Shown here one piece after another: positions 1 to 64,000 of a stretch of 64,000 nucleotides of DNA; positions within the stretch are counted from its first letter, which is position 1; every line of letters starts with the position of its first letter. The stretch is from an uncultured Spirochaetia bacterium (GTDB lineage Bacteria > Spirochaetota > Spirochaetia > SZUA-6 > Bin103): positions 73,270 through 137,269 of the forward strand of contig CATQHW010000005.1 of assembly GCA_958296075.1 (NCBI GenBank), given 5' to 3'. The notes below the pieces were generated by a model that worked only from the letters and a program-made list of their open reading frames with translations, searched no databases and had not been told where the DNA came from. Position numbers and translations under genes: made by a program.

Positions 1-664
1 TGCGGGCTTGAGCCTGATGTAGCAGGGTCGGCACTGTCCCGCTGGAGGCCAATCCCTTCAGGACGTGCCTTTCGGTCCCGGAATGGTGGAGAATGCTGGC
101 GGTGTGTTGTCCCTGTGGACCGACAACCGGTGCGTGCCGCGGGTCCTCCAACGGATAGGTCTCGCGCGGTCCCAGCCTCTCGGCGGTAAGATACGAGAGT
201 TGGCGCAGGCGGTCCGCCAACGACCTCGCGCTCACGGACGAAAGCGCATCACGAGGCAGCAGGTAGCGAAGCGGCTCCGATCCGTCGACGTCCCAGCCGC
301 CACCGTCGGCGAACTCGGCGCGGACGCGTTTCACGGCCATGGCCATATCGGTGCGTTCACCTTCGGCTTCCCATTCCCACTGAACGTAAGACCCATCGTC
401 TTCCTGAAGCGAGATCCCGCACGCTCGGTGCCCGTGAACCTGATCGACCACGTCGGCCGTCGTGCCCAGACGTATGACGTTCCCGTTGAGCATGAGATGC
501 GACGACCATTCGTGCTCGCGCATCGTCTGGTGCAGGAGCGCCAACGCCTGGATCACCGACGACTTGCCGGACGCATTCGTGCCGGAAAGCAGCGTCAGCG
601 GGCGTAGCGGCAGCTTCAACAACGTGAAGCACTTGAAATCACGAAGATCAACCCGTGCGAACAC
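1..664 (-). CDS. ABC/SMC-type AAA ATPase (AAA_15/AAA_21, DUF3696/OLD-like), 5' part only; 3' end lies beyond the left edge
   Basis: I checked the minus-strand frame codon by codon and it is open from 664 to the window edge. A GTG at 664-662 overlaps the upstream DUF262 stop by 17 nt. The translation VFARVDLRDFKCFTLLKLPLRPLTLLSGTNASGKSSVIQALALLHQ carries Walker A GTNASGKS in the N-terminal strand/P-loop layout typical of these ATPases. A later LSYLTAERLGPRETYP...VVGPQGQHTASIL motif fits the same family. It is not listed in the ORF track because it has no in-window end. Confidence 0.75.
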   Translation of the reverse strand, partial: MFARVDLRDFKCFTLLKLPLRPLTLLSGTNASGKSSVIQALALLHQTMREHEWSSHLMLNGNVIRLGTTADVVDQVHGHRACGISLQEDDGSYVQWEWEAEGERTDMAMAVKRVRAEFADGGGWDVDGSEPLRYLLPRDALSSVSARSLADRLRQLSYLTAERLGPRETYPLEDPRHAPVVGPQGQHTASILHHSGTERHVLKGLASSGTVPTLLHQAQAR

Positions 665-1781
665 CGAGGACCTCCTGAAACATCTGCTCGGCACGATGGA
701 AACGTTCTCGGACCCTCTTGGAGTCGTTCGTGCTATAGGTGATCGCTGTGACGAACTCGTCGTCTTGCAGCAGGCGACAAACGGACTCGCGAAGATGGTT
801 GGCGGATTTCTGGACGAGATCGCCGTGGTAACGAGACAAGCCGGTAGACATGACGTCCCAGATGGAAGCGTTGAGCACATTTCTGGCTTGCTCTCCCTCT
901 TCGTACCAACTAACGATGCTTTTCCTGAATGCGTGCCTCTCGAACAACAGATGGTTGTTTTCCATGCTTCGCTGGAACTCATCGGACAAGCGGTCGAGAT
1001 CGTCCGCTGTCATCTCGTTCATCTTACGTAGTGACTTGGCGAGGAAGTCGTCCATGTCGCCGCCATACCCAGCGAGATCGAGAAGTCGGAAGGCGCAGAA
1101 CCGATTGACGAACTCCCGGTCTCTCATTTTCTTCGTATCCAGACTCCTCCCCGTTGCTGCGAGGAACGATTCGGTGCCCGACGCCACTTTCAGGAACCGG
1201 GTAGCGGGTCCCATGAACAGACTGTTGCGCATCTGCTGTCTGCTGAGCGGCTCGCCGCTGTTTACGCGCTCGAAGATGTCCAGACGGGCTCGTTCCGGTA
1301 CTTTTGAGTCGATGACGTAGAAGATCAGGTTGCAGTCCTCGATCCGGTTCTTGAGCTTGGGCGGCAAGTCGGAGAACCGCAAACGGTCGAGTTCGGCGCG
1401 ATCCGGGAGACGGAGACGCAGTTCGTCCTGCTTGAATCGGTGAAACGTGGACAGGCGTTGCAGACCATCGACTACGATCATCCGCCCTTCCTCGTCCTCG
1501 GCCAGGTAGAATACCGGCAGCGGGATGCGCATGACCACCGATTCTATCAGTTTGCTCTGCTTGTCTTCCGGCCAGACGAAATCCCGCTGGAAGTCGGGGT
1601 CCATTATGTAGCTGCCCTGGTCGATCCGCCGAATGACTTCGAAGATCGTCCTGTTTTCGTGCCTGATCAACAAACGGTCGAGAGGATAGTCGCCCCACGA
1701 CTCGCCTGCGGTGTCCAGACCGTCCAGCTCTTCCCTAGCAGGGTTCTCGACCTGAGTCGCGGACTGTTCGGAATCGATCAT
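648..1781 (-). CDS. DUF262 (ParB/GmrSD N-terminal-like) domain protein, 377 aa, no DUF1524/HNH tail
   Basis: This is the lower part of ORF 648..2894, starting at ATG 1781 (MIDSEQSAT...). Motifs FQRDFVWPEDKQSKLIESVVMRIPLPVFYL and VVDGLQRLSTF match the DUF262 FQR...DGQQR signature. Local GC is about 56% (counted on 661-780), against a visibly richer background. Confidence 0.8.
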   Translation of the reverse strand: MIDSEQSATQVENPAREELDGLDTAGESWGDYPLDRLLIRHENRTIFEVIRRIDQGSYIMDPDFQRDFVWPEDKQSKLIESVVMRIPLPVFYLAEDEEGRMIVVDGLQRLSTFHRFKQDELRLRLPDRAELDRLRFSDLPPKLKNRIEDCNLIFYVIDSKVPERARLDIFERVNSGEPLSRQQMRNSLFMGPATRFLKVASGTESFLAATGRSLDTKKMRDREFVNRFCAFRLLDLAGYGGDMDDFLAKSLRKMNEMTADDLDRLSDEFQRSMENNHLLFERHAFRKSIVSWYEEGEQARNVLNASIWDVMSTGLSRYHGDLVQKSANHLRESVCRLLQDDEFVTAITYSTNDSKRVRERFHRAEQMFQEVLGVRTG

Positions 1782-1909
1782 GCTGTCGCTCCTGTCTCCT
1801 TTGGTGTCGGTACGCGCCTTACACCGTACTTCGGCGTGCGCGCGTCTGGCCAGCACGGCGCATGCGCAGGGCCGCGTGCGCGCGGCTGCCGAGATGGAGG
1901 CGTATCGCC

Positions 1910-3007
1910 TCAGGGGCCGGGAGCGCCCCGCGCCGCCTGCTTCTCCTGCCATGGTTGTCGCTCGCCGTAGAACGACTCGCGAGGCTTGCTTGGAGTCGCC
2001 GGCGGCGTCAGCGCGCGCAGCATGATCAGGAGATCGGTGAACCTGCCGCCGGAGCGCAGCCGTCGCGGCCACCGTGCTTCCTCGACGAAGTCGGCCGATT
2101 CCGCCAAGCGGCGCTGCTCGCCGTCCTCGGCGGCGACCATCAGCGCCAACTGCCCGATGCCGAGCGCGGACGCACGCTCGGCCGCGGCGTCCAGCAGGTC
2201 GGCGACGCAGTCGAAGTGCCGGCGGCCGACGCGAAAGCTCAATTCCGCGACGTGCTGCTCGCAGAAGGTGGAGAATCGCCGGAAGGCGACCGCGCCGACC
2301 ACTCGCGCCGTCGGCGCCTCCAGCACCAGAAACGCCCCGTTGCCGTCGTCGGCGGCGCGCATCACCCGGACAAAGTGACTCTCGTAGCGGGTGTCGCGGA
2401 ACGATGCCGACAGGGAATCCTTGATCAGCCAAGGCGGATCGGGGTGGTTGTACAGGACGCAGAGCCGAGCCAGATCGCCCCAATGCGCCTCGCGAATGGT
2501 CGTGGCGCCGCCGCCGGCGAACCAAAGGTCGTCGAAGTCTTCTGCGTCGGGCGCCAAGTAGCGCATGCCGTCGCCGGCGTGGAAGCGAAAGCCGTGGCGT
2601 TCGTACAGGCGGCCGGCGACCGGGTTGGTGGTACACAGGTAGAGCGCCCGGCCTCCCTGCGCGGTGAAGTGGCGAACGAGCGCTCCGACGAGCGCCGAAG
2701 CGACGCCAAGGCGCCGAAAGCGCTCCTCGGTGGAGACGAACTGCAGCGCGCCGACGTCGCGGGTGTCCCGCGGTGCGTAGTAGCACATCGTGCCGGCGAT
2801 CCGGCCGTCGATACGGCCGATGAAGTGCGGGGCTTGCATCCAGCGGTTGAGCGTTCCGGCCATCATCTCCTCGCGGATCAGCGGCCACCAGCAAAGGCGG
2901 TTCCAGTCGCAGGAGCGGCTGACCGGCGGTTCGGTGATCTCTATGGCCAGCGTGCTTCCGTCGCGCAACGGCGTTTCCTGGGCCGGGGAGCGGCTCATGC
3001 CGGTCAT
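1910..3007 (-). CDS. tandem GNAT-family N-acetyltransferase
   Basis: ORF 1910..3031. The first GNAT core is RRLGVASALVGALVRHFTAQGGRALYLCTTNPVAGRLYERHGF. A second acetyltransferase-like half is present (VVGAVAFRRF...ALGIGQLALMVAAEDGEQRRLAESADF). I prefer the ATG at 3007 because it is preceded by GGTGGA. Confidence 0.7.
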   Translation of the reverse strand: MTGMSRSPAQETPLRDGSTLAIEITEPPVSRSCDWNRLCWWPLIREEMMAGTLNRWMQAPHFIGRIDGRIAGTMCYYAPRDTRDVGALQFVSTEERFRRLGVASALVGALVRHFTAQGGRALYLCTTNPVAGRLYERHGFRFHAGDGMRYLAPDAEDFDDLWFAGGGATTIREAHWGDLARLCVLYNHPDPPWLIKDSLSASFRDTRYESHFVRVMRAADDGNGAFLVLEAPTARVVGAVAFRRFSTFCEQHVAELSFRVGRRHFDCVADLLDAAAERASALGIGQLALMVAAEDGEQRRLAESADFVEEARWPRRLRSGGRFTDLLIMLRALTPPATPSKPRESFYGERQPWQEKQAARGAPGP

Positions 3008-3148
3008 ATTCGTTCCACCATGATGTCTCAATAATGCCAGTTTTCGTTAGCGTGTGGTAGTCTGTTGATCTGATCCCGATAGGAGCGCCACAGCGGCAGT
3101 CGGTCCATCAACGAACGTAGCCGATCGGTGTGGCGTCGTTCCGAGGCG

Positions 3149-4135
3149 CTACCCGCCGCCGTGGGGTCGATCAGTCAACAGCCGCAGGAAGTCCGCTTTG
3201 TCGCGGCATTCCAGCGCGGCTTGCATCAGTACCTCCGTAGAGACGCCCTCCATCTCCGCCAAGCGCTGGGGCAACGCAGCCGGCGCCAGCAGGCCGCGTG
3301 CGCCGAATACCTGCCGCACCGCCGCGAGTTGCGCTTCCATCCGGCCTTCCGCCCGGCCTGCGGCGTGGCCCGCCCGGCGTTCGGCGCGCAGGAACGGATC
3401 GTCATCCGGCCCCGTGCCTTCCGCGGCACCCAGCGCTCCACCCACGCGGCGCAACGCCGCCGTGGTCGCGTCGGACAACTCCGGCTCGTTCAATGCCCGG
3501 TGAATCTCCGCCGCGGTCCAGCCGGGAAAGGCCCGGCTGCTCGGCGCCGAATGAAAGCCCCCATCCCCCAGCAGGTGAATCGTCAGACCGGGGCGCAGTC
3601 CAGCCGGGCGGCTCGGCGACGGCGTGTCGGGCACTTCTACCCACACTTCCGGAAAGCCCCAAGACTCGTATAGAGCGAGCTTGCCGCGGCGTACGTCGGT
3701 GGTGTTGTCCACCTCCAGCACTACGTCAGGGAGCGTGTCGCTGCCCACTTCGATGGCCGGACCCCAAGGCCGCGTCGCGCGCGGGCGCAGATACACCGTC
3801 TGGTCGGCCTGCATGATGCGCAGGTGGGCGCCGCGCGCATCGCGCACCAGGAGATCGGATGCTCCGAAGGTCTCAATCGGCGAGCCCCGCACGTGGGCAA
3901 TCGTCGTGAGCAGCCCTGCCAAGCGCTGCGGCGGATGTTCATGGTAGATGCTGACCGGTTCGCACACCATCGCGACTTCGGTATTGGCGTCCCAATACTC
4001 GATGCGCCCTTCGTAGTCGGCGATTGACTCCCGCGAAATACGCACCGGCCGGCAGCCGGGGAACTGCAACGACTCCGGCTCACTCTCACCATACGGTGCC
4101 GGCCGCGGGAGAGCGCTGACGTGGTATTGAGTCAT
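3149..4135 (-). CDS. Uma2-family (DUF820) PD-(D/E)XK endonuclease fused to a C-terminal helical tail resembling DUF4351
   Basis: The core PDVVLEVDNTTDVRRGKLALYESWGFPEVWVEV matches the Uma2 D...E-x-K pattern (PDl.vEv.S....D...K...Y...Gv.EyW). The C-terminal ~110 aa (AEGRMEAQLAAVRQVFGARGLL...LAEMEGVSTEVLMQAALECRDKADFLRLL) look like the tail found on Rpn/YhgA-like nucleases. Confidence 0.7.
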   Translation of the reverse strand: MTQYHVSALPRPAPYGESEPESLQFPGCRPVRISRESIADYEGRIEYWDANTEVAMVCEPVSIYHEHPPQRLAGLLTTIAHVRGSPIETFGASDLLVRDARGAHLRIMQADQTVYLRPRATRPWGPAIEVGSDTLPDVVLEVDNTTDVRRGKLALYESWGFPEVWVEVPDTPSPSRPAGLRPGLTIHLLGDGGFHSAPSSRAFPGWTAAEIHRALNEPELSDATTAALRRVGGALGAAEGTGPDDDPFLRAERRAGHAAGRAEGRMEAQLAAVRQVFGARGLLAPAALPQRLAEMEGVSTEVLMQAALECRDKADFLRLLTDRPHGGG

Positions 4136-4149
4136 GACCTGATTCTAAC

Positions 4150-4651
4150 ACGGCGGCCCGGTGAACTGCGGACCACCTGTGCACCGAGCCGCATTCTGTA
4201 TCTGGTGCAGGACCTTCGCTGGAGTCGGCTGCGCGGCCTGTCGGGCAGGGTGTATTCGATCATCCGATCCGCCACGAGTCGCCGGATGACCTTATTGAGT
4301 TGGCCTGAAATCTCCTTCTGTCCCAGGTTCTGCGATAGCTCGCCTTTGCCATCGTACCCTCAGCCAGCAACACAAGCAGTCTCGCCTCCAGCGACTCTGG
4401 CTGTGACTCTGGCCGTACTCCGTTCCCGTGTCCCTGACGAGCCCGTCCGCTGCCTGGTAGGCGGCGGAATATCGAAACTCCAACCACAGGCCGCCCTTGT
4501 AGCTGATCGGGTTGGGGTAGGGTTCGACGACGATCTGCAAGTACTCCCGCCCCGACTCCGTCTTCAGGAGTTGCGCGGCGGCATGGACTTCAACGATGAA
4601 AGCCAGCTCGGCGCCGGCGCGCGGATGAACATGATCCTGAATAGCGACCAT
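4150..4651 (-). pseudogene. decayed middle/3' part of an AlbA_2 (Schlafen-like)/RecG-like putative transcriptional regulator gene
   Basis: The frame of ORF 4292..4651 gives LLKTESGREYLQIVVEPYPNPISYKGG (AlbA_2 core). Further downstream, two other frames give ESLEARLLVLLAEG and GELSQNLGQKEISGQLNKVIRRLVADRMIEYTLPDRPRSRLQ (typical C-terminal wHTH). At least 2 frameshifts are needed to join them, and the N-terminus is missing. Boundaries are approximate. Confidence 0.6.
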
Positions 4652-4672
4652 GACGGAAGATGAGAAAGCGTC

Positions 4673-4926
4673 GTGAGAGAGAGTCAGCTCGTCGAATGGA
4701 AGGAATCATGGCGCGATGAGTACCTGAAGTGGATTTGCGGGTTCGCCAATGCTCAGGGCGGCGTGCTGGAGATCGGCAGGAACGATCACGGCGAGGTGGT
4801 CGGCGTCAAGGACGTGCTCCGGCTGTTCGAAGAGATCCCAACAAGGCGCTGGCGTCGCTCGGCATCGTGGTCGACGTGAATCTCAGATCGGTTGCCGAAC
4901 TGATGAACACCCATCGACGACGGTGA
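4673..4926 (+). pseudogene. 5' fragment of an AlbA_2 (Schlafen-like) domain gene, frameshifted and truncated
   Basis: ORF 4673..4879 reads RESQLVEWKESWRDEYLKWICGFANAQGGVLEIGRNDHGEVVGV (canonical AlbA_2 N-terminus). After ...EEIP the homologous sequence continues in another frame (ORF 4729..4926: NKALASLGIVVDVNL). It then ends about 75 residues into a family whose members are normally far longer. Confidence 0.6.
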
Positions 4927-4930
4927 CCGG

Positions 4931-4963
4931 CAGGGGGGCCGGAGCGGCGCTCCGGCCCCCCTG
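4931..4963. terminator. strong GC hairpin, bidirectional terminator candidate
   Basis: caggggggccggagc-ggc-gctccggcccccctg forms a perfect 15-bp stem with a 3-nt loop. It lies 9 nt downstream of the stop of the minus-strand lipoprotein gene and just after the plus-strand pseudogene. Confidence 0.6.
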
Positions 4964-4971
4964 AGGTCGGG

Positions 4972-6678
4972 TCAGCTACAGGTGTTGACCTTTCCCGGAG
5001 TGGCGGTCATGGCGCGGAAGTCCGTGCCGTTGTCGTTGCTGTCGGAGCCGTTGGGGCAGCGGCCGATCGACTTGCCGGCGGTGGCTGGATCGGTGGGCGC
5101 GGACGCGCCTTCGCCGGCGCCGGTGGGGGTCCCTTCGTACTGGACCGCGTCCATCACCTTCTCATCTGCGATTCTCACGATGCGGACCGCGTCCGGGCCC
5201 TGCTGCAGGCCGCTGCTGCCGAGCGCTATCTTGACGGTTGCGTCCGGCAGCGTTGCGGCGTCCAGCACCGCCTTGTCACCGATCACCAGGTACTTGCCGG
5301 CGGCGAGCGAACCGGCACCGGTGTAGGAGGCGTACGCCTCGCCGTCGCCGACGTCGACCATCTCGATGCGGTAGCCGGTCAGGTCGACGGGGCTGGAGCC
5401 GGGATTCAGTATCTCCACGAATTCGGCGGTGTCGCTGCTGCCGGGCTGGTCGTAGTCGATCTCATTGATCAACAGAGCCGCCGCCGGCAGCTGCAAGGAG
5501 TCGGGGAACAGGTTTGCCGGGACCGTAAAGCTGGCCGTGGAGGTGAGACCGCCTTGGGTGGCGATCACCTTCAGGGTGCCGGTCTTGGTCTGGTCGTAGC
5601 CGGTCAGGACGGCCGGGTTGACCGTGGAGTCGACGAACGAGGTGCCGGTGACGGCGTTTCCGCCGGCTTTGAAGCTCCATGCGTAGGTGACGCCCGAGCC
5701 GTCGCCCGCGCTGGAGACAACCGCGGTCCAGCGCACCCCGGCGGGCGTGCGCCGGCCGGCAACGCTCAGCACCGCCGGCCCCAGGGCCGCCGACAGCCCC
5801 GCCGACTCATCGACCGGGATGCGGAAGTCGACCGCGACGCGATTGCCGGCGGCGTTGGTCACCATGATCTTCGCCGTGTAGCGTCCCTTCGCGGCCGGCG
5901 CCGTGTAGGTGCTGGTTACCGAGGCCGTGCCGGTCGCGCCGCTCTGGGGACTGTCCGTGGTGACGGTTCCGGTGGGCGGCGCGAAGGTGCCGTTGCTGAA
6001 CCGGTAGTTGAGCGTCTCGGCCTTCTTGCCGGTCACCGACACGGTCACCGTGGCGGTGCCTCCGGCCCGGACCTGCTGCGTCGTGATCGCGGAGACGACG
6101 GGGAACTGGCCGGCGTTGTTGCCGCTCACCGCGGCCAGATTGATGGTCAACTCGGCGGTGGCGCGGGTGAGCGTGGCGCGGTGCGTGCCCCGGAACAGCA
6201 CCGTGTCGCTGCTGTTCTTGGCCTCCGCGGTGAAGGTGATCGGGGTGTCGAGCGTGATCCCCACCAGGGTGCCGGTCCAGGTCATCGACGACTTGGTGAG
6301 CGTTACCGTGAGAAGCGGATCCTGCCGCACGCCGTTGGCGTCGTTCCCGGCGGCGGTGACCGTGACCGACCTGACGTCGTCGTGGCTGCCGGCCGCCGCG
6401 TACGACGGTGGCGTCGCGCCGAGCACCAAGATCCTGCCCGCGGCCGGCGTCGCAGCGGCGGCCGGATGGGCGCGGCGCGCGGACCGGGCCGGGGCCAGCG
6501 CCGGAACCGACACCCGCACCTCGATGTCAGCGGTCCGGTACCGCCGGACGGGCGCGGGGGCCGGCGCCGACGCCGACGCCGGGTCCGGAAAGGCCGGCAT
6601 CAGGTCGGAACAGGCGACAAACGAAGCGGCGAGCACCGCTAACGCAATGCGGCTCAGTGTGGCGAGTAGATGTTTCAT
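4972..6678 (-). CDS. secreted lipoprotein with Ig-like repeats and a C-terminal lamin-tail domain (LTD)
   Basis: ATG at 6678 is preceded by AGGTGG. The signal peptide has a lipobox (MKHLLATLSRIALAVLAASFVAC). The C-terminal LLINEIDYDQPGSSDTAEFVEILNPGSSPVDLTGYRI matches the LTD signature (EfvElyN...vdLsGw). The upper 476 codons of ORF 4972..8106 are spurious and overlap the beta-helix gene. Confidence 0.75.
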   Translation of the reverse strand: MKHLLATLSRIALAVLAASFVACSDLMPAFPDPASASAPAPAPVRRYRTADIEVRVSVPALAPARSARRAHPAAAATPAAGRILVLGATPPSYAAAGSHDDVRSVTVTAAGNDANGVRQDPLLTVTLTKSSMTWTGTLVGITLDTPITFTAEAKNSSDTVLFRGTHRATLTRATAELTINLAAVSGNNAGQFPVVSAITTQQVRAGGTATVTVSVTGKKAETLNYRFSNGTFAPPTGTVTTDSPQSGATGTASVTSTYTAPAAKGRYTAKIMVTNAAGNRVAVDFRIPVDESAGLSAALGPAVLSVAGRRTPAGVRWTAVVSSAGDGSGVTYAWSFKAGGNAVTGTSFVDSTVNPAVLTGYDQTKTGTLKVIATQGGLTSTASFTVPANLFPDSLQLPAAALLINEIDYDQPGSSDTAEFVEILNPGSSPVDLTGYRIEMVDVGDGEAYASYTGAGSLAAGKYLVIGDKAVLDAATLPDATVKIALGSSGLQQGPDAVRIVRIADEKVMDAVQYEGTPTGAGEGASAPTDPATAGKSIGRCPNGSDSNDNGTDFRAMTATPGKVNTCS

Positions 6679-6734
6679 GCCACCTACAACGCCCCGGCGT
6701 CCGTGGCGCTTCATGCACGCCGCGGACGCCGCCG

Positions 6735-8810
6735 TCAGGTCGGCGCGCGGCGGTTCGGGCCGATTTCGGCGGCCGGGCCGATGCGGTCGAACGGTATCTC
6801 CTGCATGCCGGCCTGGTAGGCCGGGCAGCCGATCGCCAGCCGCAGGTCGTCGTTGCGCTCGTCCGCGAAGCCCGGATCGACGCCGATCAGATTCCCTGCG
6901 TCCGGCACCAGGCGCGGATCGACGTCGCGCAGCGTCAGCAGCCAACGGCCGCCGTAGCACAGGTTGTTGACGATCACGTTGCCGGTGGGCTGAAAGCCGC
7001 CTCCGGCCGCGTACACCGCGTCCAGCTCGGCCAACTGCGGGTACCGCTCGGCGTAGGGCGGCTGGTGGTGGTTCATCTCTTCGAGCCGCGGGCGCATGGT
7101 CCGGTAGACCATGTCCCGCCACTGCTCGGTCAGGCACTGGCCGCGCCCGTCGAGCTGGACCGCCGGCTCGCAATGCACGAACAGGTTGTTCTCTACCCGG
7201 TTGTCGCGGCCGCCGCCGATCAGCACGGCGCGCGTGCAGCGCAGGAAGACGTTGCCGAATATCGTGGTGCCGCTGGCGCAGTCGTCGAGATAGACCGCCC
7301 GCACGCCGTGCCGGCCGTAGCCGAATATGCCCAGATCGTGGAAGAAGTTGTGGCGCACCACGTTGCCCCGCTCGGTCCAGTCCCGCCCCATGTAGAAGGC
7401 GCCGGCGTCGCCGGTCTGGGTGCAGACGTGGTCGATCTCGTTGCGCTCGACCATGTGGTCGTTGCCGTGAAGCAGCACCGCGGTATGCGGCGCATCGTGC
7501 AGGTGGTTGTGCGCGACCCGGTTGCCGACCCCGTGCAGATCGACGCCGGGGGTGTAGGTGAGCAGCAGGCGGCTGAAGTGGTGGATGTCGCAGTGCTCGA
7601 CCGCGTGGCCGGCCGGCTGCAGCGTGCGGCGGTCGCCGCCGGCGAGCTGCACGCCGCCCGCACCGGTGTGATGTATCTCGCTCCGCTCGACGCGATGGCC
7701 GTCGCCGCCGTCCACGGTGACTCCGTAGTGACCGGTGTGGCGGATCTCGCAGTGGCTGACCGTCACCTCCCGGCCGCCGCTGACGGTGACGGCGTCCCCG
7801 CGGCAGCATTCGATGGTCAGGTCGCGCAGCTGCACGTGGGAGGCGTCGCGGACGGCGATAACCGCGTCGGACAAGATCGACACCGTGACCACTACCTCCG
7901 GCGGCGACGGATCGCCCGGCGGCCAGAAGTACAGGAGCCCGTCCCGCCGATCCAGGTACCATTCGCCGGGGGAGTCGAGCTCCTCCAGCACGTTCAGGAA
8001 GTAGTAACGCTGCCCGGTGGTGTATCCGTAGGCGCCGGGCTGATCGGTGGTGACCAGCCGGGCGTCGAGGTCGATCGAAACGACGCGTTGATAGGAGTCG
8101 GCCCAATCATAGGTCCAGTAGCCGTGCACCAGCGCCTCGGCCGGCCGGAGCCAGCCGCGCGGCCGGTCGCCGAAGTACTCGAAGCTGCGGTTGGGCTCGT
8201 CGCTGCTGGCGTCCCAGGGCACGTCGTCGGTGCCGCCGCGCCGCGGCGCGGCGACGCGGGCGATGGTCACGAACGAATGGTCGGGCCAGCGCGCCAGGGT
8301 CATCCGCCGGTCCCGGTAGAACACCTCCATCGCGGCCGGGCGGCGGCCGCGGCCGAAGCCGACCGGATCGAGGGCGCCGTAGTCGTCGATCCCCTGCGCG
8401 CGGAGGTCGGCCACCAGCACGCGGCCGCGCGCCGCCGGCGACAGCCGTCGCCGCGCCTCCGCAGTGGCGCCCGATTCCGCGATCGGCCGGAACCCCGCCG
8501 CGGCGCAGCCGCCGATCAGGTGGACCTTCTCGCCCGGGAAGGCGCGGTAGACGACGGGCGCGTCCTGAGTGCCACCGTCATCGGGGCCGAGATCGAAGGG
8601 CGTTTCCCGATGGTAGCGCCAACCGCGCAGCCACACCGTCGCGCCGGCGGTCGTCCCGCCGGAACGGCGCCGCGCCTGCAGCGCATCGCGCGCCGCCTCC
8701 AGGGTAGCGAACGGACCGTCGCGTCCGTCGCCGGTCGGGTCGGGATGGCGACCGCTCCAGGCATCGCTTCCGGCCGGGGATACGTACAGGTCGAGGCTGT
8801 CGTCTACCAT
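6735..8810 (-). CDS. right-handed parallel beta-helix repeat protein (pectate-lyase fold, probable glycan hydrolase/lyase)
   Basis: 691-aa ORF with repeated beta-helix rungs: VTVSHCEIRHTGHYGVTVDGG, HRVERSEIHHTGAGGVQLAGG, HAVEHCDIHH, NRVAHNHLHDAPHTAVLLHGN, NRVENNLFVHC. The N-terminus LYVSPAGSDAWSG is typical of this family. Confidence 0.75.
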   Translation of the reverse strand: MVDDSLDLYVSPAGSDAWSGRHPDPTGDGRDGPFATLEAARDALQARRRSGGTTAGATVWLRGWRYHRETPFDLGPDDGGTQDAPVVYRAFPGEKVHLIGGCAAAGFRPIAESGATAEARRRLSPAARGRVLVADLRAQGIDDYGALDPVGFGRGRRPAAMEVFYRDRRMTLARWPDHSFVTIARVAAPRRGGTDDVPWDASSDEPNRSFEYFGDRPRGWLRPAEALVHGYWTYDWADSYQRVVSIDLDARLVTTDQPGAYGYTTGQRYYFLNVLEELDSPGEWYLDRRDGLLYFWPPGDPSPPEVVVTVSILSDAVIAVRDASHVQLRDLTIECCRGDAVTVSGGREVTVSHCEIRHTGHYGVTVDGGDGHRVERSEIHHTGAGGVQLAGGDRRTLQPAGHAVEHCDIHHFSRLLLTYTPGVDLHGVGNRVAHNHLHDAPHTAVLLHGNDHMVERNEIDHVCTQTGDAGAFYMGRDWTERGNVVRHNFFHDLGIFGYGRHGVRAVYLDDCASGTTIFGNVFLRCTRAVLIGGGRDNRVENNLFVHCEPAVQLDGRGQCLTEQWRDMVYRTMRPRLEEMNHHQPPYAERYPQLAELDAVYAAGGGFQPTGNVIVNNLCYGGRWLLTLRDVDPRLVPDAGNLIGVDPGFADERNDDLRLAIGCPAYQAGMQEIPFDRIGPAAEIGPNRRAPT

Positions 8811-8987
8811 TCGGGGCCTCCTCGCGATTCGGGCTCAGGCTATGGCCGACATGCCGGCGGCACGGCCGGCATGCTCGCGAAGTCTACTACGCGCCGGCGG
8901 CGGCGACCCACGTCGGCGCGCCACGTGACGGGGCGGATCTGCGGTCGGGTCGTGTCGGTACCGCCGACGAACGGCTATGATGCAGCC

Positions 8988-9929
8988 ATGGCTCAGACCG
9001 AAGCGTCGAGCCCGGCCCTGCGCAGGACCGGCGCCGGCGGCCGGATCTTCGACGCCGCCAATTACCTGTTCCTGATCCTGCTGTCGCTCTCCATCCTGCT
9101 GCCGTTCATGCGGCAGATCACCATCTCGATCAGCACCGCCGACGAAGCGCTCCGGTTCGGCGCGCACCTCATTCCCAACTTCGCAAAGGTCACCCTGGCG
9201 TCCTACGAGCGCATCTTCCAGACTGACGCCATCGCCCGCGCCTACTTCTGGACGTTGGCGCGCACGAGCATCGGCACCGCCCTCACGTTGCTGGTGACCG
9301 GCATGCTGGCCTACCCGCTGGCCAAGCGTTATCTGCCGCTGCGCCGCTTCTGGATCGCGTTCGTCGTGCTCACGTTCTTCTTCGCAGGCGGACTGATCCC
9401 CCGCTACCTGCTGGTGCGGAGCCTGGGGCTGATCAACACCTTGGGGGCGCTCGTATTCCCGAATCTGGTGTCGGCATTCGCCCTGATCGTCATGCGCAGC
9501 TACCTGATGACCCTGCCGGAGGACCTGGAAGAGAGCGCCCGTATCGACGGCGCCAGCGATCTGCGGGTGTTCTTTCGCATCGTCATGCCGATGGCCAAGC
9601 CGGTCTTCGCGGTGGTGGCGCTCTGGACCATGGTCTTCCACTGGAACGAGTGGTTCGACGCCTTGATCTTCGTCACCGATCCGCGCATCAAGGTGGTCCA
9701 GCAGTTGCTGCGGCGCGTGCTGCTGGAGAGCGACTTCAGCTACGCCGGGCTCGGCACTACGGAGACCGCCGCGCAGATGATGGCCCAGGAGCGGCTGCTG
9801 CGCCAGTATACGCCGGAGACCATCAAGGCGGCGATCCTGATGGTGTCGACGGTGCCGATCCTGCTGGCCTATCCGTTCATGCAGAAGTACTTCGTCAAGG
9901 GCGCCCTGATCGGAGCTCTGAAAGGTTAG
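8988..9929 (+). CDS. carbohydrate ABC transporter permease (LplC/YtcP-like)
   Basis: This is the last 313 codons of ORF 6408..9929, from an in-frame ATG at 8988. It contains the EAA loop LEESARIDGASDLRVFFRIVMPMAKP and multiple TM segments. Confidence 0.85.
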   Translation: MAQTEASSPALRRTGAGGRIFDAANYLFLILLSLSILLPFMRQITISISTADEALRFGAHLIPNFAKVTLASYERIFQTDAIARAYFWTLARTSIGTALTLLVTGMLAYPLAKRYLPLRRFWIAFVVLTFFFAGGLIPRYLLVRSLGLINTLGALVFPNLVSAFALIVMRSYLMTLPEDLEESARIDGASDLRVFFRIVMPMAKPVFAVVALWTMVFHWNEWFDALIFVTDPRIKVVQQLLRRVLLESDFSYAGLGTTETAAQMMAQERLLRQYTPETIKAAILMVSTVPILLAYPFMQKYFVKGALIGALKG

Positions 9930-9930
9930 G

Positions 9931-10908
9931 GTGACGGAGGTTCCCCGCATGGCCGCCGAACGATCCGTCGCCGCCGTCGCCGCTGCACCGGTCGAATACC
10001 GCAAACCGGGCCTGAGCAAGGAACTGTACCGGTACCGCTATCTGCTGCTGCTGATGCTACCGGGCATCGTCTACTTCGTCGTCTTCCACTATGTCCCGAT
10101 CTACGGCGCCGTGCTGGCCTTCAAGGACTACGACGTCGGCCAGGGCATCCTTTTCAGCCCCTGGGTCGGTCTCAAGCACTTCCGGCGGCTGTTCGAGCAG
10201 CACGACGTCGCGCGCGTGTTCTGGAACACTGTGGAGATCAGCGCGCTGCGCATCGTCTTCGGCTTCCCGATGCCGATCATCCTGGCCCTGCTGTTGAACG
10301 AGATATTCAACGCCAGGTTCAAGCGCGCGGTGCAGACGATCTCCTACCTGCCGCACTTCCTGTCCTGGGTGGTGGTCGCCGGCCTGATTACGGAGCTTCT
10401 GTCGCCGGGCCGCGGCGTCTACGGCTATCTCATGCGCCTGATCGGCGCCGAGCCGGCCGTGCTCCTGACCAGCCAAGCCTGGTTCATCCCGATCCTGGTC
10501 GTCAGCGGCATCTGGAAAGAGGTCGGCTGGGGTACGATCATCTACCTGGCCACCATGTCGAGCATCAATCCCGAGCTGTACGAGGCGGCCGTGGTCGACG
10601 GCGCCAGCCGTTGGCGGCGCGCGCTCAGCATCACCCTGCCCGGCATCCTGCCGGTGATCGCGATCCTGCTGATCCTGAGCATGACGCAGATACTCAGCGC
10701 CGGCTTCGACCAGATTTTCAACCTCTACAACCCCCTGGTGTACGAGGTAGCCGACATCATCGACACCTACATCTACCGGATCGGCCTGCAGAGATTCGAT
10801 TACGAGTTTTCGACCGCGGTGGCGTTGACCAAGAACGTCATCGCCCTGGTACTGGTGCTTGCCGTCAACGGGATCGTACGGCGATTCACCAGCTACGGGC
10901 TCTGGTAA
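9931..10908 (+). CDS. sugar ABC transporter permease (LplB/YteP-like)
   Basis: The N-terminus YRYLLLLMLPGIVYFVVFHYVPIYGAVLAFKDY is characteristic of LplB-type permeases. It also has YEAAVVDGASRWRRALSITLPGILP. GTG at 9931 or ATG at 9949. Confidence 0.85.
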   Translation: MTEVPRMAAERSVAAVAAAPVEYRKPGLSKELYRYRYLLLLMLPGIVYFVVFHYVPIYGAVLAFKDYDVGQGILFSPWVGLKHFRRLFEQHDVARVFWNTVEISALRIVFGFPMPIILALLLNEIFNARFKRAVQTISYLPHFLSWVVVAGLITELLSPGRGVYGYLMRLIGAEPAVLLTSQAWFIPILVVSGIWKEVGWGTIIYLATMSSINPELYEAAVVDGASRWRRALSITLPGILPVIAILLILSMTQILSAGFDQIFNLYNPLVYEVADIIDTYIYRIGLQRFDYEFSTAVALTKNVIALVLVLAVNGIVRRFTSYGLW

Positions 10909-10994
10909 ACGGCGATGGCTCTATGGGAGAGACGACGCCCTCGCGGGCGGCCCTGCGTTGCAGGGCAGACAATCATATTCGAGGAGAGTGAGTG

Positions 10995-12593
10995 ATGAAG
11001 AAGTCGCTTACCGTCGTACTCGGCGCGCTGCTGCTGTTCGGCAGCGCGGCGCTGGCGCTGGGCGCCGGCGCCACCGAGGGAGCGGCCGACGAGCCGCTGG
11101 AGATACGCTGGTTCGGCCTCCGTCAGGTGCCCGAGGAGCGCACCGAGGTCTTCACCACGGTCGAGTCGTGGATCGAGCGCGACCTGGGCCGCAAGGTGAT
11201 CATTTTGCCGGAAGGGGTCGACGCCGACAGCGAGGTGACCGAGAAGATGAACCTGCTGCTGGCATCGGGCGACATGCCGGACGTGTTTCCCGTGTGGTGG
11301 AATGAAGAAGTGATGAAACAGGGCACCGCCCGCTTCGAGCTGTCCGATGTCCAGGAATACATGCCGGGCGTCTACCGGGCGCTGGTCGACGTGATGAAGG
11401 TGGTCGGCCTCAACGAGCAGGGGACCTGGGACCGTTTTCGCCGCGACGACAAGCTGGTGCAGATCCCGAACGTCTGGTTCGGCGGTCAGTTCCCGCACGG
11501 CATCGCCTGGCGCATGGACGTGCTCGAGAGTCTCGGCTTCGACCACGCGCCGGGTACCTACGAGGAGATCGAGGCGGTCTTCGCGGCCTACAAGGCGGAG
11601 CATCCCGATCAGTTCCCGTACGCCTGTCCGGCCAAGGGACTGACGTGGCAGTGCTTTCCGATGATCTTCGACGGCACCGGCTGGGCGCAGTGGCGCTGGA
11701 ATCTCCGCGACGGCCGGCTCGTGCACGGCTTCAACCAGCCGGAGATGAAGCTGGGTTACGAAGTGGCGCGCGATTGGTTCGAGAAGGGATACATCGATCC
11801 GGAGTTTCCCACCTACGACTCAGGGACCAACGTCAATCTGTTCCGCAACGGTAAAACGATGGTCAAGGAGTGGATCGGCTACGGCTCATGGGACGACTCG
11901 CTCGACCGGCCCGGTACCGAGGGCAACTGGATACGCAAGGTGGTGCCGGAGGCGCGCCTCGAGATGGGGCCGTTCCCGCGCTTCTTCGATGACGTGCGGC
12001 CGGCTCGTTACGTCTGGAATCCCTTCCACGGCGGCTCCTACGGCTTCGGCCGTCATCTGGAGTCGCGTCCGGACGACCTGCACCTGATCATGCAGATCAT
12101 GGACAGGATGAACACGGACGAGGCGTACCACACGCTCACCAACCAGGGCATCGAAGGCACGCACTGGGAGATCAACGAGTTCGGCTACCCGGAACGCAAG
12201 GAGGATTTCATCGGCATCGACGCCTCCAAGCAGATCGGCGCCGGCTACTTCTGGGGCGCTCTCTACAGCTACACGCCGCACACGGCGAACTGGCAGCACC
12301 CCGGCGTCCTCAAGGCGCTGGAGGACTTCCACAAGAACGCTGACGGCATCTACTCCGACGCGAACATCCGCCGGGTTCCGACGAATCGGTTCTTCCCGAT
12401 CACCGACGAGGACGGCGACGACCTGTGGGCGAAGATGGACGTCAGCGGCCAGATGAACGTGCTGTTCGTCGAGCTGATCACCGGCGCCAAGGAGATGTCC
12501 GCGTTCGACGAGTGGCTTGCGCGCTGGGAAGAAGGCGGCGATCTCCAGGTCGTCGAAGAGCGCATGAACGACATCAACCTCAAGTTCCAATAG
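10995..12593 (+). CDS. extracellular solute-binding protein (LplA-like, large family-1 SBP)
   Basis: RBS GAGGAGAG lies 7 nt before ATG 10995. Signal peptide is MKKSLTVVLGALLLFGSAALALGAG. At about 530 aa it has the usual size of LplA-type binding proteins, and it follows the two permeases. Confidence 0.8.
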   Translation: MKKSLTVVLGALLLFGSAALALGAGATEGAADEPLEIRWFGLRQVPEERTEVFTTVESWIERDLGRKVIILPEGVDADSEVTEKMNLLLASGDMPDVFPVWWNEEVMKQGTARFELSDVQEYMPGVYRALVDVMKVVGLNEQGTWDRFRRDDKLVQIPNVWFGGQFPHGIAWRMDVLESLGFDHAPGTYEEIEAVFAAYKAEHPDQFPYACPAKGLTWQCFPMIFDGTGWAQWRWNLRDGRLVHGFNQPEMKLGYEVARDWFEKGYIDPEFPTYDSGTNVNLFRNGKTMVKEWIGYGSWDDSLDRPGTEGNWIRKVVPEARLEMGPFPRFFDDVRPARYVWNPFHGGSYGFGRHLESRPDDLHLIMQIMDRMNTDEAYHTLTNQGIEGTHWEINEFGYPERKEDFIGIDASKQIGAGYFWGALYSYTPHTANWQHPGVLKALEDFHKNADGIYSDANIRRVPTNRFFPITDEDGDDLWAKMDVSGQMNVLFVELITGAKEMSAFDEWLARWEEGGDLQVVEERMNDINLKFQ

Positions 12594-12616
12594 GCGTTAC
12601 CGGGCGATCTCACGCA

Positions 12617-12641
12617 GGGCGCGGCCGTCACGGCCGCGCCC
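12617..12641. terminator. bidirectional hairpin terminator candidate between convergent genes
   Basis: gggcgcggccg-tca-cggccgcgccc has a perfect 11-bp stem and is followed by gttt. It sits between the SBP stop (12593) and the MoxR stop (12660). Confidence 0.55.
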
Positions 12642-12659
12642 GTTTCCGGCGCGGCGGCG

Positions 12660-13613
12660 CTACACCGCCGCGGCGAGGGGCGGGACGTCGACCGATTCGA
12701 GCAGGTCGTCGACCGCTCCATCCTCGGTCATGCCCTTGGCGGAGTGCTCGGACTTGAGCAGCAGCCGCTTGCGCAGCACCGACGGGGCGAGGTCGCGGAC
12801 ATCTTCCGGCGTGACGAAGTCCCGGCCGCGCACCGCGGCGAGCGCCTGACCGCCCTTGAACATCGCCAGCGATCCGCGCGGCGACACGCCGATCATCAGG
12901 CGGTTGTCCTCCCGCGTGCGGTTGACGATCGACAGGATGTAGCGCCGGATCGACGGTTCGACGTGGACCTCCATCACCGCTTCCTGCATCTGCAGCAGCG
13001 TATCGATCTCCGTGACGGGGCGTATGCGGTCCAGGGGCGGCTCGATGACGCGCTGCATGGCGATCACCGACTTCTCCGCCTCCCGCGACGGATAGCCGAT
13101 CTTGATCGACAGGAAGAAGCGGTCCTTCTGCACCTCCGGGAGCGGAAAGGTATCCTCCGACTCGACCGGGCTCTCGGTGGCGATCAGCACGAAGGGATCG
13201 GGCAGCGGCTGACTGCGGCCCTCGACCGAGACCTGTCCTTCGGCCATCGCCTCCAGCAGCGCCGACTGGGTGCGCGGCGTGGCGCGGTTGATCTCGTCGA
13301 CCAGCAGCATGTTGGTCATGATCGGCCCTTCGCGGAAGTCGAACTCCCCGGTTTGAGGATTGAAGACCGACACGCCGAGCACGTCGGCGGGGAGCAGGTC
13401 GGGCGTGCACTGCAGTTGCCGGAACTGCCCGCCGATGCTCTTTGCCACCGCGCGGCCCAGCACGGTCTTGCCGGTGCCGGGCACGTCCTCGATCAGCACG
13501 TGGCCACGGCAGAGCAGCGCTACCAGGACCCGTTCGATCGGATCCTGTTTGCCGAAGAACGCCTGTTCCACCGAGCCGCGCACCTGCTCGGCCCATGCTT
13601 TCACGTCTGCCAT
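12660..13613 (-). CDS. MoxR-family AAA+ ATPase (paralogue 1)
   Basis: Walker A EDVPGTGKT, Walker B LLVDEINRATPRTQSALLEAMAEGQVSVEG, and QKDRFF. 317 aa, the typical MoxR size. Confidence 0.9.
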   Translation of the reverse strand: MADVKAWAEQVRGSVEQAFFGKQDPIERVLVALLCRGHVLIEDVPGTGKTVLGRAVAKSIGGQFRQLQCTPDLLPADVLGVSVFNPQTGEFDFREGPIMTNMLLVDEINRATPRTQSALLEAMAEGQVSVEGRSQPLPDPFVLIATESPVESEDTFPLPEVQKDRFFLSIKIGYPSREAEKSVIAMQRVIEPPLDRIRPVTEIDTLLQMQEAVMEVHVEPSIRRYILSIVNRTREDNRLMIGVSPRGSLAMFKGGQALAAVRGRDFVTPEDVRDLAPSVLRKRLLLKSEHSAKGMTEDGAVDDLLESVDVPPLAAAV

Positions 13614-13665
13614 CGGTTACTCCTCTCGGTTACCGGGAAACGCCGTTCCCGCAGGCGTCGGCGAC

Positions 13666-15273
13666 TCACCGCGCTACCGGAGCCAGCGGGGCATCCGGCG
13701 CGCGGGTCGTTGTGGATTCCTGCAGGCGATGGCGAGTCACCTCTTTGATGAGGTCGTAGTAGGTCTGCGACCGTTCGGCGGGCGGGTCGGTCGCCGCGTA
13801 GGCGATCTGTTCGAAGATGGCGCCGATCTCCATGAGCGCCGCGGCGTTGGCCGCCGACCGTTCGGCCACCGACATCAGGTACTCCATCGGTCCCATCCAC
13901 GTGCGGAACGGCACGCCGCCGCGCTCTGCCCAGCGGATCAGGCGCACGAACGCCCGCGAAGCCTGCCCGATCGCGCGCTGGCGCTGCTTGTCGAGCGCCG
14001 CCTCCCGCGCGCGGGCGGCGGCGCGCGCCGCGCTCCGCTCCCGCGCGCGCTCGATCAGCGACTCGCCGAACCGCGCCAGCGAACGCCGCGAGCGGGCGAA
14101 CGTCTCGATCATGCGGCGCATCGATGCGGCGAGCGACGCGAAGAAGCGGCCGACCGCGGCCGCCAGCCGGGCAAGCGGACGGGCCTGCCGCAGGCGCTCC
14201 CGATAATCGCGTGACAACATCGGCCGGACCAGGAAGTAGAGCAGACCGATCAGAATCAGCGCGCCGGCGGATATGAGCACGATGCGCACCAGCCGCTCCA
14301 GGAAGTCGTTCTGCTCGCGCTCGTCGCCCAGTTCGCCCAGTTCGGGTTCGCGAAAATCTTCCTGAAAGACCTCCGTGTCGCCGCCCTCGCGGACCTTGAC
14401 CCGGACCTCGCGCTCGGGCAGGCGCAGGCGCTCCTCCAGCCACTCCATGAAGGCGCCGATCGCCTCGGCCGGCAGCAGCGCCTCGCGGCCGGTGAGCGGC
14501 GTCACCACGGCCGCGGTCAACAGCAGCGTCAGCACGGTGGCGCGCACCCGGCGGCGCTGCAGCGGCACCGGCACCGGCAGCCCTTCGCCCAGATGCTGTT
14601 GCTCCTCCATGAAGCTGTTGACGATCGCCAGGAAGACGAGCCCGAAACCGACGTGGCCGAGCGCCAGCACCGTCCACCACGGCTCGATCGGGTCGACGGC
14701 GATCAGCAGGATCAGGAAGGCGATCAGGGACAGCGACTGGAACCAGAGGACGGCGCGTCGCAGCGCGCGCATCCGCGCTGACGAGGTGGTCGCTTCCTCG
14801 GCGTAGTCGCGGAACGCGGTCTTGAGCTGTTCGCCGTCCCGGTCGACGACCAGCGCCAGGAACGCTTCCCGTTCGCGCATGTTGCGGTGCAGCGCGAAGG
14901 CGATGATCCAGTAGACGAAGGTAAGCGCCAGCGGATACAGGACGTCGGCCTTCACCGGATTGACGTCGCCGCGCAGCAGGTGGCCCTGAGCCAGCATGAA
15001 CAGCACCAGCGTGCCGATCAGTATCAACAGCAGCTCCCGGAGGCGGGGCGCGATGCTGTTGGTTCCCTCTTCGGCCATGCGGTTGGCCGACACCGCCTGG
15101 ATAACGCCGACCAGCAGCAGCGACGCCCACAGATAGCCCGGCAGCGGCAGCACGGCGTGCAGCACCATCGCCCGCACGAAGGTCTCCACCGACAGCAGCA
15201 GCAGGAACGGTATGGCGATCGACAGGAACGGGTGCAGCGTGGTGCGGTAGAAGCGCAGTCGGGCCGGATTCAT
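13666..15273 (-). CDS. polytopic membrane protein with C-terminal DUF4129-like domain
   Basis: About 8 predicted TM helices, a charged linker, and a C-terminal VPFRTWMGPMEYLMSVAE...AALMEIGAIFEQIAYAA that fits the DUF4129 pattern (tp.E....l......fe...Y). It occupies the position of the transglutaminase/DUF4129 partner of MoxR-DUF58 operons. Its ATG overlaps the DUF58 stop (ATGA at 15270-15273). Confidence 0.65.
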   Translation of the reverse strand: MNPARLRFYRTTLHPFLSIAIPFLLLLSVETFVRAMVLHAVLPLPGYLWASLLLVGVIQAVSANRMAEEGTNSIAPRLRELLLILIGTLVLFMLAQGHLLRGDVNPVKADVLYPLALTFVYWIIAFALHRNMREREAFLALVVDRDGEQLKTAFRDYAEEATTSSARMRALRRAVLWFQSLSLIAFLILLIAVDPIEPWWTVLALGHVGFGLVFLAIVNSFMEEQQHLGEGLPVPVPLQRRRVRATVLTLLLTAAVVTPLTGREALLPAEAIGAFMEWLEERLRLPEREVRVKVREGGDTEVFQEDFREPELGELGDEREQNDFLERLVRIVLISAGALILIGLLYFLVRPMLSRDYRERLRQARPLARLAAAVGRFFASLAASMRRMIETFARSRRSLARFGESLIERARERSAARAAARAREAALDKQRQRAIGQASRAFVRLIRWAERGGVPFRTWMGPMEYLMSVAERSAANAAALMEIGAIFEQIAYAATDPPAERSQTYYDLIKEVTRHRLQESTTTRAPDAPLAPVAR

Positions 15274-16463
15274 CGCTTGATCAACTCCGATCCGTAGCCG
15301 CGCACCGGGTGCGAACGGATGCCGGGCACCACCGCGTCCTCTTCGCGAGTCTGGTGCGTGGAGACGATGAAGACCTGCACGTCATGGCCGCGGCGGCGCA
15401 GCGCCAGCAGCGAATCGTTCTGGGCGCCGGTGGTGGGCGGCGTCACCACCATCACCTTGGCGCCGGTGGGGATCGGCACGCCCGATGCCAGCACGTGGCC
15501 GGTGAAGTCGATCGGCTCCTTGCCGGCGGTGATGCGCGCCAGCATCTCCAGGATGCCGATGGCGTGACCCACCCCGGCGCGCGCCGGCTCCGCCGGCGGC
15601 TGGTCGCCGCCCCGTATCGAGCCGGTGGTGATGATGCCGACCTCCTGCTTGATGCTGACGAAGAAGAACAACAGGCTGCCGGCCACCTCGATCGCGCGTT
15701 CCATGAGGTGCTCGCGCTGGCCCATCGGGTAATCGCCCTCCGTCAGGTTGAGCACGATCATGACCGGGTAGTAGATCGACGGCGTGTACTCGGTCGAGAA
15801 GAGCTTGCCCATGCGCGCCGACACCTTCCAGTTGATCCGCTTCAACTCGTCGCCGGCCACGTACTCGCGCACGGAGCGGAACCGGGTCGTGTCCTCGTAG
15901 AGGCGGCTGGAGACCGTGATGCTGCCGGACGGCAGCCCGTCCTTCTCATGCATCTCGACCGGAAACACCGCCGGGTATACGAGCACGGTGGCGGGGGTCG
16001 GCGACTGGTGACCCCACTTGAAGAAGCCCATCGGGTCGGCGCCGCGCAGCCGCACCGGCCCCAGCTTGAACTCGCCGCGGTGGTGGCTCTCCGCCTCGTA
16101 GGTGACCTGCCGGCGCCCGCCGGGCGGCAGCGCGACCATGAACGAGCCGCCGCGCACTACGAAACTGCCGTAGGTGTCGGCCACGGTCAGGTAGTGGATC
16201 GGTATCGGCCCGCGGTTGTGCAGCTCCAGGGTCACGCGAAACCGCTGGAAGCGCTGCGCGTGGATCAGCGTCTCGGTGCGGGTCACCTGCACCAGGCGCG
16301 GCGCCAGATATGCATACAACAGCGCCAGCGCGCGGACCACGAGCAGGGCCAGGACCGCGAAGCGGAACGGGCGGAACGGCGCGAACAGAAACGTCCCCAG
16401 CAGGACCAGCGGGAACAGGAGGTCGACGAAGAAACGCAGCCGCCCCCCGGCGTTGATCGCCAC
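15270..16463 (-). CDS. DUF58 (vWA-like) protein
   Basis: REYVAGDELKRINWKVSARMGKLFSTEY is the DUF58 hallmark (Y.pGD..r.IdWkasAr). It has two N-terminal TM helices and starts at GTG 16463, 4 nt after the upstream MoxR stop. Confidence 0.85.
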   Translation of the reverse strand: MAINAGGRLRFFVDLLFPLVLLGTFLFAPFRPFRFAVLALLVVRALALLYAYLAPRLVQVTRTETLIHAQRFQRFRVTLELHNRGPIPIHYLTVADTYGSFVVRGGSFMVALPPGGRRQVTYEAESHHRGEFKLGPVRLRGADPMGFFKWGHQSPTPATVLVYPAVFPVEMHEKDGLPSGSITVSSRLYEDTTRFRSVREYVAGDELKRINWKVSARMGKLFSTEYTPSIYYPVMIVLNLTEGDYPMGQREHLMERAIEVAGSLLFFFVSIKQEVGIITTGSIRGGDQPPAEPARAGVGHAIGILEMLARITAGKEPIDFTGHVLASGVPIPTGAKVMVVTPPTTGAQNDSLLALRRRGHDVQVFIVSTHQTREEDAVVPGIRSHPVRGYGSELIKR

Positions 16464-16467
16464 CGGG

Positions 16468-17430
16468 TCAGCCGCCGGCAGCTACCGGGGCGGCCGCCGG
16501 CTCGCGGGGAGTGGATTCGAGCAGACCGTCGATCACCAGATCCTCGTCCAGACCCTTGAGCTGGTGTTCCGACCGGACGCTGATCCGCTTCAGCAGCACC
16601 CCCGGAGCCAAGTTGATCACGTCGTCGATCGTGGCCCGCGTGCGGCCATTCATCGCCGCCACCGCCTGCGCGCCCTTGTACAGGGCCATCGACGCGCGCG
16701 GCGACGCGCCCAGGTTGAGCCGGTTGTCGCTGCGGGTCGCCTCCACCAGGGTCAGGATGTACTCCTGCACCTCGTCCTCGACCTCGACCTCGAGGATCTT
16801 CTGTTGCAGCGAGAGCACCGTCTGCAGATCGGTGGCCGGCTTCAGGTCGGTGACCGGATGCGTGAGCCGCCGCTGCGCCAGCATGATCTCTTCCTCCGCC
16901 TCCGGCGGCGGATAGCCCATGCGCAGGGTGAGAAAGAACCGGTCCTTCTGGGCTTCCGGCAGGTTGAACGTCCCTTCGAACTCGACCGGGTTCTCCGTGG
17001 CGATCATGAAGAACGGCTGCGGCAGCGGAGTGGTCTTGCCCTCGACGCTGATCTGCCCCTCCGCCATCGCCTCCAGCAGCGCGGACTGCGTGCGGGGCGT
17101 CGCCCGGTTGACCTCATCGACCAGCAGGATGTTGGTCATCACCGGCCCTTCCTTGAAGTCGAAATCGCCCGACTTGGGGTTGTAGACCGAGACGCCCAGC
17201 ACGTCGGCCGGCAGCAGATCGGGCGTGCACTGGATGCGCCGGAACTCGCCGCCGAGCACCAGCGACAGCGCCCGCGCCAGGATCGTCTTGCCCACGCCCG
17301 GCACGTCCTCCAGCAGCGCGTGGCCGCGGCACAGCAGGGCGATCAGCAACCGGCGGATCACCTGTTCCTTGCCGAGGATCACCTTGCCGACTTCATCGAC
17401 GATCGACTTCGACCAACTGCGCACGTCCAT
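16468..17430 (-). CDS. MoxR-family AAA+ ATPase (paralogue 2)
   Basis: EDVPGVGKT, LLVDEVNRATPRTQSALLEAMAEGQISVEG and QKDRFF. Roughly 60% identical by eye to paralogue 1, and colinear over the full length. Confidence 0.9.
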   Translation of the reverse strand: MDVRSWSKSIVDEVGKVILGKEQVIRRLLIALLCRGHALLEDVPGVGKTILARALSLVLGGEFRRIQCTPDLLPADVLGVSVYNPKSGDFDFKEGPVMTNILLVDEVNRATPRTQSALLEAMAEGQISVEGKTTPLPQPFFMIATENPVEFEGTFNLPEAQKDRFFLTLRMGYPPPEAEEEIMLAQRRLTHPVTDLKPATDLQTVLSLQQKILEVEVEDEVQEYILTLVEATRSDNRLNLGASPRASMALYKGAQAVAAMNGRTRATIDDVINLAPGVLLKRISVRSEHQLKGLDEDLVIDGLLESTPREPAAAPVAAGG

Positions 17431-17499
17431 AACGTTTCAGTCTACGGGGTCGAGCGGTGACCGACAACCGCCCGAAGGCCGCGGACGGGGTACGGCGCT

Positions 17500-18576
17500 C
17501 TACGAGGCGGGGGGCGGCGCCGCGGGAACGACCGGCCGCCCGGAACGCGCGCTCTCGTAGATCGCCAGGACGATCGCCACCGCCGCCATCGCGGCGCGGC
17601 CATCGACATCGGGCTTGGCGCCGCGCAGGATCGCCGCCGTCACCTCCTCGTACTGCCGCCGGTGTCCGGCGATGCCGACGCCAGCCGGGTCGGAGGCGCC
17701 GCCGCGGCCCGGGTCGGCGGCGCCGCGGCGCGCGCGCAGCGCCGCGTCCACATCGGTCTCGTCCGCGAAATGCCACTCCTGGATGAGATCGCCGGCCAGC
17801 GCGGCGCTGCCGGCCGTGCCGCCGATCTCGATGCGCCGCTCGAAGCCGGGATGGATGGCCGTCGACCCCTGGATCGTGCCGAGCGCCCCGGACGCGAACC
17901 GGACCGCCGCCACCGCGGTGTCCTCGACCTCCAGCCCGGTGTGGGCGCGGCGCGCCGTGAACGCCTGCACCGATTCGATCGGGCCGAGCAGCCACTGCAG
18001 CAGGTCGATGGTATGGATCGACTGGTTCATCAGCGCGCCGCCGCCGTCGAGCGCCTGGGTGCCGTGCCAACTGTCCCGGTAGTAGCTGTCCGGCCGCACC
18101 CACTTGACGATGGCGTCGCCGGCGACGATGTCGCCGAACCGGCCCTGCTCGACGGCGCGGCGGATCAGCAGGACGTCCGGCAGCGACCGGGACTGAAACA
18201 CGCCGGAGCAGACGACGCCGGCGGCGTCGGCCGCGTCGACGATGCGCCGGCAGCGGTCCAGGGTCACCTCCAGCGGTTTCTCCACGAACAGGTGCTTGCC
18301 GGCGGCGGCCGCCGCCAGCGCCGGTTCCAGGTGGGCGCCGGACGGAGTGCAGATGCTGGCGGCGTCCAGATCGGGGTGGGCCAGGAAGGAGTCGAGGTCG
18401 CTGAACGCGGCGCAGCCGTGTTCCTGAGCGAACCGCTCGCCGCGGACGGGATCGCGCGACAGGCAGGCCACCAAGCGCGCGGACGGGACCTCCGCCAGCG
18501 CCTGGGCGTGCATGCCGGCGATCAGGCCGGTCCCGACGATGCCGAAGCCGACCGGCGCGGAGCGTCCGGGGCTCAT
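17500..18576 (-). CDS. Gfo/Idh/MocA-family NAD(P)-dependent oxidoreductase
   Basis: In-frame ATG at 18576 (MSPGRSAPVGFGIVGTGLIAGMHAQAL is a Rossmann GxGxxA). EKPL motif (HLFVEKPLEVTLD). The ATG overlaps the stop of the upstream hydrolase (ATGA). The upper part of ORF 17500..19077 is spurious. Confidence 0.85.
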   Translation of the reverse strand: MSPGRSAPVGFGIVGTGLIAGMHAQALAEVPSARLVACLSRDPVRGERFAQEHGCAAFSDLDSFLAHPDLDAASICTPSGAHLEPALAAAAAGKHLFVEKPLEVTLDRCRRIVDAADAAGVVCSGVFQSRSLPDVLLIRRAVEQGRFGDIVAGDAIVKWVRPDSYYRDSWHGTQALDGGGALMNQSIHTIDLLQWLLGPIESVQAFTARRAHTGLEVEDTAVAAVRFASGALGTIQGSTAIHPGFERRIEIGGTAGSAALAGDLIQEWHFADETDVDAALRARRGAADPGRGGASDPAGVGIAGHRRQYEEVTAAILRGAKPDVDGRAAMAAVAIVLAIYESARSGRPVVPAAPPPAS

Positions 18577-19433
18577 GCGCCGGGGCGCCAGATCGCCGGC
18601 CCGCGGGACGAGCCGGCCACCGACTGCAGGATGCCGGCGTCGCGGCCTGCCTGCGCCGGGTCCAGCAGCGTCTCCAGACGCCGGTCGTCGAGCAGCGGCA
18701 CGCGCGCCTTCTGCGCCTGCTGTTCCTCCGGGTCGAGGTCGGCGACGATGACGCCCGGCGTGTCCTCGGCGGCGCGCGCCAGCACGCGGCCCTTGGGGCT
18801 GACGATGAGGCTGCGGCCGCAGGTCCTGAGGGCCGGATCGGGATTGATGATGTCCGACCCGGCGACGAACACGGTGTTGTCGAGCGCGCGCGATCGCACC
18901 GCCAACTCCCACTCGCCGCCCGGTCCCAGCCAGGCGGTGGAGATCACGCACAGGTCGGCGCCAGCCAGCGCCGCGGCGCGGCCGATCTCCGGGAAGCGCG
19001 TGTCGTAGCAGATCCACGAAGCGCAGGTGACGCCGGCCAGCTCGTACGGCTCGATCGAAGCGCCGGGCTGCGCCCAACCCTCGGTCTTCCAGAGGTGTAT
19101 CTTGCGGTAGATGCCGGCGATGGCGCCGGCCTCGTCGACCGCCAGCATGCTGTTGTAGCGCGCGCCGCCGGTGATCTCCGGCAGTCCGAAGACGATGGCG
19201 ATGTCGTGCTGGCGGGCGGCCTCGCGCATCGACTCCACCCCGTCGCCGTCGAGCGGCTGGCAGTGGTCGAGCACTTCGGGCGCCGGCAGATAGCCGGTGA
19301 GCGCCAGCTCCGGAAAGACGACGATGCGGGCGCCGCGCGCCCGCGCCTCCGCCGCCTGATCGCGCATGATCGCCACGTTGTCGGGCAGGCTGCCGGCCTG
19401 GAACTGGCCGCAGGCGACTCGTACCGGGCGCAT
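18573..19433 (-). CDS. carbon-nitrogen hydrolase (nitrilase superfamily)
   Basis: The E-K-C triad context is present: IVVFPELALTGY, IYRKIHLW and ASWICYDTRFPE. Confidence 0.85.
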   Translation of the reverse strand: MRPVRVACGQFQAGSLPDNVAIMRDQAAEARARGARIVVFPELALTGYLPAPEVLDHCQPLDGDGVESMREAARQHDIAIVFGLPEITGGARYNSMLAVDEAGAIAGIYRKIHLWKTEGWAQPGASIEPYELAGVTCASWICYDTRFPEIGRAAALAGADLCVISTAWLGPGGEWELAVRSRALDNTVFVAGSDIINPDPALRTCGRSLIVSPKGRVLARAAEDTPGVIVADLDPEEQQAQKARVPLLDDRRLETLLDPAQAGRDAGILQSVAGSSRGPAIWRPGA

Positions 19434-19577
19434 CGTCCCTCTAGTATCGGCTCAGGCGGACCGGCGTCAACCGATGGGTCGGGCGCGAACCAAGCCGGCA
19501 GGCCTCACCGGCCCTACGTGACCGCCATGGCACGCCGGCAGAAGGAGTTGACGCGCGCCAACCGCGACTCCGGTTCA

Positions 19578-21938
19578 TCACGGGGAGAAGGTCGAATCCC
19601 AGACGTTGCCTTCCCCGGGCGTGTACTGGCCTGTCCTGATGCGGGCGATTTCATAGTCAGGCAATGACGTGATCGCAACGCACGTTCCGTCCAGGAACGC
19701 CCCGCGTTCCGCGAACGAAAAATCCAGGTTGTCGAAACCGGACTGAACCTGACGCCAGCGGGCGGGAAGGTCGGCGGCATCCGCTGGCACGACGTGCAGG
19801 AAGAACGGATCATGCACGTCCTCCGCCACGCACGGATCTCTGAGATACGTCAACGCGTTTCCAGCAAGATAGAGGTCGAAGATCGAGCGCGCCGCCGGCG
19901 CCCCGTAATCGCCGGCCAGGATCGACCGGTACGCCGACCGATACGGATGGAGCCGCTGCTCGGCGATCTCCGCCTTCCAGAGCGGGCCGTACGCGGGGAA
20001 ATACTGGCCGGTCGTGATATGGCCGATCCGGTAACCCGGCAGCGTAACGACCGCCAAGCATCTGCCGTCCAGGATGACGCCGCGCTCCGAAAAGGTAAAG
20101 TCCAGGTTGTCGAAACCGGACTGAACCTGACGCCAGCGGGCGGGAAGGTCGGCGGCATCCGCTGGCACGACGTGCAGGAAGAAACCGGCCTTCACGTCCT
20201 CTGCGGTGCACGGCTCCTTGAAGTACGCGAGCGCGTCGCCGTAGAGATAGATATCGAAGTGCGAGCGAACTACCTGATCTCCCGCAAGGGACGCCGAGCC
20301 GGACGGCCCGCCGGCCGCAGTGATCCGGAATATCACGCCGTCGTTCAGGTCCGCGACGAGTTCCACGCCCGGCAAGGCGCCCAATTCATCGAATACGTAG
20401 TCGTAATTACGAGCGCGAAACGAGTTCTCGAACAAGACGACATACGCCGATTCAGCAGGATCGCGGTTGGCAAGCTGATCCGTGACGTCGGCGAGAGAGA
20501 GGCTGATCGTCCAGACGCGGCGCAGCTCGGTAAGGAAATAGAGCGCCTGAGGATCGCTCGACCAGACGGTGCCGTCCAGCCGATTGGCGTTCAGATACCG
20601 GATGACGTCGGACTCGGTCCAACCCCTGGACGTGTAGCCGCTGCCGTCATCCAGCCACACCCTGGTAGCGTTGTAGGTCGCTCCGACCTGCTGCACCAGC
20701 CACAGCGAAACGACGATCGAGGCGACGACCGGAACCGCTTTTCCGATCTTCTTCGATGCCGCCGCGTTGCGGGCATGAGCGTTCGACATGAGTCCGTCCA
20801 GAACCATCGTCGCCGCTACCAGCAGCGGCGGAAACAACGGCAACAGATATCTGACCGCCAGCATCGTGTCGGCGAGCGGCAGATATATCGCCAGAAAGAG
20901 CGAGTACGCGGCGACGAAGACTATGGAAACGGTCAGTACGGTGCGGTTCTTGCGGAGGAATCCGGGCCGGTACCGCGCGAGTGCGTACCCGGCGCCGATC
21001 GCCGGCGCAGCCAGGACCGCCAGCTTCGCCGCGGTCGCGGTTACCGTGGCGGCTCCGGCCGGGCCGATGCTGGTAATGCTGCCGATCGCGCCGTTCAGCA
21101 CGTCGAATCCCGTTGGCCCCAATAACCACAAGGCGAATTCGTCGGTCGCGCGATGGAGGCTGATCAGACCGGAAAATCCATCTGGAAACTGTGATCCGAG
21201 AACCGATCCGATGACCAGCAGATTGCGCATTATCCATACGCCGACCGGCGCCATGGAAGCGACCGACCAGATCGCGGTGTCTCGGAGCCTGGTGCGAATT
21301 ACGATGTCGTTCCGCAGGAGGAGCACCAGCGCCCCGGCGCCGATCATGACCCCGCCCAGGTAGCGGGTCAGACATGCGGCGGCGGCCGCGGCCGCCGCCA
21401 GCAGGAGCGCGAGCACCTTCCCGCTGCTCAGGAACCGGTCCAGCAGCGAGAGCGCGATCACGATGAACAGGATGCAGACGACTTCCGTCCACGCATGAGC
21501 TGCCGCGGAGGCCAGTGCAGGCGACAGGGCGCACGCGCAGCCGGCCCACACGGCGAGCAGCGGCGACCGGACATGGCGTTTCAGCCACGCGGCGACCACG
21601 AAGACGGTCAACCCGAACGCGGCGGCGTTGACGTAGCCGGCCGCGTCGATGACATCGATGCCGAACAGACCGACGGCGGCCAGCAGCAGCGGGAAGAGTG
21701 GAGCGGCGCCCTGGTACCGGGTTCCGTTCCATTCGAGGAGCCCGTCTCCGGCCAACAGATTTCGAGCGACCGATATGTATGAACCGGAGTCCCAGGTCAG
21801 CCCAACCCCATGATTGGCCTCCCGCAGCAGGATGAGCGCTGCGCCGAGCACGCCGAGTGCGGGCACCGCGAACCGGGCCATGTCGTTCGACAACGCGGCG
21901 CGGCGCGGCGTTCGACGCGACCGCACGTTGGCGTTCAT
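19578..21938 (-). CDS. GT-C fold polyprenyl-phosphate-sugar-dependent glycosyltransferase (ArnT/PMT, GT39/GT83-like) with two C-terminal Cys-repeat modules
   Basis: N-terminal polytopic region with the first-loop motif GLTWDSGSYISVARNLLAGDG and more than 10 TM helices. The C-terminal about 240 aa are two tandem copies of a module with consensus F.YL.G..L.Y.K.PC...D....FFLHV.P....DLP......GF.NLDF.F...G....G.C.A...LP.Y.I..I.TGQY. Confidence 0.7.
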   Translation of the reverse strand: MNANVRSRRTPRRAALSNDMARFAVPALGVLGAALILLREANHGVGLTWDSGSYISVARNLLAGDGLLEWNGTRYQGAAPLFPLLLAAVGLFGIDVIDAAGYVNAAAFGLTVFVVAAWLKRHVRSPLLAVWAGCACALSPALASAAAHAWTEVVCILFIVIALSLLDRFLSSGKVLALLLAAAAAAAACLTRYLGGVMIGAGALVLLLRNDIVIRTRLRDTAIWSVASMAPVGVWIMRNLLVIGSVLGSQFPDGFSGLISLHRATDEFALWLLGPTGFDVLNGAIGSITSIGPAGAATVTATAAKLAVLAAPAIGAGYALARYRPGFLRKNRTVLTVSIVFVAAYSLFLAIYLPLADTMLAVRYLLPLFPPLLVAATMVLDGLMSNAHARNAAASKKIGKAVPVVASIVVSLWLVQQVGATYNATRVWLDDGSGYTSRGWTESDVIRYLNANRLDGTVWSSDPQALYFLTELRRVWTISLSLADVTDQLANRDPAESAYVVLFENSFRARNYDYVFDELGALPGVELVADLNDGVIFRITAAGGPSGSASLAGDQVVRSHFDIYLYGDALAYFKEPCTAEDVKAGFFLHVVPADAADLPARWRQVQSGFDNLDFTFSERGVILDGRCLAVVTLPGYRIGHITTGQYFPAYGPLWKAEIAEQRLHPYRSAYRSILAGDYGAPAARSIFDLYLAGNALTYLRDPCVAEDVHDPFFLHVVPADAADLPARWRQVQSGFDNLDFSFAERGAFLDGTCVAITSLPDYEIARIRTGQYTPGEGNVWDSTFSP
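19723..19805. repeat. 83-bp perfect direct repeat, copy A (inside the GT-C gene)
   Basis: tccaggttgtcgaaaccggactgaacctgacgccagcgggcgggaaggtcggcggcatccgctggcacgacgtgcaggaagaa is identical to 20101-20183. The flanks have diverged. Confidence 0.95.
20101..20183. repeat. 83-bp perfect direct repeat, copy B
   Basis: Identical to 19723-19805. The offset is exactly 378 bp (126 codons), so the two copies are in the same reading frame. Confidence 0.95.
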
Positions 21939-21950
21939 GGCGGCGATCGG

Positions 21951-22652
21951 CTATGAGCGCTTGCGGAAGACGGCAAGGAAACTCGAGCCGATGAGAGCCA
22001 CCAGCGGCCCGCCGACACCCCGCAGTCGCATCCCCCACGGCGGAAAGATCGAGAGCCATTCTACCGGTTCGAGTCCGGCGCGGTCCGCCGCCGCGTGCAT
22101 CCGGGACGGTGGATGGTGGATCAGGTCGGATGCGGAATGCCGCCGGCGGTCGAGGATGCGCAAACCTGCGTCGGCGGCGCGGTGGACCCATGCCTTGCGA
22201 TTGGCCCAGGCGATTATCAGCCGCCCTCCGGCGCGCAGCACCCGCGCCGTTTCGCGCAGCACGCGCTCGACATCAGCGGCGCTGCACTGCTGGACCATCT
22301 CGACATTCACCACGACGTCCACGGTAGCGTCCGCCAACGGCAGATCGGTCGCGTTGCCGCGCAGCGCATGCAGTCCGTTCCGTCCGGCCTGCTCGCACGC
22401 CGCGCGATCCAGGTCCACGCCGGTGACGCGGCGCCCGGCCCGGACCAACGGCAGCGTCATCAAGCCGGAGCCGCAGCCGACGTCCAGGATCGTCCCGGAG
22501 CCGCCGCCGACGGCGGCCAACACGAACTCTCGTTCGCGCAGAAACCAGCGTTCGGAGATATAGCCGCATGCCCTGGGGCTGTTTTCGCCAAAACGCTGCC
22601 GCAGCGCCTCGTAAATCTTCTGGTCTCTGGGGTCAGCCTCGGTCTTGTCCAT
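21951..22652 (-). CDS. class I SAM-dependent methyltransferase
   Basis: Motif I ILDVGCGSGLMTLPL, then RVTGVDLD and DVVVNVEMVQ. Confidence 0.8.
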   Translation of the reverse strand: MDKTEADPRDQKIYEALRQRFGENSPRACGYISERWFLREREFVLAAVGGGSGTILDVGCGSGLMTLPLVRAGRRVTGVDLDRAACEQAGRNGLHALRGNATDLPLADATVDVVVNVEMVQQCSAADVERVLRETARVLRAGGRLIIAWANRKAWVHRAADAGLRILDRRRHSASDLIHHPPSRMHAAADRAGLEPVEWLSIFPPWGMRLRGVGGPLVALIGSSFLAVFRKRS

Positions 22653-22688
22653 GACTATGACTATGCTCCGTCAGACTAAAGGCGCGTT

Positions 22689-23648
22689 TTAGAAATCCGC
22701 CAGATACCGGCACAACCGCGGGCCTGCGCGGTCGGTTAAGAAGTCCGGCAAGGTCCGCCAGAGTTTCTGCGCTACCCGGTAGCGGCGGTACGGATCGACC
22801 GGCTTGTCGCTCAGCCACAGGACCGGCACCGGACCGGCGCCGAAGTTGCGCTTGAAACGGTAGGTTCCACTGCCTGCCGGCGACCGTCCGAAATCGAGGA
22901 TATCCGCGCCGTCGTTCGCGGCTTGCTCAACCATGGCCCAAAACAGGAGGTTGCCGGGGCAGTCAGCGCTGTGATACGCTCCCGACCACGGCACCCAGGC
23001 GATCGGGCCGTCGCGCAGCCACAGCAAGCCGGCCTGCGGAGCTCCGTCCACGCGGTTGCGAACCACCAATGTCCGCGCTCCCATCTCCGTTATCAACCCC
23101 TCGAACAACGCCGCCGGCAGCATCGGCGCGCCATGCCGCGCGTGGGCCAGGCGAAGCATGGCGCAAAACGCCTGCAGGGCGCCCGGACCGGTCTCTTCCG
23201 CGGCGGCGAGCCCGGCCTTGCGAGCGCGCCGAACCGCCTTTCGCGCCACGCGGTTGAGTCCCCGTTCCCATACCGCTTCGCGAGCGTGGCCAAAGGCGGC
23301 TAGATCGATCCTGAGAACGGCGGGCGAGCCCGGCCGTAGTTCCCCTTCCGGGCGCGGCGCCGCCAAGGCCCGAATGTTGAACGGACGGCCCTGCACCTCG
23401 CGCGCGAGCTCCTGCGCAGCGGCGGCGTCCAGGTCGGAATAGTTCAGACCCGGCAGATACGCGAATACCGGCCGGCCGGCGAGTGAGGGAACCACGGCGA
23501 ACCGGCCGGCCTGCCGCCAGCGATAGACGCCGCATGATACCGACCGCCACGCGGCGACGAAGTCGGCGCTGTGCCGCAGGGTCAGGCGCCGGTCGTCGTG
23601 CGCTCCACGATACGCAGAACCACCGGCAAGGTCGGGGTACGTCTTCAT
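22689..23648 (-). CDS. FemAB-like / Acetyltransf_6 GNAT-fold transferase
   Basis: About 320 aa with C-terminal GADILDFGRSPAGSGTYRFKRNFGAGP (family pattern ...Y.FK..FG). Earlier it has KAVRRARKAGL, typical of FemAB/BioF2-like GNAT proteins. Confidence 0.6.
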   Translation of the reverse strand: MKTYPDLAGGSAYRGAHDDRRLTLRHSADFVAAWRSVSCGVYRWRQAGRFAVVPSLAGRPVFAYLPGLNYSDLDAAAAQELAREVQGRPFNIRALAAPRPEGELRPGSPAVLRIDLAAFGHAREAVWERGLNRVARKAVRRARKAGLAAAEETGPGALQAFCAMLRLAHARHGAPMLPAALFEGLITEMGARTLVVRNRVDGAPQAGLLWLRDGPIAWVPWSGAYHSADCPGNLLFWAMVEQAANDGADILDFGRSPAGSGTYRFKRNFGAGPVPVLWLSDKPVDPYRRYRVAQKLWRTLPDFLTDRAGPRLCRYLADF

Positions 23649-23706
23649 GACGAGGGCCCTTCCCCGTGCTCCTGCGTCGCGGGTGGCGTGCGGTGGACCA
23701 TGCCTA

Positions 23707-23880
23707 GATCATAGCCGCCGTGCCCGCCGGCGTCCACAATGGCGTGCCCGTCACGGCGAGAACGCCGCGACGGAGCTGCCGCTCGGCGAATATCACCCTC
23801 CAAAGTTCCTCCTCCGGCAGGTACTGGCCGGTGCTGATGCGGCCGATCCGGTAGTCGGCGGCCAGCGCAATCCAGGTCAT
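23707..23880 (-). pseudogene. 3' remnant of a third GT-C/Cys-repeat gene
   Basis: The last 58 codons of ORF 23704..24837, WIALAADYRIGRISTGQYLPEEELWRVIFAERQL, align with CLAVVTLPGYRIGHITTGQYFPAYGPLWKAEIAEQRL of the 786-aa protein. The DNA is also similar (tactggccggt..tgat..ggccgatccggta). Everything upstream is replaced by the PDDEXK_9 pseudogene. Confidence 0.6.
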
Positions 23881-23930
23881 GGCGGCCGGCCACGCCGCGC
23901 CATGAAGCGTTCGACTCGAGGCGAGCGCGC

Positions 23931-25675
23931 TCAGACATCGGCGGTCTTCTCGACCACGGCGTCGCAGTGGACCAGCTCCCAGCCGTGGAACACCAGCGCC
24001 AGCCCGGTGAAGCGGACCGACCGGTACTGCCGCGCCAGCCGCTCGTCGGCCGCATAGCGCCGCACCTGCGCCGTCGCCTCCGCCACCTGCGCCGCGTTCG
24101 CTTGCTCCTGCTTCAGATACTTCAGCTCGATCACGTAGCCGTGGCGTATGCTGGTATAGCGCTGCAGGTGCGGCTCCAGGCAGATGTCGGCGTAGCCGCC
24201 GCCCAGCTCCCGCTCCGAGTGGAATACGAAGTGCTCGGTGGCGCTCAGATAGGCTGCCAGGAAGCCCTGGATCACCTTCTCCCTGGAGGTAGTCGCGGAT
24301 CGCCGTCTGCCGGGCGATCGCTGCGCTCACAGGAACTCCACCACCGGCCGCCATGCGCCCCGGTAGGCCATCTCGTGCACCAAGCGGCCGAACGCATACA
24401 GGTCGACCGAGAACACCCCCACGTCGCGGTAGCCGTCGCGCAGGAAGGCGTACATCAGCCGCCGGACGGTCTGGTTGGGTATCCCCAGCCGCGGCCTGCC
24501 GTCGCGCACCTCGCGGATGCTGAGCAGACCGAAGAAGTGCAGCAGCGACAGGAAGTGCTCGCGCTGATTCAGTTGCTCCAGTGGGAAGCCGCCGGTGCTT
24601 TCGCTGTCGGCCCAACCCTCGCCGATGACGCGGCGCAACAGGTCGAAGTTGCCGTTCAACTGCCGGTTGACCGTGAGCAGGTGGCGCAGCTTGCCGTAGT
24701 CGATACGCACGTTGGTATCGATCAGATCGTCCGGCGGTTCCTCGTTCGGAATCGACTCCTTGAGGTAATAGAGCACCATGTCGGTGTTGTAGAGATCGTT
24801 CGGCGCGGCCTTGGCGAAGCGGTAGCCGTTGTACCACTCGCCCATCACCGCCATCGCCTCGTCCACGTTCTGGTCGAATACGCCGTGGTCCCGGTAGGTC
24901 GAAAGGATGCCGCGCACCTCCGCCTCGGTGAAGCCGAGCAGCTCGTTGAACTTCCGGCGCAGGCTGAGGTTGGCGGCGATGTTGAAGCCGCTGGTCACGT
25001 CGTCCATGGTGATCGGCGACACGCCGGTGACGAACAGGCGCTCGATGGCGCCGGCGCCGGCGCCGGCCTTGAGGGTGGCGAAGAAGTTGCGGTAGAAGCC
25101 GCCGCCGTGGGTGAAGGAGTGGTACGCCTCCGCCCGCGATGGGCCAGGATGGTGTTGGCGAAGTTGTCGTACTCGTCGATCAGCACGTACAGCGGGATGC
25201 CCTGCTCGCCGGCGTAGTCAAACAGCTCGTTCAGCCGGCCGTCGATGGCAGGGAGCGCCAGGATGCGGTCGATCACCGGCTGAGGAAACAGGTCCCGATT
25301 CCGTTCCAGCGCAGAGCGGAGTTTGATGAAGCAGTAGGTCTCGAAGCGCTCGCGCAGCGTCTCCAGGGTGTCGTCGAAGGCGGAGAAGTCGAAGCGCAGG
25401 ACGACGTACCGGTTGCGGTTCGGCGTCGGCCGGCGCCCGACGTCGGTGCCGGCGAACAGGGTCTCGAAGCTGTCAGCGCGGGTGCGATCGTAGTAGTGAT
25501 CGAGCAACGACACCCAGCACGACTTGCCGAAGCGGCGGGGGCGGATCAGAAAGGCGTAGCGCTCCTGCTCCAGGTCATGCAGGAAGCGGGTCTTGTCGAC
25601 GTACAGGGTGCGCTCGCGACGCATCGCTGCGAAGTCCGCCCAGCCGTAGGGGATCTGCGGATATGCGCTGCTCAT
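23931..25675 (-). pseudogene. AAA-ATPase_like + PDDEXK_9 (DUF1703) family gene inactivated by about 3 frameshifts
   Basis: Three consecutive ORF pieces are colinear with the intact paralogue at 40288..42090. They are the lower part of 24995..26482 from ATG 25675 (MSSAYPQIPYGWADF...DEYDNFANTILAH), then 24327..25022, then 23931..24275. There is a 1-nt deletion near 25133, and two further frame changes at 24276-24330. Confidence 0.8.
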
Positions 25676-25861
25676 CGATTCCGTGCGCTGGTGCCGGCGA
25701 CCAGGATCAGCCCGCCCGCGATCAGCATAGGGTCGGCCGACCCGTTTCGTCGAGACGCGGCCGCCGGCACCGCAAAAGACCCGCGGGCTCGCCAGGCAGG
25801 TGGCGCACGTGTACGATGAATCGTTCTGGCAGCTCCTTCCGTTCGTTCCAGGAGACCTCCG

Positions 25862-26872
25862 ATGCAGTGGGCTAGGCCGTGGACCTGGGCGCTCGCCGCG
25901 ACCGTCAGTCTGGCGCTGTTCGGAGTGGTCGCCACGCGGCTCGACGCGGCTTCCCTGGCCGCCGCGGCGGCTTCGTTTTCGTGGCCTCTCGTCGCGGCGG
26001 GGTCGGCGCTCCTGGTGGCGGCGCACCTGTTCGGCGCCCTGCGGACTCATCTGATCGCCGAGCGCGGCCCGTTTACCACCGCCATACGGGTCACTGCCTG
26101 GCATGCAGTCTGGCTGATCGCGCTGCCGATGCGCCTGGGAGAAGTGGCCTGGGTCGTGGCCATGCGCAAGGCCTACGGGTGGAACCCGGCCACGGCAGTC
26201 GTCTGCGCCCTGGTACAGCGGCTGCTGGACTTGGCGGTCATCGCCGCCTTCCTGCTGCTGGCGACGCCGGCGGTTCTCGGCCTGGGCCGGGATGGGGCGC
26301 CGCTGATCGCCGCCGCGGCCGCCACCGCCTGCGGGCTGGCGCTCGCCGGCGCCGTGACGCTGCGGGTCTGGCTGCGCCTGATCGCCCGGCTGGTGATCGC
26401 GACCGGCCGTCCGCGCGGTTGGCGATTGCGTGTTTTGCATCACCTGCGCCAAGGTCGGCGGTGGCTGGAAAGCGTCCATCATCGGCGCATCATGCGACTA
26501 TGCCTGATGCCTACGGCGCTGTCGTGGCTGGCGGTCTTCGGCGGCCATTGGCTTCTCTGCCAGGCGATCGGCCTGCAGGTGGCCGTGGCCGAACTCCTGT
26601 TCGCGGCCGCCGGCAGCAATCTGATAACGGCGCTCCCGGTGCAGTCCATCGGCGGGTTCGGGCTGATGGAGGTGGGGTTCACCGGCATCCTCGCCTGGTT
26701 CGGCTCCCCTGCCGATACCGCCGCTGTCGCCGCCCTGACAATTCGTTTCGCCACCTGGGTCGGGACCGGCCTGTTCTGGCTGATCGGCCTGCTGTCGGTA
26801 CGGGTGCGGCGCGGCGTTCAATGCCGCTCTCCGGCGATCGCCGGCGGTTTACTCCGGCAAGACGAGGAATGA
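25862..26872 (+). CDS. LPG_synthase_TM / UPF0104 flippase-like membrane protein (MprF N-terminal-domain family)
   Basis: 336 aa with about 8 TM helices. Motifs RLGEVAWVVAMRK and ALPVQSIGGFGLMEVGFTGILAWFG are typical of this family. Confidence 0.65.
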   Translation: MQWARPWTWALAATVSLALFGVVATRLDAASLAAAAASFSWPLVAAGSALLVAAHLFGALRTHLIAERGPFTTAIRVTAWHAVWLIALPMRLGEVAWVVAMRKAYGWNPATAVVCALVQRLLDLAVIAAFLLLATPAVLGLGRDGAPLIAAAAATACGLALAGAVTLRVWLRLIARLVIATGRPRGWRLRVLHHLRQGRRWLESVHHRRIMRLCLMPTALSWLAVFGGHWLLCQAIGLQVAVAELLFAAAGSNLITALPVQSIGGFGLMEVGFTGILAWFGSPADTAAVAALTIRFATWVGTGLFWLIGLLSVRVRRGVQCRSPAIAGGLLRQDEE

Positions 26873-27753
26873 ATTGGCGCGGCGGCAGTAACGGTAAGGC
26901 ATTCGACGCGGCGGCGCACAAGATCGAAGCGAGGCGCTTGCCCGCCAGGATCGCCGTGCTTTCGATCGACGTGGAGCACGACTACAACGGCGACGGAAGT
27001 GCGGCGTTGAACCGGCTGCCCGATCTGCTGACCGCGGTGAGGAGCGCAGGTCTGCCGTTGACGGCGTTCGTGGAAGGCCGCCTGTTCGTCGAACGCCCGG
27101 ATATCTGTACCTGCCTGGTCGAGGCCGATGCTGACCTGCACCTCCATTGCCATGACCATAGACATCCGGGTGATACGGCGGAGAGCCTGGCGGCGGGCAT
27201 CGACGCTTTCGGGAGTTTCATCGGCGCCGCGCCGCGCGGGTATCGTGCGAACACCTACGGCTTGACGGAAGAGATATTTCAAGAGCTCGTGGCGGCAGGC
27301 TTCGCCTGGGATTCCTCCATCCTGCCGGGAATCGGCCTCGGCTGCCGGCCGGACGCTGCGTTTCGACGCGGCGACTGGTTTCTGTTCGACGACTCGCTGG
27401 CGGAGTATCCGGTGGCGAGCTGGCGGTTCGGGAACCTGAGAACCATCCCCTTTATCTGCTCCTATCGGCAACTGATAGGACCGTTTGCGGAGTCGCTGCT
27501 CGAGCGCGTGGCGACGTTGCCCGAGCTGGTGATATATGACATGCACATGGTCGATCTCGTGCCGGACGGCCGCCTCCGGAGGTCACCGCTGCCGCTGTGG
27601 TTGAAGGGCGCCCACGCGCTGACGCGGTGGCGCCAGCGGGGATTCGAAGACCTGGCGGCCCTGGGCCAGCGCTTGCGCCGCCAAGGCTATCGCTGGACCA
27701 CGATGACGGCGTTACATGAATTGTCGATGGAGAACCAGGGAAGCGGTGTATGA
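26869..27753 (+). CDS. polysaccharide deacetylase (CE4 / NodB-fold) family protein
   Basis: In-frame ATG at 26869 overlaps the upstream stop (ATGA). Motifs VLSIDVEHDY (motif 1 type DVED), LHLHCHDHRHP (His pair) and GYRANTYGL (motif 3). No signal peptide is visible. Confidence 0.7.
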   Translation: MNWRGGSNGKAFDAAAHKIEARRLPARIAVLSIDVEHDYNGDGSAALNRLPDLLTAVRSAGLPLTAFVEGRLFVERPDICTCLVEADADLHLHCHDHRHPGDTAESLAAGIDAFGSFIGAAPRGYRANTYGLTEEIFQELVAAGFAWDSSILPGIGLGCRPDAAFRRGDWFLFDDSLAEYPVASWRFGNLRTIPFICSYRQLIGPFAESLLERVATLPELVIYDMHMVDLVPDGRLRRSPLPLWLKGAHALTRWRQRGFEDLAALGQRLRRQGYRWTTMTALHELSMENQGSGV

Positions 27754-27777
27754 GCTCAAGACCGGGTCTGTCGGCGG

Positions 27778-30700
27778 TCACCTCCGCACGTTGTCTTCCG
27801 CGCGGCGCGGCGGGTACGACGGCTGCAGGAGGTACGGCTCCTCGTTCGGAAGCAGCGAGAGCGTGGCGGTCTCCGTAAACGCGGGGATGCGGCCGACGAC
27901 CTTGCCGTTCTGCGTGACCTCCACCGGTGCGTCGAACCAATCGGTCGGCCGCCTGAATATCAACGTCAACGGCTGATCGAACCGGTCATTGTCCAGACCG
28001 TCCGCCAGCACGAACTCGATCCGGCGCGTCACTCCGTCCCGTTCGATCACCTGCATGGTAACCTCGGCGTTCTCCCGTTCCCGCAGGTAGAGAACCACGT
28101 CGTTCATCGGGGCGACCCAGAAGTCGCGGGCGGCGATGGCTCGAAGGTCCGCCTGAAAGTCTTCCCAGTCGTAGAATCCCCAGCCCTCTCGGCTGCCGAT
28201 ATTGTGGTACACGGGAATGATCCAGGCCGTACTGTGGAGCGCGTGGTCCAGGATGGGGACCAGCTCTCGGGTGTCGTTGATGCACCAGTCGCACTGCCGG
28301 AAGTCGATGCTCTCCATGGTCAGGGCGGGCAGGAAGAACCAGTTATCGGGGGTCGTTTCGGAATCGGGAACGATGTACGGGGTCTGATCCGCCATCCAGA
28401 ACGACAGGCGGCCGGCCAGAAAACCCGCGTCGGCCAGCGCCTGCTGGGTCTCCGCTTCGCCGCCGGCCCCGCGCGGATAGGCGTAGGCTACCGGCTCCAA
28501 CCCCAGGCGCTCCATCACCTCGAAGGAGAGTCGGAACGAATCGTAGGCCTGAGCGTAGGTGAGGGCGTCGTGGTCGACGTGCCAGTGCCCGTGCCCGAAG
28601 AAGCCGAACCCGTGGGCGGTGAGCGACAGAGCGTACTCGATCTGATCGTCGGTCAGGCGGTCGTACAGGTCGCCGGGAACGACGTCCGGGATGAGCTCCG
28701 TCAAGTCGTGCTCGACCCAATCGGGCACCCGGTCTTGGTACATCTGGGTGACCATCTCGTAGTCCAGCACCAGCCCCAGGTCCAGTGCCAGGTCGTCGAC
28801 GGCGTTGGGCGCCCGCGGCGAGCCGTCGTACGTGACGGAGATGGCCGCGTCGTGGTCGTCGAACCACTTCGCTATGGTGATCTCCGGAGAATGGGGAGGC
28901 GGCTTGCTGACCGTGAACGCCGCCTCCCAGAGCTGCTCCCCGCCGCCGCCGGCGGCATACTGGCCGGTGCGGATGCTGGCGATTTCATAGGCGGGAAGCG
29001 GGACCTCCGCCCGGCATCTCCCGTCTGACGCCAAGCCGCGGTTGCGGAATTCGAAGTCCAGGCTATCGAACCCATGCTCCCGGCGATGCGCGGGCAGGTC
29101 GGCGGCGGCGGCCGGTCGGAGGTGCAGGAAGAACTCCGCCTGCGCGTCCCGCGCGGCGCACGGTTCCTTGCGGTAGACCAGCGTGTTCCCGAGCAGGTAG
29201 ACGGCGAAGTCCGGTCGCACCGCCGGTACGACCAGCGTCACGTTCCAGAGCTGCCCGGCGCGCGGCGTAAACTGGCCGGTTGCCAAGCGGGCGACCGGGA
29301 AGTCGGGAAGATCGCGCACCGCTACGCAGAGCCCGCGGTAGCGAAACCCGTGGCGGTCGAAGTCGAAGTCCAGGTTGTGGAACGAGTACCCGGAGACGGG
29401 GAGGTCGTGGTAGTTGCCCGGCACGACGTGCAGGAAGAACCTTGCCTCGACGTCAGCGTCTCGACACCCGTTCTTCGTGAAGATCAGCCGGTCGGCGGCG
29501 GCGTCCAGGTACACCGTGAATTCGGAGCGAAGGCCGATGCTGGCATCTTTCAGAAGCGGCTGCGTGATGCCGCCCGCGTCCAGTGGCGCAGTCGGCGCGC
29601 TGCGGCGCAGGATGACGCCATCATCCAGGGCGGCCACGACCGCCATTCCCGGCATCCGCAGCAATGTCTCCAGACCGTAGCCATAGCGCCCGGAGTCCCG
29701 ATAGAACCAGGCGACGTAGCGCTCCCGGCCGGCGGCCTCCTCCGCGGAGAGCCGAGCCCACGCTCGCGAAAGCTCCTGCGGAAGCTGGTAAGCGCCGGTA
29801 TCCGCCGCCGTCAGAAGGTAGATCGCGGCGCCGTCGGTGCCGTGGATGGCGCCCTGGGGGCGGCCGGCATTCAGGTAACGAACCACGTCGGACTCCGACC
29901 ACTGCCGCGACGCGTAGCCGCCGCCGGTCGCACGCCGCTGTTCGACGTGATCGGCAGTCGCTCCGGCCTGCGGCGCGAGCCACAGCGCGACCAGCAGTGC
30001 GGCGGCGAGTGGCCGCCGCGCCAGCCATCGTCCCGCCGGTCGAACCCGGGAGATCAGCTCATCCAGGACCAGGGTTGCCGTTACCAGCAACGGCGGGAAC
30101 ATCGGCGTCAGGTGCCTGAGCTCGAGCGCGGCGCCGCCTGCGGGAAGGGCGATCAGCAGATAGAGCGCGTACGCCGAAACGAACACGAGAGGGACGGACA
30201 CGTAGGAAATGGCCGTCGCCGTGTGATTTCCCCGCAGGAATCGGCAGCGGCGCCGCGCGAGCGCGTACCCGACGCCGGCCACCGGTACCAGCAGGACGGC
30301 GATCCGCAACGCGACCGCGGGCACGCCGGCACCCGGCATTCCCGCGGCCAACCGGTCCAACAGCCCGAGTCCGGTTCGTCCAATGAGCCACAGGATGAAC
30401 TCACCGGTGGCGGTGTGGAGACTCCGCAGCGGCAGGAATCCGCCGGGACTGGCCGTTCCAAAGGACGCTCCGCTCACGACCAGATTTCCCACCAGCCATG
30501 CGCCGATGGGTGCCGCCGATACGCCGATCCAGACCGCCGCGGCCGCCAGCCTGCTGCGCGCTACGGTGGTTCTCCGTACCAGCAGGAGCAACGCGCCACT
30601 GCCGATCAGAGTCACGCCGGCATAGTGTGTCAGGCCGGCGGCCGCGGCCGCCGCCGCCGCCAGGACGAGGAGCGGCCTCCTGCCCGTGCGCAGAAAGCGG

Positions 30701-32685
30701 TCCAGCGTGGACAGCGACACGACGGCGAACAGGATGAAGGGGATTTCGGGCCACACGTGCGCCGCCACGCCGGCCAGCGAGGTCGACAGGGCGCAGGCGC
30801 AGCCCGCCCAGACGGCCACCAACCGAAACCGAACGCGGCTTCTCACCCACGCGGCGACGGCGTACGCCGTCAGACCGAAGGCGGCGGCATTGAGGTATCC
30901 CGCCGCCGTGACCAGGTCCGCACCGAACAGGCCGGCAGCCGCCAGGGTCACCGGGAAGAGCGGGCCCGCTTCCCGAAACGGGGTGCCGAGGAACGTGACC
31001 AGCCCAGCGCCGTCCAGCAGATTGCGCGCGGCCGACACGTAGAGCGCCGAGTCGGACGTCAGCCCTGGCCCGTAGGCGGTTTCCCACAGCAGAATCAGCA
31101 GCGCACCGACCCCGCCGAGCGCCGCCAGGAACATCGGCAACCCGTCGAGCCGGGCTGCGTGGCGAACGATGCTGCTGCCCGCCAGGGCGCGCCGTGCGGC
31201 GCTCGCGGCGCGTTTGGTGGTGTCCATCTCCATGACCGCCGCGAGCGCGTAGCACAGCGCCAGCGCGTACGGCAGGAACAGGTAGCGGGCGCGGCGATAC
31301 ATCAGATCGTCGGGTATCAGGAGGTGCACGGCGGCGAGCGCCATGAGCGCCGCGATCCACCACGTGCGGCGCAGCAGCGCCGGCCGGTTCCGGCGAGCCT
31401 GCAGGGTAGCGAAGCAGGCGGCCGCGGCGCAGGAGAGGGCCGCGACCCACGTCAGGATTCTGCCGGCCCGCACGCTCCCCAGCCCCATCTGCCAGTACGG
31501 CTCGAAATGCACGACCAGCGGGGCTCCCGCCGGCGCGCGATACCGGTCCGCATACTCGGGAATCGGCAGCCGGCGAGTCAGTTGCTCGAGACCGGGGACG
31601 TCCGTGACGAACTCCCGAACCGTCTGGATCAGGACACCGAGCACTTTGCTGCTCAAGACCCTCCACGTCAGCGCGTCCTGCGGCGCCCCTTCGCATGCTG
31701 CGCGCCACGCGAACCAGTCGGGAACGAGACACGCCTCGAGCGCCATCTTGGCCGCCTGACCCAGGGCGTAGGCAGCGGCGAAACCGGCGATATAGAGCCC
31801 AACGCACCCGCCGGCCAGCCGTGCCCGGCCGGCGGGTGCGGGTTGGTGGTCGTATCCGAAATAGACCAGCATGCCGATGAGCGTGACCATCACGATGCCG
31901 TGTCCGTCGCCCAACCACAGGTATGACGAAACCATGCCGGCGGCGAAGCAGACCAGCCGCGTCAGCCGCAGGCGGGTCTCCGGCGGTGTCGGAGACGGCA
32001 GCCGCGCGCGCATGGCGACGACCAGCGCGACGGACGTCCATACCGCCCAGGCGTACGGTATGCCGATGGCGACGCCTGACAACCAGCGGATGCCGGAGAA
32101 CAGGCAGCCGAAGACGATCAGCGGCGCAAGGATGGCCAGCGTCCGGGGCGCGAGCAGCAGCAGCGCCGCCGCCAGCGCGATCCAACCGGCGTACGCGGCA
32201 TACCGTATCAGGATGCGGATGTCCTGCACGGAAAGGCTGCGCAGCATGACGGCATAGAGCGCCTTGCTGCCCCACCAGTATTGCGTTGAGGAGAAATATT
32301 CGTCTACGTAGAGCCCGTTTACCGCGTCCGCCAACTCGCCGCAGTAATCGTAGTAATCGCCTCGCGGCGCCAACACCTTCGGCAGCAGAGCGTCGCGGAA
32401 TCCGTTGCCGCCCTCGGCGAGCGGCTGGTGCGCTCCGGCCAGGACCATCGCCGACAGCTTGCAGTCCTCGAATGGTGTATTGAATCCTGCCGCGAAGCCC
32501 TCGTCCGGCCGATCGGTCGCGATCTCGGCGGCGAACTTCTGCACCGCGGCGCGAAAGTAGATCTGGTTGCCGAGGTGGTGCAGGAAGATGAACAGCGCCG
32601 TGCCGAGTAGCGCCGTCGCCGTATAGACGGCGACCGGCGCGAGGGGCGAGCGCCGCCGCGGCGCCCGCCCCTCGTCCGCGCCCAT
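27778..32685 (-). CDS. 1635-aa multidomain membrane protein: unknown polytopic module + GT-C glycosyltransferase + 2 Cys-repeat modules + CE4 deacetylase domain
   Basis: I chose the ATG at 32685-32683 because it shares one base with the GT2 stop (TGATG).
- About 32685-31200: unknown TM module.
- About 31150-29540: colinear with the 786-aa GT-C protein, roughly 50% identity by eye (GLTSDSALYVSAARNLLDGAG; VAVWAGCACALS).
- About 29535-28905: two repeat modules (FFLHVVPGNYHDLP, FFLHLRPAAAADLP).
- 28880-27778: CE4 motifs ISVTYDG, HGHWHVDH, AYPRGAG. Confidence 0.75.
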   Translation of the reverse strand: MGADEGRAPRRRSPLAPVAVYTATALLGTALFIFLHHLGNQIYFRAAVQKFAAEIATDRPDEGFAAGFNTPFEDCKLSAMVLAGAHQPLAEGGNGFRDALLPKVLAPRGDYYDYCGELADAVNGLYVDEYFSSTQYWWGSKALYAVMLRSLSVQDIRILIRYAAYAGWIALAAALLLLAPRTLAILAPLIVFGCLFSGIRWLSGVAIGIPYAWAVWTSVALVVAMRARLPSPTPPETRLRLTRLVCFAAGMVSSYLWLGDGHGIVMVTLIGMLVYFGYDHQPAPAGRARLAGGCVGLYIAGFAAAYALGQAAKMALEACLVPDWFAWRAACEGAPQDALTWRVLSSKVLGVLIQTVREFVTDVPGLEQLTRRLPIPEYADRYRAPAGAPLVVHFEPYWQMGLGSVRAGRILTWVAALSCAAAACFATLQARRNRPALLRRTWWIAALMALAAVHLLIPDDLMYRRARYLFLPYALALCYALAAVMEMDTTKRAASAARRALAGSSIVRHAARLDGLPMFLAALGGVGALLILLWETAYGPGLTSDSALYVSAARNLLDGAGLVTFLGTPFREAGPLFPVTLAAAGLFGADLVTAAGYLNAAAFGLTAYAVAAWVRSRVRFRLVAVWAGCACALSTSLAGVAAHVWPEIPFILFAVVSLSTLDRFLRTGRRPLLVLAAAAAAAAGLTHYAGVTLIGSGALLLLVRRTTVARSRLAAAAVWIGVSAAPIGAWLVGNLVVSGASFGTASPGGFLPLRSLHTATGEFILWLIGRTGLGLLDRLAAGMPGAGVPAVALRIAVLLVPVAGVGYALARRRCRFLRGNHTATAISYVSVPLVFVSAYALYLLIALPAGGAALELRHLTPMFPPLLVTATLVLDELISRVRPAGRWLARRPLAAALLVALWLAPQAGATADHVEQRRATGGGYASRQWSESDVVRYLNAGRPQGAIHGTDGAAIYLLTAADTGAYQLPQELSRAWARLSAEEAAGRERYVAWFYRDSGRYGYGLETLLRMPGMAVVAALDDGVILRRSAPTAPLDAGGITQPLLKDASIGLRSEFTVYLDAAADRLIFTKNGCRDADVEARFFLHVVPGNYHDLPVSGYSFHNLDFDFDRHGFRYRGLCVAVRDLPDFPVARLATGQFTPRAGQLWNVTLVVPAVRPDFAVYLLGNTLVYRKEPCAARDAQAEFFLHLRPAAAADLPAHRREHGFDSLDFEFRNRGLASDGRCRAEVPLPAYEIASIRTGQYAAGGGGEQLWEAAFTVSKPPPHSPEITIAKWFDDHDAAISVTYDGSPRAPNAVDDLALDLGLVLDYEMVTQMYQDRVPDWVEHDLTELIPDVVPGDLYDRLTDDQIEYALSLTAHGFGFFGHGHWHVDHDALTYAQAYDSFRLSFEVMERLGLEPVAYAYPRGAGGEAETQQALADAGFLAGRLSFWMADQTPYIVPDSETTPDNWFFLPALTMESIDFRQCDWCINDTRELVPILDHALHSTAWIIPVYHNIGSREGWGFYDWEDFQADLRAIAARDFWVAPMNDVVLYLRERENAEVTMQVIERDGVTRRIEFVLADGLDNDRFDQPLTLIFRRPTDWFDAPVEVTQNGKVVGRIPAFTETATLSLLPNEEPYLLQPSYPPRRAEDNVRR

Positions 32686-33872
32686 CACCGCTCGCGCGTC
32701 GACCCGCGCATGGTCCCCTGCGTCGCCAGCAGCGCGTAGAAAAAGGCGGAGAATATCAGCTCCACGCCACAGATCAGGAGCGTAACGGACGGAACCGCCG
32801 CGCGCATCCGCACCTCGATGTTCGGGCTGCCCATCTGTGCCCATACGAACAGGCTCCAGATGCTTCCCGCCGCTCCCACCAGCACCAGAATGATCCCCGT
32901 CACCACGCCGACGTCCAGGAGCAGGCCGCTCTTCGGGTTCAGCCGCGCCGACCAGCGTCCGTCAGACAGACCGATGTTCTCGCAGAACGCGCTCGCCAGT
33001 AGTGCGAAGATGATCAGTTGCAACCCGCACACCACGAACGCCGCGCCGAACAGCATGGTGTACGATCCGTAGCTGCCGCCCGCTTCCACGGGGTACAGAA
33101 TCGGTATGAGTATCGCCAGCGCTCCGGCCGCGAACAGCATACATCCCGGATAGAGATACAGCCAGCGGGGCGACAGCATCAACAGGAGCCGAAGATGACG
33201 CCAGCCGTCCCGCCACACTCGCAGGTGCGAAGCGCGCTCCGGATCGAGCGCGTGGCGCTGTACCACCGGCACTTCGGCTATGCGCATGTCGGCCTTCACG
33301 GCCTTGACGATCATCTCGCTGGCCGCCTCCATGCCCGGGCACCGCAGCGCAAGGGAGCGCGCGCTGCAAGTCTTGAATCCCCGCAGACCGCAGTTGAAGT
33401 CCCTGACCGGCGAGCGGAACAGCACCTTGCCGACGCCGGACAGGACCGCGGTGCCGGCGTTGCGCAATCGGCTCGATGCGGCGACGCCGGCCGCGAACCG
33501 GTTCCCGAACACGAAGTCGTAGCCTTCGCGCAGCTTTTCGTAGTACGGCTCCAGCGATCCCAGGTCGTGCTCGCCGTCGCCGTCTCCCAGGATGATGAAG
33601 CGGCCGCGGGCGGCGTCGATGCCGGCGTTGATCGCGTTGCCGTATCCCGGACGCGACTCGACGACGACCCGCGCGCCGGCGCCTTGGGCCAGATCGGCCG
33701 AGCGGTCGCGGCTGTCGTTGTCGACCACGACGACCTCTCCGTCGATGCCGTTCCGGTCCAGGAAGCCGCGGGCTTCGCCGACGCAGTGAGCGATCGAGCC
33801 CTCCTCGTTGCGGCACAGGATCACGATCGTGAGGTCGTGCCGCGCTCGCGACGGACCGGCGGGTTCGGGCAT
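32685..33872 (-). CDS. GT2 glycosyltransferase with C-terminal TM helices (polyprenyl-phosphate sugar synthase type: ArnC/GtrB/CsbB/DPM1-like)
   Basis: LTIVILCRNEEGSI, VVVDNDSRDRS, GYGNAINAGI and IILGDGDGEHD (the DxD). About 4 C-terminal TM helices are present. Confidence 0.8.
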   Translation of the reverse strand: MPEPAGPSRARHDLTIVILCRNEEGSIAHCVGEARGFLDRNGIDGEVVVVDNDSRDRSADLAQGAGARVVVESRPGYGNAINAGIDAARGRFIILGDGDGEHDLGSLEPYYEKLREGYDFVFGNRFAAGVAASSRLRNAGTAVLSGVGKVLFRSPVRDFNCGLRGFKTCSARSLALRCPGMEAASEMIVKAVKADMRIAEVPVVQRHALDPERASHLRVWRDGWRHLRLLLMLSPRWLYLYPGCMLFAAGALAILIPILYPVEAGGSYGSYTMLFGAAFVVCGLQLIIFALLASAFCENIGLSDGRWSARLNPKSGLLLDVGVVTGIILVLVGAAGSIWSLFVWAQMGSPNIEVRMRAAVPSVTLLICGVELIFSAFFYALLATQGTMRGSTRER

Positions 33873-33878
33873 GGCGGA

Positions 33879-34883
33879 TCAGGACTCCGGAGGAGCGATG
33901 TCGGCGGCGTGAACCCAGCCGAAGTTGCGGTAGCTGCCGCGTACGCGCACGTCGTACCAGTCGCCCACGCGGCCCAGCACCGACAGCCGGTCGCCCGGCC
34001 GCAGATGCAGCCGCACCCCGGACCGGCGGTCGGGGGATGCGTGAACGGCGATGCCGGCGCGCGGCGAGCGCAGGAATTCGGTCCGCGGCGCCACGAGCGA
34101 TTGGCGGTCGTGCGGGTCGCGCTGCTCCAGGTAGGCCAGCAGGCCGTCGGCAAGCCCGCGCGCCGCCGCCTCCGGCCGCTCGTGCAGGAACGCGCGGTCG
34201 CGGGCGTTGCTCAGGTAGCCGAGCTCGAAGATCGTCGCCGGTGTGGTGGGGGCGATGGCGTGCCGGTAGCGGCCGCTGAAGGCGTAGTAACCGCGCATGT
34301 TGATGGTGATTCCGTTCAGGTCCTCCGGCAGGCCGGTGGCCGGCCCGTAGTGGTCGCGCAGCGCAGCGACCAGCAGGCGCGAGGCCGGGGAGGCGTACCA
34401 CGGCGGCGACGCCTTGTAGCCGCGCACGTCGGTATTCGTGCTGCCGTCGGCATGGATTGCCACGAAGGCGTCGGCGTCGAATCCCGGCGGGATGGTGGCC
34501 GGCAGCACCTCGACCACGACGCCTTCGGCCTCCAGGATGGCAGCGACCGCGTGGACCACCGCGCGGTTGATCTCCACCTCACCGATGCCGCCGGCATACG
34601 CCCCGGTAGAGTTGCGCAGACGGCGCAACTCGTCCGGCAGCAGCGCCGCGTCCAGGTGCCCGATCTGCAGGCCGACCCGCCACGGCGCATCGGCGCCGCG
34701 CACCGCGGCCGGCTGGCCGGCGGTTTCGCCGCCGCGCGGCGCGGCGGACCGGGCGGGCTGGCTACGGAAATACAGGATCGCCCACGAGACCGTCGCGGCG
34801 GCCACCAGGACGAGCACCGCGGCAGCGGCCGGCCGCACGCGCGTAACGGACTTCACGGACCCCGACAGTATAATGCCGTTCAT
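33879..34883 (-). CDS. membrane-anchored N-acetylmuramoyl-L-alanine amidase (Amidase_3) with C-terminal SH3b domain
   Basis: N-terminal anchor AAAAVLVLVAAATVSWAILYF. Amidase_3 motifs LQIGH, EVEINRAVVHAV and FVAIHADGS. The C-terminal GDRLSVLGRVGDWYDVRVRG...GWVHAADI is SH3b-like. An alternative GTG start lies at 34856. Confidence 0.75.
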   Translation of the reverse strand: MNGIILSGSVKSVTRVRPAAAAVLVLVAAATVSWAILYFRSQPARSAAPRGGETAGQPAAVRGADAPWRVGLQIGHLDAALLPDELRRLRNSTGAYAGGIGEVEINRAVVHAVAAILEAEGVVVEVLPATIPPGFDADAFVAIHADGSTNTDVRGYKASPPWYASPASRLLVAALRDHYGPATGLPEDLNGITINMRGYYAFSGRYRHAIAPTTPATIFELGYLSNARDRAFLHERPEAAARGLADGLLAYLEQRDPHDRQSLVAPRTEFLRSPRAGIAVHASPDRRSGVRLHLRPGDRLSVLGRVGDWYDVRVRGSYRNFGWVHAADIAPPES

Positions 34884-36636
34884 GCGGCCTGAGAACGTCG
34901 AGCGCGAGGGCGTTCGCTACGAACCCGACGACAAGCCGCCGAGGGCGCTGACGTTCGGCCTTGGCGTGCAGTTCACGATTCTGAGCATCGCCGGCGTGGT
35001 GCTGACGCCCGCCATCGTGATCCGCGCCGCCGGCGGCAGCGAAGTCTACCTGACGTGGGCGGTGTTCGCCGCGGTCGCGGTCAGCGGCGTCACCACCATA
35101 CTCCAGGCGGTTCGGGTCGGTCGCGTCGGCGCCGGCTACGTGCTGCTGATGGGGACCTCCGGCGCCTTCATCGCCGTCTGCGTCACGGCGCTGGCTCGAG
35201 GCGGTCCGGCGATGCTCGCCACGCTGGTGGTCATCTCGTCGCTGTTCCAGTTCGCGCTGGCGGCGCGCCTCTCGCTGCTGCGCCGGGTGTTGACGCCCAC
35301 CGTGGCGGGAACGGTGATCATGCTGATCGCGGTCACGGTGATGCCGATCGTCTTCGACATGCTGGAGGAGGTGCCGGAGGGCGCTCCGCCGCTCGCGGCG
35401 CCGATCTGCGCGCTGGCGACCGTGCTGGTCATCACCGGACTGGCGCTGAAGGCGACCGGACCGCTGCGCCTCTGGGCGCCGGTCATCGGCGTCGCCGCCG
35501 GCTCCGCGGTCGCCGGCTTGTTCGGCGTCTACGACGCGGACGCGGTGGCGCGGGCGGCGTGGATCGGCATTCCGAACAGCGACTGGCCCGGCCTCGACCT
35601 GAGCTTCGGACCGGTCTTCTGGGCGCTCCTGCCGGCGTTCGTGTTCGTGACGCTGGTCGGCGCCATCGAGACGATCGGCGACTCGGTCGCCATCCAGCGC
35701 GTCTCCTGGCGCCGCTCGCGGGCGGTCGATTTCCGCGCGGTGCAAGGCGCGGTGGCCGCCGACGGAACCGGCAATCTCCTGTCCGGCTTGGCGGGAACCG
35801 TGCCGAACACGACCTATTCGTCCTCCATCGCAATCACGGAACTGACCGGCGTCGCCGCCCGCCGCGTCGGCGTCGCCATCGGCATCATCTACGTCGCGCT
35901 GGCGTTCCTGCCCAAGGCGCTGGCGGCGGTGGTGGCGATTCCGGCGCCGGTAAGCGCCGCCTACCTGCTGGTGATTCTGTCGATGCTGTTCGTACAGGGA
36001 TTGCGGATGGTGGTGCAGGACGGCATCGACTATCGGAAGGGCTTGGTCGTGGGTATCTCGTTCTGGGCCGGGGTGGGCTTCCAGAGCGGCGTGATCTTTC
36101 CCGAGTACTTCTCGCAGGTGGCCGGCGGTCTGCTGCAGAACGGCATGACCGCCGGCGGTCTGGTGGCGATCCTGATGACCTTGATCATGGAGTTGACGGC
36201 GCCGCGACGCAGCCGCCTGGAGGTGGAGATCGATCGGTCCGACCTGCCGAAGATCACGGAGTTCCTCCGCGCGTTCGCCTCCCGCCACGGCTGGGACGCG
36301 GCGATGGCGCAGCGTCTGGACGCCGCCGCCGAGGAGACGCTGCTGTCGCTCGTCGGACCGGACGAAGCCGCGCGGGAGCGCGACCGCCGGCGGTTGCTGC
36401 TGGTCGCCTATAGACAGGACGGCGGCGCGGTGATCGAGTTCACGGCGTCCACCGGCCGGGAGAACCTCCAGGACCGGCTCGCGCTGCTCGAAGCGCCGTC
36501 CGCCGAGGCCCCGGACGAGCGGGAAATCTCGCTGCGGCTCCTGCGGCACCTCGCGTCTTCGGTACGCCACACGCAGTACCACGACACGGAGATCGTGACC
36601 GTCCGCGTGGATGCGCCACCGCCGGCCGCCGGCTGA
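34882..36636 (+). CDS. NCS2 (xanthine/uracil/SLC23) family permease with a C-terminal cytoplasmic extension of about 130 aa
   Basis: This is the lower part of ORF 34438..36636, with ATG at 34882 (or 34873). It has permease TM repeats plus GAIETIGDSVAIQR and NTTYSSSIAITELTGVAARRVG. The extension DLPKITEFLRAFASRHGWDAAMAQRLDAAAEETLLSLV...LLLVAYRQDGGAVIEF resembles a degenerate RsbW/SpoIIAB-type GHKL fold. Confidence 0.75.
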   Translation: MRPENVEREGVRYEPDDKPPRALTFGLGVQFTILSIAGVVLTPAIVIRAAGGSEVYLTWAVFAAVAVSGVTTILQAVRVGRVGAGYVLLMGTSGAFIAVCVTALARGGPAMLATLVVISSLFQFALAARLSLLRRVLTPTVAGTVIMLIAVTVMPIVFDMLEEVPEGAPPLAAPICALATVLVITGLALKATGPLRLWAPVIGVAAGSAVAGLFGVYDADAVARAAWIGIPNSDWPGLDLSFGPVFWALLPAFVFVTLVGAIETIGDSVAIQRVSWRRSRAVDFRAVQGAVAADGTGNLLSGLAGTVPNTTYSSSIAITELTGVAARRVGVAIGIIYVALAFLPKALAAVVAIPAPVSAAYLLVILSMLFVQGLRMVVQDGIDYRKGLVVGISFWAGVGFQSGVIFPEYFSQVAGGLLQNGMTAGGLVAILMTLIMELTAPRRSRLEVEIDRSDLPKITEFLRAFASRHGWDAAMAQRLDAAAEETLLSLVGPDEAARERDRRRLLLVAYRQDGGAVIEFTASTGRENLQDRLALLEAPSAEAPDEREISLRLLRHLASSVRHTQYHDTEIVTVRVDAPPPAAG

Positions 36637-36651
36637 CAGAATAGAGCCGGA

Positions 36652-37833
36652 CTATACGATCCGGCGCAGGCCGGCAGCGAGCCGGCGCAGCGCCTCCGCA
36701 AGGGCGTCGTCGTCGGGTGCCGCGTACGCGATGCGCAGGTAGCAACCGCCGGTCAGCCCGAAGGCCGCTCCCGGCACGACCGCCACGCGGTGCTCGCGGA
36801 TCAGCCGCGACGCGACCGTTACCGAGTCGGCGTCGGTCGCCACGCGGGCCAGCGCGTAGAAGGCGCCGCGGGTCGCCGGCGCCTCCACCAGCGGCCGCAG
36901 CTCGCCGAACGTGCGCAGCACCGCCGACCGCCGGGCGGCGATCGCCGCGAGATGGCCGCGGCAGTAGTCGACTCCGGCGTCCAGTGCGGCGGCGGCCGCG
37001 AACTGCGAGATGATCGCCGGACTGATCGCGATCGTGTCCTGGATCTTGGCGGCGGCGTCGTGCAGGTAGGCGGGCATGCGCAGGTAGCCGATCCGCCAGC
37101 TCGCCAATCCGTACGCCTTGGAGAGCGAGTACAGGGAGATCGTGTGGTCGCCCGCGTCCGGGAGCGAGCCGGGCGAGAAGTGCTCGGCGCCGTCGTAGAG
37201 GAAGTACTCGTACGCCTCGTCGTGGACGTGAAAGAGGCCGCGTTCGGCGCACAGGCGGTTCAGGGCGCGCAGGTCCGAGCGCGGATAGACGGCGCCGGAA
37301 GGATTGTTCGGGGAGACCGTGACCACCGCGCGCGTGTCGGCGGTGATCGCGGCCTTCACGGCGTCCAGGTCGAGTTGGAAGTCGCGGTCGGTGGCGGCCA
37401 GCACGGGCCGGCAGCCGGCCATCGTCACGGCCATCTCGTGGTTGAAGTAGAACGGGGACATCAGCACCACGTCGTCCCCTGCGTCGCAGATCGCCAGCAG
37501 CGCGTTGACGAACGCCATGTTGCCGCCGGCGGTGACCATCAGTTCGTGTTCGTCGCCGACGGCGATCCCGTTCTCCCGCGACAGCTTGGCGGCAATGCGC
37601 TCGCGCAGCGCGGGAATGCCGTACACCGATGCGTACTTGTGGTTGTCGGCGTCGGCCAGGAAGCGGTCCAGCGCCTCCCGCACGCCCGGCGGCGGGGGAT
37701 AGCCGACCACCCCCTGTCCCAGCGAGATGGTGCCCGGGTTCTCGGCGATCAGGCGGTGGATGCGCGGGATGACCGGCGGCTGCACGCGCCGCAGGCGGGC
37801 CGACTGACCGAGCGGCTTCTGAGGGCTCTGCAC
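36652..37833 (-). CDS. PLP-dependent aminotransferase, class I/II
   Basis: YSLSKAYGLASWRIGY contains the PLP lysine motif SxSK. Also PNNPSGAVY and HVHDEAYEYF. Confidence 0.85.
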   Translation of the reverse strand: MQSPQKPLGQSARLRRVQPPVIPRIHRLIAENPGTISLGQGVVGYPPPPGVREALDRFLADADNHKYASVYGIPALRERIAAKLSRENGIAVGDEHELMVTAGGNMAFVNALLAICDAGDDVVLMSPFYFNHEMAVTMAGCRPVLAATDRDFQLDLDAVKAAITADTRAVVTVSPNNPSGAVYPRSDLRALNRLCAERGLFHVHDEAYEYFLYDGAEHFSPGSLPDAGDHTISLYSLSKAYGLASWRIGYLRMPAYLHDAAAKIQDTIAISPAIISQFAAAAALDAGVDYCRGHLAAIAARRSAVLRTFGELRPLVEAPATRGAFYALARVATDADSVTVASRLIREHRVAVVPGAAFGLTGGCYLRIAYAAPDDDALAEALRRLAAGLRRIV

Positions 37834-37982
37834 CGCCTCAGTATACCGCTTTGGAACCCGACGACGTTGCGTGCGTGCGGTCGGGTTCGGTGTGAGGGTT
37901 GGCGACGGCCGCGCGGCAAGCTACCGTGCGGGGGGCAGCGCGGCGCTTGCGAGCGTATCCTGAAGAGGGGAGTGGAGATCGA

Positions 37983-38858
37983 ATGGCAGGGAAAATCGGT
38001 TGGATCGGAACCGGCGTGATGGGGCGCTCGATGTGTCTGCATCTTCGCCGGGCCGGATACGAGGTGGCGGTCTACAACCGCTCGAAGGACAAGGCGCAGG
38101 ACATGCTCGACGCTGGAGCCGTATGGTGCGATACGCCGGCCGGCGTGGCCGGCGGTAGCGAGGCGGTCTTCACCATCGTCGGCTATCCGCGCGACGTGGA
38201 GGAGGTGTACCTGGGGTCGGCCGGCGTGCTCGCGGCGACCGCGAGCGGCAGCTTGGTGATCGACATGACCACCTCGGAGCCGGCGCTGGCCAAGCGGCTC
38301 CACGAACGGGCGGCGCAGCGCGGGGTGGCGGCGCTCGACGCGCCGGTCTCCGGGGGCGACACCGGCGCCCGCGCCGGGACCTTGGCGATCATGGTCGGCG
38401 GCGACCGCGCCGACTTCGACCGCGCCATGCCGTACTTCCGCATCATGGGCGAGAACATCGCCTACATGGGGCCGGCGGGCGCCGGCCAGCACACCAAGAT
38501 GAGCAACCAGATCCTGATCGCCTCCACCATGGTGGGGGTAGTGGAATCGCTGCTCTACGGCCACCGCGCCGGCCTCGACCGCGACGAGATCATCGCCGTG
38601 ATCGGCAAGGGGGCGGCGAGCTGCTTTGCCATCAACAACCTGGGGCCACGCATCGTCAAGGGCGACTTCGAGCCCGGCTTCTTCATCAAGCACTTCGTCA
38701 AGGACATGGGCATCGCCCTGGCGGAGGCGCAGGCGATGCGGCTGGCCTTGCCGGGGCTGGCGCTGGCCAACCAGTTCTATACCGCAGCGATGGCGGAAGG
38801 GTTGGAGGACCGCGGAACTCAGGCGCTGTACCGGGTGCTGGAGCGTCTGAGCGGCTGA
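37983..38858 (+). CDS. NAD(P)-dependent beta-hydroxyacid dehydrogenase (3-hydroxyisobutyrate dehydrogenase family)
   Basis: ATG at 37983 follows GGAGTGGAG. Motifs KIGWIGTGVMGRSM (Rossmann), DAPVSGG and GAGQHTKMSNQ. Confidence 0.85.
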   Translation: MAGKIGWIGTGVMGRSMCLHLRRAGYEVAVYNRSKDKAQDMLDAGAVWCDTPAGVAGGSEAVFTIVGYPRDVEEVYLGSAGVLAATASGSLVIDMTTSEPALAKRLHERAAQRGVAALDAPVSGGDTGARAGTLAIMVGGDRADFDRAMPYFRIMGENIAYMGPAGAGQHTKMSNQILIASTMVGVVESLLYGHRAGLDRDEIIAVIGKGAASCFAINNLGPRIVKGDFEPGFFIKHFVKDMGIALAEAQAMRLALPGLALANQFYTAAMAEGLEDRGTQALYRVLERLSG

Positions 38859-39069
38859 TCGCTACTGTGCGCCGCGCCGCCCAGGAGGCGGTAGGAACCG
38901 ACGCTGAGCGCCGGCCCGACCGCCTCTTGAACGCCGTTCGCCGCACCGCGCGTGCTGCGGGCGGCGGCCGTTGACCGTTCCGGGGGCGTCGGGATACTCC
39001 GGGCAGCAAGTAGGCCGCGGTGGCCACCGCCACCCGCCGCAGGAAACGAGAGGGAAGGTGCGGGTCGAG

Positions 39070-40107
39070 ATGAACGCTCCGCTGGCCGCCTGCAACACGC
39101 TCCGCGTGGCGGCGGCGGCGCGGTACTTGGTGCGCGTGGGCGGCGGCGCAGCCGACCGCGCGGCGCGAGAGCTGGCCGAGTTGCTCGCCGGCCCGCGCTT
39201 CGACCGCCTGCCGCGGCTGGTGCTCGGCGGCGGCAGCAATGTCCTGTTCGCCGGCGACTACCCCGGCGTCGTGATCCTGCCGCGCGCCGGCGGCATCGCG
39301 GTGCAGGAGAAGGCGGAGTCGGTGATCGTCACGGCCGCCGCCGGTCACGACTGGCACCGGCTGGTGGACTACGTGGTGGCGCGCGGCTGGGGCGGCATCG
39401 AGAACCTCAGTCTGATCCCGGGATCGGTCGGCGCGGCGCCGATCCAGAACATCGGCGCCTACGGAGCGCAACTCTCCGACGTCTTCGTCGACCTGCAGGC
39501 GGCGCCGCTGGCCGGCGGCGAGCCGCGTACCATGGACGGCGCCGCGTGCGCGTTCGGCTACCGGGACAGCGTGTTCAAGCGCAGTCTGCGCGACCGGATG
39601 CTCATCACCGAGGTGCGCCTGCGGCTGCGCAATCGGCCGCGGCTGAACCTGGAGTATGCCGGGGTGCGCGCGGAGCTGGCGCAGATGGCGGTCGCCGATC
39701 CCACGGTCGCCGACGTGAGCCGGGCGATCGTCCGCCTGCGCCGTCGCAAGCTGCCCGATCCGCACCTGCTGCCCAACGCCGGCTCCTTCTTCAAGAATCC
39801 GGTACTCGCGCCCAACGACTACGCGCAGGTCCGGGAACGCTGCCCGCAGATCGCCGGGGCGGCGGTCGACCGAGGCTACAAGGTTCCGGCGGCGCAGTTG
39901 ATCGAAGCGTGCGGCCTGCGCGGCCGCCGCTTCGGGCGCGCAGGCGTAGCCGAGCGCCATGCCCTGGTGCTGGTCAACCACGGCGACGCCTCCGGCGCGG
40001 ACGTGCTGGCCGCGGCTCGAGCGGTGGAAGAGGCGGTCGCCGAACGCTTCGGCGTGCGGCTGGAACGCGAAGTCCGCGTGATCGGCGGGGAAGAGGGGCC
40101 GGTCTGA
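39070..40107 (+). CDS. murB: UDP-N-acetylenolpyruvoylglucosamine reductase
   Basis: In-frame ATG at 39070. Motifs LVLGGGSNVLF, ENLSLIPGSVGAAPIQNIGAYG, FGYRDSVFK and PNAGSFFKNP. This is the long (E. coli-type) form. Confidence 0.9.
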   Translation: MNAPLAACNTLRVAAAARYLVRVGGGAADRAARELAELLAGPRFDRLPRLVLGGGSNVLFAGDYPGVVILPRAGGIAVQEKAESVIVTAAAGHDWHRLVDYVVARGWGGIENLSLIPGSVGAAPIQNIGAYGAQLSDVFVDLQAAPLAGGEPRTMDGAACAFGYRDSVFKRSLRDRMLITEVRLRLRNRPRLNLEYAGVRAELAQMAVADPTVADVSRAIVRLRRRKLPDPHLLPNAGSFFKNPVLAPNDYAQVRERCPQIAGAAVDRGYKVPAAQLIEACGLRGRRFGRAGVAERHALVLVNHGDASGADVLAAARAVEEAVAERFGVRLEREVRVIGGEEGPV

Positions 40108-40287
40108 TCACGGTTCATCGTACGATTCGGTATTCTCCAACAGGCGTCCACGATGCCCGGCCGGCGGCCGGAACGCTCGCCGTTCTGCGCAGCTTTCGGC
40201 TTGCGCCGTCGCTGCCTGCCGCCGTCATCCGCCAGCGGCTCGTCGGGTTCGCCGTTCCACAGGATCCGGAGATAACAGTTGGCCGGG

Positions 40288-42090
40288 TCATCTACCGGCA
40301 CGGCGGGTTTCCGTTCCGCTCGACTCCACCACCTCTGCGCTGTGCACCAGTTCCCAGCCGCGGAACACCAGCGCCAGCCCCTTGAACTCCGCCGCTGGGT
40401 AGCGGCGCGCCAGCCGCTCGTCCGCCAGATAGCGGCGCAGTTGCGTGACCGCCGCGGCGGCCGTGGACGCCACCTGCGCCGCCGTCGCCAAGTCGCGGCG
40501 CAGGTACTTCAACTCGATCACGTAGCCGTGCCGCATGCCCGGATAGCGCGCCGCCAACGGCTCCAGCACGATGTCCGCGTAGCCCTTCGCCAGTTCCAGC
40601 TCGGTGTGGAACACGAAGTAACCCGACGCGCTCAGGTAGGCGGCCAGGAAGCCCTGCACCACCTTCTCGCCCTGCAGGTAGTCGCGGATGCCGGTCTGCT
40701 CGGCCACCGCGGTGCCGAGCCGCTCGACCGCCGGGCGCCAGTCGCCGGCCAGCGCCATGCGCCGCGTCAGCCGGTCGAACTCCACCAAGTCCAGCGAGAA
40801 CACTCCGGTCTCCCGGTAGGCTTCGCGCAGGTAGCTGTACATCAGGCGCCGCACCGTCTGATTGGGGATGGCGAGGCGCGGCACGCCGGCCGCCATCCCG
40901 CAGATGCTCAGCAGGCCGAAGTAGTGCAGCAGCGACAGGAAGTTCTCGCGCTCGCCGAGCAGCGCCAGCGGGAAGGACTCCACCAGGTCGCTGTCGGCCC
41001 GCCCTTCGGCGATCACCTGCCGCAGCAGGTCGAAGTTGCCGTTCAACCGCCGCCCGGTCACCAGCAGGTGGCGCAGCTTGCCGTAGTCGATGCGCACGTT
41101 GACGTCGATCAGGTTGTCGGGTCCGGGCTCGTTGGGGATGGAGTGCTTCAGGTAATAGAGCACCATGTCGGTGTTGTAGACGACCTGCTCGGCGACCTTG
41201 GCGAAGCGGTAGCCGGCGTACCACTCGCGCATCGTGGCCAGCGCGGCATCCACCTCCTGGTCGAATACGCCCAGGTCCCGGTAGGTCTCCAGCAGGCCGC
41301 GCACCTCGGACTCGGTGAAGCCGAGCAGCTCGTTGAATTCCGGCCGGAGGCTCAGGTTGGAGCCGATGTTGAAGCCGCTGGTGGCGTCGTCCATGGTGAT
41401 CGGCGACACGCCGGTGACGAACAGCCGCTCGATGCTGCCGTTTTCGGTGCCGGCCTTGAGGGTGGCGAAGAAGTTGCGGTAGAAGCCGCCGCCGTGGGTG
41501 AACGAGTGGTACGCCTCGGCGCCCTGGTGCGCCAGGATGGTGTTGGCGAAGTTGTCGTACTCGTCGATCAGCACGTAGAGCGGTATCCCCTGCCGCCGGG
41601 AGTGCAGGAACAACGCGACGAGTTTGTCGGTGATCGTCGGCTCCGATCGAAACTGCGCCACCACGGGTTCCGGGAAGAGATCCGGATTGCGTTCCGCCGC
41701 GTCCATGAACACCTTGGCGCAGTAGTTCTCGAAGTTTCGCTCCAGCGTCTCGGGGGCGTCGTTGAAGGCGGAGAAGTTGAACCGCAGCACGACGTAGCGG
41801 CTGCGGTTGGGCGTCGGGTGGCGGCCGATGTCAGTGCCGGCGAACACCGCCTCGAAGTCGTCCGCCTCGGTGCGGTCGTAGTAGCTCTCCAGCAGCGACA
41901 GCCAGCAGGTCTTGCCGAAGCGCCGCGGGCGGATGAAGAACACGAACCGCTCCTGCTCCAGGGCGTGCAGGAAGCGCGTCTTGTCGACGTACAGGCAGCC
42001 TTCCCGGCGCAGGCCCTTGAAATAGGCGAGCCCGTAGGGGATCGTCGGATACGGCGCAGGAGCGCGGGACGGCGCAGCGGGCGCGGACAC
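40288..42090 (-). CDS. AAA-ATPase_like + PDDEXK_9 (DUF1703) family protein, intact
   Basis: N-terminus YVDKTRFLHALEQERFVFFIRPRRFGKTCWLSLLESYY (P-loop-like RPRRFGKT) and YVLIDEYDNFAN (Walker B-like). The C-terminal nuclease core is ELELAKGYADIVLEP...GYVIELKYL (the D...E-x-K). GTG start at 42090. Confidence 0.8.
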   Translation of the reverse strand: MSAPAAPSRAPAPYPTIPYGLAYFKGLRREGCLYVDKTRFLHALEQERFVFFIRPRRFGKTCWLSLLESYYDRTEADDFEAVFAGTDIGRHPTPNRSRYVVLRFNFSAFNDAPETLERNFENYCAKVFMDAAERNPDLFPEPVVAQFRSEPTITDKLVALFLHSRRQGIPLYVLIDEYDNFANTILAHQGAEAYHSFTHGGGFYRNFFATLKAGTENGSIERLFVTGVSPITMDDATSGFNIGSNLSLRPEFNELLGFTESEVRGLLETYRDLGVFDQEVDAALATMREWYAGYRFAKVAEQVVYNTDMVLYYLKHSIPNEPGPDNLIDVNVRIDYGKLRHLLVTGRRLNGNFDLLRQVIAEGRADSDLVESFPLALLGERENFLSLLHYFGLLSICGMAAGVPRLAIPNQTVRRLMYSYLREAYRETGVFSLDLVEFDRLTRRMALAGDWRPAVERLGTAVAEQTGIRDYLQGEKVVQGFLAAYLSASGYFVFHTELELAKGYADIVLEPLAARYPGMRHGYVIELKYLRRDLATAAQVASTAAAAVTQLRRYLADERLARRYPAAEFKGLALVFRGWELVHSAEVVESSGTETRRAGR

Positions 42091-42538
42091 GCGAGTATCT
42101 TATCTCACTCGCGCATACGGCGCCTACCGGATGGTCGCCAGCCAGCTTGTTCAGATTGATTCTCTCTGCGGCGGCGTGCATGTCCAGGATACACTGGACG
42201 AAGTTCATGCCATGGCAGTGCTTCAGGATGTGCCGGGCGAACCTCTCGTACAAAAGGTGCTCGTCATGGCGAACCGCGTAGAGCGCTTTGCCGATCTCGC
42301 TGAGCGTCGCGTCGTTCTCCTCGATGAGGCCGTACGCGCGCAGCGAGAGTTTGGTGTTGTTGGCGAGCTTGCTCCTGTTGTAATCGGAAGTACGGTGACC
42401 GGCGAAGTACCGGTCTCGGACAGCGGCCTCGAATCCCTTCCAGTCGGCGCCGTGTTCATGGGCCAGCTCCAGGAGATACGCAAGTTCGATCTGCGCCGGC
42501 GAGAACTCGCTCCCGAAGGGAAGATCGCTGCGTGGCAT
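42091..42538 (-). pseudogene. 5' part of a low-GC gene of unknown family, apparently truncated by the adjacent PDDEXK_9 gene
   Basis: ORF 41831..42538 reads as a plausible protein for about 134 aa (MPRSDLPFGSEFSPAQIELAYLLELAHEHGADWKGF...HAAAERINLNKLA). It then runs without a stop into the PDDEXK_9 gene in another frame and becomes Arg/Pro-rich nonsense. This stretch is visibly AT-richer than its surroundings. Confidence 0.45.
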
Positions 42539-42727
42539 CAGACGACCTGTTCACGTTGACGTCCCGCGCGCGCCTGCACGGTAAGCGTGGAGGCGCGCAA
42601 ATCGGCCATTCGCGCGCGCGTCTCCGGCGGCTGCCGGCCGGCTTTCGGCAAGTTTTCAGCCAGCAGGCCGCGCCCGATCACGTTTTGGCCGACCGACGGC
42701 GGTGGCGAAGCTGCGATCAGGAGTCGA

Positions 42728-44962
<2,235 letters not shown>

Positions 44963-45064
44963 TCAACCGAGCGGACCATCGGCGCCGCACAGGCCGCGCC
45001 GCACGCAGGCCGGCCGCTGGACGGTGCGGCGCTCGGGGCGTCATGCTGTCCGTGGAGGTGAACT

Positions 45065-45928
45065 ATGGAGGAGCAGGACCCCCGGCGCGAAGCCGGGGAG
45101 CAGGCATTTCGATTCGTTGACGGCTGGGGGGGCGGCTCGGCGGGGCGAACGCTGGGGATCGCCTCCGGCGTGGCCGTCGACAGCCGCGACCGGGTGTACG
45201 TGATCGACCGCGAACCTGACCCCGCCATCGTCGTGTACGACCGCGACGGCGTCCTGATCACGGTGTGGGGTGAGGACATCTTCAGCGTCCCGCACGAGCT
45301 GTGGATCGACGAGCACGATCGCGTGCTGGTGGCCGATTGCGGCGATCACACGGTGCGCATCTGCACCGCCGACGGCCAGGTGCTGCAGACGCTGGGCACG
45401 CCGGGCATGCCCGGAGACGTCGGCATGCCGTTCAATCGGCCCACGCGCGCGGCGGTCGCCGCGGACGGCGAGATATGGGTGGCCGACGGCTACGGCCAGG
45501 AGTATCTGCACCGCTTCTCCGCCGCCGGCGAGCTGCTGGCGACCTTCGGCGGCCGCGGCGCCGGCCCGGGCTGCTTCACGCTGCCGCACTCGGTGGTGTG
45601 CGACGACCGCGGCCGCATCCTGGTCGCTGACCGGGAGCCCAATAACCGCATCTGCGTGCTCGATCGCTCGGGGCGTCAGGTGGCCGAATGGCGCGGCCGG
45701 CGAGGCCCCTGCGGCCTGTTCGTGGGCGGCGACGGGACGGTCTACCTGGCCGACGGCGGTTTGGTGATCCTCGATGGGGACGGCAACGAGCTGGCCGACG
45801 TTCCGATGCCGGAACAGCCCACCGGCCACGCGCACGGAGCGCACAGCGTATGGGTCGACCGGCACGGGGACATCTACGTGACGGAGGTCGGCGTGGAGAA
45901 CCTGGTGCACAAGCTCACGCGCGCGTAA
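45065..45928 (+). CDS. NHL-repeat beta-propeller protein
   Basis: Repeated blades: GVAVDSRDRVYVIDR, ELWIDEHDRVLVADCGDHTVRI, AAVAADGEIWVADGY, SVVCDDRGRILVADREPNNRICV, SVWVDRHGDIYVTEVG. RBS GGAGGTG. Confidence 0.8.
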   Translation: MEEQDPRREAGEQAFRFVDGWGGGSAGRTLGIASGVAVDSRDRVYVIDREPDPAIVVYDRDGVLITVWGEDIFSVPHELWIDEHDRVLVADCGDHTVRICTADGQVLQTLGTPGMPGDVGMPFNRPTRAAVAADGEIWVADGYGQEYLHRFSAAGELLATFGGRGAGPGCFTLPHSVVCDDRGRILVADREPNNRICVLDRSGRQVAEWRGRRGPCGLFVGGDGTVYLADGGLVILDGDGNELADVPMPEQPTGHAHGAHSVWVDRHGDIYVTEVGVENLVHKLTRA

Positions 45929-45937
45929 GCGGGCACC

Positions 45938-46918
45938 CTACCACTTCAGCAGGTTGCCTCCGAACGTGAGGCCTGCGCCGAAGCCGACGGTGATCAGAAG
46001 ATCGCCGTCGGCGACCTTGTCGCGCTCGTACAGCTCGTTCAGGGCGATGGGGATGGTCGCCGCCGACGTGTTCGCGTACTCCTCGATGTTCAGGTAGAAC
46101 TTCTCGGTGGGGATGCGCGCCCGTTTGGCGGCCGCCTCGATGATCCGGCGGTTGGCCTGGTGCGGGACGATGTAGGCGATGTCGTCGATCGTCAGCCGGT
46201 TGCGGTCCAGTATCTGCTGGATCACCTCGATGATCGCCGGCACCGCGAAGTTGTAGACCGACTGCCCCTCCATCTTGATCAGCAGGTCGCGTTCGGCGCT
46301 GTGGCCCAGCTTGAACGGCGCGCGCGTACCGCCGACCTCCCGCGCCAGATACGAAGCGCCCGAGCCGTCGGCCTTGAGGACCGAGTCCAGGATGCCGCGG
46401 CCGTTGGACGAGGGGCTGATCACCGCGGCGCCGGCGCCGTCGCCGAACAGCACGCAGGTGCTGCGGTCGGTCCAATCGACGATGCGCGTCAGCACCTCGC
46501 TGCCGATCAGCAGCACGCGGTCGGCGGCCCCCGAGGCTATGAACCCCTTCGCGGTCTCCAGGCCGTAGACGAACCCCGTGCAGCCGACCCCGATGTCCAT
46601 CGCCGCGGCGTTCTTGGCGCCGATCATGTTCTGCACGATGCAGGCGGTCGACGGGAAGCCGACATAGTCGGAAGAGGCGGTGGCCACCAGCACCATGTCG
46701 ATCGACTCGGGATCGGTCCCGGAACGGTCCAGCGCTACCTTGGCGGCCTGCGCTCCCAGATCGGAGGCGGCTTCGTCGTCGCTGGCAACGTGGCGATAGC
46801 CGATGCCGGTATGCGATCGGATCCATTCGTCTGAGGTGTCCAGAAACTCGGCGAGTTCGTCGTTGGACATGCGTCGGGACGGCGTATAGGCGCCGATCCC
46901 CTCAATTCTTGCGCCCAT
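45938..46918 (-). CDS. fabH: 3-oxoacyl-ACP synthase III
   Basis: TSDEWIRSHTGI, DIGVGCTGFVYGL (active-site Cys), VPHQANRRI and GFGAGLTFGG. Confidence 0.95.
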   Translation of the reverse strand: MGARIEGIGAYTPSRRMSNDELAEFLDTSDEWIRSHTGIGYRHVASDDEAASDLGAQAAKVALDRSGTDPESIDMVLVATASSDYVGFPSTACIVQNMIGAKNAAAMDIGVGCTGFVYGLETAKGFIASGAADRVLLIGSEVLTRIVDWTDRSTCVLFGDGAGAAVISPSSNGRGILDSVLKADGSGASYLAREVGGTRAPFKLGHSAERDLLIKMEGQSVYNFAVPAIIEVIQQILDRNRLTIDDIAYIVPHQANRRIIEAAAKRARIPTEKFYLNIEEYANTSAATIPIALNELYERDKVADGDLLITVGFGAGLTFGGNLLKW

Positions 46919-47058
46919 CGGGTCTCCTTGGAGCGGTGTGGGAGTCTGATCCGCCTTCGAAGACGACTGTGGGTGCCGACTGTAGAGTCCGGGTCTTCAC
47001 GTGGTCAAGCGGGCTGCGTGGTGGTGGTCGGCCTGTCAGTGGTTGCGTGGTTGGAGCG

Positions 47059-47088
47059 TTGACGCGTCAGGGCGGGGGGAGCTATTGT
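47059..47088 (+). promoter_or_regulatory. candidate sigma70-type promoter for fabD-fabG-fabF, with an overlapping 10-bp palindrome
   Basis: TTGACG (47059-47064), an 18-nt spacer, then TATTGT (47083-47088), about 18 nt before ATG 47106. The -35 is embedded in the perfect palindrome TGACGCGTCA (47060-47069). Confidence 0.35.
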
Positions 47089-47105
47089 GCAATTTGTACC
47101 ATCCG

Positions 47106-48044
47106 ATGCGAACCTGTTTCCTGTTTCCGGCGCAGGGCGCCCAGTACCCGGGGATGGCCCGTGATCTCTGGGAGCGCAGCCAAGCGGTCAAGGACCTGTT
47201 CGGGATCGCCTCCGAAGCCACGGGCACCGATCTGCGGCGCCTGCTGTTCGACGGCACCGATACGGACTTGCGCGCCACCGATCGCACCCAGATCGCGGTC
47301 ACCCTTGCCAATCTGTCCGCGGCCACCGTGCTGGGCGAACATGGCGTGAGCGGCGACGGCTTCGCGGGGTTCAGCCTGGGAGAGTACTCGGCGCTGCACC
47401 TTGCCGGCGTGATCGGCGCGGCCGACATCTTCCCGATCGTCAAGGAGCGCGGCATTGCGATGGAAGCGGCCAGCCGCGCCTCCGATACCGCCGAAGGGCG
47501 TTCCGGGATGGCTGCGGTGATCGGCTTGGCTCCCGAGCGGGTGGAAGCGACGATCGCCGATCTGCCGGCCGGAAGCATCTTCATCGCCAACTACTCGGGC
47601 GCGCGGCAAGTGGTGCTGGCCGGCACCGCCGGCGGCCTGCGCAGCGCGGAAGCGGCCTGCAAGGAGGCGGGTGCCCGACGCTTCATCTCCCTCAAGGTGT
47701 CGGGGCCGTTTCATTCGCCGCTGATTCGCGATGCGGCCGAGCGGCTGGCGGAGGCGCTGGCCGGCGTGTCGTTCGCCGACCCGGTGCGGCCGGTCTACGC
47801 CAACGTCACCGGCGCGCGGGTCACCTCGGGAAGCGAAGCGCGCGATCTCTGCGTCCGGCAGGTGGTGTCGAGCGTGCGCTGGACCGACGAGGTGGCCGCC
47901 CTGCAGGCCGACCGATACGAGCGCTACCTCGAGGTCGGGCCGGGGCAGGTGCTCGCCGGCCTCTTGCGGGGCTTTCCCGGCCGGTTGCGGTGCGAGGCGG
48001 CCGGCACCCTGGAGGCGATCGAAGCGGTCGCGGCGGCGGCATGA
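47106..48044 (+). CDS. fabD: malonyl-CoA:ACP transacylase
   Basis: FLFPAQGAQYPGM, GFSLGEYSAL (active-site Ser) and SGPFHSPL. Confidence 0.95.
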   Translation: MRTCFLFPAQGAQYPGMARDLWERSQAVKDLFGIASEATGTDLRRLLFDGTDTDLRATDRTQIAVTLANLSAATVLGEHGVSGDGFAGFSLGEYSALHLAGVIGAADIFPIVKERGIAMEAASRASDTAEGRSGMAAVIGLAPERVEATIADLPAGSIFIANYSGARQVVLAGTAGGLRSAEAACKEAGARRFISLKVSGPFHSPLIRDAAERLAEALAGVSFADPVRPVYANVTGARVTSGSEARDLCVRQVVSSVRWTDEVAALQADRYERYLEVGPGQVLAGLLRGFPGRLRCEAAGTLEAIEAVAAAA

Positions 48045-48769
48045 GCCTGGACGGCGCGGTCGCGGTGGTGACCGGCGGCTCGCGCGGTATCGGAGCGGCG
48101 GTCGTCCGGTCCCTGCTGCGGGACGGCGCCAAGGTCTATTCGCTGTCGCGGACCGCTGATGACGGCGCGGCCGGGCTGCCGGATCGGGGCGATTATACGT
48201 GGCTGGCTACCGACTTGACCGACGAGGCTGCCGTCGACGCGCGCCTCGGCGAGGTCCTGGCGGAGAACCGGGGCGTGCAGGTGCTGGTGAACAACGCCGG
48301 CATCACCCGCGATGGACTGGTGTTCCGCATGTCGCGGCAGGACTGGGACGCGGTCCTGGCCCTCAACCTGACGGCGGCGTTCCTCACCTGCAAGGTCGTC
48401 GCCCGTGACATGGCCCGGCGGCGCGCCGGGTCGATCGTCAACATCTCGTCGGTGGTCGGCTTGACCGGCAACCCCGGCCAGACGAACTATTGCGCATCGA
48501 AGGCCGGGATCATCGGCTTCTCGAAGAGCTTGGCGCGTGAGGTGGCCGGCCGCGGCGTGCGGGTCAACGTGGTCGCGCCCGGCTATATTGAGACCGGCAT
48601 GACGGCGTCGCTCGGCGACCGGGTGCGCGAGACGATTACCGGCCTGATACCGCTCGGCCGCACCGGAACGCCCGAGGAGGTGGCCGAACTGGTCGCCTTC
48701 CTCGCTTCGGCCCGTTCCGCCTACGTCACCGGACAGGTGCTGCAGGTGGACGGCGGGCTGTCGATGTAA
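48041..48769 (+). CDS. fabG: 3-oxoacyl-ACP reductase
   Basis: AVVTGGSRGIG, NNAGITRDG, YCASKAG and GQVLQVDGGLSM. ATGA overlap with the fabD stop. Confidence 0.9.
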   Translation: MSLDGAVAVVTGGSRGIGAAVVRSLLRDGAKVYSLSRTADDGAAGLPDRGDYTWLATDLTDEAAVDARLGEVLAENRGVQVLVNNAGITRDGLVFRMSRQDWDAVLALNLTAAFLTCKVVARDMARRRAGSIVNISSVVGLTGNPGQTNYCASKAGIIGFSKSLAREVAGRGVRVNVVAPGYIETGMTASLGDRVRETITGLIPLGRTGTPEEVAELVAFLASARSAYVTGQVLQVDGGLSM

Positions 48770-48815
48770 CGTTCGACGGAGCGAAGGTGCGCGGAATCTG
48801 ACGGAGGAGATGGGA

Positions 48816-50060
48816 ATGGACAGACGCGTGGTGGTTACGGGGCTCGGCGCCGTCACTCCCCTTGGGAACGACGTCGACACGTTCTGGCGTGCGGTCAAGA
48901 ACGGCGAATGCGGGGTAGATCGCGTCCGCTCGTTCGACGTCTCGGACTACCCCTCGAAGGTGGCGGGTGAGGTCAGAGACCTGGATCCCTCGAAATACCT
49001 GGACCGGCGCGAGGTGCGCCGCCTTGACCGCTTCGCCATGTTCGCGATGGTGACCGCGCTGGAGGCGCTCGCCGACGCTCGCCTGTCGACCGATGACCTG
49101 GACCCGAACCGGACCGGCGTCATCATGGGAGTGGGGTTCGGCGGCATCCACACCCTGCACTCCGAGTTCAAGAATCTGTTCGACCGCGGCCCCAAGGCGG
49201 TGCATCCGCTGCTGGTGACGAAGATGATCAGCAACATCGCTGCCGGCCACGTCGCGATCAGGATCCACGCGCACGGCCCTTCGTATACCGTGGTGTCGGC
49301 ATGCGCCTCAGCCAACGACGCGATCGGCGAGTCGTATCGATGGGTCAAGGACGGCACGGTGGACGTCATGGTGACCGGTGGCGCCGAAGCTGCCGTCGCT
49401 CCGCTGGCGCTGTCCGGGTTCTCCGGCCTGCAGGCGGTCACATCGTCGTTCAACGACGATCCCAAGCGCGCCAGCCGACCATTCGACAAGGACCGCGACG
49501 GCTTCGTCCTAGGCGAAGGGGCAGGAACGCTCATCCTGGAAGAGCTCGAACGCGCCAAGGCGCGGTCCGCGCCGATCTACTGCGAGGTGGTCGGCTACGG
49601 CGTTACCTGTGACGCCAACCACTTGACCGCTCCCCATCCTCAGGGCAAGGGCGCCGAGAACGCGATGAAGATGGCGATCGCGGGGAGCGGCATGCCGCCC
49701 GAAGAATTCGATTACGTCAACGCGCACGGCACTTCGACCCAGCTCAACGACGCCACCGAGACCATGGCGATCAAGCGGGTGTTCGGCGATCACGCCGCCA
49801 AGCTCAAGGTATCGTCCACCAAGTCGATGGTCGGGCACCTGCTCGGCGCCGCCGCCGGCGTGGAGGCGATCGCCACGGCCAAGGGACTGCAAGAACAACA
49901 CTACCCGGCGACGATCAACTACGAGACGCCGGACCCCGAATGCGACCTGGACTACGTTCCCAACCGCGGTCAGAATGCTCCCATGCGCGCCGCGCTCAAC
50001 AACTCGTTCGGATTCGGCGGCCACAACGCGGTCGTCGCCCTGAAACGGTACGACGGCTGA
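48816..50060 (+). CDS. fabF: 3-oxoacyl-ACP synthase II
   Basis: RVVVTGLGAVTPLGN, VVSACASAN (active-site Cys), NAHGTSTQLND and SFGFGGHNA. I prefer ATG 48816 because GGAGGAG lies 6-7 nt upstream; 48810 is also possible. Confidence 0.95.
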   Translation: MDRRVVVTGLGAVTPLGNDVDTFWRAVKNGECGVDRVRSFDVSDYPSKVAGEVRDLDPSKYLDRREVRRLDRFAMFAMVTALEALADARLSTDDLDPNRTGVIMGVGFGGIHTLHSEFKNLFDRGPKAVHPLLVTKMISNIAAGHVAIRIHAHGPSYTVVSACASANDAIGESYRWVKDGTVDVMVTGGAEAAVAPLALSGFSGLQAVTSSFNDDPKRASRPFDKDRDGFVLGEGAGTLILEELERAKARSAPIYCEVVGYGVTCDANHLTAPHPQGKGAENAMKMAIAGSGMPPEEFDYVNAHGTSTQLNDATETMAIKRVFGDHAAKLKVSSTKSMVGHLLGAAAGVEAIATAKGLQEQHYPATINYETPDPECDLDYVPNRGQNAPMRAALNNSFGFGGHNAVVALKRYDG

Positions 50061-50077
50061 CGGCCGGAGCGTGCGCG

Positions 50078-50590
50078 GTGCGGGTCGCGGTCGTCGCCGA
50101 TACCCATGACAACTGGCCGGCGCTCGACGCCCTGTGCCGGCGCCTCGCCGCCGTCGGCTGCACGCATCTGCTCCACTGCGGTGATGTCTGCGCGCCGCTG
50201 ACCCTGCTGCGGTTGCTCGACCGGTTTACGGGCCGGGTCGACTTGGTGGCCGGCAACGTCGACGGCGACCACTTCCTGATGACCACCCGCACCGCCGATC
50301 GCATCGGCTTCCGGTTCCACGGCGCGGAGCTGGCCGAGCTCACCATCGGCGGGCGGCGCATCGCCATGCAGCACTACCCGCGCTTGGCGCGGGCGCTTGC
50401 GCGCGGCGGGGAGTACGACGCGGTCTTCTACGGCCACGACCACCGCGCCAACGTGGAGCGGCTCCCGGCGGGCGGCCGTACGGTGCTGCTGGCCAACCCC
50501 GGCACGCTGAGCGCCATGGGCGGCTCGCTCACCTACGGTCTGTACGACGCGGCGGCCAACGACCTGGAGCTGGTCGATCTGAGCGTGTGA
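50078..50590 (+). CDS. YfcE/MJ0936-type metallophosphoesterase
   Basis: GTG at 50078. Motifs VAVVADTHDN, HCGDV and FYGHDHR. Confidence 0.75.
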   Translation: MRVAVVADTHDNWPALDALCRRLAAVGCTHLLHCGDVCAPLTLLRLLDRFTGRVDLVAGNVDGDHFLMTTRTADRIGFRFHGAELAELTIGGRRIAMQHYPRLARALARGGEYDAVFYGHDHRANVERLPAGGRTVLLANPGTLSAMGGSLTYGLYDAAANDLELVDLSV

Positions 50591-50626
50591 GCGGCGGGCG
50601 GGGTGCGTCCGCGCCGCTCAACGGGA

Positions 50627-50710
50627 TGCCGGCGGTCGGACTCGAACCGACACGGGGTCGCCCCCACCAGATTTTGAGTCTGGCATGTCTACCGATTTCA
50701 TCACGCCGGC
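50627..50710 (-). tRNA. tRNA-Leu (anticodon CAA), type II with long variable arm; CCA not encoded
   Basis: Minus-strand read: GCCGGCG-TG-ATG-AAATCGGTAGA-CAT-G-CCAGA-CTCAAAA-TCTGG-T-GGGGGCGACCCCGT-GTCGG-TTCGAGT-CCGAC-CGCCGGC-A. All four stems pair, the T-loop is TTCGAGT, and the anticodon loop is CT-CAA-AA. Confidence 0.9.
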
Positions 50711-50795
50711 GTGACGTGAACGGCGGCGCGGCGGCGCGCGGGCCGTCCGCCATCCTAACGGCGCTCGGCCCGATGTCAAACCCGGCAGCGGACCG

Positions 50796-51485
50796 TCAGC
50801 CTCCCGTGATCGCGGTTCCGCGGTAGGGGCGCCCCTCCAGGATCGAACGCAGGTTGCCGGTGTCGCTGCCGGTGAAGACCACGGTCATACCGTGCCGGCA
50901 GGCGGCGCGGGCGGCTACCGGGTCGAACGGCAGCCGGCTGCCCGGCTGCCACTCCCCGTCGCTCATCCGCGCCAGCTCGCTCCAGGTGACGTGCGTGAGC
51001 GGGCGGGCGCCGGCGTCGAGCCTGGGATCGCTCGAATAGACCATGGCGACGTTGGACATCTTGATGACGGTGCCGGCGCCGAAGCGCTGTGCCAGCAACA
51101 CGGCGTCATAGTCGGTGGAGAAGCCCGGCTTCCAGCCGGCCGCGACCATCACGCGGCCGGGAAACGCGGGGACGGCGGTCGGGTCGGTGATCAGCGGCGC
51201 GCAGCAGTCCGGAGAGAACGCGTGGCGCAGCAGCTCGCCGTGCAGCCGCGTGGCGGCGATGCCTATCCAGTCCTGCGCTTCGTCGGACGGCGCCGCCGCG
51301 AGCCGGCGATAGGCGGCCTGGTAGTCTCGCGCCAGATCGCCGCCACCGGTGACGACGATCGCCTTGTCGCCAGCCGACGCGCGCAGGGCTTCCAGGACGG
51401 CGGAGCGAAACCGATCGAGGTACGCGGCGGCGGTCGACTCGCGCTCGATGAGCGACCCGGACAGGTCGATCACATGCACGGCCAT
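50796..51485 (-). CDS. amino-acid-kinase-fold protein, archaeal-type UMP kinase-like
   Basis: In-frame ATG at 51485. Motifs IVVTGGGDLARDY and MVAAGWKPGFSTDYDAVLLA fit the AAK fold. The specific substrate is uncertain. Confidence 0.6.
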   Translation of the reverse strand: MAVHVIDLSGSLIERESTAAAYLDRFRSAVLEALRASAGDKAIVVTGGGDLARDYQAAYRRLAAAPSDEAQDWIGIAATRLHGELLRHAFSPDCCAPLITDPTAVPAFPGRVMVAAGWKPGFSTDYDAVLLAQRFGAGTVIKMSNVAMVYSSDPRLDAGARPLTHVTWSELARMSDGEWQPGSRLPFDPVAARAACRHGMTVVFTGSDTGNLRSILEGRPYRGTAITGG

Positions 51486-51592
51486 CGACGCAGGATGATA
51501 GCACGGCCGCCGTCGGGCAGGATCGATCCGTTCGGGGTTGCCTTGCGGCCTTCGCATGTCGTTATCATTGACATGTCGAAAGCGATGAATCG

Positions 51593-52342
51593 ATGGACCG
51601 CGACCTGACGGAAATCCTCGAAGACTGGCGGTACGACTCGGACGATCAGTACCGCGTGATCAAGGCGCGCGACGGGCGCGCGGTGCTGCAGGTGCGCCAA
51701 CCGCTCGGCATCGAGCAGTACGAGCTCGATGGGCGGCCGGACGGTCTGCGCCCGTTCGGCAAGGAGTCGGTGCTGGTGGAGATGCTCGACCGCCTCGACT
51801 CCTGCGACGTCGCCGACGACGGGGGCTTCCTGATCGACCACAAAGACTTCCTGCGGCTGCAGAACGAGGGCATCCTCTACTACTATCGCTATCTGATCCT
51901 GTTTCAGATGGGAGATTTCGAACGCACCGTCAGCGACACCATGCACAACCTGCAGATCTGCGATCTGGTCGAGCGGTTCGTGCAGGAAGCCGACGATCAG
52001 AAGGAGATACTGCAGTACCGCCCCTACATCATCCGCATGAACGCCATGGCGGGCGCCATGCTGCAGCTCGGCGCCGAGGATTCGGACGGCGCGCGCGGTG
52101 CGCTGCAGGGCGCGATCGACGACATCGGCGCGCTCGACGAGGTCGACACCCCCACCTACCACTACGAACGGCTGCGGTCCCTCCAGTACCTGCGCACCGC
52201 GTTGCATCAGATCAAGGCGCGCAAGCCGACCGTGCTGGAGCGATTGAACGCCGCGCTGGATGAGGCGGTCGAGCAGGAAGCCTACGAACGGGCGGCGGAG
52301 CTGCGCGACAGAATCCACGCCTTGCAGCAGCGCCGGGCGTAG
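51593..52342 (+). CDS. UVR-motif (UvrB/UvrC-like) domain protein
   Basis: The C-terminal LNAALDEAVEQEAYERAAELRDRI is the UVR motif. The rest belongs to a conserved-looking globular protein of unknown function. Confidence 0.6.
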   Translation: MDRDLTEILEDWRYDSDDQYRVIKARDGRAVLQVRQPLGIEQYELDGRPDGLRPFGKESVLVEMLDRLDSCDVADDGGFLIDHKDFLRLQNEGILYYYRYLILFQMGDFERTVSDTMHNLQICDLVERFVQEADDQKEILQYRPYIIRMNAMAGAMLQLGAEDSDGARGALQGAIDDIGALDEVDTPTYHYERLRSLQYLRTALHQIKARKPTVLERLNAALDEAVEQEAYERAAELRDRIHALQQRRA

Positions 52343-52353
52343 TCCGCACCGGC

Positions 52354-53208
52354 ATGCGCAACGCGGTGCGGCGCAGGGCTGCACGGGCGGCGGTCCGGCG
52401 CCCGTTGCGGCGTGCGTGGTCGGGGTGTTGGCGGCGCGTTGCCGCTGCCGCGGCGGCGGCCGGGATGGTCGCGGCCGCCGATGGCGCGACCGCCCGCGAG
52501 TTGGTTACCGCGCAGGCGTTCTTCGACGAGGTCGCGGCAGCCTACGCCGACATCGAGGATTATCAGGCCGACGTCGTGATCGCCGCGCGCCGCTTCCAGC
52601 GGGTGGCCGACGCCAGCGGCGGAGCCGGCGCGCCGGACTCCGGCTCCGCGCTGCGGGAGGTCGAGCTGTCGCGGATGGAGGGGACGCTGTCGTTCAAGCG
52701 ACCCGATCTGCTGCGTATCGACTTCAGCGATCCTTCCGGTCAGGTTCTGGTGTCGGACGGGGAGCTGCTCACCATCTACGTGCCGGGATTGGACCTCATC
52801 ATCGAGCAGCGGCTCGGTGGCGCTGCGGCTCCCGCCGCGGCCTCCCTGGCATCCCGTCTGGCGCCGGCGCCGGGCTTGCGCTCCCTCCGTTCCAACTACG
52901 CGATCGCCTACCAGATCGGGCCCGAGCCGGTGCCGCTGAACGACGGCTCCGGACAGGAGGTGGTCCGGCTGCTGCTGGGACGGCAGGCCGCGGAGGAGGG
53001 ATTCGAGACGATCGAGGTCGCGGTCGGCGGCGACAAGCTGATTCGCAGCATAGTCGGCGAGGATCGTTCGGGGACCCGGCTCGCCATCGAGTTCCGCGCC
53101 GTGCGGATCAACCGATCGATACCGGACGCGCGGTTCCGGTACGAATCGCCGCCCGACGCGAACGTCTATCGGGATGTCCTGTTCGGCGACGTCCTCCTTG
53201 GCGGCTGA
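52354..53208 (+). CDS. LolA-like outer-membrane lipoprotein-sorting family protein
   Basis: N-terminal signal-like segment. MEGTLSFKRPDLLRIDFSDPSGQVLVSDGELLTIYVPG matches the LolA-fold pattern (G.l....P.k.R......g...v.dG..lw.Y.P). Confidence 0.6.
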   Translation: MRNAVRRRAARAAVRRPLRRAWSGCWRRVAAAAAAAGMVAAADGATARELVTAQAFFDEVAAAYADIEDYQADVVIAARRFQRVADASGGAGAPDSGSALREVELSRMEGTLSFKRPDLLRIDFSDPSGQVLVSDGELLTIYVPGLDLIIEQRLGGAAAPAAASLASRLAPAPGLRSLRSNYAIAYQIGPEPVPLNDGSGQEVVRLLLGRQAAEEGFETIEVAVGGDKLIRSIVGEDRSGTRLAIEFRAVRINRSIPDARFRYESPPDANVYRDVLFGDVLLGG

Positions 53209-53216
53209 GAGAGCCG

Positions 53217-53981
53217 ATGGCGGCTGACCCGATGACGGAGGACGGCCGCGAGTCGGCGGCGAGCGCCGCCCTCCGCGATTCCCGCACCTCGCGCGGCATC
53301 TCCCTGGAGCAGGTCACGCGCGACATTCACATCAGCAAGCGATTCCTGGCGGCTCTGGAAGCCGGCGACTACGCCGATCTGCCGGCAGATGCGTACGTCA
53401 CCGGGTTCATCCGCAGCTACGCCGACTACCTGGAGCTCGACCCCGAGCCGCTTATCGACCACTACCGTTCACAGCGGGCGACGAGCGCCGCCGCCGAGGA
53501 GCCGCCCGGGCGCAGCCGGTCACCGCTGGTGGCGGTGCTGGCGCTGGCGCTGCTGGTGTTCGCGGCCGGGATCGCCGCCCTGGTACGCTGGGTGATCCAA
53601 CCCGCCGCCGCCGAGCGCACGGTGGAGCGGCCGGCCGCTGCGCCACCGGCGCCGTTCGTGATGGCCGGGGAGACGGTGATCCGGGTGCTGGAGGTCGGCA
53701 CCGTGGTACAAGTGCCGATCGACGATCGACGCTATGACGTGCTGCTGGTTCGGTACGACGACGGTCTGGTCATCCGGTACGGCGATGACGAGGCGCCGCT
53801 CGCCGTCGGCGGCGAGCGGCTGCTCGATCTGGACGGCGACTCCCGGACCGACCTGCGCGTGTTGTTCAACAGCGTCGACCGAAGCGGCGATCCGATCCGC
53901 GTCAACCTGACGCTGCAGCGCGGCACGGCCGGCGAGCAGGCGCCGCCGGCGCCGGTCGGCTCCGGCCGCGCCAGCGGCTGA
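53217..53981 (+). CDS. RodZ-like HTH_25 domain membrane protein
   Basis: RGISLEQVTRDIHISKRFLAALEAGDYADLPADAYVTGFIRSYADYLELD is the RodZ N-terminal HTH. It is followed by one TM helix (PLVAVLALALLVFAAGIAALV) and a C-terminal beta-rich domain. Confidence 0.7.
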   Translation: MAADPMTEDGRESAASAALRDSRTSRGISLEQVTRDIHISKRFLAALEAGDYADLPADAYVTGFIRSYADYLELDPEPLIDHYRSQRATSAAAEEPPGRSRSPLVAVLALALLVFAAGIAALVRWVIQPAAAERTVERPAAAPPAPFVMAGETVIRVLEVGTVVQVPIDDRRYDVLLVRYDDGLVIRYGDDEAPLAVGGERLLDLDGDSRTDLRVLFNSVDRSGDPIRVNLTLQRGTAGEQAPPAPVGSGRASG

Positions 53982-53991
53982 CGGCCGCACG

Positions 53992-56220
53992 TTGCCCGAA
54001 ACGACGTCAGGCCGGGGCAGGCCGCCTATCGAACCCGCACTGGTCCAACCGCATCCGGCCGGCGGTCATTCGCTCGAACACCGCTTGGCGGTGCTGAACG
54101 AGCCGCAGCGGCGCGCCGTGGAGCATTGGGGCCGCCCGCTGCTCATCCTGGCGGGAGCCGGCTCCGGCAAGACGCGGGCGATCACCACCAAGATCGCCTA
54201 CCTGACCGAGCGGCGCGGCATCCCGCCGCGCGCGATGCTGGCGGTCACCTTCACCAACAAGGCTGCCGACGAGATGCGCCAGCGGGCCACCGCAATGCTC
54301 CCGGCCGCCGCCGGGGCGAACATCCGCACGTTCCATTCGTTCTGCAACTGGCTGCTCCGGCGCTATGGAGCCCGCGCCGGCGTCGATCCGAGCTTCTCCA
54401 TTCTGGACGGCGCCGACGCGCTGTCGGTCCTGCGCGACGCGGCCGGCGGCGGATGGCCGGCCGACGAGCTCAAGGCGGCGGGCGAGCTGATCGCGCGGGC
54501 CAAGGATCACGGTCTGCGCCCCCGCGACGATCTCGATCGGCTCGACGTGCCGGTGGGCGTGCCGTTGGCCGACTTGTACGCCGCGTATCAGGAGCATCTG
54601 CAGCGCAGCAACGCCATGGACTTCGGCGACCTGATCCTGCGTACGATCGACCTGCTGTCCACGGAACCGGGAGCCGAGATCGCCGGCCGCTTCCAAACGC
54701 TGCTGGTCGACGAGTATCAGGACGCCAATCGGGCGCAGGTGCAACTGCTCCGCCTGCTGGCCGGCGGCGGCGCCTACGTGTGCGCGGTCGGCGACGATGA
54801 CCAGTCGATCTACGGGTTCAGGGGCGCCGACGTCGGGGCGTTCCTGTCGTTCCCGGACCATTTCGCGGGCGCGGAGATCGTACGCCTTGAACAGAACTAC
54901 CGGTCCACCCCGCAGATACTGGCGGTGGCGCAGAGCGTGGTGGAAGGCAACCGCGACCGCCTGGGCAAGACCCTGTGGACGGAGAACGGGCCCGGACCGG
55001 CGCCCCGGCTGCACGAGCTGCCCGATCAGGAGGCGGAGGTCCGCCTGTGCTGCGAGCTGGTCGATCGAGAGCCCGATCTGGAGACGGCGATCCTCTACCG
55101 GATGAACTTTCAGTCGCAGCCGTTCGAGACCGCGTTCCGCCGACTGCGCATACCGTATCGGCTGGTCGGGGCGATCGGCTTCTTCGAGCGCCAGGAGGTG
55201 AAGGACGCGATCTCCTACCTGATCCTGACGGTCAATCCGGCCGACGCCGTCGCGCTGCGGCGGGCGCTTTCCACGCCGCGGCGCTCGGTCGGCCCCAAGA
55301 CGCTGCAACGCATTCTGTCGGCGGAGCCGGACGCGGCCGCGTCCGCGGACGCCGTAAGCGGGACGCTCTTCGACGTGGGCCCGTCCGGCGTCACCGCCGT
55401 CGACCGGGCGCGCGCGGCGCGCGGCTCCCTGCCGGCGCGGGCGCGCGCCGGGGTCGGCGCCTTTCTGGAGCTGCACGACGAGCTGTGCGAGATGGCCGAG
55501 CACGCCCCGGTGGCGTCGCTGGTCGCCGCCGCGGTAGAGCGCTCCGGGCTCGCCGCCCATTACGGCCGGCTCGACGCGGTGTCCGGCGGCAGCCGGATGC
55601 GCAACCTGGAGCAGTTGGCGGCGAGCGCCGAGGCGTTCGGCGCCGGCCGCGGCGAGCTGCAGCGGTTTCTCGAAGCGGCCGGGCTGCATGACGCCGGCCG
55701 CGAACGCGACGAGGAGCGGTGGGCGATCCGCCCGGTGACGCTGATCACCGCGCACAACACCAAGGGGCTGGAGTTCGAGCGGGTCGTGGTCACGGGGATG
55801 GAGGAAGGGGTGTTCCCGCTTCTGCCGGCGGACCGCGACGGCGCCGATCAGGCGCAGCGCGACCTGGAGGAGGAGCGCCGCCTGTTCTACGTGGCGGTGA
55901 CGCGGGCGCGGAGCCATCTGCACGTCACCTGTTGCGCTCGCCGCACCGTGTTCGGGCAGCGGCGCGACCAGCGGATGAGCCGGTTTCTGGCCGAGATCCC
56001 CGACCGGTTGCTGGTCCGGGACGCGGCGGCCCCCGGGCTCGGCGAAGAGGCCGGTGACTTTCCGGCCGGCGCCGAGGTCTATCACGACGATTACGGCAGC
56101 GGGGTCGTCACTCGCCGCTGGAACAACGCCGGCACCTGGTTCGTGACGGTCCGCTTCGCCACCGAGCACGAGGCATCGTTCGCCCTTCGCTACGCCGCCC
56201 TGGAGCGGATACGCTCGTGA
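53992..56220 (+). CDS. pcrA: UvrD/Rep/PcrA-family DNA helicase
   Basis: LNEPQRRAV, ILAGAGSGKT, VTFTNKAADEM, LLVDEYQDAN, VGDDDQSIYGFRGA, QNYRST, ITAHNTKGLEFERV, LFYVAVTRAR and C-terminal VYHDDYGSGVV. TTG start at 53992 is taken from the ORF track. Confidence 0.9.
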   Translation: MPETTSGRGRPPIEPALVQPHPAGGHSLEHRLAVLNEPQRRAVEHWGRPLLILAGAGSGKTRAITTKIAYLTERRGIPPRAMLAVTFTNKAADEMRQRATAMLPAAAGANIRTFHSFCNWLLRRYGARAGVDPSFSILDGADALSVLRDAAGGGWPADELKAAGELIARAKDHGLRPRDDLDRLDVPVGVPLADLYAAYQEHLQRSNAMDFGDLILRTIDLLSTEPGAEIAGRFQTLLVDEYQDANRAQVQLLRLLAGGGAYVCAVGDDDQSIYGFRGADVGAFLSFPDHFAGAEIVRLEQNYRSTPQILAVAQSVVEGNRDRLGKTLWTENGPGPAPRLHELPDQEAEVRLCCELVDREPDLETAILYRMNFQSQPFETAFRRLRIPYRLVGAIGFFERQEVKDAISYLILTVNPADAVALRRALSTPRRSVGPKTLQRILSAEPDAAASADAVSGTLFDVGPSGVTAVDRARAARGSLPARARAGVGAFLELHDELCEMAEHAPVASLVAAAVERSGLAAHYGRLDAVSGGSRMRNLEQLAASAEAFGAGRGELQRFLEAAGLHDAGRERDEERWAIRPVTLITAHNTKGLEFERVVVTGMEEGVFPLLPADRDGADQAQRDLEEERRLFYVAVTRARSHLHVTCCARRTVFGQRRDQRMSRFLAEIPDRLLVRDAAAPGLGEEAGDFPAGAEVYHDDYGSGVVTRRWNNAGTWFVTVRFATEHEASFALRYAALERIRS

Positions 56221-57041
56221 CCGGCAACGACCCCTCAGCCCGCGCGCGGCTGGAGCGGCTCGGGCCGATCCGCCGGGCGCGCGGCTACCGGCTGTACGAC
56301 CACCGCGGCCGGCGCTACCTGGACCTGTGGCAGGCCGGCGGGCGCGCGTTGCTCGGACACCGTCCCGACCGGGCGGTGGCGCAGATCAAGGGCGTCCTGT
56401 CGCGCGCGCCGCACGCCGGCGTGCCGTCGGTCTACGAGCGCCGGTTGCTCGGCCGCGTGCGGCGGCTCGTTCCGGGGTTCGAGCCGCTCCTGACCGCCGG
56501 CGGCGCCGAGGTGCGCGTGGTCCTCGGGCGCGCAGGGCTCGGCGAAGAGGCGCTCTACGATCCGGCGCTCGACGCAGGTCCGGCGGACGCACGCCGGGCC
56601 GGGCTCTGGCGGCCGGCCGCCGGACCTGCGCCGCTGCCGGCGAGCTGGCGCGCCGTGGTGCCGGTTCTGCCGTTCACGCTCGGGCAGGCGCCGGCGCCGG
56701 TCTGTCTGTCGCCGGACGCCGTGGCCGAGCTGCCGGAGGCGCCGGCGCCGCAACCGGCGGCGCTGCTGGCCGCGGCGCTGGGCGGCCTGGACCGACTGCC
56801 GCGCTACGGCGGAGCCGCCTGGGCGTCGCAGGCGTGGCCCGATCCGCACGGATGCGAAGGGTGGGAGCGGCGCGGCCCGTACGTGGCGGCGCGCTGCGAT
56901 GCGGCCGCCTACGACGACGTGTTCGATCGGTTCCTGCAGGCGGGAGCGGTGCTCTCCCCCTTTCACCCGGGGCCGAGCATCCTGCCCGACGAGGTTTCCG
57001 CCGGGGAGGCGGCGACGCTCATGCGGCTGTTCGCCGGGTGA
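56217..57041 (+). CDS. hypothetical protein (N-terminus resembles class-III aminotransferase entry motif)
   Basis: GTG overlaps the pcrA stop (GTGA). RARGYRLYDHRGRRYLDLWQAGGRALLGH resembles G..l.D.dG..ylD...g.g...lGH. The remainder is Ala/Pro-rich with no recognisable PLP-lysine motif. Confidence 0.4.
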   Translation: MTGNDPSARARLERLGPIRRARGYRLYDHRGRRYLDLWQAGGRALLGHRPDRAVAQIKGVLSRAPHAGVPSVYERRLLGRVRRLVPGFEPLLTAGGAEVRVVLGRAGLGEEALYDPALDAGPADARRAGLWRPAAGPAPLPASWRAVVPVLPFTLGQAPAPVCLSPDAVAELPEAPAPQPAALLAAALGGLDRLPRYGGAAWASQAWPDPHGCEGWERRGPYVAARCDAAAYDDVFDRFLQAGAVLSPFHPGPSILPDEVSAGEAATLMRLFAG

Positions 57042-57059
57042 CGCCGCCGGCCGGCGGCG
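57042..57059. terminator. GC palindrome between convergent genes (weak terminator candidate)
   Basis: cgccgccggccggcggcg is a perfect 18-nt palindrome. It lies between the stop at 57041 (plus strand) and the stop at 57068 (minus strand). Confidence 0.3.
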
Positions 57060-57067
57060 GACCGCGT

Positions 57068-57763
57068 TCAGCGCCGCATCAGCCGCAACAGGAACAGGAA
57101 CAGGTTGAGCATGTCCAGATAGAGCTTGAGCGCGCCGAGCACGGACAGGCGGACGAAGGCGGTTTCGTCCATGGTTCCCGCCTCGGCCTGCCAGCGTTTG
57201 ATCACCTGCGTGTCGTAGGCGGTCAGGCCCAGAAAGAGCGCCACGCCGGCGATCGAGATCAGGAAGCCCAGAGCGTCGCTGCCGATCAGCAGGTTGACGA
57301 CGATGGCGATCATCAGTCCCAGCAGACCCATGCTCAGGTAGCTGCCGATGGTCGTCAGGTCGCGCCGAGTCGCGTAGCCGTACAGGCTCATCCCCGCGAA
57401 CATCGCCGCCGCGATGAAGAACGCGTTGAAGATCTGCTGCTGGGTGTAGACGGCGGACAGCACCGACAGCGTGATCCCGTTGAGCGCCGCGAAGGCGATG
57501 AAGGCTCCCGAGGCGGCGCCGATGCTCATGGTCATGATGCGGGCGCTGAGGAACCAGACCAGCGCCAGCTCGCCGATGATCAGTCCGAAGTAGAGCATCG
57601 GATTGCCGAGCACCGCACCGAACAGCGCGGGCTGGCTGACGACGAACCAGGCGATGACTCCGCTCAGAGCCAGACCGCCGGTCATCCACAGGTAGACGTT
57701 ACTCATCAGCCCGGTGCGGGCTGCGGCGCGGACGGTGCCGTGTGTTACGCTCCTGACCGACAT
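57068..57763 (-). CDS. Bax inhibitor-1/YccA family membrane protein
   Basis: 7-TM protein. Motifs YLWMTGGLALSGVIAW, GLTAYDTQVIK and LGALKLYLDMLNLFLFLLRL. I chose ATG 57763 because it follows GAGGGAGG. Confidence 0.85.
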   Translation of the reverse strand: MSVRSVTHGTVRAAARTGLMSNVYLWMTGGLALSGVIAWFVVSQPALFGAVLGNPMLYFGLIIGELALVWFLSARIMTMSIGAASGAFIAFAALNGITLSVLSAVYTQQQIFNAFFIAAAMFAGMSLYGYATRRDLTTIGSYLSMGLLGLMIAIVVNLLIGSDALGFLISIAGVALFLGLTAYDTQVIKRWQAEAGTMDETAFVRLSVLGALKLYLDMLNLFLFLLRLMRR

Positions 57764-57919
57764 GGGTCCCTCCCTCATCCCGGCGGTGGGCCGCCGGGCA
57801 TTCGATTCACGGGGCAATGTGCTGCTGCCGCCCGGCACGGTCAAGGATTGCGCGGCCGGCGGTTGCTCAACGCGCCGCGAAGCGATACTCTTGGGAAACT
57901 CTCAGCGCGTGAGGCGACG

Positions 57920-58198
57920 ATGATTGCTCTGTTGGTGGGCTTGGTGCTTCTGTTGTTCGCGGTCTACTCGGTACTGCCGGTTCCGTGGTCGACGCAGTGG
58001 TGGTCCCACGTCGTGGACTTCCTGAAGGGGGGCATTCCGGTCGCGGCCCTGCTGATCGGTCTGATCGGGCTGTTCGTCGGATTTGCCGATATCAAGGACA
58101 AGATGGAAGCCAGGAAGGAAGAGCGAGAGGCGAAGGCGGCCGAAGCGGCGGAGGCCGGCGGTTCCGGCGGCAAGGGCGCCGGCCGATCCTCCGCGTAG
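57920..58198 (+). CDS. small membrane protein (2 TM helices, Lys/Glu/Ala-rich tail)
   Basis: This is the last 92 codons of ORF 56327..58198, from ATG 57920: MIALLVGLVLLLFAVYSVLPVPW...IPVAALLIGLIGLFVGF...KMEARKEEREAKAAEAAEA. No family was recognised. Confidence 0.4.
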   Translation: MIALLVGLVLLLFAVYSVLPVPWSTQWWSHVVDFLKGGIPVAALLIGLIGLFVGFADIKDKMEARKEEREAKAAEAAEAGGSGGKGAGRSSA

Positions 58199-58232
58199 GG
58201 CGACGCGCGGCAGAGGAATGAAGGGTTAGGTG

Positions 58233-58670
58233 ATGAAGACGGTTTTCGTGCGCCCCCGCGACGTGGAGCGGCGGTGGTACATCGCGGACGCCGACGGCGC
58301 TCCGCTCGGCCGGCTGGCGGCGCGGGTGGCCAGCGTGTTGCGCGGCAAGCACCGCCCCTGGTTCGCGCCGCACCAGGATCTGGGGGACCGCGTGGTGGTC
58401 ATCAACGCGGCCAAGGTGGCCGTGTCCGGCAACAAACGGAGCGACAAGCGGTACTATCGCCATTCCGGGTACCCCGGCGCGCTGCGCAGCGAATCGTTCG
58501 AGCACGTCATCGCCCGCAAGCCGGTCTTTCCGATGGAACGCGCCATTCGAGGCATGCTCCCCAAGGGCGCTCTGGGCCGCGAGCTGTTCCGCAACGTGCG
58601 CGTCTACCCCGGTGCCGAGCACCCTCATCAGGGTCAGCATCCCCAACCTCTCGAACTGGATCACGAATGA
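58233..58670 (+). CDS. rplM: 50S ribosomal protein L13
   Basis: RRWYIADADGAPLGRLAARVASVLRGKH, GDRVVVINA, YYRHSGYPG and MLPKG. Confidence 0.95.
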   Translation: MKTVFVRPRDVERRWYIADADGAPLGRLAARVASVLRGKHRPWFAPHQDLGDRVVVINAAKVAVSGNKRSDKRYYRHSGYPGALRSESFEHVIARKPVFPMERAIRGMLPKGALGRELFRNVRVYPGAEHPHQGQHPQPLELDHE

Positions 58671-59119
58671 TGGCAGAAACCGACAGCACCAACCTGGCCC
58701 TGGGCACGGGGCGCCGCAAGACCGCGGTCGCCCGCGTATTCCTGCGCCCGCCGGTCGCCGGCGCCGGTGCCGGCGAGACCGACCTGCACCGGGTGGCGGC
58801 CGGCCAGATCACCGTCAACGGCAAGTCGCTGGACGATTACTTCAAGTCCGAGGAACTGGTGCAGCGGGTGACGTCCCCGCTCGACGTCACTGACAATCTC
58901 GGCAAGCTCAGCATCCTCATCAACGTGTCCGGCGGCGGACCGGCCGGTCAGGCGGACGCCAGCCGGCACGGCTTGGCGCGTGCGCTCGACGCCTACGACG
59001 CCGCCAACCATGAGAGCCTGCGGGCAAACGGCTTCCTGACGCGCGACCGCCGCATGGTGGAGCGCAAGAAGTATGGCCGTCCCAAGGCGCGCAAGCGCTT
59101 TCAGTTCTCCAAGCGGTAA
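58667..59119 (+). CDS. rpsI: 30S ribosomal protein S9 (with a short Gly/Ala-rich N-terminal insertion)
   Basis: GTGRRKTAVARVFL, ITVNGKSLDDYF, GGGPAGQADASRHGLARAL and RMVERKKYGRPKARKRFQFSKR. ATGA overlap with the rplM stop. Confidence 0.95.
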   Translation: MMAETDSTNLALGTGRRKTAVARVFLRPPVAGAGAGETDLHRVAAGQITVNGKSLDDYFKSEELVQRVTSPLDVTDNLGKLSILINVSGGGPAGQADASRHGLARALDAYDAANHESLRANGFLTRDRRMVERKKYGRPKARKRFQFSKR

Positions 59120-59158
59120 CCCGGCCGCTGCCGCGCCAGCCGCGGTCGTGAGCGCGTC

Positions 59159-59602
59159 GTGGAGCTGACCGGGCGCGCGGCGGCGCTGCAGCTCGCCAAG
59201 GCGCTCATCGCGCGCCGCGACCACTCGGTCTTCGAGTTGCGGCGGAAACTGCATGACAGAGGGCACGCGGGCGATGCGGATGCGGTGATTGATGCGTTGA
59301 CCGCGGCCGGGCTCCTCGACGACGAGCGCTACGCCCGCGCCTGGGTGACCGCCCGCACCGGGCGCAAGGCCGAGGGCCGCCGCCGTCTGGTGGCCGAGTT
59401 GGTCGCGCGCGGCGTGCCAAGCCCGCTCGCCGAAGCGGTGGTGGCGGACGAGCTGCCGGACGCGGCGGAACAGGCGTTGCTCCGTTCGAGTGCGGCAGCC
59501 CTGCACGCGCGCGGCCACGACCGGTTCGCCGTCGCCCGCCGGCTGCTGGCCAGGGGGTTCCCGGAGGGAGCGGTGCGGCGCATTACGGCGGTCGACCCGT
59601 AA
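59159..59602 (+). CDS. recX: RecX family regulatory protein
   Basis: ALIARRDHSVFELRRKLHDRG, VIDALTAAGLLDDERYARAW and RRRLVAELVARGV show the three-repeat RecX pattern. GTG start. Confidence 0.75.
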   Translation: MELTGRAAALQLAKALIARRDHSVFELRRKLHDRGHAGDADAVIDALTAAGLLDDERYARAWVTARTGRKAEGRRRLVAELVARGVPSPLAEAVVADELPDAAEQALLRSSAAALHARGHDRFAVARRLLARGFPEGAVRRITAVDP

Positions 59603-59635
59603 TCGCCGCCGGGGGCGGCCCGGACGCCCGCAGGT

Positions 59636-60928
<1,293 letters not shown>

Positions 60929-60980
60929 CTATAGTAATTCACGGTGCGGGTTCGGTGAAGCTCGACCGGTCGCGGCGGGT

Positions 60981-62885
60981 TCAGGCGCGCGGCGAGGGCG
61001 CGCCGGCGACCACCTGCTCCCACGGAGGCGCGGGTATCCGCAGCGGCAGCGTCACGAACATCCGACGCGGCGGCCCGCCCGGCTCGTCGGCGGAGATCAC
61101 GATGCCGACGTCGATGGCGATCGACTCCTGCGTGTCCCGCAGGCTGTCCGGCAGATGGAGCTTCACCCGCCGCTCCACCCGCTCGCCGGGCTCGATACGG
61201 CCGACCGGCACCCGTATGCCGGCAGCGTGCACGCTGATGCCGGTACGTGCCACCACGCCGGGATTCTCCACCTGCAGAGGGATGCTCACCGGCCGCGGGT
61301 CGTCCGCCGAGATCACCAGCCGGTCCGGGCTGAGCACCAGGAACGGCTCCTGGAACATCACCGACTCGGCGTCGCTGCGGACGCCGATCGCGCGCTCCAG
61401 TCCCGACCGAATCTCCTGATCGTCCGGGAACAGGCCGAGCGCGTGCTCATACAGCTCCACGGCCAGATCGGCCCGCTGCAGCGCCTGCGCCATGTCGCTC
61501 CAATCCTGCGCCGCCACGGCGTGGGTGAGCGCGAGCGCCGCGAGCTGCCGGGCGAGGTCGCCGGCGCCGGCGGCCTCCGGGGCCCCCACGCCTTCCGAGG
61601 CGCCCGTGCCGTCCGAGGCCCCTACGCCGTCCGAGGCGCCGGCACTGTAGTCGCCGAAGCGCAGGATCCGGTTCCGCGGCCCATCAAGCAGGAAGAACGC
61701 GCCCTGGTCCGTCGCCGGTTCCAGCGTGAATTGGGCCGGCAGGGTTTCCCGGCCGCCGCCCGGCGCGGACTGCAGCCACAGCGGGCGCCCGCGCGGGTCG
61801 AACCCCCAGATCATGCCGGAGCCGCCCAGCAGGATCGATCCGTCGGCAAGCGTGGCGACCGCGTGCGGCAACGGGAGCATCCGCGGGTCGACCTGGGGGC
61901 GAATGGAGCCGATCTCACGGCCGTCCAGGCCGGCGATCACCACCCTGCGATCGAACGGGTCGTACAGCACGAGCCGGCGTCCGCGATCGACGTCCATCGC
62001 GGTGATGAAGCGGGCGGCGGCCGGCACGCGGTGCGTCTCGATATCGTGCTCGGTCAGGCGCACGTAGGTCGGTCCGTGTCCGGTAAGGGCGGCCAGCCCG
62101 CCGCCGGGCACCGCCTCCAGCCGGCGGGCGCTGGACGGCAGATCGACGGAGGCGACGCCGGTCTGGCCGCTGCGGCGGCGCAGGATGCGCGCCCCGTCCA
62201 GGTCGGCAGCCAGCAGGTCGTGCGTCCAACTGGTGCGTGCGATTTCGTGCGGCGCCGCTGCGGCCGGCGGGAGCGGCGCCGGCCGCAGCGACGCCGGGGT
62301 GGCGGCGGTCATCTCGAAACGGGGTCCCAACTCGACCGATCCACCGGTCAACAGCACGCTCACGCCGCGGTCGTGGGCGGCGAAGTCGAGGATCTGCATG
62401 TCGGGCTCCGGCCCGGCGTCTGCGCCGCCGGTCGCCCGATCGACGGTGTGAATCAGGTCGGCGATCCGGTACCCGTCGATCGCGCCGGTGATGTCCGGCG
62501 GCAGGTAGATCGGAGGCGGGAAGCCGGCGCGCGCCGCCTGCAGGTAGCCCAGGTCGGCGGCCAATGCCGCAGCGACCGCCTCTCCGGCGGCTGCCGGCGT
62601 CGAGCGCACGGTGGAACGCACCGACAGATCGGCTTCCAGGTCGGTGGTCGTGATCAGCAGGTCGAATCCGCCGCCGGAGACGGCGATGTCGACGCCGATG
62701 CGCACCGGCTGGGCGGGCGGACCGTCGCCGGTCTCGGCCAGCATGGTGTGCAGCCTGCCGATCAGGACGCCTTCGTCGAGACCGGCGCGCGGATCGATCG
62801 TCCACTCGGAGACCCGCGAGCCGACCGCCTGAGCGCCGGCGATGAGCAGCGCGCACGCGGCGACGGCCGCTCTGATCGCGCTCAT
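60981..62885 (-). CDS. secreted hypothetical protein, translationally coupled to murE
   Basis: ATG at 62885 overlaps the murE stop (ATGA). Signal peptide MSAIRAAVAACALLIAGAQA. Central blade-like segments are present (VVIAGLDGREIGSIRP; LADGSILLGGSGMIWGFDPRGRPLW; FFLLDGPRNRILRF), followed by a GASDGV-type hexapeptide repeat and a C-terminal beta-rich domain. Confidence 0.55.
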   Translation of the reverse strand: MSAIRAAVAACALLIAGAQAVGSRVSEWTIDPRAGLDEGVLIGRLHTMLAETGDGPPAQPVRIGVDIAVSGGGFDLLITTTDLEADLSVRSTVRSTPAAAGEAVAAALAADLGYLQAARAGFPPPIYLPPDITGAIDGYRIADLIHTVDRATGGADAGPEPDMQILDFAAHDRGVSVLLTGGSVELGPRFEMTAATPASLRPAPLPPAAAAPHEIARTSWTHDLLAADLDGARILRRRSGQTGVASVDLPSSARRLEAVPGGGLAALTGHGPTYVRLTEHDIETHRVPAAARFITAMDVDRGRRLVLYDPFDRRVVIAGLDGREIGSIRPQVDPRMLPLPHAVATLADGSILLGGSGMIWGFDPRGRPLWLQSAPGGGRETLPAQFTLEPATDQGAFFLLDGPRNRILRFGDYSAGASDGVGASDGTGASEGVGAPEAAGAGDLARQLAALALTHAVAAQDWSDMAQALQRADLAVELYEHALGLFPDDQEIRSGLERAIGVRSDAESVMFQEPFLVLSPDRLVISADDPRPVSIPLQVENPGVVARTGISVHAAGIRVPVGRIEPGERVERRVKLHLPDSLRDTQESIAIDVGIVISADEPGGPPRRMFVTLPLRIPAPPWEQVVAGAPSPRA

Positions 62886-64000
62886 GGCTGCAGCGCCGCG
62901 TGCGCTTCTGCGGCTTCGTCCCACGGCTGCAGGTGATCGGCGTACTCGATCGTCCGCTCGTGCCCCTTGCCGAGCAGCAGTACGGTGTCGCCGGGCCGGG
63001 CGAGTCCCACCGCGGCGCCGATCGCCGCGCGGCGATCGGGGATGAGCTGCGGCGCCGGAGCGCCGGCGGCGAACCCGGCGGCGATGTCCTTGAGGATCAG
63101 CATCCGATCCTCGCGCCGCGGGTCTTCATCGGCAAGGATCACGATGTCGGCGTGCTCGGAGACGATCCGTCCCTGCATGGCCCGTTTCTGTCGATCCTTT
63201 TCGCCCGCCGAGCCGAACACGACGATGACGCGGCCGTCTGCGGCCGGATCTTCCCGCCGCCGCAGCCGCAGCCCGGCGAACAGGTGCTCGAACGCCGCCG
63301 GCGTGTGCGCGTGGTCGACGATCACGGCGAATCCCCGGTCGTTGGCGATCGGCTGCATGCGGCCGGGCAGTGGCCTCAGAATCGGCAGCTCGTCCAGCAC
63401 CCGCTCCGGGACGGCGCCGGCCACGCCGGCGGCCAGCAGGCAGGCGGCGGCGACGTTGCCCGCCTGCACGGGATCGCCCAGCGGCACGCGGCGCCGGCGG
63501 CGGACGCCGTGCAGCTCGACCGCCAGGGTCAGGCCCGATCGGCAGGCATTCTCGACCGCCGCGGCGCAGTCGGCCGCGGCCGGAGCCGCGGTGAAGCTCT
63601 GCGCCGCCGGGAAGCGGGCGGACAGGTACTCCCACGCGGCGTCGTCGCGGTTGAGTACCGCCACGCCGGGCGATCCGTCGGGGCGATCCCGGAGCATGTC
63701 GAGCAGTCCCGCCTTGGCGTTGCGGTACCGCTCCCAGTCCCCGTGAAACTCCAGGTGCTCGTGGGTGACGTTGGTGATCGCCGCGGCGGCAAGGGGTAAC
63801 CCATCGACCCTGCCGGCCGCCAGCGCGATCGACGTCGCTTCGATGACCGCGGCGCGCAGGCCGTGGCCGGCCATACGTGCCAGCAGTGCGTGCAGCTCCG
63901 GCGCCTCCGGCGTCGACAGCCGCCACGGCGTGTCCGCCGCACCTGTCCCGTCGTCGACGTAGACGCTGGAGACCAGTCCGCACGGGACGCCCAGGCGGTC
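62882..64000 (-). CDS. murE: UDP-N-acetylmuramoyl-tripeptide synthetase (Mur ligase, MurE-like); 5' end beyond the right edge
   Basis: The frame is open to position 64000 (DRLGVPCGLVSSVYVDDG...TPEAPELHALLARM). Motifs AVIEATS, ITNVTHEHLEFHG, DHAHTP, VFGSAGEKDRQKR and ILADEDPR. Confidence 0.85.
   Translation of the reverse strand, partial: DRLGVPCGLVSSVYVDDGTGAADTPWRLSTPEAPELHALLARMAGHGLRAAVIEATSIALAAGRVDGLPLAAAAITNVTHEHLEFHGDWERYRNAKAGLLDMLRDRPDGSPGVAVLNRDDAAWEYLSARFPAAQSFTAAPAAADCAAAVENACRSGLTLAVELHGVRRRRRVPLGDPVQAGNVAAACLLAAGVAGAVPERVLDELPILRPLPGRMQPIANDRGFAVIVDHAHTPAAFEHLFAGLRLRRREDPAADGRVIVVFGSAGEKDRQKRAMQGRIVSEHADIVILADEDPRREDRMLILKDIAAGFAAGAPAPQLIPDRRAAIGAAVGLARPGDTVLLLGKGHERTIEYADHLQPWDEAAEAHAALQP

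Follow-up and report, generated by a model that had tools for sequence, protein, structure and literature searches.

A conserved membrane fusion protein of an uncultured Spirochaetia bacterium with a probable role at the periplasmic end of lipid-carrier-dependent glycan modification

The 1635-aa product encoded at positions 27778-32685 on the reverse strand of the window (the whole 64,000-nucleotide stretch of DNA analysed) is a real, conserved inner-membrane protein with approximately 21 predicted TM helices. It joins a 10-TM module (N), a PMT_2/ArnT-like GT-C module (G, aa 487-1040 as a whole), two copies of a Cys-containing domain (REP, or R) and a deacetylase-like domain (D), as listed in Table 1. 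We propose that the fusion forms the periplasmic end of a lipid-carrier-dependent pathway of glycan modification, of Arn/Gtr type, in which N is most likely a transferase of the GtrC kind, and assign this reading a probability of about 0.6. The earlier note on this DNA had described a four-part fusion of a polytopic module, a GT-C, a duplicated Cys module and a deacetylase, and had known of no described GT-C/deacetylase fusion. The unbroken frame and at least 16 homologues with the same module order supported the former, and our literature search likewise found no such fusion.

Table 1. Modules of the fusion and genes around it, in window coordinates
Feature	Position	Strand	Remarks
G-REP-REP paralog	19578..21938	-	786 aa; GT-C and two REP, without N and D
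SAM-dependent methyltransferase	21951..22652	-	PF08241 E = 2e-22; conserved across loci
GNAT, Acetyltransf_6 (FemAB-like)	22689..23648	-	PF13480 E = 1.3e-14; conserved across loci
LPG_synthase_TM (MprF flippase-domain-like) membrane protein	25862..26872	+	PF03706 E = 1.1e-28
Second CE4-like protein, ~288 aa	26887..27753	+	PF01522 E = 3.7e-3; convergent with the fusion, 3' of the flippase-like gene
D module, C-terminal beta-sandwich and stop codon	27778..28065	-	aa 1541-1635; AF2 strands, module residues 281-362
D module, catalytic part	28066..28905	-	aa 1261-1540; NodB-type (beta/alpha) barrel, CE4/CE18-like
REP copy 2	28900..29229	-	aa ~1153-1262; same domain as copy 1
REP copy 1	29230..29535	-	aa ~1051-1152; undescribed ~105-aa domain, two invariant Cys
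Periplasmic domain of the GT-C module	29566..29949	-	aa 913-1040; after the last TM; colinear with the paralog
Arg-rich cytoplasmic linker and GT-C TM core	29950..31227	-	linker aa 487-515; ~11 TM, aa 516-912
N module	31228..32685	-	aa 1-486; 10-TM membrane domain, N-in/C-in; AF2 model, positive-inside rule
GT2, polyprenyl-phosphate glycosyltransferase type	32685..33872	-	PF00535 E = 1.3e-19
Amidase_3 + SH3_3 gene	33879..34883	-	7 nt 5' of GT2, same strand

The fusion formed a single continuous coding frame, the maximal ORF extending to 32844. GC3 in this frame was 0.70-0.96 from codon 1 of the 32685 start through the stop and was low only 5' of 32685, a stretch in which the GT2 gene uses a different frame; the scan of the fusion frame gave no sign of a frameshift. 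An identical 1635-aa product was present in the protein database (P0001). The N-G-R-R-D architecture was found in 9 retrieved homologues with approximately 66-73% identity, and 7 further homologues consisted of N-G-R-R-D plus a second, in-frame R-R-D cassette, the at least 16 (9 + 7) proteins coming from several assemblies. Some homologues of the same architecture were encoded on circular contigs of 4.1-4.6 Mb, and the locus was syntenic with two others (L031 and L001). The search for split forms recommended in the earlier note also yielded them, as separate N and G-REP genes with a 4-nt overlap (L032) and as free, lipoprotein-type D homologues. The occurrence of separate N and G-REP genes, together with the alignment of the GT-C part from Met1 of the paralog at a position where the fusion itself has Met (aa 487), would agree with an artefact in which two or three adjacent genes merged through recent loss of a stop codon or through an error in sequencing or assembly. 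This is nevertheless very improbable, as frame and GC3 signal ran on unbroken, the same junctions recurred in 16 independent proteins at the above identities, circular chromosomes included, and the longer variants carry their additional cassette in frame.

The relationship of the central part to the G-REP-REP paralog was confirmed by BLASTP, which aligned aa 487-1258 of the fusion with residues 1-785 of the paralog (44% identity, E = 2e-163). The colinearity claimed earlier was thus borne out, with an extent of approximately 772 aa instead of 640 and an identity of 44% instead of approximately 50%. The GT-C segment of the fusion itself had no match in Pfam, and the GT-C profile found no GT-C among PDB sequences. 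The segment was therefore assigned to GT-C by transitive homology, as 4 of 6 family members matched PF13231 PMT_2 (best E = 9.7e-10) and 2 of 6 matched PF02366 PMT. One protein (P0034) carried a precomputed PF13231 match, and the paralog gave E = 3.6e-4 with PMT_2 (21.2 bits; cut-off, 26.1). Asp545 (in GLTSDS) was invariant in the family alignment (column D59) and is predicted to lie in the first periplasmic loop, just after TM1; it is a candidate catalytic residue. The periplasmic domain of the module was conserved in GT-C paralogs at other loci. Approximately 11 hydrophobic helices were predicted in the GT-C part with all Arg-rich loops on one side, and no hydrophobic segment followed aa 912. 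This predicted layout agrees with that of GT-C enzymes, which have 7-13 TM helices, a conserved acidic residue in the extracytoplasmic loop behind TM1 and a periplasmic domain at the C-terminus. This 11-TM assignment places REP and D outside the cytoplasm, as the earlier note had expected, and a periplasmic location also fits the lipoprotein signals on free D homologues and an extra TM found before REP in other proteins (see below).

In 192 retrieved proteins, 396 copies of REP were counted. Alignment of 21 diverse repeats gave C24, C70, P39, L76-P77, T86-G87-Q88 and W97 as invariant positions, and neither Pfam nor the PDB sequences contained a match. N, G and D each had REP as a fusion partner, D in both D-R and R-D orders, and from this distribution REP appears to be a shared accessory domain.

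The AF2 model of the D module (pLDDT 93.7) had the NodB (beta/alpha) barrel fold. A Foldseek search of the PDB returned 54 matches with E <= 1e-3, and CE4/CE18 deacetylases predominated among the best 50 of these 54, including Agd3 (6nwz, E = 5.6e-9, the best), 3rxz (E = 2.5e-7), PdaC, 2cc0 and Bc1960. Secondary matches to GH35 and GH66 enzymes may come from the beta-sandwich part of the model. With PF01522 the module scored 13.5 bits (E = 0.072), below the cut-off of 23.1, and the full-length fusion had no PF01522 match; a minority of D homologues carried a precomputed one. The D profile reached PDB sequences of CE4 enzymes with E = 0.45, aligning TYD with TFDD and HGHxH with HSYSH of 7y51. 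Across 34 sequences, down to 33% identity, D27 (TYDG), H105, H109 and D113 (HGHWHVDHD), Y143-P144 (YPRG) and H234 (YHNIG) were invariant (module numbering) and H112 nearly so. The HxxxH metal-ligand motif (MT2) is thus present as H105 and H109, and H234 may, judging by its position, correspond to the later catalytic His (MT5). The Asp-Asp of MT1 was absent, since TYDG provides D27 only, followed by Gly or by a residue that varies, whereas CE4 enzymes and Agd3 (CE18) have a DD as base/metal pair (PMC7229062). The D module is therefore not a canonical CE4 domain. The motifs cited in the earlier assignment to CE4 are real and occupy invariant family positions, and the fold is NodB-like, but the assignment to this class was weakened by the sub-threshold PF01522 score, the single Asp and the best fold match to a CE18 enzyme; the C-terminal part also measures 375 aa, not approximately 320. 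D was the best-conserved part of the fusion (77-82% versus 56-74% for the other modules), and its stand-alone homologues had lipoprotein signal peptides and were situated in glycan loci.

The fusion gene is translationally coupled to the preceding GT2 gene, whose TGA stop overlaps the fusion ATG (TGATG). The best PDB matches of GT2 were GtrB sll0501 (the best), ArnC and DPMS, with E = 2e-6 to 9e-6, and its orthologues carried PF26629 GT2_TM_C. The second CE4-like protein, predicted to be cytoplasmic, had neither a signal peptide nor a TM helix; its start codon is not fixed, homology beginning at 26896. The L031 orthologue (85% identity) matched PF01522 with E = 6e-4 and the PDB entries 3qbu (E = 1.7e-5) and 3rxz (E = 1.6e-4). 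By analogy with ArnD, this protein could deacetylate the lipid-linked donor, and the periplasmic D domain may therefore act on a glycan other than the one transferred by the GT-C, which weakens the coupling of transfer and deacetylation of one glycan proposed in the earlier note. The LPG_synthase_TM protein, conserved in the cluster of L001, L031 and other phyla, is a candidate flippase for the lipid-linked sugar; to our knowledge it is not among the flippase families proven for such systems. Two members of the usual three-component set, GT2 and GT-C, were thus present, the flippase being only a candidate from a different family. The methyltransferase gene was directly 5' of N-REP genes in four loci (L005, L006, L009 and L011). 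It is uncertain whether the Amidase_3 + SH3_3 gene is part of the system, as L031 showed the same linkage and L001 did not. The gene set was conserved in L001, L031 and other phyla, with 56-70% identity of the cassette proteins between phyla; a single assembly is the source of at least two of the MAGs.

The N-terminal addition had been described earlier as a polytopic module of 500-560 residues without a placeable motif. It comprises 486 aa, and the lack of a recognisable match was upheld: there was none in Pfam for 30 + 32 family members, none in NCBIfam and none among PDB sequences. The AF2 model (pLDDT 87, pTM 0.89) gave nothing significant in Foldseek against the PDB (best E = 0.2), the matches of highest probability being STT3A (0.69, TM-score 0.32) and ArnT (0.25, TM-score 0.26), and nothing was found in BFVD. 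In an hhalign comparison, the N family and the GT-C family of the fusion shared REP only. The module contains a conserved, predicted periplasmic loop of 113 aa after TM1, with a Cys pair (C75, C115) and a YWWGSK motif. Other conserved residues facing the periplasm were HH..N (end of TM1), SG, PY.W, DGH, K313 and R464/R467, and the conserved polar residues gathered at the periplasmic membrane interface. In the clade of the fusion, the near-invariant Arg of the RYWWG motif of the family is replaced by Gln.

The N family is small, with approximately 215 clusters among 1.84 billion representatives. Most members were N-REP proteins with 1-7 REP domains, in which one extra TM is inserted before REP, and their genes occurred in tandem arrays of up to 7-8. 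N(-REP) genes lay directly 3' of the same GT2 type in 7 non-Spirochaetia loci from at least six lineages (Dehalococcoidia, Thermodesulfobacteriota, Binatia, Nitrospirales, Alphaproteobacteria and Azotimanducaceae). Other N-REP genes were directly downstream of the methyltransferase or GNAT gene of the same cassette. In L034, the GT2/N-REP pair was located inside a Wzm/Wzt polysaccharide cluster that contains no Pfam-recognisable GT-C. Since N-REP genes directly follow the same GT2 in at least six other phyla, N is probably a new lipid-linked-sugar transferase; most likely, the module is a second, previously unrecognised one of the GtrC kind. In the general GT-C layout, TM1 of the polytopic core is followed by an extracytoplasmic domain (PMC11127046), and N fits this layout with its 10 predicted TM, the loop after TM1 and the linkage to a gene for a lipid-linked-donor synthase. 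Layout and gene linkage assign N to the site of action of a GtrC; membership in GT-C does not follow from them.

The 10-TM module could alternatively be a flippase, transporter or scaffold by which the fused GT-C is supplied with polyprenyl-P-sugar, the donor being channelled from flippase to transferase. Three-component systems normally pair a GT2 gene with a flippase gene (PMC11127046), the Spirochaetia clade has N next to or fused with a GT-C, N shows no detectable GT-C similarity, and the loss of the near-invariant Arg in the GT-C-fused clade would fit a changed or auxiliary role. We nevertheless regard this role as unlikely, as most relatives carry 1-7 predicted periplasmic REP domains and the exporting extra TM, for which a flippase has no obvious need, and L034 and similar loci with GT2 and N-REP and no recognisable GT-C would be left with no transferase. 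In addition, a separate flippase-like gene (LPG_synthase_TM) already travels with the cassette, and the position of the conserved polar residues at the periplasmic interface resembles that in enzymes using lipid-linked donors.

A somewhat smaller chance still is given to D being an inactive glycan-binding pseudoenzyme, or an esterase/amidase with a different envelope polymer, for example peptidoglycan, as its substrate, with removal of the N-acyl group of the donor left to the cytoplasmic CE4-like protein, as in Arn. The presence of one Asp where CE4/CE18 enzymes have Asp-Asp and the score below the Pfam threshold point in this direction, as do the CE4 pseudoenzyme BA3943 (7bkf) among the fold matches, the conservation of the signal-less CE4-like gene beside the flippase-like gene and the Amidase_3/SH3 gene directly upstream in two genomes. 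However, the invariance of D27, H105, H109, D113 and H234, along with the near-invariance of H112, argues for an active metal centre; D is the module of the fusion under the highest conservation, and its free homologues are exported lipoproteins in glycan loci.

In the favoured pathway, GT2 would charge polyprenyl phosphate with a sugar, which is probably an N-acylated amino sugar, on the cytoplasmic side of the membrane. Modification of the lipid-linked sugar on this side, comparable to that by ArnD, may fall to the GNAT, the methyltransferase and the cytoplasmic CE4-like protein. The LPG_synthase_TM protein would flip the product across the membrane. The GT-C module, with Asp545 as the candidate catalytic residue, would transfer the sugar to a periplasmic acceptor polymer, REP domains may hold this polymer as carbohydrate-binding-module-like binders, and the tethered D domain would de-N-acetylate it. 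Such a surface-sugar pathway is probably common to unrelated bacteria that appear to live together. Should the proposed reading hold, the physical linkage of a lipid-carrier-dependent transferase and a polysaccharide deacetylase on the outer side of the membrane would be a new enzyme arrangement, by which a cationic amino-sugar decoration would be made in one place.

N (10 TM) and REP (two Cys) would also represent two new domain families, and their gene contexts tie both to polyprenyl-P-sugar pathways in at least eight bacterial lineages. With N, a specific candidate is at hand for a new periplasmic glycosyltransferase class. The identity of 56-70% between phyla, the shared assembly and the N-REP tandem arrays suggest a horizontally shared, rapidly diversifying surface trait, which would be expected to matter for host or phage recognition in dense symbiotic communities. 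A broader proposal, which we offer tentatively and hold to be doubtful, is that N founds a new family of periplasmic polyprenyl-P-sugar transferases that shares no fold with known GT-C classes and has REP as its dedicated acceptor binder. The cassette (GT2, flippase-like protein, cytoplasmic CE4-like protein, GNAT, methyltransferase, N-REP or G-REP, with or without D) would then be a horizontally exchanged amino-sugar toolkit, tandemly diversified among unrelated co-resident, probably sponge-associated bacteria, with the Spirochaetia fusion as its most compact version.

In the Arn system, ArnC acts first, followed by ArnD, ArnE/F and ArnT (PMC12690121). The cluster resembles it in the polyprenyl-P GT2, whose best PDB matches include ArnC, in the signal-less CE4-like protein (ArnD being a CE4-type deformylase), in the membrane flippase candidate and in the PMT_2/ArnT-like GT-C at the periplasmic face. 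In contrast to Arn, the GT-C shares its chain with a 10-TM module, two REP and a further deacetylase-like domain, this one periplasmic. LPG_synthase_TM takes the place of the SMR pair as flippase candidate, and the cluster has no ArnA or ArnB genes. As the cassette occurs in monoderm-type Dehalococcoidia in addition to diderm lineages, lipid A cannot be the general acceptor.

The GtrA/B/C and three-component systems, including the GT136 system of Citrobacter youngae (PMC11127046), share with the present locus the polyprenyl-P-sugar synthase gene of GT2 type, directly followed by a gene for a polytopic transferase, which may bear an extra periplasmic carbohydrate-binding module (PMC11127046); GtrB is also the source of the best PDB match of GT2. 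The locus differs in the absence of GtrA or a MATE flippase, in the fusion of two different polytopic modules with an attached deacetylase-like domain, and in the N family, for which no resemblance to known Gtr or GT-C families was detected. In EmbA/B/C and AftD, a GT-C core is likewise followed by periplasmic domains of carbohydrate-binding type that hold the acceptor (PMC11127046), whereas REP has no sequence similarity to known CBMs, and these enzymes possess neither a second membrane module nor an esterase domain.

Agd3 (CE18) and the exopolysaccharide deacetylases PgaB and IcaB (CE4) resemble the D module in having an extracytoplasmic NodB-fold domain with the HxxxH metal motif joined to carbohydrate-binding domains, the partner in Agd3 being CBM87 (PMC7229062). 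Despite the best Foldseek match, D shares only ~12% identity with Agd3 (TM-score 0.47/0.30), has a single Asp versus the pair D377/D378 (the DD of CM1) and a different motif spacing, and is tethered to a membrane GT-C with REP as the accessory domain, unlike the secreted Agd3 with its CBM87.

In mycobacteria, the GT2 PpgS (Rv3631) makes polyprenyl-P-GalNAc and the GT-C Rv3779 transfers GalN/GalNAc to a wall polysaccharide, arabinogalactan, which implies a de-N-acetylation step (PMC3485146). That system differs from the present one in that no deacetylase is fused to Rv3779, in organisms and acceptors, and in that the amino-sugar donor is here only inferred. A likeness to the PpgS/Rv3632 pair was seen in L009, where a gene for a small DUF2304 membrane protein comes after the GT2 gene 5' of the N-REP array, DUF2304 being the family to which Rv3632 presumably belongs.

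The minus-strand open reading frame ending at 27778 could begin as early as 32844. In this window, where G+C is ~68%, GC3 was below the coding level (0.7-0.96) upstream of the ATG at 32685 and within it from there to the stop. This start codon and the TGA of the preceding gene overlap (TGATG), and public collections contain an identical 1635-aa product (P0001), demonstrating one uninterrupted coding frame with a well supported start. The product is composed of an N-terminal membrane module (N), a GT-C module (G), two copies of a repeat (REP, or R) and a C-terminal module (D); as a whole, it matched nothing in Pfam or NCBIfam. The module scan of all fetched proteins identified nine with the order N-G-R-R-D (1605-1635 aa, ~66-73% identity) and seven with an additional in-frame R-R-D cassette (~2000-2240 aa), along with two N-G-R proteins, many consisting of N alone or N-R(1-7), 81 of D alone, and D-R and R-D proteins. 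Circular contigs of 4.1-4.6 Mb encode several of these. An assembly or frameshift artefact, raised as a concern in the earlier note, was ruled out by the continuity of GC3 and the conservation of the module junctions in the homologues. The fusion is conserved, with the domain composition described here.

Split counterparts, which had been proposed as a further check, were also found, both as the free D proteins and in the genome encoding the homologue P0008. In this genome (locus L032), a stand-alone N gene shares an overlap of 4 nt with a gene for a 706-aa G-REP-REP protein, 40-59% identical to the centre of the fusion, which connects N and GT-C in the Rosetta-stone sense. In a second Spirochaetia MAG (L003, 10001-18919), a stand-alone N gene and a D fragment were followed by a ~2200-aa N-G-R-R-D-R-R-D protein, the order of which indicated that the R-R-D unit was duplicated as a cassette.

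The fusion gene is translationally coupled to a polyprenyl-P-type GT2 gene, the orthologues of which carry a GT2_TM_C domain. The genes accompanying the fusion are listed in the table, and around the orthologous fusions in two other genomes (L031 and L001) these genes recur in unchanged order. The 288-aa CE4-like protein, absent from the earlier note, has neither signal peptide nor TM helix. It matched PF01522 at E = 3.7e-3, its L031 orthologue matched PDB 3qbu at 1.7e-5, and it resembles HP0310/3rxz. It is a candidate for a cytoplasmic enzyme that deacetylates the lipid-linked donor in the manner of ArnD.

Genes accompanying the fusion gene in the window
Gene product	Position	Strand	Remark
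GT2	32685-33872		upstream of the fusion; best PDB matches GtrB sll0501, ArnC and DPMS
Second CE4-like protein, ~288 aa	~26887-27753	+	directly downstream of the LPG_synthase_TM gene, convergent with the fusion
LPG_synthase_TM protein	25862-26872		convergent with the fusion
GNAT (Acetyltransf_6)	22689-23648
Methyltransferase	21951-22652
G-REP-REP paralog, 786 aa	19578-21938	-	without N and D modules

The colinearity of the central part of the fusion with the 786-aa paralog, noticed previously by eye, was correct, although the stretch is longer (~772 aa instead of ~640 aa) and the identity lower (44% instead of ~50%): BLASTP aligned aa 487-1258 with residues 1-785 of the paralog, starting from its Met1 (E = 2e-163). 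The GT-C segment of the fusion itself (aa 487-1040) had no Pfam match. The paralog matched PMT_2 (E = 3.6e-4), as did four of six aligned members of the GT-C family (best 9.7e-10), and two of the six matched PMT. Asp545 (GLTSDS), located just after TM1 of this module, was invariant. The alignment profile detected only spurious matches among PDB sequences, namely FcRn and SecY. Topology was predicted here from hydropathy and the positive-inside rule, giving an assignment of 11 TM helices with all Arg-rich loops inside and the C-terminus outside, and no further hydrophobic segment from aa 912 onward.

For the N module (aa 1-486), neither Pfam nor NCBIfam gave a match. From an alignment of 30 homologues, AF2 modelled it with confidence as an all-helical membrane protein (pLDDT 87, pTM 0.89), and these helices were combined with the topology analysis. 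The resulting prediction was 10 TM helices in an N-in/C-in arrangement, with all Arg-rich short loops cytoplasmic and periplasmic loops of 113 aa after TM1 and 87 aa after TM7. The conserved residues were located mostly at the periplasmic interface, and included HH..N at the end of TM1, the Cys pair C75/C115, YWWGSK, SG, PY.W, DGH, K313 and R464/R467. At window positions 32266-32283 (fusion aa 135-140), the near-invariant Arg of the family motif RYWWG is replaced by Gln (STQYWWG), and Gln, His or Tyr occupies this position throughout the Spirochaetia clade fused or adjacent to GT-C, so that N may have a modified role in this clade.

The earlier impression that this part contained no recognizable motif was borne out. 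Foldseek against PDB gave nothing significant (best E 0.2), the only notable probabilities being for STT3A (0.69, TM-score 0.32) and ArnT (0.25), and the search against BFVD, where phage GtrC proteins had been hoped for, was empty. Pfam searches with 30 close and 32 distant members retrieved no family, and the profiles of both groups matched no PDB sequence. A diverged duplicate of the GT-C core was also ruled out as the origin of N, as hhalign between the two aligned the shared REP only. As the exhaustive search of 1.84 billion cluster representatives with the N profile detected only 215 at E <= 1e-3, and no family matched, N was regarded as a small, undescribed family.

The D module (aa 1261-1635) had been described as a CE4 deacetylase. 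The motifs on which this was based do lie on invariant columns (D27, H105, H109, D113, Y143-P144 and H234 in module numbering) and the fold is of the NodB type, whereas membership in CE4 did not hold. In Foldseek, the AF2 model (pLDDT 93.7) matched 54 PDB entries at E <= 1e-3. Among the best 50 of the 54, polysaccharide deacetylases predominated, including Agd3/CE18 (5.6e-9), M. smegmatis 3rxz (2.5e-7), PdaC, SlCE4 2cc0, Bc1960 and VcCDA. The last ~95 residues form a beta-sandwich. In the comparison of the D profile with a CE4 structure, TYD aligned with TFDD and HGHxH with HSYSH, but only at E = 0.45. The score against PF01522 was 13.5 bits (cut-off 23.1), and the base/metal Asp-Asp pair of CE4 and CE18 is represented by a single Asp. 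A canonical CE4 enzyme was thus ruled out, and D is called here a NodB-fold, CE4/CE18-like deacetylase-like domain. The free homologues of D are 370-440 aa long and up to 68% identical to it, and most of the 29 N-termini inspected resemble signal peptides, with a hydrophobic stretch that ends at a lipobox-like Cys (e.g. LAAGC, IAGC, LTAC). One such lipoprotein (P0046 in L030, 8001-9221; 68% identity) is encoded next to UbiA, FAD_binding_4, adh_short and an unannotated 763-aa protein, a gene set that resembles decaprenyl-phospho-arabinose synthesis plus a GT-C.

The two REP copies (aa ~1051-1262) are ~105 aa each, with invariant C24, C70, P39, LP, TGQ and W, and matched neither Pfam nor PDB sequences. 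REP was found joined to all three catalytic-type modules, and appears to be an accessory domain that they share, with substrate binding as its simplest role, for which the CBMs of Emb, AftD and GT136 enzymes are the proposed analogue (PMC11127046). REP and D are predicted to be periplasmic, in agreement with the earlier expectation for both, because the GT-C module has an N-in/C-out topology, REP contains invariant Cys pairs, free D homologues carry lipoprotein signal peptides, and N-REP proteins have an additional TM helix between the cytoplasmic end of N and REP.

The genome scan with the N profile detected 28 loci. The closest were from MAGs labeled Spirochaetia (70% and 57% identity), and the others were labeled Dehalococcoidia, Gammaproteobacteria (including Azotimanducaceae), Nitrospirales, Vicinamibacterales, Terriglobia, Binatia, Thermodesulfobacteriota and Alphaproteobacteria. 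The GT-C and D modules accompanied N only in the Spirochaetia loci, with a few G-REP neighbours also in L023 and L027. In seven non-Spirochaetia loci, the N(-REP) gene is immediately preceded on the same strand by a close homologue of the cluster's GT2 (50-70% identity); in others it is preceded by the methyltransferase or GNAT gene of the cassette, and the genes for the cytoplasmic CE4-like and LPG_synthase_TM proteins lie farther upstream. A Binatia locus (L034) has the GT2/N-REP pair within a Wzm/Wzt-type polysaccharide cluster, in which Pfam recognized no GT-C. Identities to the window copies were 50-70% for GT2, 59-70% for the cytoplasmic CE4-like protein, which is kept with the cassette in other phyla, 58-65% for GNAT and 48-64% for the methyltransferase (~1-10000 of each of L004, L005, L006, L007, L010, L011, L015, L019, L022, L023, L026 and L028). 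This unusual similarity across phyla, together with the origin of Spirochaetia and Gammaproteobacteria MAGs from one assembly (ERZ25068400), suggested horizontal exchange within one community, possibly sponge-associated. N-REP genes often occur in tandem, with up to 7-8 paralogs in a row in L009 (3349-16527) and L033 (1298-16783), and arrays also in L007 and L025. The L033 array contains two 59-aa ORFs, one matching a fragment of the methyltransferase gene, indicating that a unit was duplicated repeatedly.

We consider the fusion, with a probability of roughly 0.6, to be the periplasmic end of a lipid-carrier glycan-modification pathway. GT2 would make a polyprenyl-P-(N-acyl)amino sugar, which may be tailored in the cytoplasm by the CE4-like protein, GNAT and methyltransferase and would then be flipped by the LPG_synthase_TM protein. 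The GT-C module, possibly together with N, would transfer the sugar to a periplasmic polymer held by REP, and the tethered D domain would de-N-acetylate this polymer. A lipid A-specific acceptor is unlikely, as the cassette is found both in Dehalococcoidia and in diderm lineages. For N itself, the genomic context leads us to favour, at slightly under even odds, a new lipid-linked-sugar transferase. N occupies the position normally held by GtrC or a GT-C transferase, and shares their generic layout: the core is polytopic, TM1 is followed by a conserved extracytoplasmic domain, and a periplasmic binding domain is optional. Direct tests of N as a GT-C with Foldseek, Pfam and hhalign against the GT-C family all failed, and a flippase or scaffold is a live rival. 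The transferase assignment is directly testable.

The cluster follows the logic of the Arn pathway, in which ArnC, ArnD, ArnE/F and ArnT act in this order (PMC12690121), and also that of Gtr-type three-component systems (PMC11127046). It further recalls PpgS and Rv3779, where polyprenyl-P-GalNAc is used to place GalN on arabinogalactan (PMC3485146). The type of pathway is thus already known, as are GT-C enzymes with periplasmic binding domains (Emb, AftD, GT136) and exopolysaccharide deacetylases with CBMs (Agd3, PgaB). A search of the literature for fusions of a GT-C with a deacetylase yielded no relevant paper, and no description of such a covalent fusion, the N family or the REP domain was found in the searchable literature. 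There is a reasonable chance that the N family represents something more distinct than a variant of a known pathway. While the overall logic is familiar, the architecture and the two unannotated families, N and REP, are worth following for a glycobiologist.

When the region 16471-38852 was compared with L031, the flanking housekeeping genes were 89-97% identical. In the cluster, the most diverged were the fusion (72%), the G-REP paralog (64%), the methyltransferase (69%) and the LPG_synthase_TM protein (73%), the other genes being 82-85% identical. These sequence identities suggest faster evolution or replacement, which a surface-glycan locus is expected to show. In the window, a frameshifted copy (23943-25654, minus strand; break near 25133) of the AAA-ATPase_like + PDDEXK_9 gene at 40288-42090 (minus strand; 67% identity) is inserted between the genes for LPG_synthase_TM and Acetyltransf_6, and none is annotated there in L031. 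A long ORF (24995-26482) that overlaps the LPG_synthase_TM gene is spurious for the most part. The minus-strand genes at 12660-17430 (MoxR, DUF4129, DUF58, MoxR), in which two MoxR-type AAA_3 ATPase genes flank the others, have no relation to the fusion.
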